In this document: positions 1 through 43,041 of the stretch, one piece after another
How positions within the stretch are numbered: the first letter of the stretch is position 1
Layout of the letters: each line of letters starts with the position of its first letter
Virus record (IMG/VR): IMGVR_UViG_2744054964_000002
Location: 1 to 43,041 of that record
From: a virus
Taxonomy: Duplodnaviria > Heunggongvirae > Uroviricota > Caudoviricetes
Length of the DNA stretch: 43,041 nucleotides
Direction: 5' to 3' (one strand)
Notes under the pieces: generated by a model
The model's input: the letters and a program-made list of their open reading frames with translations, nothing else
Told to the model about the DNA's origin: nothing
Databases searched by the model: none
Translations under genes and position numbers: made by a program

Positions 1-1194
1 ATGATCACCGACACAAAGCTCAGGAAGGCGCTCGGCAAGAAAAGAGATGATATCGAGATTATTTCTGATTCGCACGGGCTCAACGCCAGAATCAGCCAGG
101 CCGGAAAAATATCATTTTTCTATCGGTATCGCTGGGCCGGTAAAGCGGTAAAACTCAATGTTGGTGATTATCCTGCAATGAGTATCACCCAGGCAAGAGA
201 GCGTCGCCAACAATTCAGAAACTGGTTAACTGAGGGACTGGATCCGCGAGAGCAGGTGAAGCTGGATAAGCAGACCCGACAGGAAGCGATGTCCGTTGCC
301 GAAGCGTTCAATTACTGGATTGAAAGGCACTGTATCGCTAACGGGCTAGTTAAAGTCGATTACTATCGCCAGGTGTTTGAGAAACATATCGCCGAACCGA
401 TGAAGAATGTCAAAGTCGATAACACAGCGAAAATGCACTGGATCAACGTCTTCGATTCTATAGAAAGCAGGGTGATGGCTCATTACATGCTTTCGCTGTG
501 CAAACGGGCGTTTAGGTTCTGCGTTAACAGAAGTGTGATCGCCTCAAACCCACTCGAGGGATTACTGCCATCTGATGTCGGGCAAAAGCCTAAAAAGAGA
601 ACTCGCAGGATGGACGATGACGATCTGCGCAAAATCTATCAGTGGTTGAAAAGCCATATGTCGATAGAGTCCGTTTTCCTGGTGAAATTTATTATGCTTA
701 CCGGATGCCGTACGGCTGAGATTCGACTTAGTGAGAGATCATGGTTTCGATTGGATGATAATGAGTGGGTCGTGCCTGCGGGCAGTTATAAAACTCGGGT
801 ACATATTAGAAGGGGGCTCTCAGACGCCGCCGTTAACCTGGTCAGAAATCACCTCAAGAAAATAAACACCAATCACCTGGTGACTTCACAACGTAAAATT
901 GATGGCGGGATCAAAGATTCGCCCGTTCATTCACCTGTGGCATCCAATTACGCCCGTTCTATTTGGAATGGAACAGGTATGGCAGAGTGGTCGCTTCATG
1001 ATATGAGGCGGACGATAGCCACAAATCTCTCTGAGTTAGGTTGCCCGCCGCACGTAATTGAAAAGCTGCTCGGGCATCAGATGGTGGGGGTTATGGCGCA
1101 TTACAACCTTCATGACTATATCGATGATCAGAAACACTGGCTCCGCGTTTGGCAGAGCCATCTTGAAGAGATCATCGGAGAGCCCTTCAGTTAA
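1..1194 (+). CDS. int: Phage integrase, tyrosine recombinase (P4-type N-terminal arm-binding-like region)
   Basis: 397-aa ORF; N-terminal [10 protein letters not shown] segment typical of P4-like integrase arm domain; C-terminal HDMRRT...LLGHQ...MAHYNLHDY matches the R-H-R-Y tyrosine recombinase signature. ORF begins at window position 1, so the true start and att site may lie upstream. Confidence 0.9.
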
Positions 1195-1433
1195 TTTATC
1201 TTCTTTTTATCCTCCCACTCTTTGATTGACTCAGAGCGCCAGCGGTTAGGGTTGCCGGGCCAGTCAGGGGGTGGGAACGGGCATACGAAGCCCCGAGGCA
1301 TTGTGTCTGCACTTTGCCATGACCAAAGGGTTTTGCGTGAAATTTTGTAGCGACTGGTCAGGTCTGACGTTACCAAAATATCATCCATAGCTCTCTCCAG
1401 TTGCCCGTTCGGGCCATTCAAAATCTTTTTCAA
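1191..1433 (-). CDS. Putative excisionase / AlpA-like small DNA-binding protein
   Basis: 80-aa ORF immediately next to int, 4-nt overlap with the downstream ORF; Trp-rich basic segment ([10 protein letters not shown]...[11 protein letters not shown]) resembles small Xis/AlpA-type HTH proteins. Assignment by position and composition only. Confidence 0.45.
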
Positions 1434-1675
1434 CCAACCTGCCCGGGCAGGGAGCGGAGACGGCGCATGCCGGTCATCGCTGTGGCCACGTAGCTCGCCT
1501 TTCGGTTCACCACCTCCACCCAGACTTTCACGCCTTCAACCTTCACCGTATAAGTCTCTTTCATCTTGCTTCGCCCATAGTCGCCATATGTTTGCAAGTG
1601 AGCTGCCAGCGCAACATCGCAAGCGCGGCGACCAATAGGTGATTGCTTACTGCGATTAATCAGCTTCATCATCAC
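1430..1675 (-). CDS. Hypothetical protein (81 aa)
   Basis: ORF translationally coupled (ATGA-type 4-nt overlaps) to Dam upstream and putative xis downstream; no recognisable motif. Confidence 0.45.
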   Translation of the reverse strand: MMMKLINRSKQSPIGRRACDVALAAHLQTYGDYGRSKMKETYTVKVEGVKVWVEVVNRKASYVATAMTGMRRLRSLPGQVG

Positions 1676-2577
1676 TGCACTCCCAAAGTGGCTACGACAT
1701 CACTCGCTGTTTCGCGGGTACTGCCTTTGCTGGATATAGCCCGGCGAGCACTGACGCGGTGCAGCGTGAAGCCGTGCTGTTCGTAAAGTTCAATTACGCG
1801 CGGAGCGGTAGAATTGCTGATCACCACTTTTGCCCCCCGCTGGTGGGCTGCCACACAGCTTTCCGTAAGTTCTACCTGGCTATCCCATGAGAACCCACCA
1901 GCCGCGTAGTTAGTGAAACCAGCGGTGCCGGGCAGCGGTTCATAAGGCGGATCGCAGTAAACGACGTCACCATCACCTGCCAGCGCGAGCGTGCGCCTGA
2001 AGCCTGCATTCATGAATACGCATGCGTGAGCCTTCCGCTTAAATGCCCTGATCTCTTCTTCCGGGAAATATGGCGCTTTATATTTCCCAAAGCCGACGTT
2101 AAAAAAACCGTCCAGGTTATAACGGATCAGCCCGTTGAAGCAGTGCCGGTTGAGGTAAAGGAGCGCTGCTGCGCGCTCAACCGCATCCAGCCGCTGCGCG
2201 TTGAATGCTTCACGAATTACCGTGTAGTTTTCGGCATCATTCAGATGCCTGAATGCCTTCATTGCCTCATAGATCACCGAGTCGGGGACCACCGCCAGCA
2301 TCTGATACAGGTTAATCAGGTCAGCGTTGACGTCAGCCAGAAGAAAGCGTTCGTGCTTGTCTGAGTTAAGGAACACCGAGCCGCCACCCACAAAAGGCTC
2401 AATAAGGCGTTTCCCTGCGGGGATCAGGCGATCCAGTTCCGGCAGCAGCGAATATTTGCCGCCAGCCCATTTAAGGAACGGGCGCTGCCAAATTCGTGAT
2501 GCTGGATTGTGTGCGGGTGGCAGCTTAACCGCTTCATTGAATTGCTCAACGCAAACACTTACAAATCCGTAATTCAT
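1672..2577 (-). CDS. dam: DNA adenine methyltransferase (Dam family, GATC N6-adenine MTase)
   Basis: 301-aa ORF with FLKWAGGK (AdoMet-binding) near the N-terminus and DPPY catalytic motif (VVYCDPPYEP); Dam/D12-class hallmark motifs. Confidence 0.9.
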   Translation of the reverse strand: MNYGFVSVCVEQFNEAVKLPPAHNPASRIWQRPFLKWAGGKYSLLPELDRLIPAGKRLIEPFVGGGSVFLNSDKHERFLLADVNADLINLYQMLAVVPDSVIYEAMKAFRHLNDAENYTVIREAFNAQRLDAVERAAALLYLNRHCFNGLIRYNLDGFFNVGFGKYKAPYFPEEEIRAFKRKAHACVFMNAGFRRTLALAGDGDVVYCDPPYEPLPGTAGFTNYAAGGFSWDSQVELTESCVAAHQRGAKVVISNSTAPRVIELYEQHGFTLHRVSARRAISSKGSTRETASDVVATLGVQ

Positions 2578-2732
2578 GCTGCCACCTGCTTTTCGTTAAG
2601 TTCTTCAGCCAGTCGTTGCGCCTTCAGTGGGTTGGTAACGACATTACCCCACGGCAGCAACCATCCGTTTTTCTCTTTGAGCCAGGGAAGGCGCAGTGTG
2701 CCAACCCTGATGTCGTCGTGAGCGTGAGTCAT
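2574..2732 (-). CDS. Small hypothetical protein (52 aa), not in ORF track
   Basis: Hand-translated: MTHAHDDIRVGTLRLPWLKEKNGWLLPWGNVVTNPLKAQRLAEELNEKQVAA; its stop overlaps the dam start (ATGA) and its ATG overlaps the stop of the upstream 142-aa ORF (ATGA), which argues for real translational coupling. Confidence 0.3.
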   Translation of the reverse strand: MTHAHDDIRVGTLRLPWLKEKNGWLLPWGNVVTNPLKAQRLAEELNEKQVAA

Positions 2733-3157
2733 AGGATGGACTCCATTTCGTCGATGTAGAGGCCCTGAGCAATCAGGCGGCTACGGCGGGCGGCACGGGC
2801 TATGCACTCCTGCCGTCTACCTTCCTGCGATTGCTCAATGGCGCGCCGGGTGAACAGACGCGATTTGCCCTGCGGCGTCACAACCTTCGGCTTCGTGACC
2901 AGGTCGAAAGTCCGGTCGCAGATGCCGTCCCCGTTGATCCACTTTTCCGACTCAACGATCTGCGCTATCTGTCCGGAGCCGCGGGTAATACCGTTGGCTA
3001 CCCGGTTAAACTCGATGAGCGTTACGCCAAACTTCTCAGCGATTTCGCTGCCGGTTACCGGGCGGCCGCGCGTCTGAATCATCCAGATAACGCGCTCACG
3101 AAGGCCGGAGAATTGCCCGGTGCGCCCTGGCCTGCGGTAAAATGGTGTGCGTTTCAT
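2729..3157 (-). CDS. Hypothetical protein (142 aa), possible HTH
   Basis: ORF coupled to the exonuclease gene upstream (4-nt overlap); segment VTGSEIAEKFGVTLIEF looks like a helix-turn-helix; no firm family assignment. Confidence 0.5.
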   Translation of the reverse strand: MKRTPFYRRPGRTGQFSGLRERVIWMIQTRGRPVTGSEIAEKFGVTLIEFNRVANGITRGSGQIAQIVESEKWINGDGICDRTFDLVTKPKVVTPQGKSRLFTRRAIEQSQEGRRQECIARAARRSRLIAQGLYIDEMESIL

Positions 3158-3771
3158 GCTGCACGCTCTGTGATTTTCTGAATTTCCGATTCCAGATCTG
3201 CAAGGAAGCTCTTAACCTCAGATTCGATTTCGCGCGCCAGCTCTTCATCGAAATGAATCCGCTTCTTGAAATAGGCGAGGTCAGGCGGCAGGCGATCATC
3301 GAAACTAACGAAATCACACCATTTCCGCCCGGTGCACATCATCTGTGCATGCATTTGCAGCATGTACTGGCGCTTTGGCTCACCAGTTTTCAGCGTTTCA
3401 AGATGGGTCCAGGTGTTGGGGCATTTGATTTCGATAAGCCCGTCGTCGTTGACAAGTCCGTCCGGGCTGGCTGCGAATCCGGGTATGGTTGGGTGATCGA
3501 TGAGCCCAACTTCAGTGATTGCCGCATTGAACTCATTCAGCGCGTACATTTCGCGTGCCACTGGCTCAAGTTCAGTGCCGCGCATCATCGCGGCATTCGA
3601 AAACCCTTCCTCCAGCTTCCCGGTCAGCCGTTGGCAAATCAGCTCGGCCATGTAGTTCTGGCGGCTGGTGGAGTAGCCCGACTTAGTCCGGGCCATGACA
3701 TCAGCCAGGCGACTGGCTGTGACCTTGCCGCAGCGCGCAGCAAACCATTCAGGGGTGCGTTGCTCTATCAT
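3154..3771 (-). CDS. YqaJ-type phage exonuclease (PD-(D/E)XK, lambda-Exo-like functional partner of RecT)
   Basis: 205-aa ORF; N-terminal MIEQRTPEWFAARCGKVTASRLADVMA is the characteristic YqaJ viral recombinase domain start; sits directly downstream of recT with 4-nt overlap. Confidence 0.85.
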   Translation of the reverse strand: MIEQRTPEWFAARCGKVTASRLADVMARTKSGYSTSRQNYMAELICQRLTGKLEEGFSNAAMMRGTELEPVAREMYALNEFNAAITEVGLIDHPTIPGFAASPDGLVNDDGLIEIKCPNTWTHLETLKTGEPKRQYMLQMHAQMMCTGRKWCDFVSFDDRLPPDLAYFKKRIHFDEELAREIESEVKSFLADLESEIQKITERAA

Positions 3772-4529
3772 TCAGCCTCCGTCTCTGCGACATTGACAGG
3801 TTCGGCGTTGTCGACAGCAAGACTCATGTCATACATGCGTCGTTTCTCAACTGCGCCGATCACCTGTTTCTCTTCGGCGCTCAGCGCCACCCAGAACTCC
3901 TGATACTTAACGGTTCCAAGGCGCGCGGCGGACTCACCTTTTGCGATCAGTTCCGGGCGGCGGCTATCTGATTCATGGCCCGCATGAACCTCTGCCGTTG
4001 TTCCTTCAATTACTCGCTCTGCCTCGTCCTGGTCGAAGATGCCAGCGAAACCAAAGGCCAGACGCGCGCACTGGATCAGCGTCTTGTGGCGAAGCATGCG
4101 GGTAGGGTGGGACTGCCATGGCTGAGTGTTGCGTTTGCACTCTCCCATGTACTCGGTGACGATGGTCGGGTGCTTACGGTCTTTGCGGTAAATCTTGCAG
4201 GTACACGCGCCTTCCTCCTTGTCGTAAGAGAACTCCATGCCGTCAAACTGAGGATGCTCGTTGATAATGCGAGCCCATCCATCAACGCCGACGACCGGGA
4301 CAATCCCGCCTTTATCTGGGAATGCGTAAATCTCTTTGGTCCATGGGTTCAGGCCATACTGGTTGGCGACGATCAGCAGGGCTGTAAACTGCTCGTCCGT
4401 GACGTTGCCACCTTTGAACGCTGTATTCTTCAGCGTATTCATCAGGTCTGTACCGGCATCCATGCCGAGGCGTGCGGCCAGTTTCCCGGCCATGGTGGAA
4501 AGTGCAGTACTCATTGTTAAATCCCTCAA
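3768..4529 (-). CDS. recT: RecT-family single-strand annealing recombinase
   Basis: 253-aa ORF; core segment LLIVANQYGLNPWTKEIYAF...GVDGWARI is typical of RecT/Bet-like annealing proteins; paired with the YqaJ exonuclease. Confidence 0.9.
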   Translation of the reverse strand: MRDLTMSTALSTMAGKLAARLGMDAGTDLMNTLKNTAFKGGNVTDEQFTALLIVANQYGLNPWTKEIYAFPDKGGIVPVVGVDGWARIINEHPQFDGMEFSYDKEEGACTCKIYRKDRKHPTIVTEYMGECKRNTQPWQSHPTRMLRHKTLIQCARLAFGFAGIFDQDEAERVIEGTTAEVHAGHESDSRRPELIAKGESAARLGTVKYQEFWVALSAEEKQVIGAVEKRRMYDMSLAVDNAEPVNVAETEAE

Positions 4530-4532
4530 AAA

Positions 4533-4814
4533 TTAAAACGGGCAGGTTGGATGAAGGCGATCCCACTCTTCTTCGGCGCGGTCGTAACAGATGCGTGTGA
4601 CATAGTCGTTATAGGCTTCCTCTGCCTTTTCACCGACTAGTGCCATTTGCGCTTCTTTTGGGAGAAACAGGCTACTCATTTGCAGAGCATATTTCGGGAA
4701 CATGGCGATCAGTTCTTTCGCCCGGTCGTCGATCCACTTCTCTTTCTCGTCGGTGAGTTGCTGCTCAACCCAGCGCCGATCTTCGATGCGGTCGTAAGTG
4801 AGGTATGCGTTCAT
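4533..4814 (-). CDS. Hypothetical protein (93 aa)
   Basis: ORF in the leftward operon between the coiled-coil gene and recT; acidic; no recognised motif. Confidence 0.45.
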   Translation of the reverse strand: MNAYLTYDRIEDRRWVEQQLTDEKEKWIDDRAKELIAMFPKYALQMSSLFLPKEAQMALVGEKAEEAYNDYVTRICYDRAEEEWDRLHPTCPF

Positions 4815-4821
4815 GGTTGCC

Positions 4822-5793
4822 TCAGTAGTGGATTTTCGCGCAGGGGATCAGGTCATCCTTCAGAGCGGTGAGCACTTCGATAGCCTGTTCGCGGGTTAAG
4901 CTTGTGTGGCTGGTGAGCGCGTTAACGATGTTGGTGCCGACCGTCTTGCGGTGCTTCACGTCGGCTTCACGTTTTGCCTGCTCATCGGCGATGCGCTTCT
5001 CTTCGGCCAGACGTTTCTCTTCTGCCTGTTTTGCCTTGAGGCGCTCAGCTTCCACTGCCGCGGCTTTTTCGCGTTCTGCCCGGGCTTCTGCTTCCTGCTT
5101 CTCGCGAGCTGCACGCTGTTCCGCTTCGACGCGCTGGCGTTCAGCCAGCTCTGCACGTGCTTTCTCTTCAGCTTCACGGCGCGCTGCGGCTTCAATCTCT
5201 GCTTTGTGCATCGCTTCGGCATCGCGGCGGGCTTGTTCTGCCGCTTCCTGCTTCAGTCGTTCGTCACGTTCACGCTGAGCCTGTTCTGCCTGGCGGCGCT
5301 GCTCTTCGCGGTCACGGTCAAAATCCTTGTTCATCAGTAGAGCCATTTCGTGGTCCGCTTCGAACTTGGCAGCCAGCTCCTGATCAAACCTGATGTTCAT
5401 CTCCAGCGCTTCGGCGTGCATCGCGTTCATGGCTTCTTCAGCCTTAATGCGTTCCTGCTCGGCTTCCCATTCGGTGAGTGGGCGGCGGGTCGCATCGCGC
5501 AGCTCGTCGCAGGCATCAACGAATCGCTTAATTTCGGCCTCAGCCGGACGCACAGCCTCTTTCAGGCGCTTCAGGTACTCACGGCCCGGCTTTTCGATTG
5601 CCGTCTTGCTGCGGGACACCTGCGCTGCCAGAGAGGCAACACGGTCACGGCCTTTCTTCGTGGACAGGTCCGGCACTTCGTTTACAGCCTGGCGGATTTG
5701 CTCAAGGTACGCGTCAAGGCCGCCCGCTACGTAAAGCACTGGGGCCTGTTCCGGCTTGATTTCGATGACAGTTAAGTCCGTTACTTCGCTCAT
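4822..5793 (-). CDS. Coiled-coil protein with extreme E/A/R/K-rich low-complexity central region
   Basis: 323-aa ORF; central ~150 residues are near-repetitive (EAERLKAKQAEEKRLAEEKRIADEQAKREAD...); the many antisense ORFs in the track here are by-products of this bias. Confidence 0.6.
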   Translation of the reverse strand: MSEVTDLTVIEIKPEQAPVLYVAGGLDAYLEQIRQAVNEVPDLSTKKGRDRVASLAAQVSRSKTAIEKPGREYLKRLKEAVRPAEAEIKRFVDACDELRDATRRPLTEWEAEQERIKAEEAMNAMHAEALEMNIRFDQELAAKFEADHEMALLMNKDFDRDREEQRRQAEQAQRERDERLKQEAAEQARRDAEAMHKAEIEAAARREAEEKARAELAERQRVEAEQRAAREKQEAEARAEREKAAAVEAERLKAKQAEEKRLAEEKRIADEQAKREADVKHRKTVGTNIVNALTSHTSLTREQAIEVLTALKDDLIPCAKIHY

Positions 5794-5863
5794 GGTTTCT
5801 CCTGAAATTTGGATGTGCAGAACTCGCCCGCGTAATGCCAGGCCGATCGGTTGAATAGGGTGG

Positions 5864-6061
5864 TTACTGCTGCGCGATGGATTTCGCCGGGAACTCGCCG
5901 TTGCGGATGATGCTTTCTACCGGCCAGCACTCAGCTGACACTTTCTGCTCTGTAGCTGCCAGGCTGCATTCCTGCTGGCTGTCGTAAACGCCGAGAATGA
6001 CATCCTGATAATCACCGTTGGTCATTGCCACGGTCAGGACGAGTGCGAATAAAGTTTCCAT
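5864..6061 (-). CDS. Small hypothetical protein (65 aa from the internal ATG)
   Basis: Track ORF 5864-6115 begins with GTG; an internal ATG at 6061 (METLFALVLTVAMTNGDY...) overlaps the stop of the upstream small ORF (TGATG), suggesting coupled translation. Hydrophobic N-terminus. Confidence 0.35.
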   Translation of the reverse strand: METLFALVLTVAMTNGDYQDVILGVYDSQQECSLAATEQKVSAECWPVESIIRNGEFPAKSIAQQ

Positions 6062-6189
6062 CAGTGAAGAGTCCTCCCGATGGCGACGGCGTAAAGGCGT
6101 TTTGCTTCTTCCCACGCCGGAGCATTGCGATGGAGCACCGCGAACGACGCGAGCCGTTGGGCCTCTCTGATCTGCTGCTGGTTTACCAT
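6061..6189 (-). CDS. Small hypothetical protein (42 aa), not in ORF track
   Basis: Hand-translated MVNQQQIREAQRLASFAVLHRNAPAWEEAKRLYAVAIGRTLH; preceded by AGGAAA RBS; stop overlaps the next start. Confidence 0.3.
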   Translation of the reverse strand: MVNQQQIREAQRLASFAVLHRNAPAWEEAKRLYAVAIGRTLH

Positions 6190-6324
6190 GATTTCCTCTT
6201 GGCCTTATCGCGGCGAACGGAACGGTTAATACAAGACTTCAACGCATTTATTCAGTGTTTCATTGGGCGGTGGATGGCCGCCGGTTGTCATAACTTGAGT
6301 CACTCGTAAATAACTCCAGGTATG

Positions 6325-6348
6325 AAAAAGGCCGCCTACCTGGCAGCC
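6325..6348 (-). terminator. Candidate rho-independent terminator (minus strand)
   Basis: Minus-strand RNA GGCUGCC-AGGUA-GGCGGCC (7-bp stem with one G-U pair) followed by UUUUUC; lies about 75 nt downstream of the 6427-6768 ORF. Confidence 0.4.
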
Positions 6349-6426
6349 TCAACTTGAATGAGTGCCGGGATGTTTAGCCACGCCCGGCGCGTGCTCTCCT
6401 GCTATTCCCCAACAGCAAGAAATCGC

Positions 6427-6768
6427 TTACTCTTTAATTTCCCCAGCAGTAGAAAGGATATATTCATGCAAACCATGCGGACCGTGTGCCCTGACTGCGG
6501 AAGTGAGATGTTCAACCAGCCCGATGATTTTGACTTTGAGACAAATTTCACCGGCGTCAGTTGTGCTGACTGTGGTCGAGAAATCACTAAGGACGATGTT
6601 GTCAATCAGGCCACGGACACGGTCAAAAAACAGATCGACGACATGCTCAGGAATTCCCTGAAAGGAACTGGCTGGAAGTTCAAGTAACTTTAAAAGCTCC
6701 CCGGTCTGAGTAAGTACCTCGCTGGCGTCTACGTTAAGCAGTAGTGGCGCCGTTTTTTTATCTGCCAT
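6427..6768 (-). CDS. Hypothetical protein (113 aa); competes with the antisense ORF 6466-6687
   Basis: ATG at 6766-6768 preceded by GAGGAG RBS (5-nt spacer); same orientation as the surrounding leftward operon; followed by the candidate terminator at 6325-6348. No recognisable domain. Confidence 0.4.
   Translation of the reverse strand: MADKKTAPLLLNVDASEVLTQTGELLKLLELPASSFQGIPEHVVDLFFDRVRGLIDNIVLSDFSTTVSTTDAGEICLKVKIIGLVEHLTSAVRAHGPHGLHEYILSTAGEIKE
6466..6687 (+). CDS. Hypothetical small zinc-ribbon protein (73 aa); antisense to 6427-6768
   Basis: Internal ATG at 6466 with AAGGA RBS; paired CxxCG motifs (CPDCG ... CADCG, 19 residues apart) typical of a zinc ribbon; third-position GC looks higher than in the opposing frame (hand count). 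Confidence 0.35.
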   Translation: MQTMRTVCPDCGSEMFNQPDDFDFETNFTGVSCADCGREITKDDVVNQATDTVKKQIDDMLRNSLKGTGWKFK

Positions 6769-7313
6769 ACACACTCCTCTTTTTGTTTACCGTCAGCCCC
6801 TCGCAAAGAGCTGCTGGTAAACTTCGCCACACTCTCGCAGTGGCCGCGCACATGCCCTTGAGACCTTGTCGCTCATCGCCGCTCATAACCGGTGCGCGTC
6901 TGGCGTTCGCGCTGCTTTACCGGAGCTTGTTTTGATATAAGAACCTTGACCCATCACTACACAGGCTCGCCATTCGGCGACTCAGGGCGGCATCATTACT
7001 GCTGCATTGCCTTTAGGCTGCGGTCTGTCCGCTTTAGTTCTTCATTGGAATCACTCCTCTAAGTTGAATCAGCGCCCCATCATCGGAGCGCTTCAAATTG
7101 AGTGACTTATCAGCTCATCGCAGCGTGGTCCTCTACACCTACCGTACGCATACGGACTCAGTGCTTACCTCGATCCCATCGGGTGCCATTTCTTTTTGCC
7201 AGGAGAGCTACGGCTTGCCTGTCACTCAGTCTGATTTGTTAAAGAAGCAGGCGACTTGCTGTCCGCCGCTGGCTAACTTCGCTCAGCTGTCGATGTTTCG
7301 TTTCGATGAGCTG

Positions 7314-7342
7314 ATTATTAACTAATGGTTATTTTCAGTCAA
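7314..7342 (-). promoter_or_regulatory. Candidate leftward sigma70 promoter (possible pL)
   Basis: On the minus strand TTGACT (7342-7337), 16-17-nt spacer, then TAATAA/AATAAT (7320-7314); embedded in an AT-rich TGGTTA repeat region. Hexamer match only. Confidence 0.3.
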
Positions 7343-7460
7343 TAACCATTGGTTAATTATTTTGCCGTTGGTTATTAAGGTTATGATTTATTGGTTAATT
7401 TAGTTCTGTTATGGATTTGTGCAGTACGTGCTATGCTGCAAAAAACATCAGGAGGTAGCT

Positions 7461-7667
7461 ATGGAACGAGATGAACGTGCAGATGAACGAATAGCCTTCA
7501 TGGCTGGAGAGGTTGGGTGCGTAGTGTTCGAGCTGGTTTATAACGGAATTGAAATCAATAAGGACAACATTGTGGGATTTCTGGAAGGGAAGCGCAAAGC
7601 CGTAGGAAACGTGATCCATAAGGGGATGCTACGGGATGCGGCTGAGATGGTGCGGAAGGGCAAATAA
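7461..7667 (+). CDS. Hypothetical protein (68 aa)
   Basis: ATG at 7461 preceded by AGGAGG RBS and an extended -10 like element (TGcTATGCT, 7429-7437); convergent with the cI-adjacent cassette. Confidence 0.4.
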   Translation: MERDERADERIAFMAGEVGCVVFELVYNGIEINKDNIVGFLEGKRKAVGNVIHKGMLRDAAEMVRKGK

Positions 7668-7686
7668 AAACCCGGCGCTGGCCGGG
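7662..7686 (-). terminator. Rho-independent terminator ending the cI-adjacent cassette
   Basis: Perfect 6-bp GC stem CCCGGC-GCUG-GCCGGG (7671-7686) followed on the minus strand by UUUUUAUUU, starting 8 nt after the stop of the 7695-8045 gene. Confidence 0.6.
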
Positions 7687-7694
7687 TGATAGCG

Positions 7695-8045
7695 CTATTT
7701 CAAAACAAGTCCGTTTAAAGCATCAAGAATTTTAGAAACATAATTACCGAATACATAAACACAAAAAGCAAACACAACTGATAGAATGGCAGAAGAAGCT
7801 TTAAGTGTTGTCTTCATGGATTTTACTCCATTTTCGATTTCACTCAGCCTTGAGTCGATGCTCTTAATGTCTGATTTAATCTCAGCAATATCTCGCTTAA
7901 TGTATTCTACATCGGATTCTAAGCGTGCAACTCTGTATTGCATGTCATCGCCTCCGCCATTACCGTTGCCATGCCTCAAAGTATGCACGTTGAATTCTTC
8001 GTTAGCAACTGGTTGGCTTCGTTTGAGATATGCTGAATTTGCCAT
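7695..8045 (-). CDS. Coiled-coil protein with C-terminal transmembrane helix (XhlA-like architecture); cassette gene B
   Basis: 116-aa ORF; Gly-rich N-terminus (HGNGNGGGDD), heptad-like coiled coil (RLESDVEYIKRDIAEIKSDIKSIDSRLSEIENGVKSMK), hydrophobic C-terminal segment (AILSVVFAFCVYVFGNYV). Start is 1 nt after the stop of gene A. AT-rich by eye. Confidence 0.6.
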   Translation of the reverse strand: MANSAYLKRSQPVANEEFNVHTLRHGNGNGGGDDMQYRVARLESDVEYIKRDIAEIKSDIKSIDSRLSEIENGVKSMKTTLKASSAILSVVFAFCVYVFGNYVSKILDALNGLVLK

Positions 8046-8046
8046 G

Positions 8047-8472
8047 TCAGACTTTCCATTCTTTTGATAAGTAGAAATAACACTCTGAATCGTGAACTAA
8101 TCTACTTTTATCTTTATCATCAATGACATGAAGTGACAGTGTTACCTTGTAAACACCCTCTTCTTTAACAAGGATGTTCATCAGAGACATATTTTCAATG
8201 CTTACTGACTCACTTCCAGAGGTCGTGCCAGCCACAATAGGGTCTGATTGCAATGACTGACCACTACCGAAATCAATTCTCTGGTCGCCAAAAAATAGGT
8301 CTACATCAACACGATAGTTAACTTTAGTTTTAATAATTAGCCCAAAGGAAACGTCAATGCTGATTTTCCCTGAGTGCTCATCTGGCTTTATCCATGGCTG
8401 TGGATAATTTAAGGAGCGCGATATTTTACCGGGAAATATCTGGGATACATATAAAAATGAAATCTTTTCCAT
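8047..8472 (-). CDS. Hypothetical protein (141 aa); cassette gene A
   Basis: ORF with GAGGA RBS 6 nt upstream of the ATG, 72 bp downstream of the cI stop; AT-rich codon usage by eye; no recognised domain. Confidence 0.6.
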   Translation of the reverse strand: MEKISFLYVSQIFPGKISRSLNYPQPWIKPDEHSGKISIDVSFGLIIKTKVNYRVDVDLFFGDQRIDFGSGQSLQSDPIVAGTTSGSESVSIENMSLMNILVKEEGVYKVTLSLHVIDDKDKSRLVHDSECYFYLSKEWKV

Positions 8473-8544
8473 CGCTTATCCTCGTTAGCAAGCTATTTGT
8501 TACCAGATCTTCCCATGATCACTAACCCATCAGCATCTTCGTCT

Positions 8545-9321
8545 CTACAGCAGCACCGAGTACCAGAAGAGACGGCCAATTATCTCGACATCATCAATAT
8601 CAGCCTCTTCGTCTGGGTAGGAGTCGTTGTTGTAACTGCGGATGATCAGCTTCCCACCTGGCTTACGATACAGTTGTTTAATGCGCTTGAGTTGACCATT
8701 CCCGCCATCTGTCTGACCAATGGCATACAGTTTCCCATCAACTATGCGTTTGTTGTTCGTATCGACGGCTACAGTCGTACCATCCGGTATCACAGGTTCC
8801 ATGCTGTCGCCAGTAGCAGGGAAACACAGGATGCCAGACCCATCTGTGTTAGCTCCAACGCGGCGGAGGGTTGCCTTTGAGAACCTGAGCTTAAAACCAT
8901 TGTGATCTTCGCTGTGTACGCGTCCATCGCCACACGCAAATTCAATATCCTTAAGAAACGGCACTTCAACCTCGTCAGCAGGAAGCGGTGTGTTTTTATC
9001 CCAGGCGTCAACAGTTCCCCATTCAGATTCTGGAGGGATAGATGACTCCCTACGCAGTTCAGGTTCGGGATCATTCCTTCCGTATTCAAGCCACTCAGGC
9101 CGTACCCCAAGCCAGCGGCTAAGGGCAAGGATATTGGTTTGGTCTGGTATCGCTGATGCGTTAAGCCATTTCCAGATCCCGGGCTCAGATACAGTAATTC
9201 CTTGGGACTTCATAGCCTCTCTGATCCTACCAGCCTGCCCACGACCACCAACGCCAGCATCAAGCAATGCAGCGCGAAGTCTTTTCGAGAATTCTTCTTT
9301 TAAATCGTCTTTTTTAACCAT
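8545..9321 (-). CDS. cI: CI-like prophage repressor (N-terminal HTH, C-terminal LexA/S24-type autocleavage domain)
   Basis: 258-aa ORF; C-terminal domain contains the S24 serine motif (ATGDSMEP) and downstream lysine (KRIVDGKLYAIG); divergent from a cro-like gene across an operator-bearing intergenic region. Confidence 0.9.
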   Translation of the reverse strand: MVKKDDLKEEFSKRLRAALLDAGVGGRGQAGRIREAMKSQGITVSEPGIWKWLNASAIPDQTNILALSRWLGVRPEWLEYGRNDPEPELRRESSIPPESEWGTVDAWDKNTPLPADEVEVPFLKDIEFACGDGRVHSEDHNGFKLRFSKATLRRVGANTDGSGILCFPATGDSMEPVIPDGTTVAVDTNNKRIVDGKLYAIGQTDGGNGQLKRIKQLYRKPGGKLIIRSYNNDSYPDEEADIDDVEIIGRLFWYSVLL

Positions 9322-9405
9322 TCGTTAATTATCAATTAGAGTTGACATAACTGTCAGTTAAGATATAACCTTAACTCGTAGTTAATATAGTTAACGGAAA
9401 ACACT
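9322..9405. promoter_or_regulatory. OR-like operator/promoter region between cI and cro
   Basis: Palindromic TTAACT/AGTTAA half-site pairs (TAACTGTCAGTTA at 9348-9360; TTAACTCGTAGTTAA at 9371-9385; GTTAAC at 9391-9396) overlapping a strong rightward promoter: -35 TTGACA (9342-9347), 16-nt spacer, -10 TATAAC (9364-9369). Confidence 0.65.
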
Positions 9406-9651
9406 ATGAACCCAATGCAATTTGCAATCGAAGCTGTAGGCGGTCAAACCGCTGCTGCTCGCCTGTGTGGCCTATCGAACGTTGCTATTCACAAGTGGGT
9501 GAAGAACGCGGCGCTGCCTCGTACTGAGTACACAGAGAAAACCAACTATTCGCAGCTTTTGGCTGACGCATCAAATGGGCAGTTTACGGCTGAATGGCTC
9601 CGTCAAGCAGCTAACCCTGACCGAATTAAACAAGATTCACATGCCGCCTGA
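9406..9651 (+). CDS. cro: Cro-like HTH regulator
   Basis: 81-aa ORF, first rightward gene after the operators; HTH-like segment TAAARLCGLSNVAIHKWVKNAALP. Confidence 0.7.
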   Translation: MNPMQFAIEAVGGQTAAARLCGLSNVAIHKWVKNAALPRTEYTEKTNYSQLLADASNGQFTAEWLRQAANPDRIKQDSHAA

Positions 9652-9691
9652 CCGGCGGCAATAACCAATTAAATCAGAGGAAGTATCGCAA

Positions 9692-9913
9692 ATGGAAACC
9701 TTAACGACACGCAACAAAGCGGAGGCGCGACGAATTGAGAGCTGGGTGCAGCGGCAAATCGCAGATCTTGGGACAACCAGGATCGCCGAAGTAGCTGGCG
9801 TCAACAAATCAACCGTAAGCCGGTGGCGGGAGAGCCTGGTGCCGAACATGTCGCTGCTGCTGGCCATCCTGATTTCGAACAGGGATGGAGCGAAGGGAGA
9901 TTTTGAAGCATGA
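9692..9913 (+). CDS. cII: CII-like transcriptional activator
   Basis: 73-aa ORF; RRIESWVQRQIADLGTTRIAEVAGVNKSTVSRWRESLVPNMSLLLAIL closely parallels lambda CII (as recalled: ALRIESALLNKIAMLGTEKTAEAVGVDKSQISRWKRDWIPKFSMLLAVL). Confidence 0.7.
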   Translation: METLTTRNKAEARRIESWVQRQIADLGTTRIAEVAGVNKSTVSRWRESLVPNMSLLLAILISNRDGAKGDFEA

Positions 9914-10140
9914 ACGTAGAAAGGGCGAAAGCCGCGGTGCTGGAACACCAACGGCTTTCAGGTGCAAAAACGACAGTAGTTGCAGGAGGAATAATGGCAA
10001 AAAATCCACGCTATTACCATACCGCTGTACATAAAAACATAACCCGCGACCGCTTCATCCGCTCGGTTAATCCGATTGTGGCAGAGAAGATGCGCGCCAT
10101 CCTGGAAGAACTGAAACGTAAGGAGAGTGGCCGTGGGTAA
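9910..10140 (+). CDS. Hypothetical protein (76 aa)
   Basis: ORF between the cII-like gene and the replication initiator; basic; no recognised motif. Confidence 0.45.
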   Translation: MNVERAKAAVLEHQRLSGAKTTVVAGGIMAKNPRYYHTAVHKNITRDRFIRSVNPIVAEKMRAILEELKRKESGRG

Positions 10141-11032
10141 CGTATCCAATTTAGCCGAAGCCAGAGAGGCCAGAAGGCTCCAGAAACCGCGCACGAATGA
10201 CGGTAAGGGGTTTGCCTTGCTGCACCGTAAAATTATGGATGTGCCGTTCTACAAGGACGCTGAGGCGGCTCATTTATGGGTTCACCTGCTCCTGCGCGCT
10301 AATCATGAACAGACACTGGTATCGACTGATGTCGGCGATGTGATCTGCGAGCGCGGAGAGTTCATTACCGGGCGAAACACGCTGGCAATGGAAACGGGTT
10401 TGACCGCTGATCGCGTTAAATCACTGCTCCGTAAATTCCAGAACCTGGGCATGATCACCACCAAATCGAACAACCGTTTTACTGTTCTAAAAGTGGTCAA
10501 ATATGACGAATATCAGTCAAATTTTTGTCCAGCCGATGTCCAGCCGGTGTCCAGCGCAAACGCAGTTATATCAATGCCTGTGGAGGTGGAGTGTCCAGCC
10601 GATGTCCAGCCAGTGTCCACAGATAACAATATATTAAATAACTTACTACCTAACGGTAGTAAGTATGTCGCAAATGACCAGAAACCCGCTGAAGAGAAAA
10701 AGTCTCGTTTGTCATGCGATGAAGTGTGGCAATGCCTGAAAGACGAACTGCCTGAAGCCCGGGGATGGAGATGCCTCACTGATGAGCGACGCAATCTGAT
10801 CCGCACATTCTGGGGTAAGGCTAACAAAATTGCCCGCAACCTGGACGGCAAGCCGATGGACATGGACGGTTTCAGAAGTTATCTGCGTTACATCGCTCAG
10901 AACTGCCGCTGGATGCTTGAAGACCGACCAGACCAGAAATCCGGGAAGACCTGGCGCCGCATGAAATTCGATAAGTTCCTGACCGAAAAGCTCTACATCG
11001 AAGTGCGCGAGGGGGATCGTGATGACCGCTGA
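10127..11032 (+). CDS. Replication initiator, lambda O-like (origin-binding), with the origin inside the gene
   Basis: 301-aa ORF (GTG start at 10127 or 10133 after AGGAGA); N-terminal region FALLHRKIMDVPFYKD...ERGEFITGRNTLAMETGL resembles phage replication protein O N-domain; contains the iteron array; followed with overlap by a DnaB-type helicase gene. Confidence 0.7.
   Translation: MAVGNVSNLAEAREARRLQKPRTNDGKGFALLHRKIMDVPFYKDAEAAHLWVHLLLRANHEQTLVSTDVGDVICERGEFITGRNTLAMETGLTADRVKSLLRKFQNLGMITTKSNNRFTVLKVVKYDEYQSNFCPADVQPVSSANAVISMPVEVECPADVQPVSTDNNILNNLLPNGSKYVANDQKPAEEKKSRLSCDEVWQCLKDELPEARGWRCLTDERRNLIRTFWGKANKIARNLDGKPMDMDGFRSYLRYIAQNCRWMLEDRPDQKSGKTWRRMKFDKFLTEKLYIEVREGDRDDR
10526..10664 (+). 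repeat. Candidate origin of replication: two clusters of three 11-bp-phased TGTCCAGCC iterons, AT-rich tract and 10-bp inverted repeat
   Basis: TGTCCAGCCG at 10526, 10537, 10548 and again at 10593, 10604, 10615 (11-bp period), then AT-rich ATAACAATATATTAAATA and perfect inverted repeat ACTTACTACC-TAAC-GGTAGTAAGT (10641-10664). Confidence 0.65.
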
Positions 11033-12455
11033 TTTCATGGCTGTACCACAAAACCTCGAAGCAGAGCAGAGCGTTATCGGTGGCCTGCTGCTGGATGATG
11101 ACAACAGCGAGCGAGTCCAGAAGGTTCTGGCGATGCTCAAGCCTGAGTCGTTCTACAGCCGACCTCACCAGCTGATCTTTGCAGAGATGCGCCAGATGTT
11201 CCGCGACAACAAGCCAGTCGATGGTCTGACATTGTTCGACGCGCTTGAAGGCAAAGGGCTCGCGGAGCAGGTAGGTGGCTTTGCTTACCTGGCGGAGATA
11301 GCCAAGAACACTCCCAGCGCTGCAAACATCGTAGCTTACGCAGCATCAGTCCGGGAAGCCGCAATGGAGCGCTACGGTATCAACCGCCTGACCGAAGCTA
11401 CTGAACTGCTGTATTCCCGCAACGGCATGAGCGCTACGCAGAAGTACGAGGCCATTCAGGGTATTTTCACCCAGCTCGCAGACCATTCAAAAACCGGAAG
11501 TCGTCGTGGGTTGCGGTCTTTCGGCGAGGTTATGGATGACTGGGTAGCGGATCTGGAGAAACGGTTTGACCCTTCAGGCGAACAGCGCGGCATGAGTACC
11601 GGTATCCCGTCACTAGACCGGCTGCTGGCGCCGAAAGGTCTGGTTAAAGGCTCTCTGTTCGTGATTGGCGCAAGGCCAAAGATGGGCAAGACAACGCTGT
11701 ACGGGCAGATGGCGATCAACTGCGCGGTTCGTGAGAAAAAGCCAGCGCTGATGTTCAGCCTCGAAATGCCTGGCGACCAGATCCTTGAAAAGCTGGTTGG
11801 TCAGAAGTCCGGCATTAACCCGAGCATTTTTTACATGCCCGCCACGGATGACGCCGATGACCAGTACCAGGGCGACTACGACGGCGACTTTAAGAAGGCG
11901 ATAGCAACAGCCGGGCGGCTGAGTGAAATCGACATGCTGTACATCGACGACACCCCGGGCCTGTCACTGGCGCACATTGTTAGCGAAAGCCGCCGAATCA
12001 AACGCGAGAAGGGCTGCGTAGGCATGATTTTGGTTGACTACCTGACGCTGATGACCGCCGAAAAGGCCGACCGTAATGACCTGGCCTACGGGATGATCAC
12101 CAAAGGGTTGAAGAACCTCGCCAAAGAGCTTGGCTGCGTCGTCGTGCTGCTGACCCAGCTCAACCGCGAACTGGAGAAGCGAGTGAATAAACGCCCGTTG
12201 CCGAGTGATTCCCGCGACACAGGACAGATTGAGCAGGACTGCGACTACTGGGTTGGTATCCACCGGGAAGGTGCTTTCGATGACAGCGTGCCGCCGGGCG
12301 AAACCGAGTTAATCCTGCGACTCAACCGCCACGGCAGTACCGGCACGGTGTATTGCAATCAGATTAACGGGGCAATTTACGACACAGACCAGCAGGCCGC
12401 CGCCGCAGAACGCCGCGGGCGCGAGCAGCAGCCGAAAAAGAAAGGGGGCTTCTGA
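11019..12455 (+). CDS. Replicative DNA helicase, DnaB family
   Basis: 478-aa ORF; N-terminal EAEQSVIGGLLLD (DnaB N-domain), Walker A GARPKMGKTT, downstream DnaB-like motifs (MFSLEM, ILVDYLTLM, VLLTQLNR). Confidence 0.9.
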   Translation: MMTADFMAVPQNLEAEQSVIGGLLLDDDNSERVQKVLAMLKPESFYSRPHQLIFAEMRQMFRDNKPVDGLTLFDALEGKGLAEQVGGFAYLAEIAKNTPSAANIVAYAASVREAAMERYGINRLTEATELLYSRNGMSATQKYEAIQGIFTQLADHSKTGSRRGLRSFGEVMDDWVADLEKRFDPSGEQRGMSTGIPSLDRLLAPKGLVKGSLFVIGARPKMGKTTLYGQMAINCAVREKKPALMFSLEMPGDQILEKLVGQKSGINPSIFYMPATDDADDQYQGDYDGDFKKAIATAGRLSEIDMLYIDDTPGLSLAHIVSESRRIKREKGCVGMILVDYLTLMTAEKADRNDLAYGMITKGLKNLAKELGCVVVLLTQLNRELEKRVNKRPLPSDSRDTGQIEQDCDYWVGIHREGAFDDSVPPGETELILRLNRHGSTGTVYCNQINGAIYDTDQQAAAAERRGREQQPKKKGGF

Positions 12456-12754
12456 TGAAAGGCAAACAGGCAATTCTGCGTTATCTCGAAACGCATCGGA
12501 CCTTCACCGCGAAGGATGTGGCCACAGAGTGCGGCATGACCATCAACTGCATCACGAAGAACGCTATCGATCTGGAGCGGGCCCGCAAGATTGTCCGGGT
12601 GAGCAAGGTCTGGCGAACGGTGACTTATCGCCTGGCGACGCCGGAAGAGCAGGACGGCACCGCGCGCAGCTGCACCAACGGAATATTTCAGGAGTGCCGC
12701 AACAGCCCGGCGATGAAACGAATTTTGATGGTTTGGGGGAGGGTAGGGGTATGA
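12455..12754 (+). CDS. Hypothetical protein (99 aa)
   Basis: ORF start overlaps the helicase stop (TGATG); no recognised motif. Confidence 0.5.
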   Translation: MKGKQAILRYLETHRTFTAKDVATECGMTINCITKNAIDLERARKIVRVSKVWRTVTYRLATPEEQDGTARSCTNGIFQECRNSPAMKRILMVWGRVGV

Positions 12755-13170
12755 GCAACAAATACGAAGATCTGATTAAAAATGCCAGGGTGAATGCCGA
12801 ATGTGGTGAGCACATGTCGCCTGAAGAGGTTACGACTTTGCTTAACGTGGTTGAAACCACATTCGCGGCGCTGGCTGCGGAGAATGAGTGGCTGAAGGAG
12901 TGGAGCCCTAATCCGCATAGCGCCTCGATTTTTGAGGCTATCGAGAAAGCCGAAGCGCTCATGGATGACGGAATGCCAGAACTGGCGATGATCAAGGCGT
13001 TCGAAATTCTCAAGATGAAGCGAACCCCGGCCACCGACGATTTCCTGGCTGAAGTGCGGGCTCAGGGTGTGGAGATGTTGGCGGAACATTTATCCGGAAT
13101 GAATATCAGCGCCAGCGAAAACAGCGTTCGCGAGTTCGCCACTCAGCTTCGCGAAGGAGTGCAGTCATGA
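12751..13170 (+). CDS. Hypothetical protein (139 aa)
   Basis: Internal ATG at 12751 of track ORF 12529-13170, preceded by GGGGTAGGGG and overlapping the upstream stop (ATGA); the upstream part of the track ORF is an out-of-frame overlap with the previous gene. Confidence 0.5.
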   Translation: MSNKYEDLIKNARVNAECGEHMSPEEVTTLLNVVETTFAALAAENEWLKEWSPNPHSASIFEAIEKAEALMDDGMPELAMIKAFEILKMKRTPATDDFLAEVRAQGVEMLAEHLSGMNISASENSVREFATQLREGVQS

Positions 13171-13427
13171 GCATTCTGGACATTCTAAACACTGGTCTCG
13201 CTCTGATGGGGTGGTTATTCATCATGTTCAAAACGGGCCAGTGGTTTATCTCCATTGCGCTAAAACAGTGGGATACGCGTAGAAAGCTATCTCGTAGACA
13301 GAAGGCAGTAAACGAATTTTACGATGCGTTTGACCTGTCCAGCATCGAACCAGGAACAACGGTGCGCCTGGCGACTAAAGGCGATCTGACAATCATGATG
13401 TATCGCACAGAAGGGGTCGCCCAATGA
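13167..13427 (+). CDS. Hypothetical small membrane protein (86 aa)
   Basis: N-terminal hydrophobic helix (ILNTGLALMGWLFIMF); ATGA overlap with flanking genes. Confidence 0.5.
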   Translation: MSILDILNTGLALMGWLFIMFKTGQWFISIALKQWDTRRKLSRRQKAVNEFYDAFDLSSIEPGTTVRLATKGDLTIMMYRTEGVAQ

Positions 13428-13843
13428 GCAACATCAACAAACAGGAGTTGCGCAGAACATCCGATCGCGACTGGTTTGAGGATTGGTTTAAGCGAGAATT
13501 CCATCCAGATAAGACAGGCCCATATATCAAAGACCAGCTGTTCTTTGCTGTACTGGCTGCAAGAGCGCCGCTGCTGGATGAGCTGGAAGCCGCAGAGAAG
13601 CGGATTGCAGAGCTGGAGGCACGGGAAGTGAAATTGCCTAATCCTCATGCTCACCTCATCTGGATTCAGGCAGGCCATGCCCCTGATGACTATTGGGATG
13701 ATGTTGCCGTTTCTCATAGCGAAAAGGATAAGTGCTGCGACGGTTCAGATCGCTATCCGGTTTATACTCTCTGGGAAATCAAAGAGGCACTATCTGCTAT
13801 TGGCATCAACATCGCCGCAGCCGGTAAAGGAGAGGACTCATGA
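13424..13843 (+). CDS. Hypothetical protein (139 aa)
   Basis: ORF with ATGA coupling on both sides; no recognised motif. Confidence 0.5.
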   Translation: MSNINKQELRRTSDRDWFEDWFKREFHPDKTGPYIKDQLFFAVLAARAPLLDELEAAEKRIAELEAREVKLPNPHAHLIWIQAGHAPDDYWDDVAVSHSEKDKCCDGSDRYPVYTLWEIKEALSAIGINIAAAGKGEDS

Positions 13844-14598
13844 GCACTATTGCCCGAGAATTCACCAAAGAGCAGTTACAGCAAATTATCGAAACTGACC
13901 ACGTTCAATGCGGTGAGGCTTCGGCGCTGGCGCGTATCGCGCTGGCATCGCTCGAAGCGGAGCCTGTGGCGTGGCTACTGTCAGGAGGCGGCGCAAAAAA
14001 CAACGTCAGCTTCGATAGTGGCAATGCTTATGCCGACCCGCTGCGAGAAGTAACGCCGCTTTACACCGCCCCTCCAGCGCCGGTATCTGTGCCTGATGAG
14101 ATGGAAATGGATGATGACTTTGACAGCGCGTTTGAGCATGGAAAAGCAGTCGGCTGGAACGCCTGCCGCGCCGCCATGCTTCAGGGTGCCGAACCTGTAA
14201 ACCAGAACGATGAGTTACCGCTGGACTATCTGCAAGGCCACAAAGACGGGCTGGAGTGGTCGGCACAACTGGCAGAAGCCAATCATCCGCAAACAGGTGA
14301 CTGGTTGTACGATGACCCAATCGAGCTTGCTAGGGCGATTCGCAAAGGTCCGGATATGCCTACAGCTCAGGATGGCAACTCTCCGGTAACTCCAGATGGT
14401 TGGATTCCGGTAAGCGAGCGGATGCCAAATGATAAAGACTTTGTATGGTGTTGGGGATATGTCTCTGGGTGGACGGAATCAGATGGCTTTGAAGCTTACT
14501 ACGACGCAACTAGAAACAAATGGTGGACCATAGATGACGAAACGGTTCGAAAGGTAACACACTGGATGCCACTTCCAGCAGCACCTCTGTGGGAATGA
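13840..14598 (+). CDS. Hypothetical protein with C-terminal DUF551-like domain
   Basis: 252-aa ORF; C-terminal GWIPVSERMPNDKDFVWCWGY...WWTIDDETVRKVTHWMPLPAAP matches the Trp-rich DUF551 pattern common in lambdoid nin regions. Confidence 0.55.
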   Translation: MSTIAREFTKEQLQQIIETDHVQCGEASALARIALASLEAEPVAWLLSGGGAKNNVSFDSGNAYADPLREVTPLYTAPPAPVSVPDEMEMDDDFDSAFEHGKAVGWNACRAAMLQGAEPVNQNDELPLDYLQGHKDGLEWSAQLAEANHPQTGDWLYDDPIELARAIRKGPDMPTAQDGNSPVTPDGWIPVSERMPNDKDFVWCWGYVSGWTESDGFEAYYDATRNKWWTIDDETVRKVTHWMPLPAAPLWE

Positions 14599-14659
14599 TG
14601 TATAATCCATCTCAATTTATTTAGAGAATTTACTATCACGTATAATGGGAATCGAGTAA

Positions 14660-14944
14660 ATGAGATGGATTTTAGCAATGGCGTTAGTTATGCCAATTTC
14701 AACTTCAATTGCAAAAAACAATGACTCATTTGATTACAAAAGAAAAACAGAGTCAGTTTGCTTTGACCCATCCAATAAAGAAAAGCAAGATTTATGTGAA
14801 AAAATAGTTAAGTCAATGCTGTTGAATGCCGCCTTTGCTGGTTACTCAGAGGCGGCATGTACTGCTAAAATTGTAAAAGATAAACAACGGTGTAAAGCAA
14901 CAGAAGAAGAATACCAAGAATTAATTAGATTCAGCATGCCATAA
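14660..14944 (+). CDS. Small secreted Cys-containing protein (94 aa), AT-rich moron
   Basis: N-terminal signal-peptide-like MRWILAMALVMPISTSIA; four Cys; low GC by eye; two TATAAT hexamers upstream (14605-14610, 14641-14646). Confidence 0.5.
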   Translation: MRWILAMALVMPISTSIAKNNDSFDYKRKTESVCFDPSNKEKQDLCEKIVKSMLLNAAFAGYSEAACTAKIVKDKQRCKATEEEYQELIRFSMP

Positions 14945-15122
14945 ATTGATTTTCCAGAATCAACCCTCCATAATCATGTCATCGGAGCCTGAACAACTCC
15001 GGTGACTTCTGCGCATTTAAGGGGACTTAAATGCGACCACAATCTGAACTCCTCACCTTGTCACAGATGCAGAAATGCACCTGCGATTTTCTGCATTCTG
15101 CGTTACCTCTCGGAGGTGGCGT

Positions 15123-15572
15123 ATGAAGCAGCACTACTGCATCGTTAACGACACCGTTAAAGACAACCTCATCGCGTACATTCGCACCCTACCGGTAAAC
15201 CCTCGTGCGCCAATGGTGGTCGAGGCTCGGGAAGAGACCCGCACCGACAAGCAAAATCGTTTGATGTGGCCGCTGCTGAAAGACCTGTCTGACCAGGTTG
15301 TCTGGCACGGCGAGAAGTTGACCCGCGAAGAGTGGAAGGACCTCATCACCGTTCTGGTGAATCAGACCCAGGACCAGGAACAGAAATCCGCGCCGGGCAT
15401 CAACGGCGGCCGCGTTTATTTCGGCGTCCGCACATCCAAATCCAGCAAGCGTTACATGGTCGATGTGATCGAGGCGATTTACTGGTTCGGTACCGACCGC
15501 GGCGTGAAGTTCTCCGAAGCATCCAATAAGCGCATCGCCTGGGCGCAAGAGTGGAGGACTTCCCGTGGGTAA
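15123..15572 (+). CDS. ninB: NinB (Orf-family recombination mediator)
   Basis: Internal ATG at 15123 after GGAGGTGG RBS; DKQNRLMWPLLKDLSDQVVWHGEKLTREEWKDLI...GVKFSEASNKRIAWAQEWR aligns by eye with lambda NinB. Confidence 0.85.
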   Translation: MKQHYCIVNDTVKDNLIAYIRTLPVNPRAPMVVEAREETRTDKQNRLMWPLLKDLSDQVVWHGEKLTREEWKDLITVLVNQTQDQEQKSAPGINGGRVYFGVRTSKSSKRYMVDVIEAIYWFGTDRGVKFSEASNKRIAWAQEWRTSRG

Positions 15573-15735
15573 TCCTCTCGCACGCGTCATCACAAACGAA
15601 ATCTTTCGCGTTCCGGCGCGCCGCCAGCGTAAGCCCGCGGTTAAGCCGTCCGACATCCCGACTTTCAAGGACTACACCGCCAGTCTGGTGGATCAGAAAT
15701 GGCTGCGCCTCGCAGCGAGGAGAAAATCCGCATGA
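15565..15735 (+). CDS. NinE-like small protein (56 aa), not in ORF track
   Basis: GTG start after GGAGGA; translation [56 protein letters not shown] resembles lambda NinE as recalled; its stop overlaps the phosphatase ATG. Confidence 0.45.
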
Positions 15736-16400
15736 GCATGTATCAACGCATTAATGGCGCTGACTGGCGCCATATCTTCGTCGTCGGGGATCTGCATGGG
15801 TGCTACACGCTGCTGATGAATGAGCTCGAAAAAGTTTCGTTCGACCCTGCGCGTGATTTGCTGATCTCGGTTGGTGACCTTGTTGACCGCGGCGCGGAAA
15901 ACGTCGAGTGCCTGGATCTGATTACTATGTCGTGGTTCAGGGCAGTGCGCGGTAACCATGAGCAGATGATGGTTGATGGGCTTTCAGAGCATGGAAACGT
16001 CAATCACTGGCTGGTAAACGGTGGCGGTTGGTTCTTCAATCTCGACTATGACAAAGAGGTGCTGGCTAAGGCTCTGGTTCACAAGGCAGCTGAGTTACCA
16101 CTCATCATCGAGCTGGTTACCTCCGATCGGAAAATCGTAATTTGCCACGCTGACTACCCGCATAACGAATATGCGTTCGACAAGCCGGTCCCGAAAGACA
16201 TGGTCATCTGGAATCGTGAGCGGGTTAGCGACGCTCAGGGCGGCATTGTCTCGCCGATAGCCGGTGCTGATCTGTTTATCTTCGGCCACACCCCTGCGCG
16301 CCATCCCCTGAAGTATGCCAACCAGATGTACATCGACACAGGAGCGGTGTTTTGCGGAAACCTCACGCTGGTTCAGGTGCAAGGTGGTGACCATGAGTAA
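15732..16400 (+). CDS. Lambda-type Ser/Thr protein phosphatase (NinI-like metallophosphoesterase)
   Basis: 222-aa ORF from ATG 15732; metallophosphatase motifs GDLHGC, GDLVDRG, GNHE; same size and position as lambda PPase. Confidence 0.9.
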
Positions 16401-16677
16401 AACCTACCGCAGCAAGAAGTGGCTCGCCGCAGTCGGCCAGATTGAGCAATGCGTCCTTTGCGGAGCGTGGGGCGTACAGGTAGCACACCGCAATGAAGGT
16501 AAGGGAATTGGCATGAAGACAGACGACTGCGCCACCGCCGCTATCTGTGTCACCTGCCATTCAGAGATTGATAACGGGAAGGGGCTTAGCCGTGACGAGC
16601 GCCGCCAGTTAATGGATCGCGCCATCGTCCTGACCATTATTCAGATTGCCCGTCGTGGCTTGGTGGTGCCTGCATGA
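16393..16677 (+). CDS. DUF1364-like Cys-rich nin-region protein
   Basis: 94-aa ORF from ATG 16393 (ATGA overlap with the phosphatase); [20 protein letters not shown]...[11 protein letters not shown] has the paired-Cys pattern of DUF1364-type phage proteins (from memory). Confidence 0.55.
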
Positions 16678-17033
16678 AAATCTACGACATCACACCAATC
16701 GGCAAGCCTCGCATGACCCGCGCGGATAAGTGGAAGCAGCGTCCACCTGTAATGCGTTACCGCGCTTTTTGCGATGAGGTCCGCCTGCGCAAGTTGACCA
16801 TGCCTGAATCCGGATCACATGTGACATTCGTCCTACCAATGCCACCAAGCTGGAGTAAGAAGAAACGAGCGGAGTTCGCCGGGAAGCCCCACCAGGCCAA
16901 GCCAGACTGCGACAACATGCTGAAAGCCCTGATGGATGCGCTTTATGAGGATGATGCTCACATCTGGGATTGCCGCATCACAAAGGTCTGGGGAGAGAAG
17001 GGGCAGATCATTATTGGGGAGTGCGCGCCGTGA
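16674..17033 (+). CDS. rusA: RusA Holliday-junction resolvase
   Basis: 119-aa ORF; ITPIGKPRMTRADKW...KPDCDNMLKALMDAL matches RusA, including the catalytic Asp-containing DNxxK region. Confidence 0.9.
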   Translation: MKIYDITPIGKPRMTRADKWKQRPPVMRYRAFCDEVRLRKLTMPESGSHVTFVLPMPPSWSKKKRAEFAGKPHQAKPDCDNMLKALMDALYEDDAHIWDCRITKVWGEKGQIIIGECAP

Positions 17034-17142
17034 CCAGAGACGAGATAACCCGATACCAGGCAGAAAGCGTTAAGCGCGCCAGCCTGCCGCCAGTAGCAAA
17101 GCACAGCCAGACCAAAACCAACCAGCCACAGAAGGAAGCCGC

Positions 17143-17832
17143 ATGAACAGTCAGCAACTGGAATACGTACGTCAGCAGCTCATTGTGGCGACCGCAGACC
17201 TCAGCGGGGCGACGAAAGGGCAGCTGGTAGCTTTCGCCGAAAACGCGCAGTTCACCGCGACGGCGCGCAGCCGGGGCAGGAAGAAAATCACCGACCCGGT
17301 CACTGGTCGGAAAGTTAACCCTGACGGCCCGGCGATGAGCGGCAGCCAGTCCCGCGCAAAGGGATCATCTATCGCGCTGGTGGGGCCGGTTGAGTTTGTG
17401 ACCGCATCGTGGCGCCGCGCGGTGCTGTCGCTTGAAGACCACCAGAAAGCATGGCTTCTGTGGAACTACAGCGAGAATATCCGCTTCGAGTACCAGGTGG
17501 CGATAACTCAGTGGGCATGGGCAGAGTTCAGGGAACAGCTCGGCGCGAAGAAAGTGGCGGGCAAGACGATGGAGCGCCTGAAGAAGCTTGTCTGGCTCGC
17601 GGCTCAGGACGTGAAAGCAGAGCTGGCAGGGCGTGAGATGTACGAATATCAGGCGCTGGCGTCGCTGGTTGGCGTAACGCCAAAAAACTGGTCAGAGACC
17701 TTTACTGACCGCTGGGTTGAGATGCGCAGCATCTTCCTGCGACTGGATAGCGGGGCTTTATTGCAGGTTACGCGATCACGTTCACAACAAAAGGCGACAA
17801 ATTTAGACTCAAGTCTTGCAAAACTGGATTGA
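17143..17832 (+). CDS. Putative late-gene antiterminator (Q-like)
   Basis: 229-aa ORF located between rusA and the late promoter/terminator, as Q is in lambdoid phages; assignment by position and general resemblance, not a confident family match. Confidence 0.5.
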   Translation: MNSQQLEYVRQQLIVATADLSGATKGQLVAFAENAQFTATARSRGRKKITDPVTGRKVNPDGPAMSGSQSRAKGSSIALVGPVEFVTASWRRAVLSLEDHQKAWLLWNYSENIRFEYQVAITQWAWAEFREQLGAKKVAGKTMERLKKLVWLAAQDVKAELAGREMYEYQALASLVGVTPKNWSETFTDRWVEMRSIFLRLDSGALLQVTRSRSQQKATNLDSSLAKLD

Positions 17833-17844
17833 AACGCATATATT
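17816..17844 (+). promoter_or_regulatory. Candidate late promoter pR' (with expected qut region just downstream)
   Basis: -35 TTGCAA (17816-17821), 17-nt spacer, -10 TATATT (17839-17844); overlaps the 3' end of the Q-like gene. Confidence 0.5.
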
Positions 17845-17897
17845 TCATGTAAATCTGATATCGTCGCCATAGCTTCGTAGGTCGACAAAGAATTAAG

Positions 17898-17922
17898 AAC
17901 CCGCCATCGAGCGGGTTTTTTG
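17898..17922 (+). terminator. Rho-independent terminator (tR'-like)
   Basis: CCCGC-CATCGA-GCGGG stem-loop followed by TTTTTTG, about 50-70 nt downstream of the candidate pR' start. Confidence 0.65.
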
Positions 17923-18190
17923 TCGAAACTTTGTTTTTATATTTGGATTGTTACGTGCATCAAAAAAGATGATGAATAATCCAAAAAAGCCGTTTTTATG
18001 AGCTTTTAATCCCTTTTTTACTTGTCAAATCTGTAATTGACTCGCTATAGTCTGTTTAGTTCTTTATCAAAAAGACTCTTTTAAAGCCTCGTTTTGAGGC
18101 TTTTCGTGTATTTAAAGACCGTAAATCACTACATCTTGTGTTTGTTGTTTTGTTTTTGAGCTAGATGTAGCTATAACGAGGGACAAAATC

Positions 18191-18391
18191 ATGGGCGCTG
18201 CAGAATTTTACGAAAAAGTAGGTATTAAATCAGAGGAACTCCATAAAGGTGAATCTGTACAACACTATGCTATGCGCGTTCTTGCTCAGCAAGACGACCA
18301 GGCTATACGTAGTGGTGTTCTATACTCCTACAGCACTGTAAGTTCAGTTGAAGCTGTAGAGCAACAATCTCATCAACTGTACTCATATTGA
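18191..18391 (+). CDS. Hypothetical small protein (66 aa); first gene of the Q-lysis junction cassette
   Basis: ATG after GAGGGA RBS; AT-rich leader with promoter-like TTGTCA-18nt-TATAGT (18022-18051) and an 8-bp hairpin (18083-18103); no recognised motif. Confidence 0.5.
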   Translation: MGAAEFYEKVGIKSEELHKGESVQHYAMRVLAQQDDQAIRSGVLYSYSTVSSVEAVEQQSHQLYSY

Positions 18392-18403
18392 TAAAAGAAG
18401 AAC

Positions 18404-19303
18404 ATGCCAAATTGGATAGACGTGTTGGGCGAGATGGGTACTATTGCTCAACGTACACCAGCGGATGAGGTTCGCCACAAGTACTTACGAGAGTTGTCGA
18501 AGCATACAGGCCGAAACGTAATTTCATATTACTCAGGCTTCCTCCAGAAGGGGGGGCCTGGGTTGCAGCATTTAATACAAATGTCAGATGACGATAAAAA
18601 TGGTCTTATGTCAGCCATTAACGGCTTAGACACGTCATTAGGGCTGGATATCTTGCTTCATACCCCAGGGGGAGATATTGCAGCATTGGAATCTATTGGT
18701 CATTATCTTCGTTCAAAATTTGGGACCAATATCCGGGCAATTGTTCCTATGATCTCAATGAGTTGTGGGACCATGTTGGCTTGCTGTGCCGAACAGATTG
18801 TATTGGGCAAACAGTCAAATTTGGGGCCAATTGATCCGCAGCTTGGTGGTTTATCATCTCATGCGATCATAGAAGAGTATGAGCGAGCTAAGAAAGAGAT
18901 TTCTGAAAATGCTGCAGCGATCCAATGGTGGCAATTTACTCTTCAAAAGCTAAACCCGACTCTCATTGGTGAATGTGAAAAGGCTATTGTTTGGGCTAAT
19001 GAAATAGTACAAAAATGGCTGTGTACTGGTATGTTTGCAGGTCATGCTAACGCTCAAGATAAGGCTAAGCGAATTTGTGATGAGCTAAACAATCATCATA
19101 CAACCTATGCGCATGCTAGACATATTCATCTGGATAAAGCGCAAAGCATTGGTTTGAACATTATGGAGCTGGAGAGCGACCAAACTCTGCAGGATCTTGT
19201 GCTGACTATACATCATTGCTACATGCATTCATTTGGTACGAGTCCTGCTGCGAAAATTATTGAAAATCATAATGGCAGCACGATGATGTGGAATATTCGC
19301 TAA
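18404..19303 (+). CDS. ClpP/crotonase-fold serine peptidase-like protein (S49/SDH-like); second cassette gene
   Basis: 299-aa ORF; LLHTPGGDI resembles the xxSPGG oxyanion-hole motif of ClpP/SppA-fold peptidases; candidate nucleophile in MISMSCGTMLA; AT-rich by eye. Family call is motif-based only. Confidence 0.55.
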   Translation: MPNWIDVLGEMGTIAQRTPADEVRHKYLRELSKHTGRNVISYYSGFLQKGGPGLQHLIQMSDDDKNGLMSAINGLDTSLGLDILLHTPGGDIAALESIGHYLRSKFGTNIRAIVPMISMSCGTMLACCAEQIVLGKQSNLGPIDPQLGGLSSHAIIEEYERAKKEISENAAAIQWWQFTLQKLNPTLIGECEKAIVWANEIVQKWLCTGMFAGHANAQDKAKRICDELNNHHTTYAHARHIHLDKAQSIGLNIMELESDQTLQDLVLTIHHCYMHSFGTSPAAKIIENHNGSTMMWNIR

Positions 19304-19326
19304 ACGATATATCCTCGAATCACATA

Positions 19327-19352
19327 AGGCCACCTTCGGGTGGCCTTTTTTA
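19327..19352 (+). terminator. Rho-independent terminator closing the cassette
   Basis: AGGCCACC-TTCG-GGTGGCCT (8-bp stem) followed by TTTTTT. Confidence 0.7.
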
Positions 19353-19397
19353 TTCCCCTCATTCCTGAGAGGACTCACAGCAATAAGAGGGGGCTTA

Positions 19398-19793
19398 ATG
19401 TCCGATCCTGTTTCTGGCACTACGGTCGCGGCTGGTGGCCTGATGGGAGCCAGCGTATTTGGTCTTGCAACCGGTATTGATTATGGCGTGGTATTTGGCG
19501 CATTCGCTGGTGCAGTATTTTATGTAGCGACAGCGGCAAATATCACACGAGTACGATTGATTGCTTACTTCATGACGTCATTCATTGTTGGCGTTCTTGC
19601 CGCTGGACTGGTGGGTTCAAAGCTGTCACAGGCTACCGGGTATAGTGACAGACCATTAGACGCACTTGGTGCTGTTGTAGTGGCGGCGATGACAATCAAA
19701 GTGCTCACATTTTTCAACAGTCAGGATTTGGGAAGCCTGTTCAGTATTCTTTCGCGATTCCGTGGAGGAGGGGCCAGCAATGGTAACAAGTGA
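19398..19793 (+). CDS. Putative holin (multi-pass membrane protein)
   Basis: 131-aa ORF after AGAGGGGG RBS; three hydrophobic segments rich in Gly/Ala; immediately upstream of the endolysin. Confidence 0.65.
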   Translation: MSDPVSGTTVAAGGLMGASVFGLATGIDYGVVFGAFAGAVFYVATAANITRVRLIAYFMTSFIVGVLAAGLVGSKLSQATGYSDRPLDALGAVVVAAMTIKVLTFFNSQDLGSLFSILSRFRGGGASNGNK

Positions 19794-20061
19794 TCCGTCA
19801 GCGATGGTGAATGCAGGTATTTGTGCGGTCATCGTCCTTGTCCTGATGTTCTACCAGCGTGAAGGGGCAAGACATCGCCCCGCTATATCATTGCTGGCGT
19901 ACTTCGTTGTGCTGGTTTATGCCAGCGTTCCATTCCGATATCTGTTCGGCCTCTACCAGGAGTCACACTGGATGGTGGTCATCGTAAACCTTCTTATTTG
20001 CGCTGCCGTGTTATGGGCTCGTGGGAATGTGGCGCGTCTCGTTGATACGCTGAGGCATTAA
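19780..20061 (+). CDS. Second lysis-cassette membrane protein (holin/antiholin-like)
   Basis: 93-aa ORF from ATG 19780 (GGAGGAGGGG RBS), overlapping the holin stop; at least two hydrophobic helices; stop overlaps the endolysin ATG (TAATG). Confidence 0.5.
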   Translation: MVTSDPSAMVNAGICAVIVLVLMFYQREGARHRPAISLLAYFVVLVYASVPFRYLFGLYQESHWMVVIVNLLICAAVLWARGNVARLVDTLRH

Positions 20062-20678
20062 TGAACCAATCACAATTTCAACAGGCGGCTGGTGTAAGCG
20101 CCGGGTTAGCTACGCGCTGGTTTCCGCACATTGACGCGGCAATGAAAGAGTTCGGCATTGTTAAGCCTGAAGACCAGGCAATGTTTATTGCTCAGTCAGG
20201 ACATGAATCAGCGGGATTCTCTGCGCTGGTGGAGAGCTTCAACTACACCCCAGCCGCTCTGCTGACCACATTTGGACGCCGCATTACGAACTATCAGGCA
20301 TATATGCTTGGGCGTGACAAAGAAAAAGGGCACGTAGCCAATCAGCCAGCCATTGCAAATCTGGTGTACAGCAATCGCCTCGGTAACAAAGCATCAGGCG
20401 ATGGGTGGAAATATCGTGGCCGTGGGCTGATTCAGATTACCGGTCTTGATAATTACCGCCGCTGCGGAACGGGATTAAAACTGGATTTAGTCAGTAATCC
20501 TGAGTTGCTGGAAAAGGATATCAACGCGGCACGTTCAGCTGCATGGTTCTACGCCACCAGCGGATGCCTGAGCTATTCCGGCGATCTGGTTCGCATCACC
20601 CAGATCATCAATGGTGGACAGAACGGCATTAACGACCGTCGTGCACGCTACGCCAAAGCAAAAGCCGCACTGGTATGA
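20061..20678 (+). CDS. Endolysin, glycoside hydrolase family 19 (chitinase-like lysozyme)
   Basis: 205-aa ORF; FIAQSGHESAGF and YRGRGLIQITGLDNY are GH19 catalytic-region motifs; high overall similarity by eye to known Salmonella-phage GH19 endolysins. Confidence 0.9.
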   Translation: MNQSQFQQAAGVSAGLATRWFPHIDAAMKEFGIVKPEDQAMFIAQSGHESAGFSALVESFNYTPAALLTTFGRRITNYQAYMLGRDKEKGHVANQPAIANLVYSNRLGNKASGDGWKYRGRGLIQITGLDNYRRCGTGLKLDLVSNPELLEKDINAARSAAWFYATSGCLSYSGDLVRITQIINGGQNGINDRRARYAKAKAALV

Positions 20679-20685
20679 GGTCGCT

Positions 20686-20961
20686 ATGGGACTTGAAATG
20701 ATTATCGGCCTGGCTGTTGCTGTGCTGGCTGCAATTGCAGGTGCTTTTGGTCTGGGTAAATCGCGCGGTACTAACATCGCTGAGACAAAAGCGGACCAGC
20801 AACGCACTGAAGAACGTGCAACAGCTACTGAAGCTGTTGCTGAACGCCGGGTAGAAACAACGAAAGAGGCCAGCAATGTACAGCAGAGTGTTAACCATAT
20901 GCTTGGCGACGATGTTGATCGTGAGCTGCGCAACAACTGGACCCGCCCCGGTAGTCGTTGA
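20686..20961 (+). CDS. i-spanin (Rz-like)
   Basis: 91-aa ORF from ATG 20686; N-terminal TM helix (IIGLAVAVLAAIAGAFGL) then charged coiled-coil region; follows the endolysin. Confidence 0.65.
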   Translation: MGLEMIIGLAVAVLAAIAGAFGLGKSRGTNIAETKADQQRTEERATATEAVAERRVETTKEASNVQQSVNHMLGDDVDRELRNNWTRPGSR

Positions 20962-21127
20962 TACCGCCTGTGATTGGGTAAAGCCCATCTATCTTACTGA
21001 CCACGATATTGCCGTTATGGATAAGCAGACGAAGCGCGACATCCTAGTGCATAACAAAGCATGGAAGGTGAACTGTAATCCCAAAAAGGTAAAGACGAGC
21101 ACTCTAAAATTTGTGGACAAGCCATGA
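20876..21127 (+). CDS. o-spanin (Rz1-like lipoprotein), overlapping the i-spanin in another frame
   Basis: 83-aa ORF starting inside the Rz-like gene; signal/lipobox-like TMLIVSC followed by a Pro-containing mature region. Confidence 0.6.
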   Translation: MYSRVLTICLATMLIVSCATTGPAPVVVDTACDWVKPIYLTDHDIAVMDKQTKRDILVHNKAWKVNCNPKKVKTSTLKFVDKP

Positions 21128-21189
21128 AGTACCCGTTATCCTTTCTATAGGATTCCAAAGGAATACCATAGGAAACCAAAGGTAACATT

Positions 21190-21441
21190 ATGGCAAAAAC
21201 ATATTTCCCCATCGAAGACTCTGTAGAGTTAGTGACAGCATCTAAACCACACCCAAGTAACACGCATTACAAAGTTTCTCGTGGAACTGAAATCTGGGAT
21301 GGTGAAAATGTTGAGGTAATCAAAGTTCAGATGGTTTACAACGGCGAAGTGGCCGGAAGAAGAAGCCCTTCATATCCCGTTGGGACTGATGATTATCAAC
21401 GTGTCCATTTAGCTATAGAAAAAATCATCAGGTCAAGATAA
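21190..21441 (+). CDS. Hypothetical protein (83 aa)
   Basis: ORF preceded by two 15-bp direct repeats (21147-21182) and followed by a terminator. Confidence 0.5.
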   Translation: MAKTYFPIEDSVELVTASKPHPSNTHYKVSRGTEIWDGENVEVIKVQMVYNGEVAGRRSPSYPVGTDDYQRVHLAIEKIIRSR

Positions 21442-21448
21442 AAGCAAA

Positions 21449-21471
21449 AGGTCGCTTAGGCGGCCTTTTTT
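21449..21471 (+). terminator. Rho-independent terminator
   Basis: AGGTCGC-TTAG-GCGGCCT stem (one G-U pair) followed by TTTTTT. Confidence 0.5.
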
Positions 21472-21679
21472 CATCGATAATACATTCACTGGGTTATATC
21501 CAATCCCGTGGTTGAGAGGCATGCTGTATTGCTACTCGACTAACTGCATTACAGAAAGCATTCACTGAGTGCCTGCGATAATGCAAATTGACGGACTCGT
21601 CAGAAATCCTTTACAAAACATGATGTTGAATTAAATTGTTGCGTGGGTTAGCTTGAGGTTAGTTCACACAGGAGGTCAT

Positions 21680-21922
21680 ATGTCACAATCAGCGCTTGCT
21701 ACTGAATTAGAACTCACTGACGATGAGTTGGATTCCATACCTCTATCACCTGAAGACCTTGAGGAGAATACAGGGCATTCAGGCGATATGGTATATGAGT
21801 ACTATTTCTATGTTCCCGATACTACCCCTGAAGATATTCTTAGCAAGAAAGGATGGGAAATAGGTGAGTGTGTTTACTTATCTATTAATGTTTTTGATGA
21901 CCCGGATTCGGAGCAAGAATAG
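21680..21922 (+). CDS. Small highly acidic protein (80 aa)
   Basis: ATG at 21680 after AGGAGG RBS; about 30 percent Asp/Glu (ELELTDDELDSIPLSPEDLEE...DDPDSEQE); own terminator downstream. Confidence 0.5.
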   Translation: MSQSALATELELTDDELDSIPLSPEDLEENTGHSGDMVYEYYFYVPDTTPEDILSKKGWEIGECVYLSINVFDDPDSEQE

Positions 21923-21938
21923 AACGATAAGCATAATG

Positions 21939-21961
21939 CACCGCCTCCGGGCGGTTTTTTT
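21939..21961 (+). terminator. Rho-independent terminator
   Basis: CCGCC-TCCG-GGCGG stem followed by TTTTTTT. Confidence 0.65.
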
Positions 21962-21983
21962 ATGTCAGTACACTGGAGCGTTT

Positions 21984-22622
21984 ATGGCAACACTCAAAGA
22001 CCTTTCTCAGCAATTAAAGAAGGTACAAAAGCAGGTGCCATATGCTACAGCACTAGCTATGACAAAAGTTGTTCGTCAAATAGAAACGGCACAGAAAACA
22101 GCGTTCGAACGACATCTGGAGAGCCCGACACCGTTTACCGTTAAATCAGTTGGTTCGGTGGCGGCAAGGAAGAACAACCTGACTGCAAAGGTTTTTGTCC
22201 GCGATACCGCGGCTGGTTATCTGGAACCATTCGAGTTAGGTGGAGAGCATAAGCTCAATAGCCAAGCGCTATTGAACCCCAAGAACGTCAAGCTAAACAA
22301 ATACGGCAACATGCCGCGTAATAAGCTCTCACAGCTTAAAGCAAAGGAAAATGTATTCGTAGGTGAGGTTGATGGCGTTAACGCTGTCTGGCAGCGTAAG
22401 AAGCCGATGAAAGCTAAGAAGCGACGGGCCAAACGTTCCGCTAACGGGACGCGAAGACCGAAACGCAAACAGCGTTCTCCAAAGCTTTTGATCCGGTTTG
22501 GTGATGCGCTACCTGTGACTCCAGTGCTGGGGTATATGGATAGGGCCCGTACCATGGCGAACGCACTGCTACCGTCTGCTTTAAATCAGGCGATAGCAGA
22601 AGCCATCAGGACGGCAAAATAA
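21984..22622 (+). CDS. Hypothetical protein with basic Lys/Arg-rich segment (212 aa)
   Basis: Internal ATG at 21984 (the upstream part of the track ORF contains the terminator); KKPMKAKKRRAKRSANGTRRPKRKQR basic tract; no confident family. Confidence 0.5.
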   Translation: MATLKDLSQQLKKVQKQVPYATALAMTKVVRQIETAQKTAFERHLESPTPFTVKSVGSVAARKNNLTAKVFVRDTAAGYLEPFELGGEHKLNSQALLNPKNVKLNKYGNMPRNKLSQLKAKENVFVGEVDGVNAVWQRKKPMKAKKRRAKRSANGTRRPKRKQRSPKLLIRFGDALPVTPVLGYMDRARTMANALLPSALNQAIAEAIRTAK

Positions 22623-22632
22623 AAGCAGTAAC

Positions 22633-23136
22633 TTATAAGTTAATTTCGCAAGCTTTTATGAAGCTGTTTACTGCAGTTGTCGATCCAGAAACATTGGCTG
22701 ACATGGAATGCTGGTTTCCGCCATCCTTTGTTTGCACACCAACTAACACTTTGGATTTCGCCCCCTGAAGCTGCTTAAGCACTGTTTTTAGTTGGTCCGC
22801 GTCATCCGATTGAATCTGGAGGCTCTGAACATTACGTCTTGAAAGGGTAGCATCGAGCTTCACTGCGGTATTCCCGTCGACCTTCATTATCAGGTCCATT
22901 GGTACCTCTGATAGTGATTCGGTGCTTTTATCCATTTCAACGTATGCCGCCGATAGCTTTTCTTTAGTGCAGTCAAACACAATGGCGCCATTGTCGGATG
23001 AAACCTCGCCAAGCATCATTGCTTTCTTACCACCAGAGAAAAGGTCATCTTCAGTATTAGTTACCCACTGGGCATGAGCAATTGGTGATGCCAGCACTGC
23101 GGCTACGAAAGTTATTTTGATTATATTGTTACCCAT
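22633..23136 (-). CDS. Secreted hypothetical protein (167 aa), opposite-strand moron between lysis genes and cos
   Basis: ATG at 23134-23136 after AAGGAG RBS; N-terminal signal peptide MGNNIIKITFVAAVLASPIAHA; only minus-strand gene in the late region, in the position bor occupies in lambda. Confidence 0.55.
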   Translation of the reverse strand: MGNNIIKITFVAAVLASPIAHAQWVTNTEDDLFSGGKKAMMLGEVSSDNGAIVFDCTKEKLSAAYVEMDKSTESLSEVPMDLIMKVDGNTAVKLDATLSRRNVQSLQIQSDDADQLKTVLKQLQGAKSKVLVGVQTKDGGNQHSMSANVSGSTTAVNSFIKACEINL

Positions 23137-23229
23137 TACATTCTCCTTGTATTGAATAGGAATAATCATAGTCGGAGCGAATGGTCGAAGCCAATAAAAA
23201 AATGGGTCCTTCCTGAGACTTTTGTAAGG

Positions 23230-23260
23230 TACGGGCATTGCGCGCCGCGGTGTTTTCCTA
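23230..23260. other. Candidate cosN-like region
   Basis: GC-rich GGGCATTGCGCGCCGCGGTGTTTTCCTAGCTA resembles, from memory, the lambda left cohesive end (GGGCGGCGACCTCGCGGGTTTTCGCTA); lies about 170 bp upstream of the small terminase gene. Confidence 0.3.
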
Positions 23261-23279
23261 GCTACAACTTTCAGATTTG

Positions 23280-23427
23280 TGTCCCATGTCCCACCTCTGG
23301 CGATCATTACGGACACCTCGCCAGCTCTGGCTATTCCAGTTTATTCCAGTGGGACATTCTGGTGGGACATGGCAAAAATGTCCCAGGCGAATGTCCCACC
23401 CCAGAAAATGTCCCAGGTGATGTCCCA
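23280..23427 (+). repeat. Array of eight TGTCCCA / TGGGACA heptamers (candidate cosB-type small-terminase binding sites)
   Basis: TGTCCCA at 23280, 23287, 23379, 23392, 23409, 23421; inverted TGGGACA at 23350, 23363; the last copy abuts the terminase small subunit start codon. Confidence 0.6.
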
Positions 23428-23996
23428 TGACCACGATGAACCAGAGTCAGTACGCACAACATTCAGGTGTGGATCGCAAAACAATTGGTCGGTGGATTAA
23501 AGCCGGGCGCTTCATTGTGATGGACGGAGACCTGATTGACGTAGAGGCCAGCGATGCGGCATTGAAGAAAAACCGCGATGGCAAAGACCCGCGCGCCTCG
23601 AACGCGAAGAAAAAGAAAACTCCCGTCGTTAGCGATAACGATGATGACGGTGATGAAATCAATAAAACTGTCCGCCAGATAATGCTCACTGAAGGGGCAG
23701 ATCTTTCGAGAGAGGAAGCGGGACGTATCCGCGAGAATTACATGGCCCTGCAGGCAAAGCTGCAGTATGAAAAAGACAGCGGCCAGCTTATTGAGCTGAC
23801 AGCAGCCGAGGAGGTTTTATTCAACGCCTTTCGCCAACAGCGTGATGCCTGGCTTAACTGGCCGTCCAGGGTGGCGCCGCTAATGGCTGCTGATCTGGAT
23901 GTACCGGCGGACAGGATGACAGAGGTGCTGATTGAACATGTCCACAAACACATCTCAGTCCTCGGAGAGCCAGAGTTTAACCCGGCAGAAGATTGA
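23427..23996 (+). CDS. Terminase small subunit (lambda Nu1-like)
   Basis: 189-aa ORF; N-terminal HTH-like YAQHSGVDRKTIGRWIKAG similar to Nu1 N-terminus; immediately upstream of the large terminase. Confidence 0.75.
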   Translation: MTTMNQSQYAQHSGVDRKTIGRWIKAGRFIVMDGDLIDVEASDAALKKNRDGKDPRASNAKKKKTPVVSDNDDDGDEINKTVRQIMLTEGADLSREEAGRIRENYMALQAKLQYEKDSGQLIELTAAEEVLFNAFRQQRDAWLNWPSRVAPLMAADLDVPADRMTEVLIEHVHKHISVLGEPEFNPAED

Positions 23997-26061
23997 GCGT
24001 CTTGAATTAAGCGTCCGCAAAGGCTGGACACCCCCGCCGCGTATCAGTGTGCCGCAGTGGGCAGATGACTATCGTAAGCTGGCAAAAGAGGCTGGGAGCA
24101 CTTCGGGAAACTGGGAAACATCGACGGTAGAAATTGCCCGCGGACCGATGCTTGCCGCGACGGAGTCCGGGGTTCATATCATCACTGTAATGTGCTGTAC
24201 CCAGTTGATGAAGACAGCACTGCTGGAAAACCTTTTTGGCTATTTTGCCCACCTCGATCCTTGTCCGATACTGCTGCTGCAGCCGAAAGAAGAAGCCGCT
24301 GAACAGTTTTCGAAAGAGCGTATTAGCCCGCTGGTAAGGGTGACGCCGGTACTGCGTAAAATCATCGGTGATTCGAAACAGAAAAGCTCGAAAGAAACCA
24401 TTCTTTACAAGGCGTTCACTGGCGGATTTCTGGCGCTGGCGGGTGCTGGTAGCCCTGATAACCTTGCGCGTCGTCCGATTCGTGTCCTGCTGGCGGATGA
24501 AGTGGACAAGTACCCGATAACCCGCGAAGGCGATCCAATTGCGCTGGCCGAAGAGCGTACAGCGACATTTGGCCTGACCTGGCTGTCTGTACGCGCCTGT
24601 TCGCCGACGGTGGAGGATGAGAGCCGCATTGCTGACAGCTACGCCGACTCCGATCAGCGCCGGGCATCTGTGGTTTGCCCGCACTGTGGCCACCGCCAGT
24701 TCCCCGACTTTTTCAAACACGTTCAGTGGCCGAAAGAGGGAGATAAACACCTGACTAAATCGGCGATGCTCTATTGCGAATGCTGTGGTAGTGGCTGGTC
24801 CGAAGGACAGCGCCTCAGAGCTCTGCAAACTATTCGATGGCATCAGACGCGCCCATTTGAGTGCTGCGGGGAGCGGCACTCACCGCTGATGGATTATGAC
24901 CTTGCCTGGCGGGCGGCAGACGAGGGCAGCGTTGAAAAGGTCTGGCAATGGTCAGAGTCGGAACGGCATGCGGTCTATCGCGCAATCTGCCCCTCCTGTG
25001 GAAAGGAGGCAGTCGATAACCACCACGCGGGGTACCAGGCATCCAAGCTTTTCAGCCCCTGGCAAAAAGATAAGCCGTCGGATATTGCGAAAAAATATAT
25101 CGATGCGAAGGGCGATCCGGATAAGGAACAGGCGTGGTGGAATACCCAGATGGGGCTTCCGCACCGACCTAATCATGGGAAACAGCTCCCTGTTGATGTT
25201 CTGCTGGCGCGCCGGGAAATATTTCCGGCCGTCGTTCCGGACGGGGTGGCATTGTTAACAGCTGGAGTTGATACCCAGGACGATCGCTTCGAAATTACGA
25301 TCACCGGCTGGGGGAGAGATGAAGAATCGTGGTCGGTCGCGCATGACGTTATTTATGGTGACCTTGAGACGGAAGAACCCTGGAAGCGACTGGATGCATA
25401 CCTGAAACAGATCTGGCGACGTGGTGACGGGCGCGGCCTGAATATCATGGCAACGTGCATGGACTCCGGTGGCCACCATACGCAGAAGGTATACGAATTC
25501 GCCAAAGAGCGTCTTGGCCGTCGTGTCTGGGCAATTAAGGGGGAGTCTGCACAGGGAGGTAAACGCAATCCTGTCTGGCCGACCAAACGACCATCATCGA
25601 AAAGCAAAGCCAGTTTCCGCCCTGTCATTCTGGGGGTTAACTCAGCGAAAGACGTGATACGCGGTCGCCTGCATCTTGAGCCACCCAAACCTGGCGCCGC
25701 CGCTGCGGGTTATATGCATTTTCCTGACGATCGCGATCTCGGGTACTTCAATCAGCTGCTGGCGGAGCGACTGGTTTACAAAGTCATTTCCGGGCAGCGG
25801 TACAGTATCTGGGAAGCAATACCAGGACGAGCTAACGAAGCGCTTGACTGCCTCGTTTACAGCTATGCCGCGCTGTGCGGTCTCAAACATATGGGGTTAA
25901 AACTCAACGTCCGGGCCGCCAACCTCGAAGCCGATCCGGATAAGTTCCTGCCAGCGCCAGTTGGACAGGAAGAAAAAATCAATTACGAGCTGCCGGGTGC
26001 GGTTATTGAAGAACCAGCGCCGGTCAAACGTAAGCGAATATCGCAACTCCTGCCGAAATAA
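23938..26061 (+). CDS. Terminase large subunit (lambda gpA family)
   Basis: About 707 aa from ATG 23938; blocks align by eye with lambda gpA (VCPHCGHRQF vs ACPHCGEEQY; LTAGVDTQDDRFEITITGWGRDEESW vs LTAGIDSQLDRYEMRVWGWGPGEESW; ANEALDCLVYSYAAL vs RNEALDCFVYALAAL). Confidence 0.9.
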   Translation: MSTNTSQSSESQSLTRQKIERLELSVRKGWTPPPRISVPQWADDYRKLAKEAGSTSGNWETSTVEIARGPMLAATESGVHIITVMCCTQLMKTALLENLFGYFAHLDPCPILLLQPKEEAAEQFSKERISPLVRVTPVLRKIIGDSKQKSSKETILYKAFTGGFLALAGAGSPDNLARRPIRVLLADEVDKYPITREGDPIALAEERTATFGLTWLSVRACSPTVEDESRIADSYADSDQRRASVVCPHCGHRQFPDFFKHVQWPKEGDKHLTKSAMLYCECCGSGWSEGQRLRALQTIRWHQTRPFECCGERHSPLMDYDLAWRAADEGSVEKVWQWSESERHAVYRAICPSCGKEAVDNHHAGYQASKLFSPWQKDKPSDIAKKYIDAKGDPDKEQAWWNTQMGLPHRPNHGKQLPVDVLLARREIFPAVVPDGVALLTAGVDTQDDRFEITITGWGRDEESWSVAHDVIYGDLETEEPWKRLDAYLKQIWRRGDGRGLNIMATCMDSGGHHTQKVYEFAKERLGRRVWAIKGESAQGGKRNPVWPTKRPSSKSKASFRPVILGVNSAKDVIRGRLHLEPPKPGAAAAGYMHFPDDRDLGYFNQLLAERLVYKVISGQRYSIWEAIPGRANEALDCLVYSYAALCGLKHMGLKLNVRAANLEADPDKFLPAPVGQEEKINYELPGAVIEEPAPVKRKRISQLLPK

Positions 26062-26069
26062 GGAAAATC

Positions 26070-26333
26070 ATGTTCAACCGGAACACCAGCCTGCTTGCCG
26101 GCGCAATGACTGACGATCAGCTCAGGGATGCGCTTGCGAAAGCTCAGCAGGCGTACATTGATTTAGCAACCGGGAGCCACGGTGTTTCGTTTTCCTATAC
26201 GCAGGGAGACGGGACGCGATCAGTGTCCTATCAGCAAAGCACCCTAGCTGATCTGCTGGCCCTGATTCAACTTCTGCAGGCGCAACTGGGGATTATCTCT
26301 CGTCCCCGGAAACCAGCGAGGTTTAGATTCTGA
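26070..26333 (+). CDS. Head-tail joining protein (lambda gpW-like)
   Basis: 87-aa ORF between terminase and portal; pattern L..A..A..DL.TG...DG.R.V.F...L..I..L..Q.G...R.P..F parallels lambda gpW. Confidence 0.7.
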   Translation: MFNRNTSLLAGAMTDDQLRDALAKAQQAYIDLATGSHGVSFSYTQGDGTRSVSYQQSTLADLLALIQLLQAQLGIISRPRKPARFRF

Positions 26334-27970
26334 TGAATAAAGTACAGATACTGGGCTCTGATGGGCAGCCGTTGCGACAGCAGCGTCCCTCTATGCTGGT
26401 GGGGGGGAGCCGCGTACCTTATGACGCAGCTGACTCTTTCAGCGATCAACTGGCGAACTGGCAACCCGCGCTGTGGTCCCCGGACAATGAAATTAACATT
26501 TACCGGGATCGCATCGTGTCCCGCGCACGCGATCTGGTCCGTAATGACGGCTGGGCAAACGGTGCGGTCACACGTCTGCTGGATAATGCGGTTGGTGCCA
26601 ACTTCCGCCCCATCATGAAACCCGATTACCGTGTTCTCAGAATGATCACCGGAAACAAGGCGTTTGATGCGTCCTGGGCGGAAGAGTACGGAAAAGCACT
26701 GGACGGGCACTGGCGGACCTGGAGTAACGATCCTGGCCGGTATTGTGATGTTGAACGAAAACTCACCGTGTCGCAGATGTTACGCCTGGGATTTCGTCAC
26801 AAGCTTATTGACGGGGATGCTCTGGCCATTCTCCAGTACAGAACTGACAGGCTTGGTCCCGGAAGAGGGCGTTACGCCACCACGGTACAGATTGTCGATC
26901 CTGACCGCCTCAGTAATCCTCAGCAGAATTTCGATATGCCAAATGTCCGTGGTGGCGTTGAAATTGATGCGGACGGTGCGCCGGTTGCTTACCACATCAG
27001 GGAGGCCCATATCGGTGACTGGTGGAGCGGGGCTAAAACCATGACGTGGCAGCGTATCCCGCGTGAAACTGACTGGGGCCGCCCGCATGTGGTTCACGAT
27101 TTTGATCATGAGCGTGGCGCGCAGCACCGTGGTAACGGCATCCTGACTCCGGTTATTCAGCGTCTGAAAATGCTGGTGAAGTATGACCAGAGTGAGCTTG
27201 AGGCAGCAATTCTTAATGCCATATTTGCCGCTTACATTGAGTCACCCTATGACCCTGCGATGGTTCAGTCTGCCCTGGGCGAGACCTATGACGAGTCGGA
27301 GTTAGGCACTTATCAGGACGGGCGTGTTGAGTTCCATAACGATCGGCGTCTGACACTTCAGAATGGTGCCCGAATGCCCATTCTTTATCCTGGTGAGAAA
27401 ATCACGACGGTTAACGCGGCGCGGCCCTACAGCAATTTTGAAGTCTTCGAATCTGCTGTTCTCCGTAATTTTTCTTCAGGAACAGGGTTGTCCCCACAGC
27501 AGGTCACCCAGGACTGGTCTGACGTTAACTACAGTTCTGCACGCTCCTCGTTGCTGGAGGCATGGAAAACACTGACTCGCCGCCGGGACGATTTTTCTAC
27601 CGGCTTCGCTCAGCCCATTCTCACCGCCTTTGTTGAAGAAGTTCACGACAATGAGGATTTACCCCTGCCCGCAGGCGCACCTGATTTTGTTGACGCCAGA
27701 GCCGCGTATTCTCGCGCGCGCTGGATGGGGCCAGGGCGCGGCTGGGTGGATCCGGTTGCAGAGAAAAAAGGCGCCATTCTTGGTCTGGATGCCGGACTTT
27801 CCACCCTCGAGATTGAGGTGGGTGAAAACGTCGGTGAAGACTGGGAAGAAGTGCTTGATCAGCGCCAGAGAGAAATTGAGTCATGTCTTAAACGCGGATT
27901 ACCGCTTCCGAGCTGGGCACAGGTTGACCAGTTTGCGAGCCAGACCATTACCGATCCGGAGGAAAAGTGA
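26333..27970 (+). CDS. Portal protein (lambda gpB family)
   Basis: 545-aa ORF; DLVRNDGWANGAV and VFESAVLRNFSSGTGLSPQQVTQDWSDVNYSSARSSLLEAW align with lambda gpB segments. Confidence 0.9.
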   Translation: MNKVQILGSDGQPLRQQRPSMLVGGSRVPYDAADSFSDQLANWQPALWSPDNEINIYRDRIVSRARDLVRNDGWANGAVTRLLDNAVGANFRPIMKPDYRVLRMITGNKAFDASWAEEYGKALDGHWRTWSNDPGRYCDVERKLTVSQMLRLGFRHKLIDGDALAILQYRTDRLGPGRGRYATTVQIVDPDRLSNPQQNFDMPNVRGGVEIDADGAPVAYHIREAHIGDWWSGAKTMTWQRIPRETDWGRPHVVHDFDHERGAQHRGNGILTPVIQRLKMLVKYDQSELEAAILNAIFAAYIESPYDPAMVQSALGETYDESELGTYQDGRVEFHNDRRLTLQNGARMPILYPGEKITTVNAARPYSNFEVFESAVLRNFSSGTGLSPQQVTQDWSDVNYSSARSSLLEAWKTLTRRRDDFSTGFAQPILTAFVEEVHDNEDLPLPAGAPDFVDARAAYSRARWMGPGRGWVDPVAEKKGAILGLDAGLSTLEIEVGENVGEDWEEVLDQRQREIESCLKRGLPLPSWAQVDQFASQTITDPEEK

Positions 27971-28833
27971 ATCTACCCCATCTGGCCCAGCGATTATTTA
28001 ACACCCCGCTGGCGCTGCACCCGAGTAAAGCCGAAGTCATCATGGCATCCGTAATGGACCGATTTGGTATCAGTAAAATCGAATCTTCTCTTGCCATGGA
28101 GGATGACTGGTACGGATATGACGATAACCGGGGACGTGAATCCCGTAGTGATCCGGGTTATGACAATGTGCTGGGTGTCGCCGTCATCCCGATATGCGGA
28201 ACGCTGGTGCAAAAACTGGGCAGTCTGCGTCCGTACAGTGGAATGACAGGGTATGACGGCATTCGTCAGGCGTTTCTTACTGCGATGGAAGATCCCGACA
28301 TTTCGGGCATTTGCCTGGATATCGACTCACCCGGCGGCGAGGTCGCTGGATGCTTCGATCTGGTTGATGTCATTTACGGCTCCCGGGGGAAAAAGCCTAT
28401 CCATGCCATTCTGACGGAAAGCGCTTATTCCGCTGCGTATGCCATTGCCAGTGCAGCGGACCGGATTTCTGTTCCGCGCACCGGCGGAGTGGGTTCTGTG
28501 GGTGTGATCACCATGCACCTTGACTGGACGCAGCGGATTAAAGATGACGGTCTTAAAGTTACGATCATCACCTATGGATCCCGCAAGGCTGAAGGTTCGC
28601 CGCTGAGAGAGTTGTCAGATGAAGCTCTGGCCGCCATCCAGCAGGACATTAACACCATGGGCGAATTGTTTGTGAACACTGTTGCCAGAAACCGGGGGAT
28701 TAGCGCAAAGGTTATAAAAAGTACCCAGGCCGCCTGTTTTATGGCTGCTGATGGCGTTGAAATTGGACTGGCTGATGAGGTGTGTCCTCCTGACGCTGCG
28801 TTCAAAAACTTACTTGAAAAAACAGGAGCCTGA
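27967..28833 (+). CDS. Head maturation protease, S49 family (lambda gpC-like)
   Basis: 288-aa ORF (GTG start overlapping portal stop); ClpP/S49 fold motifs (DIDSPGG; ESAYSAAYAIASAADRI). Confidence 0.85.
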   Translation: MNLPHLAQRLFNTPLALHPSKAEVIMASVMDRFGISKIESSLAMEDDWYGYDDNRGRESRSDPGYDNVLGVAVIPICGTLVQKLGSLRPYSGMTGYDGIRQAFLTAMEDPDISGICLDIDSPGGEVAGCFDLVDVIYGSRGKKPIHAILTESAYSAAYAIASAADRISVPRTGGVGSVGVITMHLDWTQRIKDDGLKVTIITYGSRKAEGSPLRELSDEALAAIQQDINTMGELFVNTVARNRGISAKVIKSTQAACFMAADGVEIGLADEVCPPDAAFKNLLEKTGA

Positions 28834-28834
28834 A

Positions 28835-29425
28835 ATGGCAAAGAAAAAGACGTTTAGTTTTGCTCACCTCATTGGTCTTGGCCCTTCCGCTTCTGAGGAA
28901 GAAGAGGATAAAAAAGCCAAAAAAGCGAAAGCCCGTCGCACGGAAGAGGACGAGCGCGAAGATGATGCCGATGATGATGAGCGCGACGACGACGCGGAAG
29001 AAGACGAACGCGACGATGATGCTGAAGATGACGGCGATGATCCGGATGCGTCAGAAGATGATGATTCTGAAGACGACGGCGACGACGATCGCAAAGAGAG
29101 TAAGGCGGTAAAAAATGCACGCGCTGCTGAGCGTAAACGCTGCGCCCGTATTTTCGGCAGTAAGCATGCAGCTGCGAATCCTTCACTGGCCGCGTCACTG
29201 GCTTTCAATACCGGGATGAGTTCTGCGGCAGCAATTAATGTCCTAGCCTCTTCGGCTCCGGCCGCAGCCGCATCTCAGCCATCCCGTAAACGCTCTCTCG
29301 ATCAGCGTATGCAGGAAAGCCACCAGGTCCGGCTTAATCCGGATAGCGGACAGAAAGAGACCGGAAAGTCTGCGCTGGTAAGTAAAATGACCGGCCTCTA
29401 CAACTCCACAAGAGGAGAGAAATAA
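28835..29425 (+). CDS. Putative scaffolding protein with acidic repeat tract
   Basis: 197-aa ORF; EEDEREDDADDDERDDDAEEDERDDDAEDDGDD tract encoded by near-repetitive DNA; position between protease and decoration/capsid genes. Confidence 0.55.
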   Translation: MAKKKTFSFAHLIGLGPSASEEEEDKKAKKAKARRTEEDEREDDADDDERDDDAEEDERDDDAEDDGDDPDASEDDDSEDDGDDDRKESKAVKNARAAERKRCARIFGSKHAAANPSLAASLAFNTGMSSAAAINVLASSAPAAAASQPSRKRSLDQRMQESHQVRLNPDSGQKETGKSALVSKMTGLYNSTRGEK

Positions 29426-29829
29426 TGGATCAGTTTGGTCAGAATGCGTTTGCGCCTGGCATGAAGAGCGCGCTGTTTGTTCCGGATCAGCTTGTCGCTG
29501 GCACGCTCCAGCTGGTGACTGACACCGGGATCATTACGGGCGGTGCCTTTAAGCGTGGTACTGTCCTGGGCCTGGTGGCTGCCAGCGGGAAATACACGCA
29601 ATGTGTGAAAACGGCTGAAGATGGCAGTCAGTTACCCGTTGCTATTCTGGTTGATGATGTTGATGCATCGTCTTCCGATCAGAACGGCGGCCTGTATCTG
29701 ATGGGGGAATTCAACCAGCACCGAATTATTTTTGATAACTCCTGGACGACCGCTGACCTGAAAAAAGCGCTCCGACCGCTGGCTATCTTCCTGAAAGACA
29801 GTGACCAGGCACCTGTAACCACCTCCTGA
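29425..29829 (+). CDS. Head decoration protein (lambda gpD-like)
   Basis: 134-aa ORF directly upstream of the major capsid gene; size and position as gpD; weak sequence resemblance only. Confidence 0.55.
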   Translation: MDQFGQNAFAPGMKSALFVPDQLVAGTLQLVTDTGIITGGAFKRGTVLGLVAASGKYTQCVKTAEDGSQLPVAILVDDVDASSSDQNGGLYLMGEFNQHRIIFDNSWTTADLKKALRPLAIFLKDSDQAPVTTS

Positions 29830-29926
29830 TTTCCCCCACGGCTCTCCTGACGAATGCTTTAACCGGCAGGGGCTGGCTCGTTTAAATTTTTTGCCAGCTG
29901 CGGCTGGCACTATCAAGAGACTGAAT

Positions 29927-30976
29927 ATGGAAAATATTTTTGATACCAGCGTGCTGGTGCAGGTTGTTCCTAACCTGAAAACCAGTCAGAACTGGCTGCT
30001 CGATCGCTTCTTCCCGAATGTCGTGACTTACGAGACTGAAGAAGTGGCGATTGATGTTGATGTCGGCCTGCGTCGTATGGCGCCGTTCGTCTCCCCGCTG
30101 GTGGAAGGTAAGCTGGTCGAATCCCGTAAATACCAGACCAATACCTTCAAACCGGCATACATCAAAGATAAGCGCGCTCCGGACCTGCGCAAACCTATCC
30201 GCCGCCAGATTGGTGAGCGTATTGGCGGGGAATATACCGCTGCCGAGCGCGAAATGCTGAACCTTCAGTTTGAAATGACTGACCAGATTGACATGATCAA
30301 CCGTCGTCTGGAATGGATGGCGGCGAGTGCGCTGGTGTCTGGGACCGTAACCGTCGCCGGGGAGGGCTATGAAACTAAGGTGGTGGATTTCGGGCGTGCT
30401 TCGGATCTGACCATCACTCTTAGCGGCTCGGATAAATGGCCACTGACCGTTGCAGCTGGCGCTACCAATACCCAGCCATCAGATGACATTGAAATCTGGC
30501 AGACTACTTTCCTGAAAGAGTCCGGCTCTGTCGCCACGGATCTGGTCTTTACGAATAAGTCATGGCGTGCATTCCGACTGGATACCACCATCAAGGATAA
30601 CGCCATTACATTCCCGGCGCTGAGCCCGTTTGGTAACCAGATTAACGCCGGCCCACAGGTAATGAAGGGCGCAATTTATAAAGGGCGCTGGGGTAACTTT
30701 GACCTCTGGTTATATAACGACTGGTTTATTGACCCGCTGGACAACGTCGAGAAGCCTATGATCCCCGATGGCGCTGTCATTATGAGTGGTGCCGATCTGA
30801 TGGGTACCCGCGCCTTTGGCGTTATCCTGGACCCGGCTTTCAACTACGGTCCGCTGGCTTATGCGCCAAAATCCTGGGTGAAAGAAGATCCAGCCCAGCG
30901 TCTTATCCTGATGCAATCCTCCCCGCTGGTTATTCCGAGCCGGGTAAATGCATCCCTCTGCGCAACGGTGGTCTGA
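29927..30976 (+). CDS. Major capsid protein (lambda gpE family)
   Basis: 349 aa from ATG 29927; RRMAPFVSPLVEGKLV and PKSWVKEDPAQRLILMQSSPLVIP align with lambda gpE segments. Confidence 0.85.
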   Translation: MENIFDTSVLVQVVPNLKTSQNWLLDRFFPNVVTYETEEVAIDVDVGLRRMAPFVSPLVEGKLVESRKYQTNTFKPAYIKDKRAPDLRKPIRRQIGERIGGEYTAAEREMLNLQFEMTDQIDMINRRLEWMAASALVSGTVTVAGEGYETKVVDFGRASDLTITLSGSDKWPLTVAAGATNTQPSDDIEIWQTTFLKESGSVATDLVFTNKSWRAFRLDTTIKDNAITFPALSPFGNQINAGPQVMKGAIYKGRWGNFDLWLYNDWFIDPLDNVEKPMIPDGAVIMSGADLMGTRAFGVILDPAFNYGPLAYAPKSWVKEDPAQRLILMQSSPLVIPSRVNASLCATVV

Positions 30977-30977
30977 T

Positions 30978-31358
30978 ATGGCAAAACAACCTAATACCGG
31001 GCTGGCTGATGATCTGAATGCAGAAGGATCTGCCAAAGACGGCCTGAGCGTTGACAACCTGAATGCTGGCGATAATACCCAGGAAAAACAGCCTTTGAGC
31101 AAAACAGATGATGCCGAATTGTCTGTTGATGACGATGGTGGTGACGAAAAATCCGGAGACACTGAATCGCAGGAGTATGTGGTGTTGAAAGGGAATTGCA
31201 TTCGTCATGACGGGGAGATGTACCGCGAAAATATGCGCATCCCTGTAACCGGCAAAGATGCTGAGCGTCTTCTGCAGTCCGGCGTTATTGCTGATGTTGA
31301 TGTGCTTCGTAAGCGAGTTCTTGCTTCTCAGCCATCAGTTTCAGTTACGACAGGGTAA
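30978..31358 (+). CDS. Hypothetical head protein (lambda FI position)
   Basis: 126-aa acidic ORF starting 1 nt after the capsid stop; assigned by position only. Confidence 0.4.
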   Translation: MAKQPNTGLADDLNAEGSAKDGLSVDNLNAGDNTQEKQPLSKTDDAELSVDDDGGDEKSGDTESQEYVVLKGNCIRHDGEMYRENMRIPVTGKDAERLLQSGVIADVDVLRKRVLASQPSVSVTTG

Positions 31359-31362
31359 TGAC

Positions 31363-31722
31363 ATGGGCGTGGACTGGGATTCTCATCTTCTGAGTCCGCT
31401 GCATGATGTCTTTGGCGATGAGCACGAGTACCGTCCACGTAACGGTACTCCTTTTACAATTAACGGGATTTTTGACCGTGGTTATGCGCAGGTTGCTGAA
31501 AACCTTGATGGCGATTCAGAAATTAACACCTCCAGCCCGATGTTGGGTGTGCGCGATGCTGAATTTCGCAAGCTGGGTAAATCGCAACCTGCTGTATCTG
31601 ACCGGGTATTTATAAAGACGGTCGGTGGTCACATCATCAATCAGTTATTTGTTGTGTCAAACGTCGAACCCGACAGTCATGGCGGATCTCGTCTTGTCCT
31701 CAATGTGGTAAAACCGCGATGA
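31363..31722 (+). CDS. Head-tail connector protein (lambda gpFII-like)
   Basis: 119-aa ORF; spacing pattern F..P.N...G.G....P.L.VR..E...L.....V..V.PD..G...L.L parallels lambda FII as recalled. Confidence 0.55.
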   Translation: MGVDWDSHLLSPLHDVFGDEHEYRPRNGTPFTINGIFDRGYAQVAENLDGDSEINTSSPMLGVRDAEFRKLGKSQPAVSDRVFIKTVGGHIINQLFVVSNVEPDSHGGSRLVLNVVKPR

Positions 31723-32264
31723 ATTCAGCAGCGATACGGCAAATGGTTGTCACTGCACTAACCGGGACAACCAGCGCGGGCGACCGCGTATTCTCTCCAC
31801 GCGACTGGTCAACTTCACCAGATATGTATCCTGTGTTGTTGGTTCAGACGCCTTTTGAACAGAAAAAATCACAGGGGCGTAATACCCCTGCTTTTACCAC
31901 CCTCACCACTGTCAGGATCACTGGGCGCGTTCAGGAGTATGACGGCGATACGGTGGATGATGGAGCCATGCGGGCAGAGCTGGCGCTTGAAAGCCTTCGC
32001 GAGCAGGTGGAGCGCGCGGTGATCAACAGCTACGAACTGACGCGGAATATTCAGAAATACGCGGAAGTTCGTTCAACCATCAATGTTGATTCAGAAGGAG
32101 AGGCCCATATGGGGCAGCTTCTTTTCGAGATCGACATAGAGCATTACCAGGGGCCGGAAGATTTTTATCCTGTCCAGTCGGTTCCCCTTGAGGGCATGGA
32201 TATTGCGGTCGATATGCCAGACGGCACAGTTAAACCGGGTATCAGCCTCAATCTTCAGGAGTAA
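31719..32264 (+). CDS. Hypothetical neck/tail-completion protein (181 aa)
   Basis: ORF between the FII-like gene and the sheath gene; no confident family. Confidence 0.45.
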   Translation: MNSAAIRQMVVTALTGTTSAGDRVFSPRDWSTSPDMYPVLLVQTPFEQKKSQGRNTPAFTTLTTVRITGRVQEYDGDTVDDGAMRAELALESLREQVERAVINSYELTRNIQKYAEVRSTINVDSEGEAHMGQLLFEIDIEHYQGPEDFYPVQSVPLEGMDIAVDMPDGTVKPGISLNLQE

Positions 32265-32267
32265 TCC

Positions 32268-32465
32268 ATGTTTGTTAAGCCGAACAACGGGCTCAGCGTT
32301 CGCTGCCCCGTCAAGGGCATCCCATTGCCTAAAGAGGGTGCTGAAGTACCTGACAATATTTTCTGGCGTCGCCGTCTGAGCGATGGGGACGTGATCCTCT
32401 CTAAAAAGGATGAGGGCGCGCCAGAGAAACAATCATTACCTAAAAAAGCGGGAGAAAATGAATGA
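32268..32465 (+). CDS. Hypothetical protein (65 aa)
   Basis: Small ORF whose stop overlaps the sheath start; no motif. Confidence 0.4.
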   Translation: MFVKPNNGLSVRCPVKGIPLPKEGAEVPDNIFWRRRLSDGDVILSKKDEGAPEKQSLPKKAGENE

Positions 32466-33964
32466 CCGTACCTTTCGCTCGTGTTCCCGATAACCTGCGG
32501 GTAGGGCTTTTCTTCGTTGAGTTTGATAACTCAATGGCGAATAACGCCACTGCCACGCAGCGCACCCTGCTTATCGGTGGGATGCTCAGTACCGGCTCAA
32601 CCCCCCCTGGTATTCCGCAGCGAGTTTCCTCTTCGGATACCGTCGGTGAGCTGACAGGAAAAGGGGGAATTCTGCAGGCCATGATGGCGGCGTATCAGAA
32701 AAATGATACCGCAGCCGAAGTCTGGATCCTGCCGCTGGAGGAAGACTCCGATTCCATGGTGGCTGCAACCGGCACCATTAAAGTGAGCAGCGCACCGACG
32801 GCAACCGGAGTGATCTCCCTTTATATTGCTGGTGAGCGCATTCAGTTGACCGTTGTAGCAACAGATACGGTGGCAGCGATCGCCACCTCTCTGGCCGCGG
32901 CGATTAACGCAAAAACCACGCTACCTGTAACCGCAAGTGCGACTACGGATACCGTAACCCTGACCGCGAAGAATCTTGGTGCTACGGGTAATGGGATCGA
33001 CATTCGCCTGAACTTCCTCGGCTTACCTGGAGGCGAGTCCACACCTGCAGGCCTGGAACTGACGATTACTGCTATGTCTAACGGAGTCGGGGCTCCGGAT
33101 ATTACCGGCGAGCTGGCAAACCTGCAGGATCGGACATTCGATTTCATCATCAACCCTTACGACGATACAACCTCGTTGAATGTGATGAAGGAGTTCCTGT
33201 CAGACACTGGCGGTCGCTGGGCATGGGACAAGCAGCTTTATGGCCATTCCTTTGGTACCACCACCGGGACTTACGCCCAGCTCGGTACCAAAGGTGAGCT
33301 GCGCAATAACCAGCATGAGACCCTGCTGGGCGTAAATAAATCGCCGTCCCCTTCCTGGGCATGGTCTGCAGCTTACACCGGCGCAGCTGCGGTGAGTCTG
33401 CGTAATGACCCCGGCCGCCCGCTACAGTCGCTCGCTGTTCAGGGGGTGCTTGCGCCAGAACTGCAGGATCGCTTTGAGCTGACCGAGCGTAACAATCTGC
33501 TGTACAGCGGCATTTCGACATTTACGGTCGATGACGATGGCACGGTGCGCATTGAAAACCTGATCACCACCTACCAGAAAAACAGCTATGGCGATGCAGA
33601 TGACAGTTATCTGGAAGTGGAGACGCTGTTCAGCCTGATGTTTGTGACCCGCTACCTGCGCACAGCGGTGACCAGCAAGTTTGGCCGTATGAAGCTTGCT
33701 GCGGATGGAACCCGATTTGCACCTGGCGCGGCGATCGTCACGCCAAACATTATCAAGGCCGATCAGATTGCCGAGTACCAGACTCTGGTATGGAACGGTT
33801 ATGCGCAGGATGCGGAGGCATTCGCAAAAAATATCATCGTCGAGCAGAACGCCAAAAATCCGAACCGCGTCGATGTGCTGTGGCCGGGAACCCTCATGAA
33901 CCAGTTGCGCATTTTCGCGCTGCTCAATCAGTTCCGCACTCGGGCTGAATCAACAGGAGCTTAA
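32462..33964 (+). CDS. Contractile tail sheath protein (Mu gpL-like)
   Basis: 500-aa ORF followed directly by a tube-sized gene and Mu-type baseplate genes; size and order as in Mu/SfV-type tails. Confidence 0.75.
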   Translation: MTVPFARVPDNLRVGLFFVEFDNSMANNATATQRTLLIGGMLSTGSTPPGIPQRVSSSDTVGELTGKGGILQAMMAAYQKNDTAAEVWILPLEEDSDSMVAATGTIKVSSAPTATGVISLYIAGERIQLTVVATDTVAAIATSLAAAINAKTTLPVTASATTDTVTLTAKNLGATGNGIDIRLNFLGLPGGESTPAGLELTITAMSNGVGAPDITGELANLQDRTFDFIINPYDDTTSLNVMKEFLSDTGGRWAWDKQLYGHSFGTTTGTYAQLGTKGELRNNQHETLLGVNKSPSPSWAWSAAYTGAAAVSLRNDPGRPLQSLAVQGVLAPELQDRFELTERNNLLYSGISTFTVDDDGTVRIENLITTYQKNSYGDADDSYLEVETLFSLMFVTRYLRTAVTSKFGRMKLAADGTRFAPGAAIVTPNIIKADQIAEYQTLVWNGYAQDAEAFAKNIIVEQNAKNPNRVDVLWPGTLMNQLRIFALLNQFRTRAESTGA

Positions 33965-33967
33965 ACG

Positions 33968-34339
33968 ATGGCAGGTGATACTACTAACCGCCTGGCGGGA
34001 ACCGCCTATGTCACTGTTAACGGTGTGACGGTAATGGTGGAGGGCTCGTTTAAATACCAGGCTGCCACCGTAAACCGTACCACCCTGACAGGGATGGATG
34101 GTGTGCACGGATATAAGGAAAAACCTGTGGCGCCATACATTTCTGCCCGACTGCGTGACAGTGGCGGAACGAATGTGCAGGGCTTTAACCAGCAGACGAA
34201 CGTCAACGTGATCGCCGAGCTGGCTAACGGGAAAACTATCATTGGCCGTTCACTCTGGACGGTCAACGTCCAGGAAGTGGAAAGCGAAGATGCAGTATTT
34301 GATGTTCGCTGGGAAGGCCGCGACGTAACGGAGAACTAA
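33968..34339 (+). CDS. Tail tube protein (Mu gpM-like)
   Basis: 123-aa ORF immediately after the sheath gene. Confidence 0.7.
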   Translation: MAGDTTNRLAGTAYVTVNGVTVMVEGSFKYQAATVNRTTLTGMDGVHGYKEKPVAPYISARLRDSGGTNVQGFNQQTNVNVIAELANGKTIIGRSLWTVNVQEVESEDAVFDVRWEGRDVTEN

Positions 34340-34340
34340 G

Positions 34341-43041: not shown

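Follow-up and report, generated by a model that had tools for sequence, protein, structure and literature searches.

A conserved, strongly acidic accessory gene in the lysis-to-terminase slot of an Escherichia coli prophage, with a possible role as an inhibitor of HEPN-type effectors

The DNA analysed here (hereafter the window) is a stretch of 43,041 nucleotides covering positions 1 to 43,041 of IMG/VR record IMGVR_UViG_2744054964_000002. It is a prophage of E. coli; six complete genomes of this species match it over 1.6 kb at 100% identity, and most of the locus under study is present in 7 of 5426 E. coli genomes. Lambdoid early genes are joined in it to a lambda-type terminase and head module and to a contractile tail resembling those of Mu and SfV. 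Its lysis cassette (19398-21127) encodes holins, a GH19 endolysin and Rz/Rz1, and four small genes lie between this cassette and the small terminase gene (23427). The second of the four encodes an 80-aa acidic protein, the subject of this study.

The first of the four is a cassette in its own right, consisting of an 83-aa ORF (21190-21441, + strand) and its own terminator, a hairpin with a T-run (21446-21472); in E. coli KFu022, a lipoprotein gene takes its place. On the other side of the acidic gene, a 212-aa gene (21984-22622, + strand) matches PHROG 1924, 'minor tail protein' (E 3e-60), an odd assignment for a gene lying between lysis and terminase and far from the tail genes. It converges with a 167-aa gene (22633-23136, - strand) that belongs to PHROG 19473, a family without an assigned function. 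In related E. coli prophages, the 212-aa and 167-aa genes remain together with the terminase block, and the cargo upstream of them varies. None of these three neighbours of the acidic gene had a match in Pfam, NCBIfam or PADLOC, such family assignments as there are coming from PHROGs; the 83-aa ORF has no family in any of the four libraries. Farther upstream, between the Q antiterminator and holin genes, lies a gene annotated as an 'SDH family Clp-fold serine proteinase' (about 18404-19303 in the window; 17305-18204 in L001), an identity taken from the RefSeq annotation of the identical prophage. Since the Nissle 1917 prophage has a similar gene in the corresponding position, this site is another accessory slot.

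The following features lie at and around the acidic gene:

Positions 21475-21494, + strand: degenerate partial copy (CGATAATACATTCACTGGGT) of the junction element described below, related to the full copy by direct repeats D5 and D7.
Positions 21545-21585, + strand: full copy of that element, a 41-nt imperfect palindrome or hairpin, TGCATTACAGAAAGCATTCA C TGAGTGCCTGCGATAATGCA (inverted repeat I1; covariance-model score 58 bits, E 1.5e-14).
Positions 21588-21603, no strand assigned: 16-nt palindrome TTGACG-GACT-CGTCAG, conserved as TTGACG-N4-CGTCAA upstream of the gene.
Positions 21610-21637, + strand: alternative promoter-like site TTTACA-16-TAAATT, predicted by consensus scan.
Positions 21626-21654, + strand: predicted promoter-like site TTGAAT-17-TAGCTT, with hexamer positions conserved in alignment A5.
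Positions 21670-21675, + strand: Shine-Dalgarno sequence AGGAGG, separated from the ATG by a 4-nt spacer and kept in L003, L007 and L008.
Positions 21680-21922, + strand: coding sequence of the 80-aa acidic protein (ATG at 21680, TAG at 21920-21922), PHROG 31861 family.
Positions 21940-21962, + strand: intrinsic terminator, ACCGCCTCCGGGCGGT followed by a T run, forming the right boundary of the slot.

Our analysis agrees with the original prediction of an 80-aa ORF at 21680-21922 on the + strand. The protein contains 12 Glu and 10 Asp, together with two Lys, one His and no Arg, and has a net charge of -20 and a pI of about 4.05; it is thus strongly acidic, as had been claimed, though the quoted figure of about 30 percent Asp/Glu comes down to 22 residues, or 27.5%. 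The Tyr/Phe clusters that had been noted are also present, with YEYYFYV at residues 39-45 among a total of eight aromatic residues. The gene is relatively poor in GC (40.7%, versus 51.8% for the window). A strong ribosome-binding site had likewise been predicted, and the AGGAGG motif recurs with the same spacing in homologous loci.

The terminator that had been called the gene's own is a clean hairpin (ACCGCC-TCCG-GGCGGT at 21940-21955, a 6-bp GC-rich stem) followed by seven T residues, but it is not specific to this gene. Near-identical hairpins lie 3' of the acidic gene in L007, L008 and L010, and in E. coli OW1E2 (L024) the same hairpin follows a different cargo gene of 99 aa in the same slot. 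Because of this last occurrence, the terminator cannot be considered strictly the acidic gene's own; the hairpin behaves as a common right-hand boundary of the slot, used for varied cargo in various phages.

The candidate promoter at 21626-21654 reads TTGACT-17-TATCTT in L007 and L008 and is weak in the window copy; as a prediction it amounts to a consensus match, and promoter-like sites in the region did not exceed the number expected from shuffled sequence. The 16-nt palindrome may be an operator; its arms are kept in the window, L003, L007 and L008 while its centre varies (GACT, GGCT, AAAT; alignment A5). Both the palindrome and the promoter-like site are retained in Ewingella and in two IMG/VR phages, despite saturation of synonymous sites in the ORF. 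A scan of the collection for TTGACG-N4-CGTCAAAA was uninformative, since matches occurred at about the level expected by chance for 14 specified bases.

The exact 80-aa protein is found on 751 contigs, on every one of which it is labelled 'hypothetical', and word-seeded searches added only a handful of relatives (63-99% identical) from Escherichia, Kluyvera and Ewingella. An HMM scan covering all 1.84 billion representatives returned 60 matches at E <= 1e-3, including 22 at E <= 1e-10. We rejected five of these (P0048, P0054, P0055, P0064 and P0065), which are giant Big_2-repeat proteins and which we judged to be compositional or repeat artefacts, leaving about 55 credible representatives at 50% identity. 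Hosts of the family include Yersinia, Vibrio and Photobacterium in addition to the three genera above. The only library match of the 80-aa protein was a full-length one to PHROG 31861, a family without an assigned function (E 1.2e-25, residues 4-79 against positions 5-80 of an 83-position profile). Pfam contained no match for the protein at E <= 1, nor for 35 family members at E <= 10, and NCBIfam and PADLOC contained none for the protein. Searches of 50,697 GenBank phage records with tblastn, using the protein and its homologue P0009, and with megablast, using the locus, were also without a match; the family is not in those records, and its phage copies are known only from prophages and metagenomes.

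The 80-aa ORF is a real gene under selection. Pairwise dN/dS among homologues at 63-79% identity was 0.06-0.24, with synonymous sites saturated. Across 35 divergent aligned members, net charge averaged -15 (range -6 to -21) and Asp or Glu exceeded a fraction of 0.8 at alignment columns 15, 16, 36, 47 and 73, which indicates that acidity is a selected trait of the family and not an accident of one sequence. The same alignment contains a conserved hydrophobic and aromatic core (L10, L17, YxYYFxVP, L54, W59 and F72). These results support the earlier description of a small, acidic phage accessory protein equipped with expression signals and extend its acidity to the family as a whole. They also bear on the possibility, raised with that description, of a DNA mimic like Ocr or ArdA, which would block type I restriction-modification, BREX or other DNA-binding defences: dense, conserved Asp/Glu, as found in DNA mimics generally, is present here in a small protein. 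Ocr (T7 gp0.3) and ArdA are likewise small, very acidic, carried by phages or plasmids and functional as single genes, and the acidic gene may similarly sit where expression on DNA entry is possible.

Sequence comparison lends no further support to such kinship. The family profile had no match among PDB sequences at E <= 10 beyond chance, so the family is unrelated in sequence to any solved DNA mimic, as it is to any Pfam family. We found neither sequence nor profile similarity to Ocr or ArdA and no link to restriction-modification systems. ArdA is a three-domain dimer of about 165 aa; Pfam, NCBIfam and PDB searches gave no match to the ArdA family, and the protein studied here has a single domain of 80 aa.

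Structure prediction, which had been suggested as a check on mimicry, did yield a fold, though not one resembling solved DNA mimics. AlphaFold2 was run once with 8 sequences and once with 29, and the two models agreed on a small alpha/beta fold with moderate confidence (mean pLDDT 76-77, pTM 0.57-0.58), in which helices at residues 3-9 and 14-19, strands at 28-30 and 40-44, a helix at 51-57 and a strand at 64-68 precede a disordered acidic tail. Comparison of this model with PDB and BFVD returned no structural neighbour, solved DNA mimics included, which suggests that the predicted fold is unrelated to any of them. The predicted domain is compact, in contrast to the elongated all-helical dimer of Ocr or the three-domain, DNA-shaped rod of ArdA. 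To our knowledge, however, DNA mimics share no common fold, and a novel fold is therefore compatible with mimicry: it weakens the proposal that the protein is an Ocr or ArdA, not the proposal that it may act by charge mimicry.

The genomic distribution of the family is that of an accessory gene on mobile elements. All traced members of the stand-alone and Zn-ribbon forms are on mobile elements, and in about 17 distinct temperate-phage contexts, involving at least three terminase types, the acidic gene lies between the lysis genes and the terminase. It is found directly between Rz and a different terS in an Ewingella prophage, between lysis genes plus pRha and a Terminase_2-type terS in L010, and between pRha and a Terminase_4/TerL module in a Yersinia-type HK97-like phage. 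A locus search seeded by the narrow alignment A9 identified 13 further IMG/VR phages with homologues at 42-55% identity. When neighbours within 3 kb were scanned against Pfam, the lysis side of these loci contained lysozyme (10 ORFs), Rz (6) and holins, and the packaging side contained terminases of the HK97, P22/T4 and lambda types, often with HNH genes in between. The lysis-to-terminase slot is constant while all of its surroundings change. Outside phages, members are carried by an 8-kb Rep3 plasmid, by Vibrio and Photobacterium MOBH plasmids (where the domain is fused to a double Zn ribbon, giving a protein of about 129 aa encoded among consecutive small genes) and by an integrase-flanked island, beside an AAA_15/AAA_21 ATPase. 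The presence of the family on phages as well as conjugative and small plasmids parallels ArdA and fits a DNA mimic in this respect. Mimicry of the Ocr kind is supported solely by this mobile-element distribution and by charge.

A constant position beside terS and terL might suggest an accessory to packaging or morphogenesis, such as a cofactor of the terminase or of cos/pac. This reading is close to refuted: the terminases adjoining the gene are of at least three unrelated types, close relatives with the same terminase do without the gene, and it occurs on plasmids and islands that contain no packaging genes.

Exchange of the gene as a unit is evident among close relatives. The position of the acidic gene is precisely where E. 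coli prophages with the 212-aa gene, the reverse-strand 167-aa gene and the terminase in common diverge from one another. The slot contains the unrelated 99-aa gene in OW1E2 and a cargo of cspG, ymcF, gnsA and YnfU in EC2641, and in KFu022 the acidic gene follows a different lysis cassette and the lipoprotein gene mentioned above. The block moving together with the gene begins at 21545 and includes the 41-nt imperfect palindrome, the 16-nt palindrome and the promoter-like site. The acidic gene is thus a self-contained accessory cassette, or 'moron', in a hypervariable lysis-to-terminase slot of a lambdoid, Mu-tailed prophage: it is an extra gene among conserved ones, it is followed by a terminator, its GC content is atypical and it is present or absent among relatives. 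Lambda bor and lom and the morons of HK97 and HK022 are similarly extra genes of a late operon with a promoter-like site and a terminator, atypical GC content and patchy presence among related phages. A difference is that a conserved 40-nt hairpin, absent from the classical description of morons, marks the boundaries of the cassette in several phages.

This anatomy could also suit a factor of lysogenic conversion, which would be expressed from the prophage and bind a protein of the host that itself binds nucleic acid (for example RNA polymerase or a nucleoid protein) or keep out superinfecting phages, rather than serve against host immunity. Low GC content, a promoter-like site and a terminator within a late operon recall lambda bor and lom, the conserved, operator-like palindrome upstream suggests regulated expression, and other cargo of the region includes lipoproteins, a theta subunit, an RNAP alpha-CTD-like protein and cold-shock genes. 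The 80-aa protein lacks a signal peptide or membrane segment, however, and the existence of plasmid copies and of the HEPN defence modules described below is better explained by conflict between genetic elements than by host physiology. We consider a host-modulating role doubtful. As regards timing, the acidic gene is in the late operon, and expression in the lysogen for the benefit of the host is equally possible. In lambda, packaging finishes with the right genome end, just upstream of cos, and injection begins with it. A gene near this first-injected end with a promoter could act on entry, weakening the objection that a 'late gene' would come too late for defence inhibition; a promoter-like site at the end that lambda-type phages inject first would likewise suit a DNA mimic.

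The left edge of the block that is common to other carriers of the acidic gene is the hairpin at 21545-21585, a copy of a 40-nt element with consensus GGCATTACAGCAGGCATTCACTGAGTGCCTGTGATAATGC. Its 17-mer core, CATTCACTGAGTGCCTG, is found exactly in at least 120 IMG/VR contigs, and among 5426 E. coli genomes, 141 have the element region, Nissle 1917 being one of them. The edges of the element are razor-sharp. It usually starts directly after a stop codon, and the RBS and ATG of small genes follow 16-90 nt past it; 87 such downstream ORFs form 49 clusters. Cargo beside the element includes HNH, DUF551, pol III theta, YnfU, BamE-like lipoproteins, DUF2560, pRha, P22 antirepressor-like proteins and an Acb2/Tad1-hairpin homologue. 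The covariance model placed the element upstream of the acidic gene in the window, L002-L005, L003 and L023, downstream of it in L007 and L008, and on both sides in L010 (copies at 5862-5903 in L003, 6373-6414 in L007, and 5862-5903 and 6700-6741 in L010); the element is absent from the majority of the distant phage loci that carry the gene. The partial copy at 21475-21494 lies just past the terminator of the upstream 83-aa cassette and is below the threshold of the covariance model. Farther afield, the element is found in phage phi80 (L268, 3500-3541), where it directly follows rha and is unannotated, and in mEp390, Klebsiella prophages and Pectobacterium ZF40.

The consensus of the element is predicted to fold at -22 kcal/mol (z -5.8), with the window copy weaker at -12.9 kcal/mol. 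Some variant arms restore perfect pairing, in three different ways, and the element in L010 contains two compensated inner-stem changes. Five pairs show double changes, a count that was reached by 50 of 500 shuffles; since the sequence itself is so conserved, covariation provides only modest support for the structure overall. Rfam contained no family for the intergenic elements of the locus, and the searchable literature contained no description of the 40-nt element (and nothing relevant on RiboL-PSP). PeSL of T4-type phages, REP sequences and integron attC sites are analogous in being short, conserved, imperfect palindromes. The element, which directly follows stop codons, lies between diverse small accessory genes and is multi-copy in some loci, differs from them in sequence, and we saw no dedicated recombinase or RAYT transposase for it. 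It may serve as a homologous-recombination linker for cassette exchange, as an mRNA-stabilizing or processing hairpin, or as a protein-binding site.

In L026 and seven similar IMG/VR loci, a 93-aa ORF matching the Pfam family Acb2_Tad1_hairpin (E 2e-18) is located immediately upstream of the element. The Acb2_Tad1 family includes anti-CBASS and anti-Thoeris sponges, and the region bounded by the element thus carries at least one type of known anti-defence gene. The tie between Acb2 and the acidic gene runs through the common junction element, not through direct adjacency.

Domain fusions provide the only clue that is specific to function. In P0020, P0028, P0040 and P0057 (4 of the approximately 55 credible representatives of the family), the acidic domain is N-terminal to a domain of about 190 aa that contains RHDIVHRNG, an Rx4H motif. 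This C-terminal domain weakly matched HEPN_RiboL-PSP (E 5e-5 to 7e-4), and its homologues (E down to 1e-33) are annotated as PF18735. In PF18735 homologues, the N-terminal slot is occupied by PF18870, PF18871 or HNH in place of the acidic domain. Despite a superficial likeness between the acidic domain and PF18870 (an aromatic strand and a P-x-x-EEL motif), hhalign did not support homology between the two (probability 0.09%, E 0.59). The gene for P0057 (L018, 2188-2973) lies between GmrSD_C, ATPase_2 and E2/ThiF/JAB genes, surroundings that, judged from these gene families, are those of a defence island. In other relatives, a double Zn ribbon or an HTH comes first and the acidic domain forms the C-terminal part. 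We also considered whether the Zn ribbon of the plasmid form is Lar-like and rejected this identity, as only generic zinc-ribbon matches were obtained. PADLOC recognized neither the stand-alone protein nor the fusions.

The HEPN fusion points to RNases as the relevant partners and not to DNA-binding enzymes. Fusion to a HEPN RNase and to DNA-binding modules would be odd for a DNA decoy, and a generic, non-Lar-like Zn ribbon also weighs against one. Our data shift the best guess toward an antitoxin-like inhibitor of HEPN-type effectors, and with nothing found that specifically ties the 80-aa protein to DNA mimicry or to restriction systems, we regard the mimic hypothesis as improbable.

Comparison with known inhibitors helps to frame the antitoxin-like alternative. 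T4 Dmd and the acidic neutralizing domains of type II antitoxins are direct inhibitors of RNase toxins, HEPN toxins among them. Like Dmd, the acidic protein is a small phage product whose gene lacks a toxin gene beside it; type II antitoxin domains are likewise acidic, and relatives of the protein studied here combine a DNA-binding domain with the acidic domain, or the acidic domain with HEPN. In contrast to these resemblances, there is no homology to Dmd or to the antitoxin families, and most members of the acidic family are solitary. No conserved neighbour or cognate toxin gene was found in any phage, plasmid or island context scanned, which suggests that the protein works alone or with a factor of the host or a rival; as neither HEPN nor other toxin genes consistently adjoin the stand-alone acidic genes, they are not part of a classical toxin-antitoxin pair. 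The HEPN-fused relatives are, by analogy, comparable to CapRel(SJ46), a fused toxin-antitoxin defence protein: both would unite in one polypeptide an effector and a small regulatory domain able to autoinhibit and to sense. They differ from CapRel(SJ46) in domain order and in the families involved, and autoinhibition by the acidic domain is purely our extrapolation from this architecture.

We propose, as a tentative reading to which we assign a probability of roughly 35%, that the acidic protein is an unfused inhibitor module serving counter-defence; HEPN RNases are the most specific lead to its target. Inhibition, the class of target and the direction of the effect, i.e., counter-defence, are what we infer from architecture and distribution. 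In this model, the protein would consist of one small alpha/beta domain, selected for its strongly negative surface, and would act stoichiometrically as a protein inhibitor, covering the basic face with which an immune or toxin effector of the nuclease type binds nucleic acid, much as an acidic antitoxin domain does. Candidate targets are RNases of the HEPN family. Placed N-terminally on RiboL-PSP-type HEPN proteins, the acidic domain could serve as a cis autoinhibitor or sensor, and behind a Zn ribbon or HTH its placement would resemble that of an antitoxin. Such effectors would then be neutralized in trans by the unfused copies that phages and plasmids carry. One reading, that of a protein-binding, neutralizing acidic module, could cover all of these architectures. 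The mobile-element distribution of the family and the Acb2/Tad1 homologue in the hypervariable region make a counter-defence role reasonable. In more general terms, the acidic protein probably inhibits a nuclease of the host or of a rival element.

A broader and more speculative picture, which we are inclined to doubt, is that the acidic domain represents an unnamed conflict-system module that gates RiboL-PSP-type HEPN RNases of defence islands in cis and has been captured by phages and plasmids as a decoy or antitoxin to disarm them. Dozens of accessory genes, Acb2-like ones included, would be shuffled as cassettes in enterobacterial temperate phages, with the 40-nt element as the recombination or processing junction of an 'accessory-gene array'.

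The acidic gene is a genuine, conserved and uncharacterized accessory gene. If it does encode a counter-defence inhibitor, a widespread and readily testable family of 80-aa proteins with a novel fold would join the catalogue of anti-defence proteins, and its HEPN-fused relatives would offer a hypothesis for how HEPN defence RNases are kept off and switched on. The lysis-to-terminase slot is a rich hunting ground for accessory genes, for which the 40-nt junction hairpin provides a sequence handle, and this hairpin may explain how genes are exchanged between otherwise unrelated temperate phages.

Follow-up and report, generated by a model that had tools for sequence, protein, structure and literature searches.

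A probable periplasmic moron abutting the cos region of an Escherichia coli prophage

Morons are where temperate phages hold genes that alter their hosts, and soluble periplasmic morons of known function are, to our knowledge, few, SodC and T4 Spackle being examples. T4 Spackle (Sp) is a small soluble periplasmic phage protein with a signal peptide that acts in superinfection exclusion, and HK97 gp15 is a superinfection-exclusion protein as well. In lambda, the bor gene lies on the minus strand in the region between the lysis genes and cos and encodes an exported envelope protein, an outer-membrane lipoprotein with a lipobox, which is cargo unneeded by virions. Morons have been defined as DNA that is extra relative to related phages, deviates in GC content and carries its own transcription signals (PMC3594210). 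HK97 gp15 is the prototype moron beside the tape-measure gene, a classic moron site, and its product is said to insert into the inner membrane (PMC3594210). On the cellular side, IalB-domain proteins are periplasmic envelope proteins whose mechanism is undefined (PMC7327166).

We describe here a gene (hereafter the target) within the window, by which we mean the whole 43,041-nt stretch of phage DNA that was analyzed. Taken together, the evidence makes it very probable that the target is an exported periplasmic moron. Elements of this kind, morons for envelope proteins, are well known; the protein family is uncharacterized, unnamed, and without a Pfam entry. Like lambda bor, the target is a minus-strand gene in the region between the lysis genes and cos and encodes an exported envelope protein that virions apparently do not need, but Bor is an outer-membrane lipoprotein with a lipobox and the target product is not. 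Some target homologues share the tape-measure-proximal slot of HK97 gp15, although gp15 is an inner-membrane protein, whereas the target product is predicted to be soluble and periplasmic, and the two have no sequence relationship. The likeness to T4 Spackle is one of functional analogy only, as we detected no homology and the fold modeled for the target is mainly beta.

The gene and its exported product

The target encodes 167 amino acids at 22633..23136 on the minus strand, beginning at an ATG at 23136-23134. The coding sequence defined by the open reading frame and its translation is the same as that called by NCBI PGAP in the annotated chromosome of E. coli 2018-10-1CC, where it is entered as a hypothetical protein (WP_001472855.1); the window is itself an E. 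coli prophage, and its positions 17403-42835 are 99.7% identical to that chromosome. A ribosome-binding site, AAGGAG, stands 6 nt 5′ of the ATG (23143..23148, minus strand), in agreement with the strong site noted in a preliminary description of this DNA, and relatives of the target retain it as AAGGAG or AAGGGG. The protein matches phrog_19473 from end to end (E 1.6e-99), its residues 1-167 covering all 167 positions of the profile. Comparison with an allele of 81% identity gives a pN of 0.106 and a pS of 0.646 (dN/dS ~0.08; alleles at greater distance show saturation at synonymous sites), from which we conclude that the target is under purifying selection. This selection and the homologue clusters described below confirm, at the level of sequence comparison, that the target is a genuine gene. 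A longer ORF of 227 aa, starting from a GTG at 23316, was ruled out because PGAP and the homologues start at the ATG and, furthermore, because the upstream extension consists of promoter-like and cos DNA. Neither a second copy nor a remnant of the target was found elsewhere in the window, and no Rfam family or tRNA was found to overlap the locus.

The N terminus of the product has the makeup of a cleavable signal peptide. Features were computed on the protein and on 119 aligned family members and judged by rules for the n-, h-, and c-regions, not by SignalP. Residues 1-22 (23071..23136, minus strand) read MGNNIIKITFVAAVLASPIAHA and are followed by QW after a predicted SPase I site, AHA/QW. They combine a basic residue (K7), a hydrophobic 9-mer (ITFVAAVLA, mean Kyte-Doolittle 2.7), and an A-x-A motif at the cleavage site, so that n-, h-, and c-regions with small residues at -3/-1, as expected of soluble proteins exported through Sec and cleaved by SPase I, are all present. 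In the family, 116 of the 119 aligned members could be assessed, having the conserved W with 15-45 residues before it; all 116 have a hydrophobic core, 111 have a basic residue within the first 8 positions, and 95 have small residues at -3/-1. A lipobox is absent from the target, whose first Cys is residue 56, and from every one of the 119 members.

The mature protein has 145 aa, a mass of 15.5 kDa, and a pI of ~5. Exactly two Cys occur in the mature part of 114/119 family members; W24 and C56 are invariant in the family, and C163 is present in at least 90% of it. From this conservation we infer a C56-C163 disulfide in the target, which is consistent with the oxidizing periplasm. The sequence features thus strongly support a product with a cleavable Sec signal peptide that is released as a soluble periplasmic protein of ~15.5 kDa. 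The preliminary description had proposed a classic signal peptide, a periplasmic product, and a protein that is no Bor homologue. All three proposals stand: the features are those of an exported non-lipoprotein in the target and in its family alike, and the search against Pfam gave no Bor match.

The cassette and its position beside cos

In the late region, Q and a Clp-fold protease gene are followed by genes for two holins, a GH19 endolysin, and Rz/Rz1, by three small to medium-sized genes on the plus strand, and by the target on the minus strand. Beyond the target come terS, a gpA-type terL, gpW, the portal, and an S49 protease, then the decoration and capsid proteins and a contractile tail of the Mu-like type. 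In the PGAP annotation no other CDS from Q to the tail-fiber genes lies on the minus strand, as had been said of the target from the ORF list. The window sequence from 23196 onward can be aligned with lambda at both chromosome ends. Alignment with the lambda right end places a cosQ-like GGGTCCT, the sequence we take to be that of lambda cosQ, at 23204..23210 (plus strand), where it abuts the cassette. The register with both lambda ends (alignment A4) predicts a 12-nt cohesive-end segment of cosN, GGCATTGCGCGC, at 23234..23245 (plus strand), whose flanks GGTACG and CGCGG-GTTTTC are conserved relative to lambda. The target ATG is 68 nt from the cosQ-like element and 98 nt from the predicted cosN, a position in which no other gene would follow the target on the right arm of the chromosome as packaged. 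The GGGACAT motif occurs seven times in the 43-kb window, and all seven copies, in both orientations and forming inverted and direct repeats, fall within 141 bp (23286..23426) located between cosN and the start codon of terS; they are likely to be cosB, the site of terS binding.

The comparison with bor drawn in the preliminary description holds as an analogy of position. The target agrees with lambda bor in strand and in interval, both genes lying on the minus strand between Rz and cos. Unlike bor, however, the target abuts cosQ directly; two further lambda ORFs lie between bor and cos, so the two slots are analogous, not identical. On its other side the target converges with orf212 (21984..22622, plus strand), the last late-strand gene before cos, which matches phrog_1924 (2.2e-60; labeled “minor tail protein”), has no Pfam family, and contains a very basic segment, KKPMKAKKRRAKRSANGTRRPKRKQRSPK. 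This gene adjoins the target in every lambda-type context seen, yet stays where the target is missing, and by this distribution it belongs to the phage backbone, outside the cassette.

The limits of the cassette are given by close relatives. Twelve complete E. coli genomes match the window at 99.7-99.9% identity, with the match starting exactly at 23203. The sibling prophage of E. coli AW1.7 is 99.7% identical from cosQ rightwards and is without exactly 22623-23202: 15 nt separate the end of its orf212 homologue (80% aa identity) from cosQ, and the target gene is absent. The AW1.7 terS is the identical protein (WP_000210383.1), and the two prophages carry terS, gpW, portal, and protease under the same accessions. 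The comparison therefore delimits a dispensable cassette of ~580 bp (22623..23202, minus strand), present here and missing in the sibling, and it strongly supports, from genome sequence, the view that the target is unneeded for virion production.

In base composition, the target gene (44.6% GC) and the whole cassette (43.4%) differ from terS (52.5%), terL (55.4%), and the portal gene (55.1%), with the lysis-distal genes at 20.8-22.2 kb likewise low in GC. Against the definition of a moron, the target represents extra DNA relative to a close relative and has deviating GC, but the window allele is without a terminator of its own. The genomic comparisons support its classification as an accessory gene and not as part of the virion.

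Upstream of the target lies a promoter-like element (23165..23194, minus strand; 9/12 in a consensus scan) composed of TTGGCT (23194-23189), an 18-nt spacer, and TATGAT (23170-23165), and preceded by a T-tract at 23195-23203 (minus strand). The consensus scan alone is at chance level, with 1 promoter-like site found versus 1.4 expected. Across the family, ~33 of the 44 distinct upstream sequences have a block of the form T-tract / [TA]T[GA]GC / TAT[GC]AT, placed 34-37 nt 5′ of the ATG; they include lambda-type cos phages and unrelated phages with HK97-type terminases. Two copies in tail modules (L071 and L072), with 39% identity at the protein level, have the block as well, and so does a chromosomal copy in Leminorella, where the script counted 44 nt to the ATG. 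That it travels with target homologues across such unrelated contexts supports its interpretation as a putative promoter. In the window the -35 hexamer is TTGGCT, and most loci with an identical protein have ATGGCT.

Downstream, most relatives have a hairpin terminator (~25 nt) 3′ of the stop codon. None was found at the window allele, where the convergent stop codons of the target and orf212 are 10 nt apart (22623-22632), and the whole group of alleles with 100% identity is without the ~25-nt hairpin; read-through antisense to orf212 is therefore possible. In the repressed lysogen of this phage the target is, judging from these signals, probably transcribed. Homologues in several other phages are co-oriented with their neighbors within early or late operons, and expression in the lysogen is thus not universal for the family.

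Further features of the window concern other potential cargo sites. An Rfam isrJ match (RF01393, an Hfq-binding sRNA; 58.7 bits) lies directly downstream of Q at 17848-17920 (plus strand). Between Q and the holins, a slot that in Stx phages is the position of the toxin gene, there is a gene for an SDH-family Clp-fold serine protease (18404-19303, plus strand), which may be another cargo gene. A hydrophobic ORF of 48 aa (36823-36969, plus strand) lies in the gap between the tape measure and gpN (36690-37029), together with an evident intrinsic terminator (36993-37013); by position this gap is a second moron-like slot, the same one that holds the homologue in loci L010 and L067. Only positions 1-1651 and 17403-42835 align with the 2018-10-1CC prophage, and the early region (1652-17402) is unmatched in it, a mismatch that, from the alignment, is typical lambdoid mosaicism.

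The homologue family, its slots, and its fold

A word-indexed search identified 33 close homologue clusters, all from Enterobacterales, and an exhaustive profile search identified 271 homologue clusters at 50% identity; the named family members are all entered as “hypothetical protein.” At least eight different slots are occupied by target homologues. The lambda-type cos slot is represented in E. coli, Salmonella, and Klebsiella and accounts for most of 58 IMG/VR loci. In the HK97-type slot, which is bounded by Rz and a Terminase_4 terS, the homologue is on the opposite strand, and at the end of Mu-like prophages it follows com-mom, with host flanks that differ in each genome. Other homologues are located in the gap between tape measure and gpN (the Dryocola locus L010, and L067), before the tape measure beside a Fic/DOC gene, and in the early region of Mu-like phages upstream of GemA/Mor, and a paralogue (P0198) has cI/HicAB on one side and the antirepressor-kil-gam genes on the other, within an immunity region of the lambdoid type.

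Chromosomal copies were also found, in Leminorella, Acidiphilium, and another genome, with no phage genes in the flanks examined (6-8 kb on each side). Distant chromosomal homologues in alpha-proteobacteria are surrounded by housekeeping genes, and the ancestral role may therefore lie in cellular envelope physiology and not in anti-phage activity. The target allele itself is present in 23 of 5426 complete E. coli genomes (0.4%), and the carrier strains come from humans, animals, and water. Searches of 50,697 deposited phage records by megablast and tblastn gave no match to the target, and in the literature we found no paper for its accession, nor one on the family through IalB and prophages or through periplasmic morons.

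Two sets of loci illustrate how the region around cos recombines. Across sibling phages (IMG/VR loci L045, L047, and L058), terL, terS, and portal remain 90-100% identical, whereas the target drops to 62-81% and orf212 to ~80% identity, with a sharp mosaic boundary at cos. In locus L055 (7400-8010), 50 bp of the lambda-like cosQ/cosN block next to the cassette are 88% identical to the window; in phages of this type the terminase has an HK97-type TerL and a small subunit of the Terminase_4 family, and one ORF resembles an HNH endonuclease by look. The shared block points to recombination inside cos, or else to cos sequence being shared, unexpectedly, by different terminase types.

An AlphaFold2 model of the target (pLDDT 85, with values above 90 for the greater part of the mature protein; pTM 0.77) has, in order, seven strands, one helix, two further strands, and a second helix, and it strongly supports a predicted beta-sandwich with two helices. 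A Foldseek search of the PDB returned nothing at E <=0.001 (matches to TEAD and Kir have a TM of ~0.25), and one of BFVD returned only uncharacterized proteins of T4-like phages (TM ~0.5). Sequence and profile searches of the PDB gave nothing meaningful, the matches being to proteins designed de novo and to sequences alike in the signal peptide. For the target, Pfam, NCBIfam, PADLOC, and PHROGs yielded only phrog_19473, which has no function assigned, and matches at chance level to DUF7767 (E 0.03), to SigF, and to a Type I S subunit; PADLOC-DB contained no known defense family that fits, its match to a Type I specificity subunit (E 0.007) being spurious. The target has no sequence or fold similarity to the periplasmic lysozyme inhibitors Ivy, PliC/MliC, PliG, and PliI. 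The preliminary description had named confident homology to a virion structural component as one result that would overturn it; the HMM and structure searches revealed none, and no PHROG structural annotation fits the target.

Pfam searches with 43 and then 119 family members likewise found no common family. IalB (PF06776) was touched by 1 of the 119 (E 0.002; 18.7 bits versus a cut-off of 22.1), with no match for the target or for the other 118, and VasI was touched by two at E 0.17 or worse. Bartonella IalB (invasion-associated locus B; PDB 3dtd) has 13% sequence identity to the target, and profile searches of the PDB miss 3dtd. PDB chain 8z5n_A, from the sodium-driven motor of a polar flagellum and presumably MotY with its N-terminal domain as the matched part, to go by chain length, has 9% identity; this is a resemblance only, and flagellar genes surround none of the phage copies of the target. 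The target is best described as a predicted periplasmic beta-sandwich that may represent a remote branch of the IalB superfamily.

Possible functions of the protein

With moderate confidence, we favor an account in which promoter, RBS, and ORF form one cassette that sits as a moron between the last late gene and cosQ and has a role in exclusion or protection. The cassette would be autonomous within a host prophage that combines a lambda-like head with a Mu-like tail. Its promoter would be of the sigma-70 type and drive transcription opposite to that of the late genes, so that synthesis would be possible in the repressed lysogen, as with lambda bor. The exported protein of ~15.5 kDa, stapled by the C56-C163 disulfide, would bind a periplasmic or envelope partner and could intercept an incoming phage at a periplasmic step, through its tail-tip or ejection proteins or during the passage of its DNA. 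The logic of exclusion would be that of T4 Spackle, carried out by an unrelated fold.

The function itself, superinfection exclusion or envelope protection, is put forward tentatively and by analogy; no sequence family in Pfam, PHROGs, or NCBIfam ties the target to any exclusion protein. We prefer exclusion to virulence toward a mammalian host because homologues occur in early operons and in slots that hold protection genes, namely beside cI/HicAB, beside Fic/DOC, and at the tape-measure site of the HK97 gp15 type.

A conversion factor for host fitness or virulence, following the logic of Bor or the action of IalB and conferring, from the periplasm or envelope, resistance to serum, lysozyme, antimicrobial peptides, or envelope stress, or aiding colonization or invasion, appears unlikely to us. 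The target has the orientation and the cos-proximal slot of lambda bor, its carriers come from humans, animals, and water, and one family member touches Pfam IalB (E 0.002), whose domain is that of periplasmic envelope proteins (PMC7327166). This similarity, however, is below the Pfam threshold and limited to 1/119 members, and the mechanism of IalB is itself undefined (PMC7327166). Copies in Mu early operons and in tail operons would, moreover, be unexpected for virulence cargo directed at the host, and only 0.4% of complete E. coli genomes carry the target.

We consider it improbable that the protein is a periplasmic helper of the lytic cycle, acting for example on lysis timing or envelope remodeling. 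The analogy here is T4 RI, a periplasmic antiholin, and it draws on the adjacency of the target to the lysis cassette in this prophage and in HK97-type relatives and on homologues that appear to be co-transcribed with early or late genes. Against it, the target opposes late transcription here, the adjoining lysis cassettes are mosaic and unrelated between phages, the target is missing from a sibling phage whose lysis and packaging region is related, and chromosomal copies exist with no phage nearby.

Very improbable, in our judgment, is an orphan immunity protein against interbacterial toxins that act in the periplasm, such as T6SS cell-wall effectors or colicins. Small soluble periplasmic proteins that bear a disulfide and reside on mobile elements fit the general profile of such immunity proteins, and the target, with its putative disulfide, is of this description; two family members also match Pfam VasI, a T6SS accessory protein, faintly (E 0.17 or worse), but these matches are at chance level, and no effector or T6SS gene adjoins any of the copies examined. 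Finally, a virion structural or assembly component, as late-strand homologues between tape measure and gpN or just 5′ of the tape measure might suggest, is highly improbable, given that the Sec signal peptide is conserved family-wide, yet tailed-phage virions assemble in the cytoplasm, that the sibling prophage with the same-accession terS, gpW, portal, and protease is without the target, that PHROG structural annotation is inapplicable, and that the tape-measure-proximal slot is a classic moron site (compare HK97 gp15; PMC3594210).

An exported moron with a role in exclusion or protection remains our preferred reading, and the family to which it belongs has been captured repeatedly at classic cargo sites of unrelated phages. 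A broader and doubtful extension of this reading is that the family constitutes a widespread, unrecognized class of soluble periplasmic proteins that exclude phages or block DNA entry, with an IalB-like beta-sandwich fold and an origin in a cellular envelope protein, which temperate phages of Enterobacterales would carry as a promoter-bearing cassette that hops between moron slots (cos, Mu end, tape-measure gene, immunity region, and Mu early region). Sibling prophages that differ by the 580-bp cassette amount to a natural knockout, so a phenotype is directly testable. Without one the target would stay an ordinary cargo gene; if a phenotype is found, it would provide a function for hundreds of hypothetical proteins and might illuminate the IalB-like periplasmic fold.

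Follow-up and report, generated by a model that had tools for sequence, protein, structure and literature searches.

A predicted cos site with a heptamer-repeat cosB upstream of the small terminase gene in a lambdoid Escherichia coli prophage

The window, by which we mean the whole stretch of 43,041 bases that was analysed, is by its gene content a lambdoid temperate prophage, and its host is E. coli. It carries an integrase, a CI-like repressor, O-like and DnaB-like replication genes and a Q-like antiterminator, and further a holin, an endolysin, a spanin, packaging and head genes and a contractile-tail sheath. The region studied here (23204-23427) is placed between a leftward gene (22633-23136) and a rightward packaging operon, in which the gene order is terS, terL, gpW and a lambda-family portal. 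The small terminase gene terS (23427-23996, + strand) encodes a protein of 189 amino acids that matches phrog_57 (E 4.6e-36); the TerS of this prophage family is annotated only as 'hypothetical protein'. The start of terL overlaps the end of terS (23932 versus 23996), and terL itself (23932-26061, + strand) encodes a gpA-family large terminase with ATPase and endonuclease parts (PF05876, E 2.2e-64; PF20454, E 2.1e-78); it is followed by gpW (26070-26333) and the portal gene (26333-27970). This packaging-module context of a phrog_57 TerS, a gpA-type TerL, gpW and a lambda portal supports the reading of the region as a cos site.

The 1-kb region around the site is at least 99% identical in 34 complete RefSeq E. 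coli genomes, and the same cos/terS region shows 80-90% identity in 24 additional E. coli genomes. In E. coli ECCWS199 and KFu022 the identity over this 1-kb query reaches 100%. Homology to the E. coli relatives begins at 23203, and the genes upstream of this point vary among them. Among 50,697 phage records, neither megablast nor blastn found a DNA-level relative of 23100-24100, and phage relatives were reached only by protein-level search, via TerL; the nearest isolated phages by this protein, at 48% identity, are Serratia phage vB_SspM_BZS1 (MT843275) and Citrobacter phage phiNP (OR565852). A promoter and terminator scan of the + strand found nothing, and a promoter-like site for the divergent upstream gene was seen in the same scan.

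A GC-rich block in the region contains GCATTGCGCGCC at 23235-23246 (+ strand), a 12-mer that occurs once in the window and that we take as the predicted 12-nt 5' cohesive end at cosN. The prediction is drawn from BZS1, which was found independently of the cos sequence, through its TerL protein, and whose record opens with an annotated 12-nt left cohesive end, GCATTGCGCGCC, matching the window at 12 of 12 positions. In that phage the 5' overhang was derived with PhageTerm and confirmed by virion-end sequences compared with the prophage junction (PMC7556043). Since the window, BZS1 and phiNP share not only the 12-mer but also its flanks (AAAAAAATGGGTCCTTCC...ACGG upstream and GCG...CTAGCTA...AACTTT...ATTTG downstream), the nicks are predicted to fall between 23234 and 23235 on the top strand and between 23246 and 23247 on the bottom strand, to within 1 nt either way, in a register that rests on the one relative, BZS1. 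A nick register derived from lambda, GGCATTGCGCGC, was dropped for the experimentally mapped one. Five viral or metagenomic contigs begin or end 0-4 nt from the predicted ends, against about 0.04 expected by chance according to a rough estimate: L142, L144 and L130 begin at the predicted end (L142 begins 1 nt before the position given by the BZS1 register), L097 ends 2 nt past the 12-mer, and L164 ends exactly at ...GGTACGG. These contig ends go far beyond what random breaks would produce, yet they are without nucleotide resolution.

The interval that follows (23247-23279, + strand) consists of GCGGTGTTTTC, a CTAGCTA box (23258-23264) and an A/T-rich stretch with ATTTG at its end. Its AGCTA and its TTT/ATTT runs are kept in 17 of 17 diverse aligned relatives, whatever the type of heptamer that comes after them. 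The window carries the complete signature of BZS1 and phiNP, namely the identical 12-mer, TGGGTCCYTCC about 31 nt upstream of it and the AGCTA box at +26 to +30 (counted from the first base pair of the overhang). The signature of the GCATTGCGCGCC group is present in 97 loci from species-representative genomes, which belong to Gamma- and Betaproteobacteria together with one record labelled Alphaproteobacteria and one deltaproteobacterial MAG.

Upstream of cosN lies a cosQ-like heptamer, GGGTCCT (23204-23210, + strand; in extended form TGGGTCCTTCC), at -31 to -25 from the left end. It is present as a single copy in the window, counting both strands, and it is identical to the cosQ of lambda, where the copy is found at -30 to -24. 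The element is kept in BZS1, in phiNP and in the E. coli relatives. The stretch to which the original prediction applied, 23230-23427, begins downstream of it. The pattern used to collect our first IMG/VR set itself imposed cosQ conservation, and we therefore also refer to a scan that did not demand cosQ (GGCATTGCGCGCC, 9-13 unspecified bases, then AGCTA), which returned 112 distinct flank sequences. GGGTCCT was found at -31 or -30 in 86 of these and GGGTCCC at the same place in about 24, leaving about three with neither, one of which is probably a chance match; given that cosQ was recovered in most flanks by a search free of it, its conservation is not a search artefact. We infer that GGGTCCT at 23204-23210 is the packaging-termination signal.

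Downstream of the interval the heptamer TGTCCCA is strongly concentrated. Both strands of the window together hold 10 copies (shuffle mean 5.2), and eight of them fall inside 148 bases (23280-23427), where about 0.02 would be expected at the shuffle rate. As had been predicted, the eight copies occur in both orientations and end at the terS start: six are on the + strand (23280, 23287, 23379, 23392, 23409 and 23421) and two on the - strand (23350 and 23363), and the A of the terS ATG (23427) is also the final base of the last copy. Counted from base pair 1 of the overhang, the array starts with a direct pair at +46 and +53, continues with two inverted copies at 116 and 129 and closes with direct copies at 145, 158, 175 and 187. 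The extended consensus is R-TGTCCCA, position -1 being A in 79% and G in 20% of 341 sites in the relatives.

The array can be divided into three parts. The proximal tandem pair (23280-23293, + strand, +46 to +59) takes the position equivalent to R3 and would serve as the primary anchor of TerS. A tandem pair of family-specific 7- to 9-mers is found at +42 to +62 in all 61 mapped regions of the TGTCCCA and GGTAACA types, with its start at +46 to +48, and the majority of loci from the remaining repeat classes have such a pair as well; no repeats are seen with some distant types of TerS. The second part is a dyad (23349-23399, +116 to +164) in which the two inverted heptamers at 23350 and 23363 face the two direct ones at 23379 and 23392, with arms of 22 nt that are 86% complementary and stand 7 nt apart, and the same 2+2 layout is seen in the GGTAACA-type relatives (122-, 134-, 152+, 165+). 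The two distal heptamers (23409-23415 and 23421-23427, + strand) flank an AGGTGA Shine-Dalgarno sequence, and the GGTAACA type (GGTAACAATG) and BZS1 (GGTAACAGATG) likewise have a heptamer next to the ATG or overlapping it. A 7-bp inverted repeat in the spacer between the first two parts (CTGGCGA...TCGCCAG) was set aside, as it is not conserved in the relatives. With at most one mismatch, the IHF consensus WATCAANNNNTTR was found nowhere at +60 to +115 in the close relatives L006 and L007 or in the GGTAACA-type relatives, and among 127 scanned regions, where an identical locus stood in for the window's own, no position recurred within this 56-bp spacer. Elsewhere in the same 127 regions, a weak match to the consensus recurs at about +31 in 22. 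With the spacer lacking an IHF consensus site, the R3-I1-R2 hairpin model of lambda is not simply transferable to these loci.

In regards to the protein that could read such an array, TerS divides into a predicted N-terminal winged helix-turn-helix (HTH) domain (residues ~4-49), a disordered linker rich in K and D, and a helical C-terminal part that is common to its relatives. No Pfam family was matched above threshold, the sub-threshold matches being HTH_28 and HTH_17 at residues 4-29, and Phage_Nu1 (PF07471) gave no match to TerS even at E values up to 10, where the lambda Nu1 control scored 2.5e-100. A sequence search of the PDB returned only low-complexity noise, such as RecA fusions. Residues 4-61 of TerS align with residues 3-61 of gpNu1 at 28% identity (BLASTP and hhalign), with an hhalign E value of 0.004 and a probability of 8%. 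In an AlphaFold2 model built from 25 homologues (mean pLDDT 68 overall, about 75 for the N-terminal domain), the N-terminus forms a strand, helices at 6-13 and 17-26, a beta-hairpin and a helix at 39-49, and long helices follow the linker; the N-terminus is thus predicted to be a winged HTH. The best Foldseek matches of this domain are Pukovnik Xis, BldC, RacA and the DNA-binding domain of gpNu1, all with E values above 0.5, and the model superimposes on the last of these (1j9i) with an rmsd of 2.4 A over 52 columns. We count the Foldseek matches as consistent with the proposal and not as proof of it, and across the alignment, Foldseek and Pfam searches the protein resembles gpNu1 only weakly. 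Arrays of short direct repeats are the targets of Xis and BldC, and by analogy repeat binding in their manner is a plausible model for the reading of the heptamers by TerS.

The comparison with relatives that carry another repeat points to the same pairing of TerS and array. In L008 and L009 (E. coli ES2 and ECCTRSRTH03) the cosQ-cosN core is near-identical to that of the window up to about +44, and beyond it the same layout of two, two inverted and three to four repeats is built from GGTAACA instead (47+, 54+, 122-, 134-, 152+, 165+ and 189+; the ATG follows at +196). When the window is compared with L008 in sliding segments, identity is 95% over 23206-23265, drops to 60% or less, mostly 50% or less, over 23285-23796, and returns to 82-97% from about 23800 on, so that the divergent block corresponds exactly to the repeat array and the first ~120 residues of TerS. 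At the protein level, TerS of the window is 45% identical to that of the GGTAACA-type E. coli relatives over residues 1-70 and 84% identical from residue 100 to the end. We extended this to the IMG/VR loci with the core, taking every distinct region with a readable TerS motif (n = 65). The motif is G-V-(D/N)-RKT in 39 of 39 TGTCCCA-type regions (e.g. ...YAQHSGVDRKTIGRWIKAG...) and G-V-S-RKT in 26 of 26 GGTAACA-type regions (e.g. ...FARLHGVSRKTVTMWKSRG...), with zero exceptions among the 65, while 13 more regions were unscorable. The C-terminal part of TerS assorts independently of the heptamer type; the TerS of L031, for instance, is 69% identical to that of the window in its N-terminal part and 29% in its C-terminal part. 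These patterns fit an exchange of the N-terminal DNA-binding part together with cosB, separately from the C-terminal part.

Repeats at about 45-60 bp from the end, matched to TerS and lying upstream of terS, are thus found here at the level of sequence and co-variation, and the TGTCCCA array likely behaves as cosB, as the candidate docking site of TerS. Taken together with cosQ, cosN and the genes that follow, we consider that a lambdoid E. coli myovirus prophage has its cos site at 23204-23427, with the layout cosQ-cosN-cosB-terS, at a probability of roughly 85%. The arrangement of a cosN and a cosB with a recognition heptamer other than that of lambda, which was the core of the original prediction, is supported by the overhang shared with BZS1 at all 12 positions, by the start of the array at +46 and by the co-variation of the heptamer with the TerS N-terminus.

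The heptamers could instead be mainly operators, through which a regulator, possibly TerS itself, controls the terminase operon, cosB being elsewhere or minimal. In favour of this, the distal pair lies around the Shine-Dalgarno sequence and reaches into the ATG, the heptamer that abuts the start codon is kept in both repeat types, and the MerR/Xis/BldC-like winged HTH is a fold class that also serves transcription factors. However, the array stands at a fixed distance from cosN (+46 to +48) in 37 of 37 mapped TGTCCCA regions and 24 of 24 mapped GGTAACA regions, and the repeats co-vary with the TerS N-terminus and not with the variable genes upstream. The phage also has a Q antiterminator for late expression, its + strand gave no promoter-like site in our scan, and BZS1, whose cohesive ends are mapped, has just three proximal repeats between cosN and terS. 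Given the fixed register to cosN, the co-variation with TerS and the Q antiterminator, a purely regulatory role is unlikely, and we regard this explanation as improbable, although autoregulation is possible as a secondary function of the heptamers.

On the reading of the region as a cos site, late in lytic growth the winged HTH at the N-terminus of TerS would bind the R-TGTCCCA repeats of cosB, that is, the tandem pair at +46 to +59, the 2+2 dyad at +116 to +164 and the two copies that run up to the terS start codon. The bound TerS would position the gpA-type TerL on cosN, where it would introduce nicks staggered by 12 nt and leave the 5' overhang GCATTGCGCGCC (23235-23246). Packaging would then proceed rightwards, from the cosB/terS end, and stop at the next cos, where cosQ GGGTCCT (23204-23210) would be needed for the terminal cut. 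We infer the cutting of the prophage at this site and the binding of TerS to the heptamers from homology and co-variation, and the role of cosQ is likewise put forward as a probable one.

Whether the site is still cut bears on this mechanism, since the prophage could be defective and the region an inactive relic. Some relatives are clearly remnants, and in E. coli HS a pseudogenised integrase lies directly beside the cos. The window, on the other hand, has a complete lambdoid gene set (integrase, CI, O/DnaB-like, Q, lysis, terminase, portal and sheath), the identity of its 1-kb region is at least 99% across the 34 RefSeq genomes, and its eight heptamers, cosQ and cosN are all intact. The same elements are kept in relatives at 84% overall nucleotide identity. 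We find a relic highly improbable, and a silent copy would in any case leave the identity of the site unchanged. Headful (pac-type) packaging, with the repeats as a pac recognition site and no fixed ends, has a precedent in that TerS-bound repeat arrays also occur at pac sites, e.g. in SPP1 (PMC4669245), but is hardly credible for a phage whose gpA-family TerL has the gpA endonuclease domain, which has a cosQ and which shares its 12-mer with a relative whose 12-nt 5' cohesive ends are defined.

The exchange between the two heptamer types may be part of a broader pattern. At least five repeat classes can be distinguished (TGTCCCA, GGTAACA, TTCACAC, TGTTCGCA/TGTCCGCA and GGTAACG), and the classes TTCACAC, TGTTCGCA, TGTCCGCA and GGTAACG have the same 12-mer and their own tandem pair at the same position. 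The arrays come in a 'complex' form of 7-9 repeats that includes the 2+2 dyad and a 'simple' form of 2-3 repeats. The same core, with a cassette of their own, is carried by small satellite-like elements that encode a P4-type primase and lack TerL, and by analogy with the Rpp proteins of PICIs they may redirect the terminase of a helper. L050 and L245 are elements with a cos and a TerS-like gene in which TerL is absent. We see even chances for the general proposal that a near-invariant cosQ-cosN core (GGGTCCY, ~24 bases, GCATTGCGCGCC) serves a very large prophage group, in which specificity would be set by swappable cassettes of cosB plus the TerS N-terminus and in which TerL-less satellites perhaps redirect the helper terminase. 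Were this so, sequence alone could reveal packaging specificity and the pairing of phages with satellites.

A literature search for the 12-mer, and for TGTCCCA with 'terminase', returned only the BZS1 paper, in which the repeats are not described. The 12-nt end is thus already known, from BZS1, whereas the cosQ element, the TGTCCCA cosB and the exchange of cosB/TerS-N cassettes are undescribed in the literature searched. The site fixes the probable genome ends and the packaging direction for a family of prophages with a wide distribution in E. coli and other Enterobacterales. It could be used for annotating cos ends in prophages and metagenomic contigs, for predicting cross-packaging of DNA between phages, and possibly satellites, and for designing cosmids or transducing vectors for phages of this family.

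Among the known systems, BZS1 and phiNP share the most with the window: GCATTGCGCGCC, TGGGTCCTTCC about 31 nt upstream of it, the CTAGCTA box, a tandem repeat pair at about +46 to +48, the order of terS, gpA-type terL, gpW and lambda portal, and a contractile tail. They differ in having three GGTAACA copies (48+, 55+, 67+) in an interval of 65 nt and their ATG at +75, where the window has eight copies and its ATG at +193. Their TerS is about 40-48% identical to that of the window over residues 1-70, and their TerL 48%. The recognition motif is DRKTIGRWIK in the window and SRKTVT.WK in BZS1, and thus neither the repeat nor the recognition region of the window is identical to that of BZS1. The BZS1 paper reports the overhang and leaves cosQ and cosB undescribed (PMC7556043). 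As BZS1 has mapped cohesive ends and just three proximal repeats, such repeats suffice in a phage that forms particles.

The likeness to lambda is one of function and layout. In both, a gpA-family TerL gene is adjacent to and follows the small terminase gene, cosQ precedes the nick site by about 30 bp, GTTTTC is found at +18 to +23, the overhang is a 12-nt 5' one (predicted in the window), and repeat sites are in both orientations; terS starts at +193 in the window and Nu1 at +191 in lambda. Both small terminases have an N-terminal winged HTH and a C-terminal part common to relatives, which in lambda binds TerL (PMC4669245). The first repeat of the window, at +46 to +59, is at the place of R3 in lambda, where TerS contacts bp 55-63, and in N15, where R3 spans bp 48-60 (PMC9026076). 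Unlike the window, with eight repeats of 7 to 8 bp arranged as 2 + (2+2 dyad) + 2, lambda builds its cosB from three longer R sites (order R3-I1-R2-R1), and its IHF site I1 stands between the first and second R sites, whereas the loci of the window type have no IHF consensus there.

The sequence of the end is another matter. The original prediction had likened the GC-rich block to the left cohesive end of lambda, and although the block itself and its place in the layout stand, the overhang shares only 5 of its 12 bases with lambda GGGCGGCGACCT when the BZS1 register is used, and 3 of 12 in the alternative one. Feiss et al. call 'lambda-like' a 12-base overhang close to GGGCGGCGACCT, from which N15 differs at two positions and gifsy-1 at three (PMC4669245), and by this definition the predicted end of the window is not a lambda-like cohesive end. 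The alignment with the lambda cos that had been suggested as a check gave nothing significant: in gapped local alignment the lambda cos junction scored 18 against the region, and shuffled sequences scored 14.8 +/- 2.1 with a maximum of 24. The likeness to lambda therefore rests on short anchored elements and not on overall similarity.

The closest parallels to the variation within the window group come from N15, Monarch and the lambda-21 pair, studied by the Feiss laboratory, which belong to another phage lineage with other repeat sequences. As in these systems, phages of the window group that have cosQ and cosN in common diverge in cosB and in the recognition region of TerS. The window group has a long cosB (7-9 repeats) and a short one (3 repeats) of one specificity side by side, as has been proposed for Monarch and N15, and the short array of BZS1 and phiNP recalls the simple cosB of N15 against the complex one of Monarch (PMC4669245). 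The lambda-21 hybrid, in which the N-terminal part is swapped and the C-terminal part kept, is the counterpart of the natural TerS chimeras (PMC9026076). The window's site thus appears to be a well-supported and fairly ordinary variant of the known lambda-type system. Its group would offer natural, sequence-readable swaps of cosB/TerS specificity on a constant cosQ/cosN background, such as the work on lambda, 21 and N15 built by hand, and these swaps could help to resolve how short repeats are recognised by small terminases of the winged-HTH kind.

The predicted cohesive end lies within 0-4 nt of the starts or ends of viral and metagenomic contigs, as in the related loci L142 (1-13), L144 and L130 (at their ends, reverse strand), L097 (at its end) and L164 (455-485), the last of which terminates exactly at ...GGTACGG. 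Such contig breaks at cos fit physical DNA ends in the sequenced samples. On the other side of cosQ, a leftward 167-aa signal-peptide gene (MGNNIIKITFVAAVLASPIAHAQ...; phrog_19473) is found within 22633-23203 of the window, with its own promoter-like site on the minus strand (23194 to 23165), and sits between cosQ and the conserved gene ahead of cos (21864-22622), which is homologous to p72 of Serratia phage BZS1. In some near-identical and in all more distant relatives, homology to the window starts at 23203, and in those of them that were examined the conserved gene stops just short of cosQ. The 167-aa gene looks like a moron inserted exactly at the right end of the genome.

The cosQ/cosN core is also present in several copies within single genomes, namely in Xenorhabdus yunnanensis (L186, L222, L237 and L238) and X. 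vietnamensis (L190, L197, L200 and L208), where the contigs that bear them are often very small, and in Rouxiella badensis, where three copies (L229, L231 and L240) are carried by the single 116-kb plasmid pSP2. These multiple copies could represent several related prophages or satellites, or breaks at cos introduced by assembly. Two loci with a cos and TerS of the TGTCCCA type come from assemblies labelled as other bacteria: L183, labelled as the Firmicute Vagococcus sp. WN89Y, with a TerS 89% identical to that of the window, and L214, labelled as the alphaproteobacterium Martelella alba, with 46% identity. Both cases probably reflect contamination or mislabelling of the assembly, not true host range.

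A further set of loci, exemplified by L050 (IMG/VR UViG_2882471735_000005, 15.7 kb; 1-9103) and L245 (Pectobacterium jejuense; 3100-7950) and also comprising L181, L253, L243, L249, L209, L210 and L272, carries the window-type cosQ/cosN core followed by repeats of the TTCACAC/GTGTGAA type and then by a gene for a protein of ~190 aa, whose likeness to TerS is confined to the first ~69 residues. No gpA-like TerL was found within 3.5 kb in these loci. L050 additionally encodes a P4-type primase and a single protein in which a tape-measure N-terminus is fused with a lytic transglycosylase, and the L245 module adjoins the host dnaG-rpoD. These loci resemble satellites whose cos-rpp arrangement is PICI-like, and they might hijack the terminase family of the window's phage.

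Within cosB, two copies of the direct repeat TATTCCAGT, 10 bp apart (23332-23350), directly precede the inverted heptamers. L006 and L007, both TGTCCCA-type E. coli relatives, retain the repeat, and the GGTAACA-type L008 likewise has TATTCC; the IHF consensus is not present at 23332-23350. The repeat could be a host-factor site or a piece of an extended TerS site. Heptamers preceded by A read ATG-TCC-CA and thus supply in-frame ATGs upstream of terS, which give rise to spurious N-terminal extensions (MSH..., MSHGNVPCP...) in ORF calls and database proteins (L055, L031, L035, L020 and other relatives; proteins P0054 and P0021). The true TerS start is probably the M directly ahead of (T/N)Q..YA.H.

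A short cosB form, in which GGTAACA is repeated three times and the ATG lies at +75 from the first base of the overhang, occurs in BZS1 (L003, 1-75), in the Citrobacter phage phiNP (L004, 1757-1845) and in 11 IMG/VR loci (e.g. L012, L013 and L015), alongside a long form that has 7-9 repeats and places the ATG at about +196. The shorter array looks to be the product of a deletion between proximal and distal repeats, and the pair parallels the simple cosB of N15 and the complex one of Monarch. In some other specificity classes, the family repeat is clustered in both orientations within the linker-coding part of terS (GTAACG/GTTACC in L039, about +215 to +270; GCGAACA/TGTTCGC in L051, about +230 to +270), and these extra repeats recall the N15 rR2 site within gene 1.
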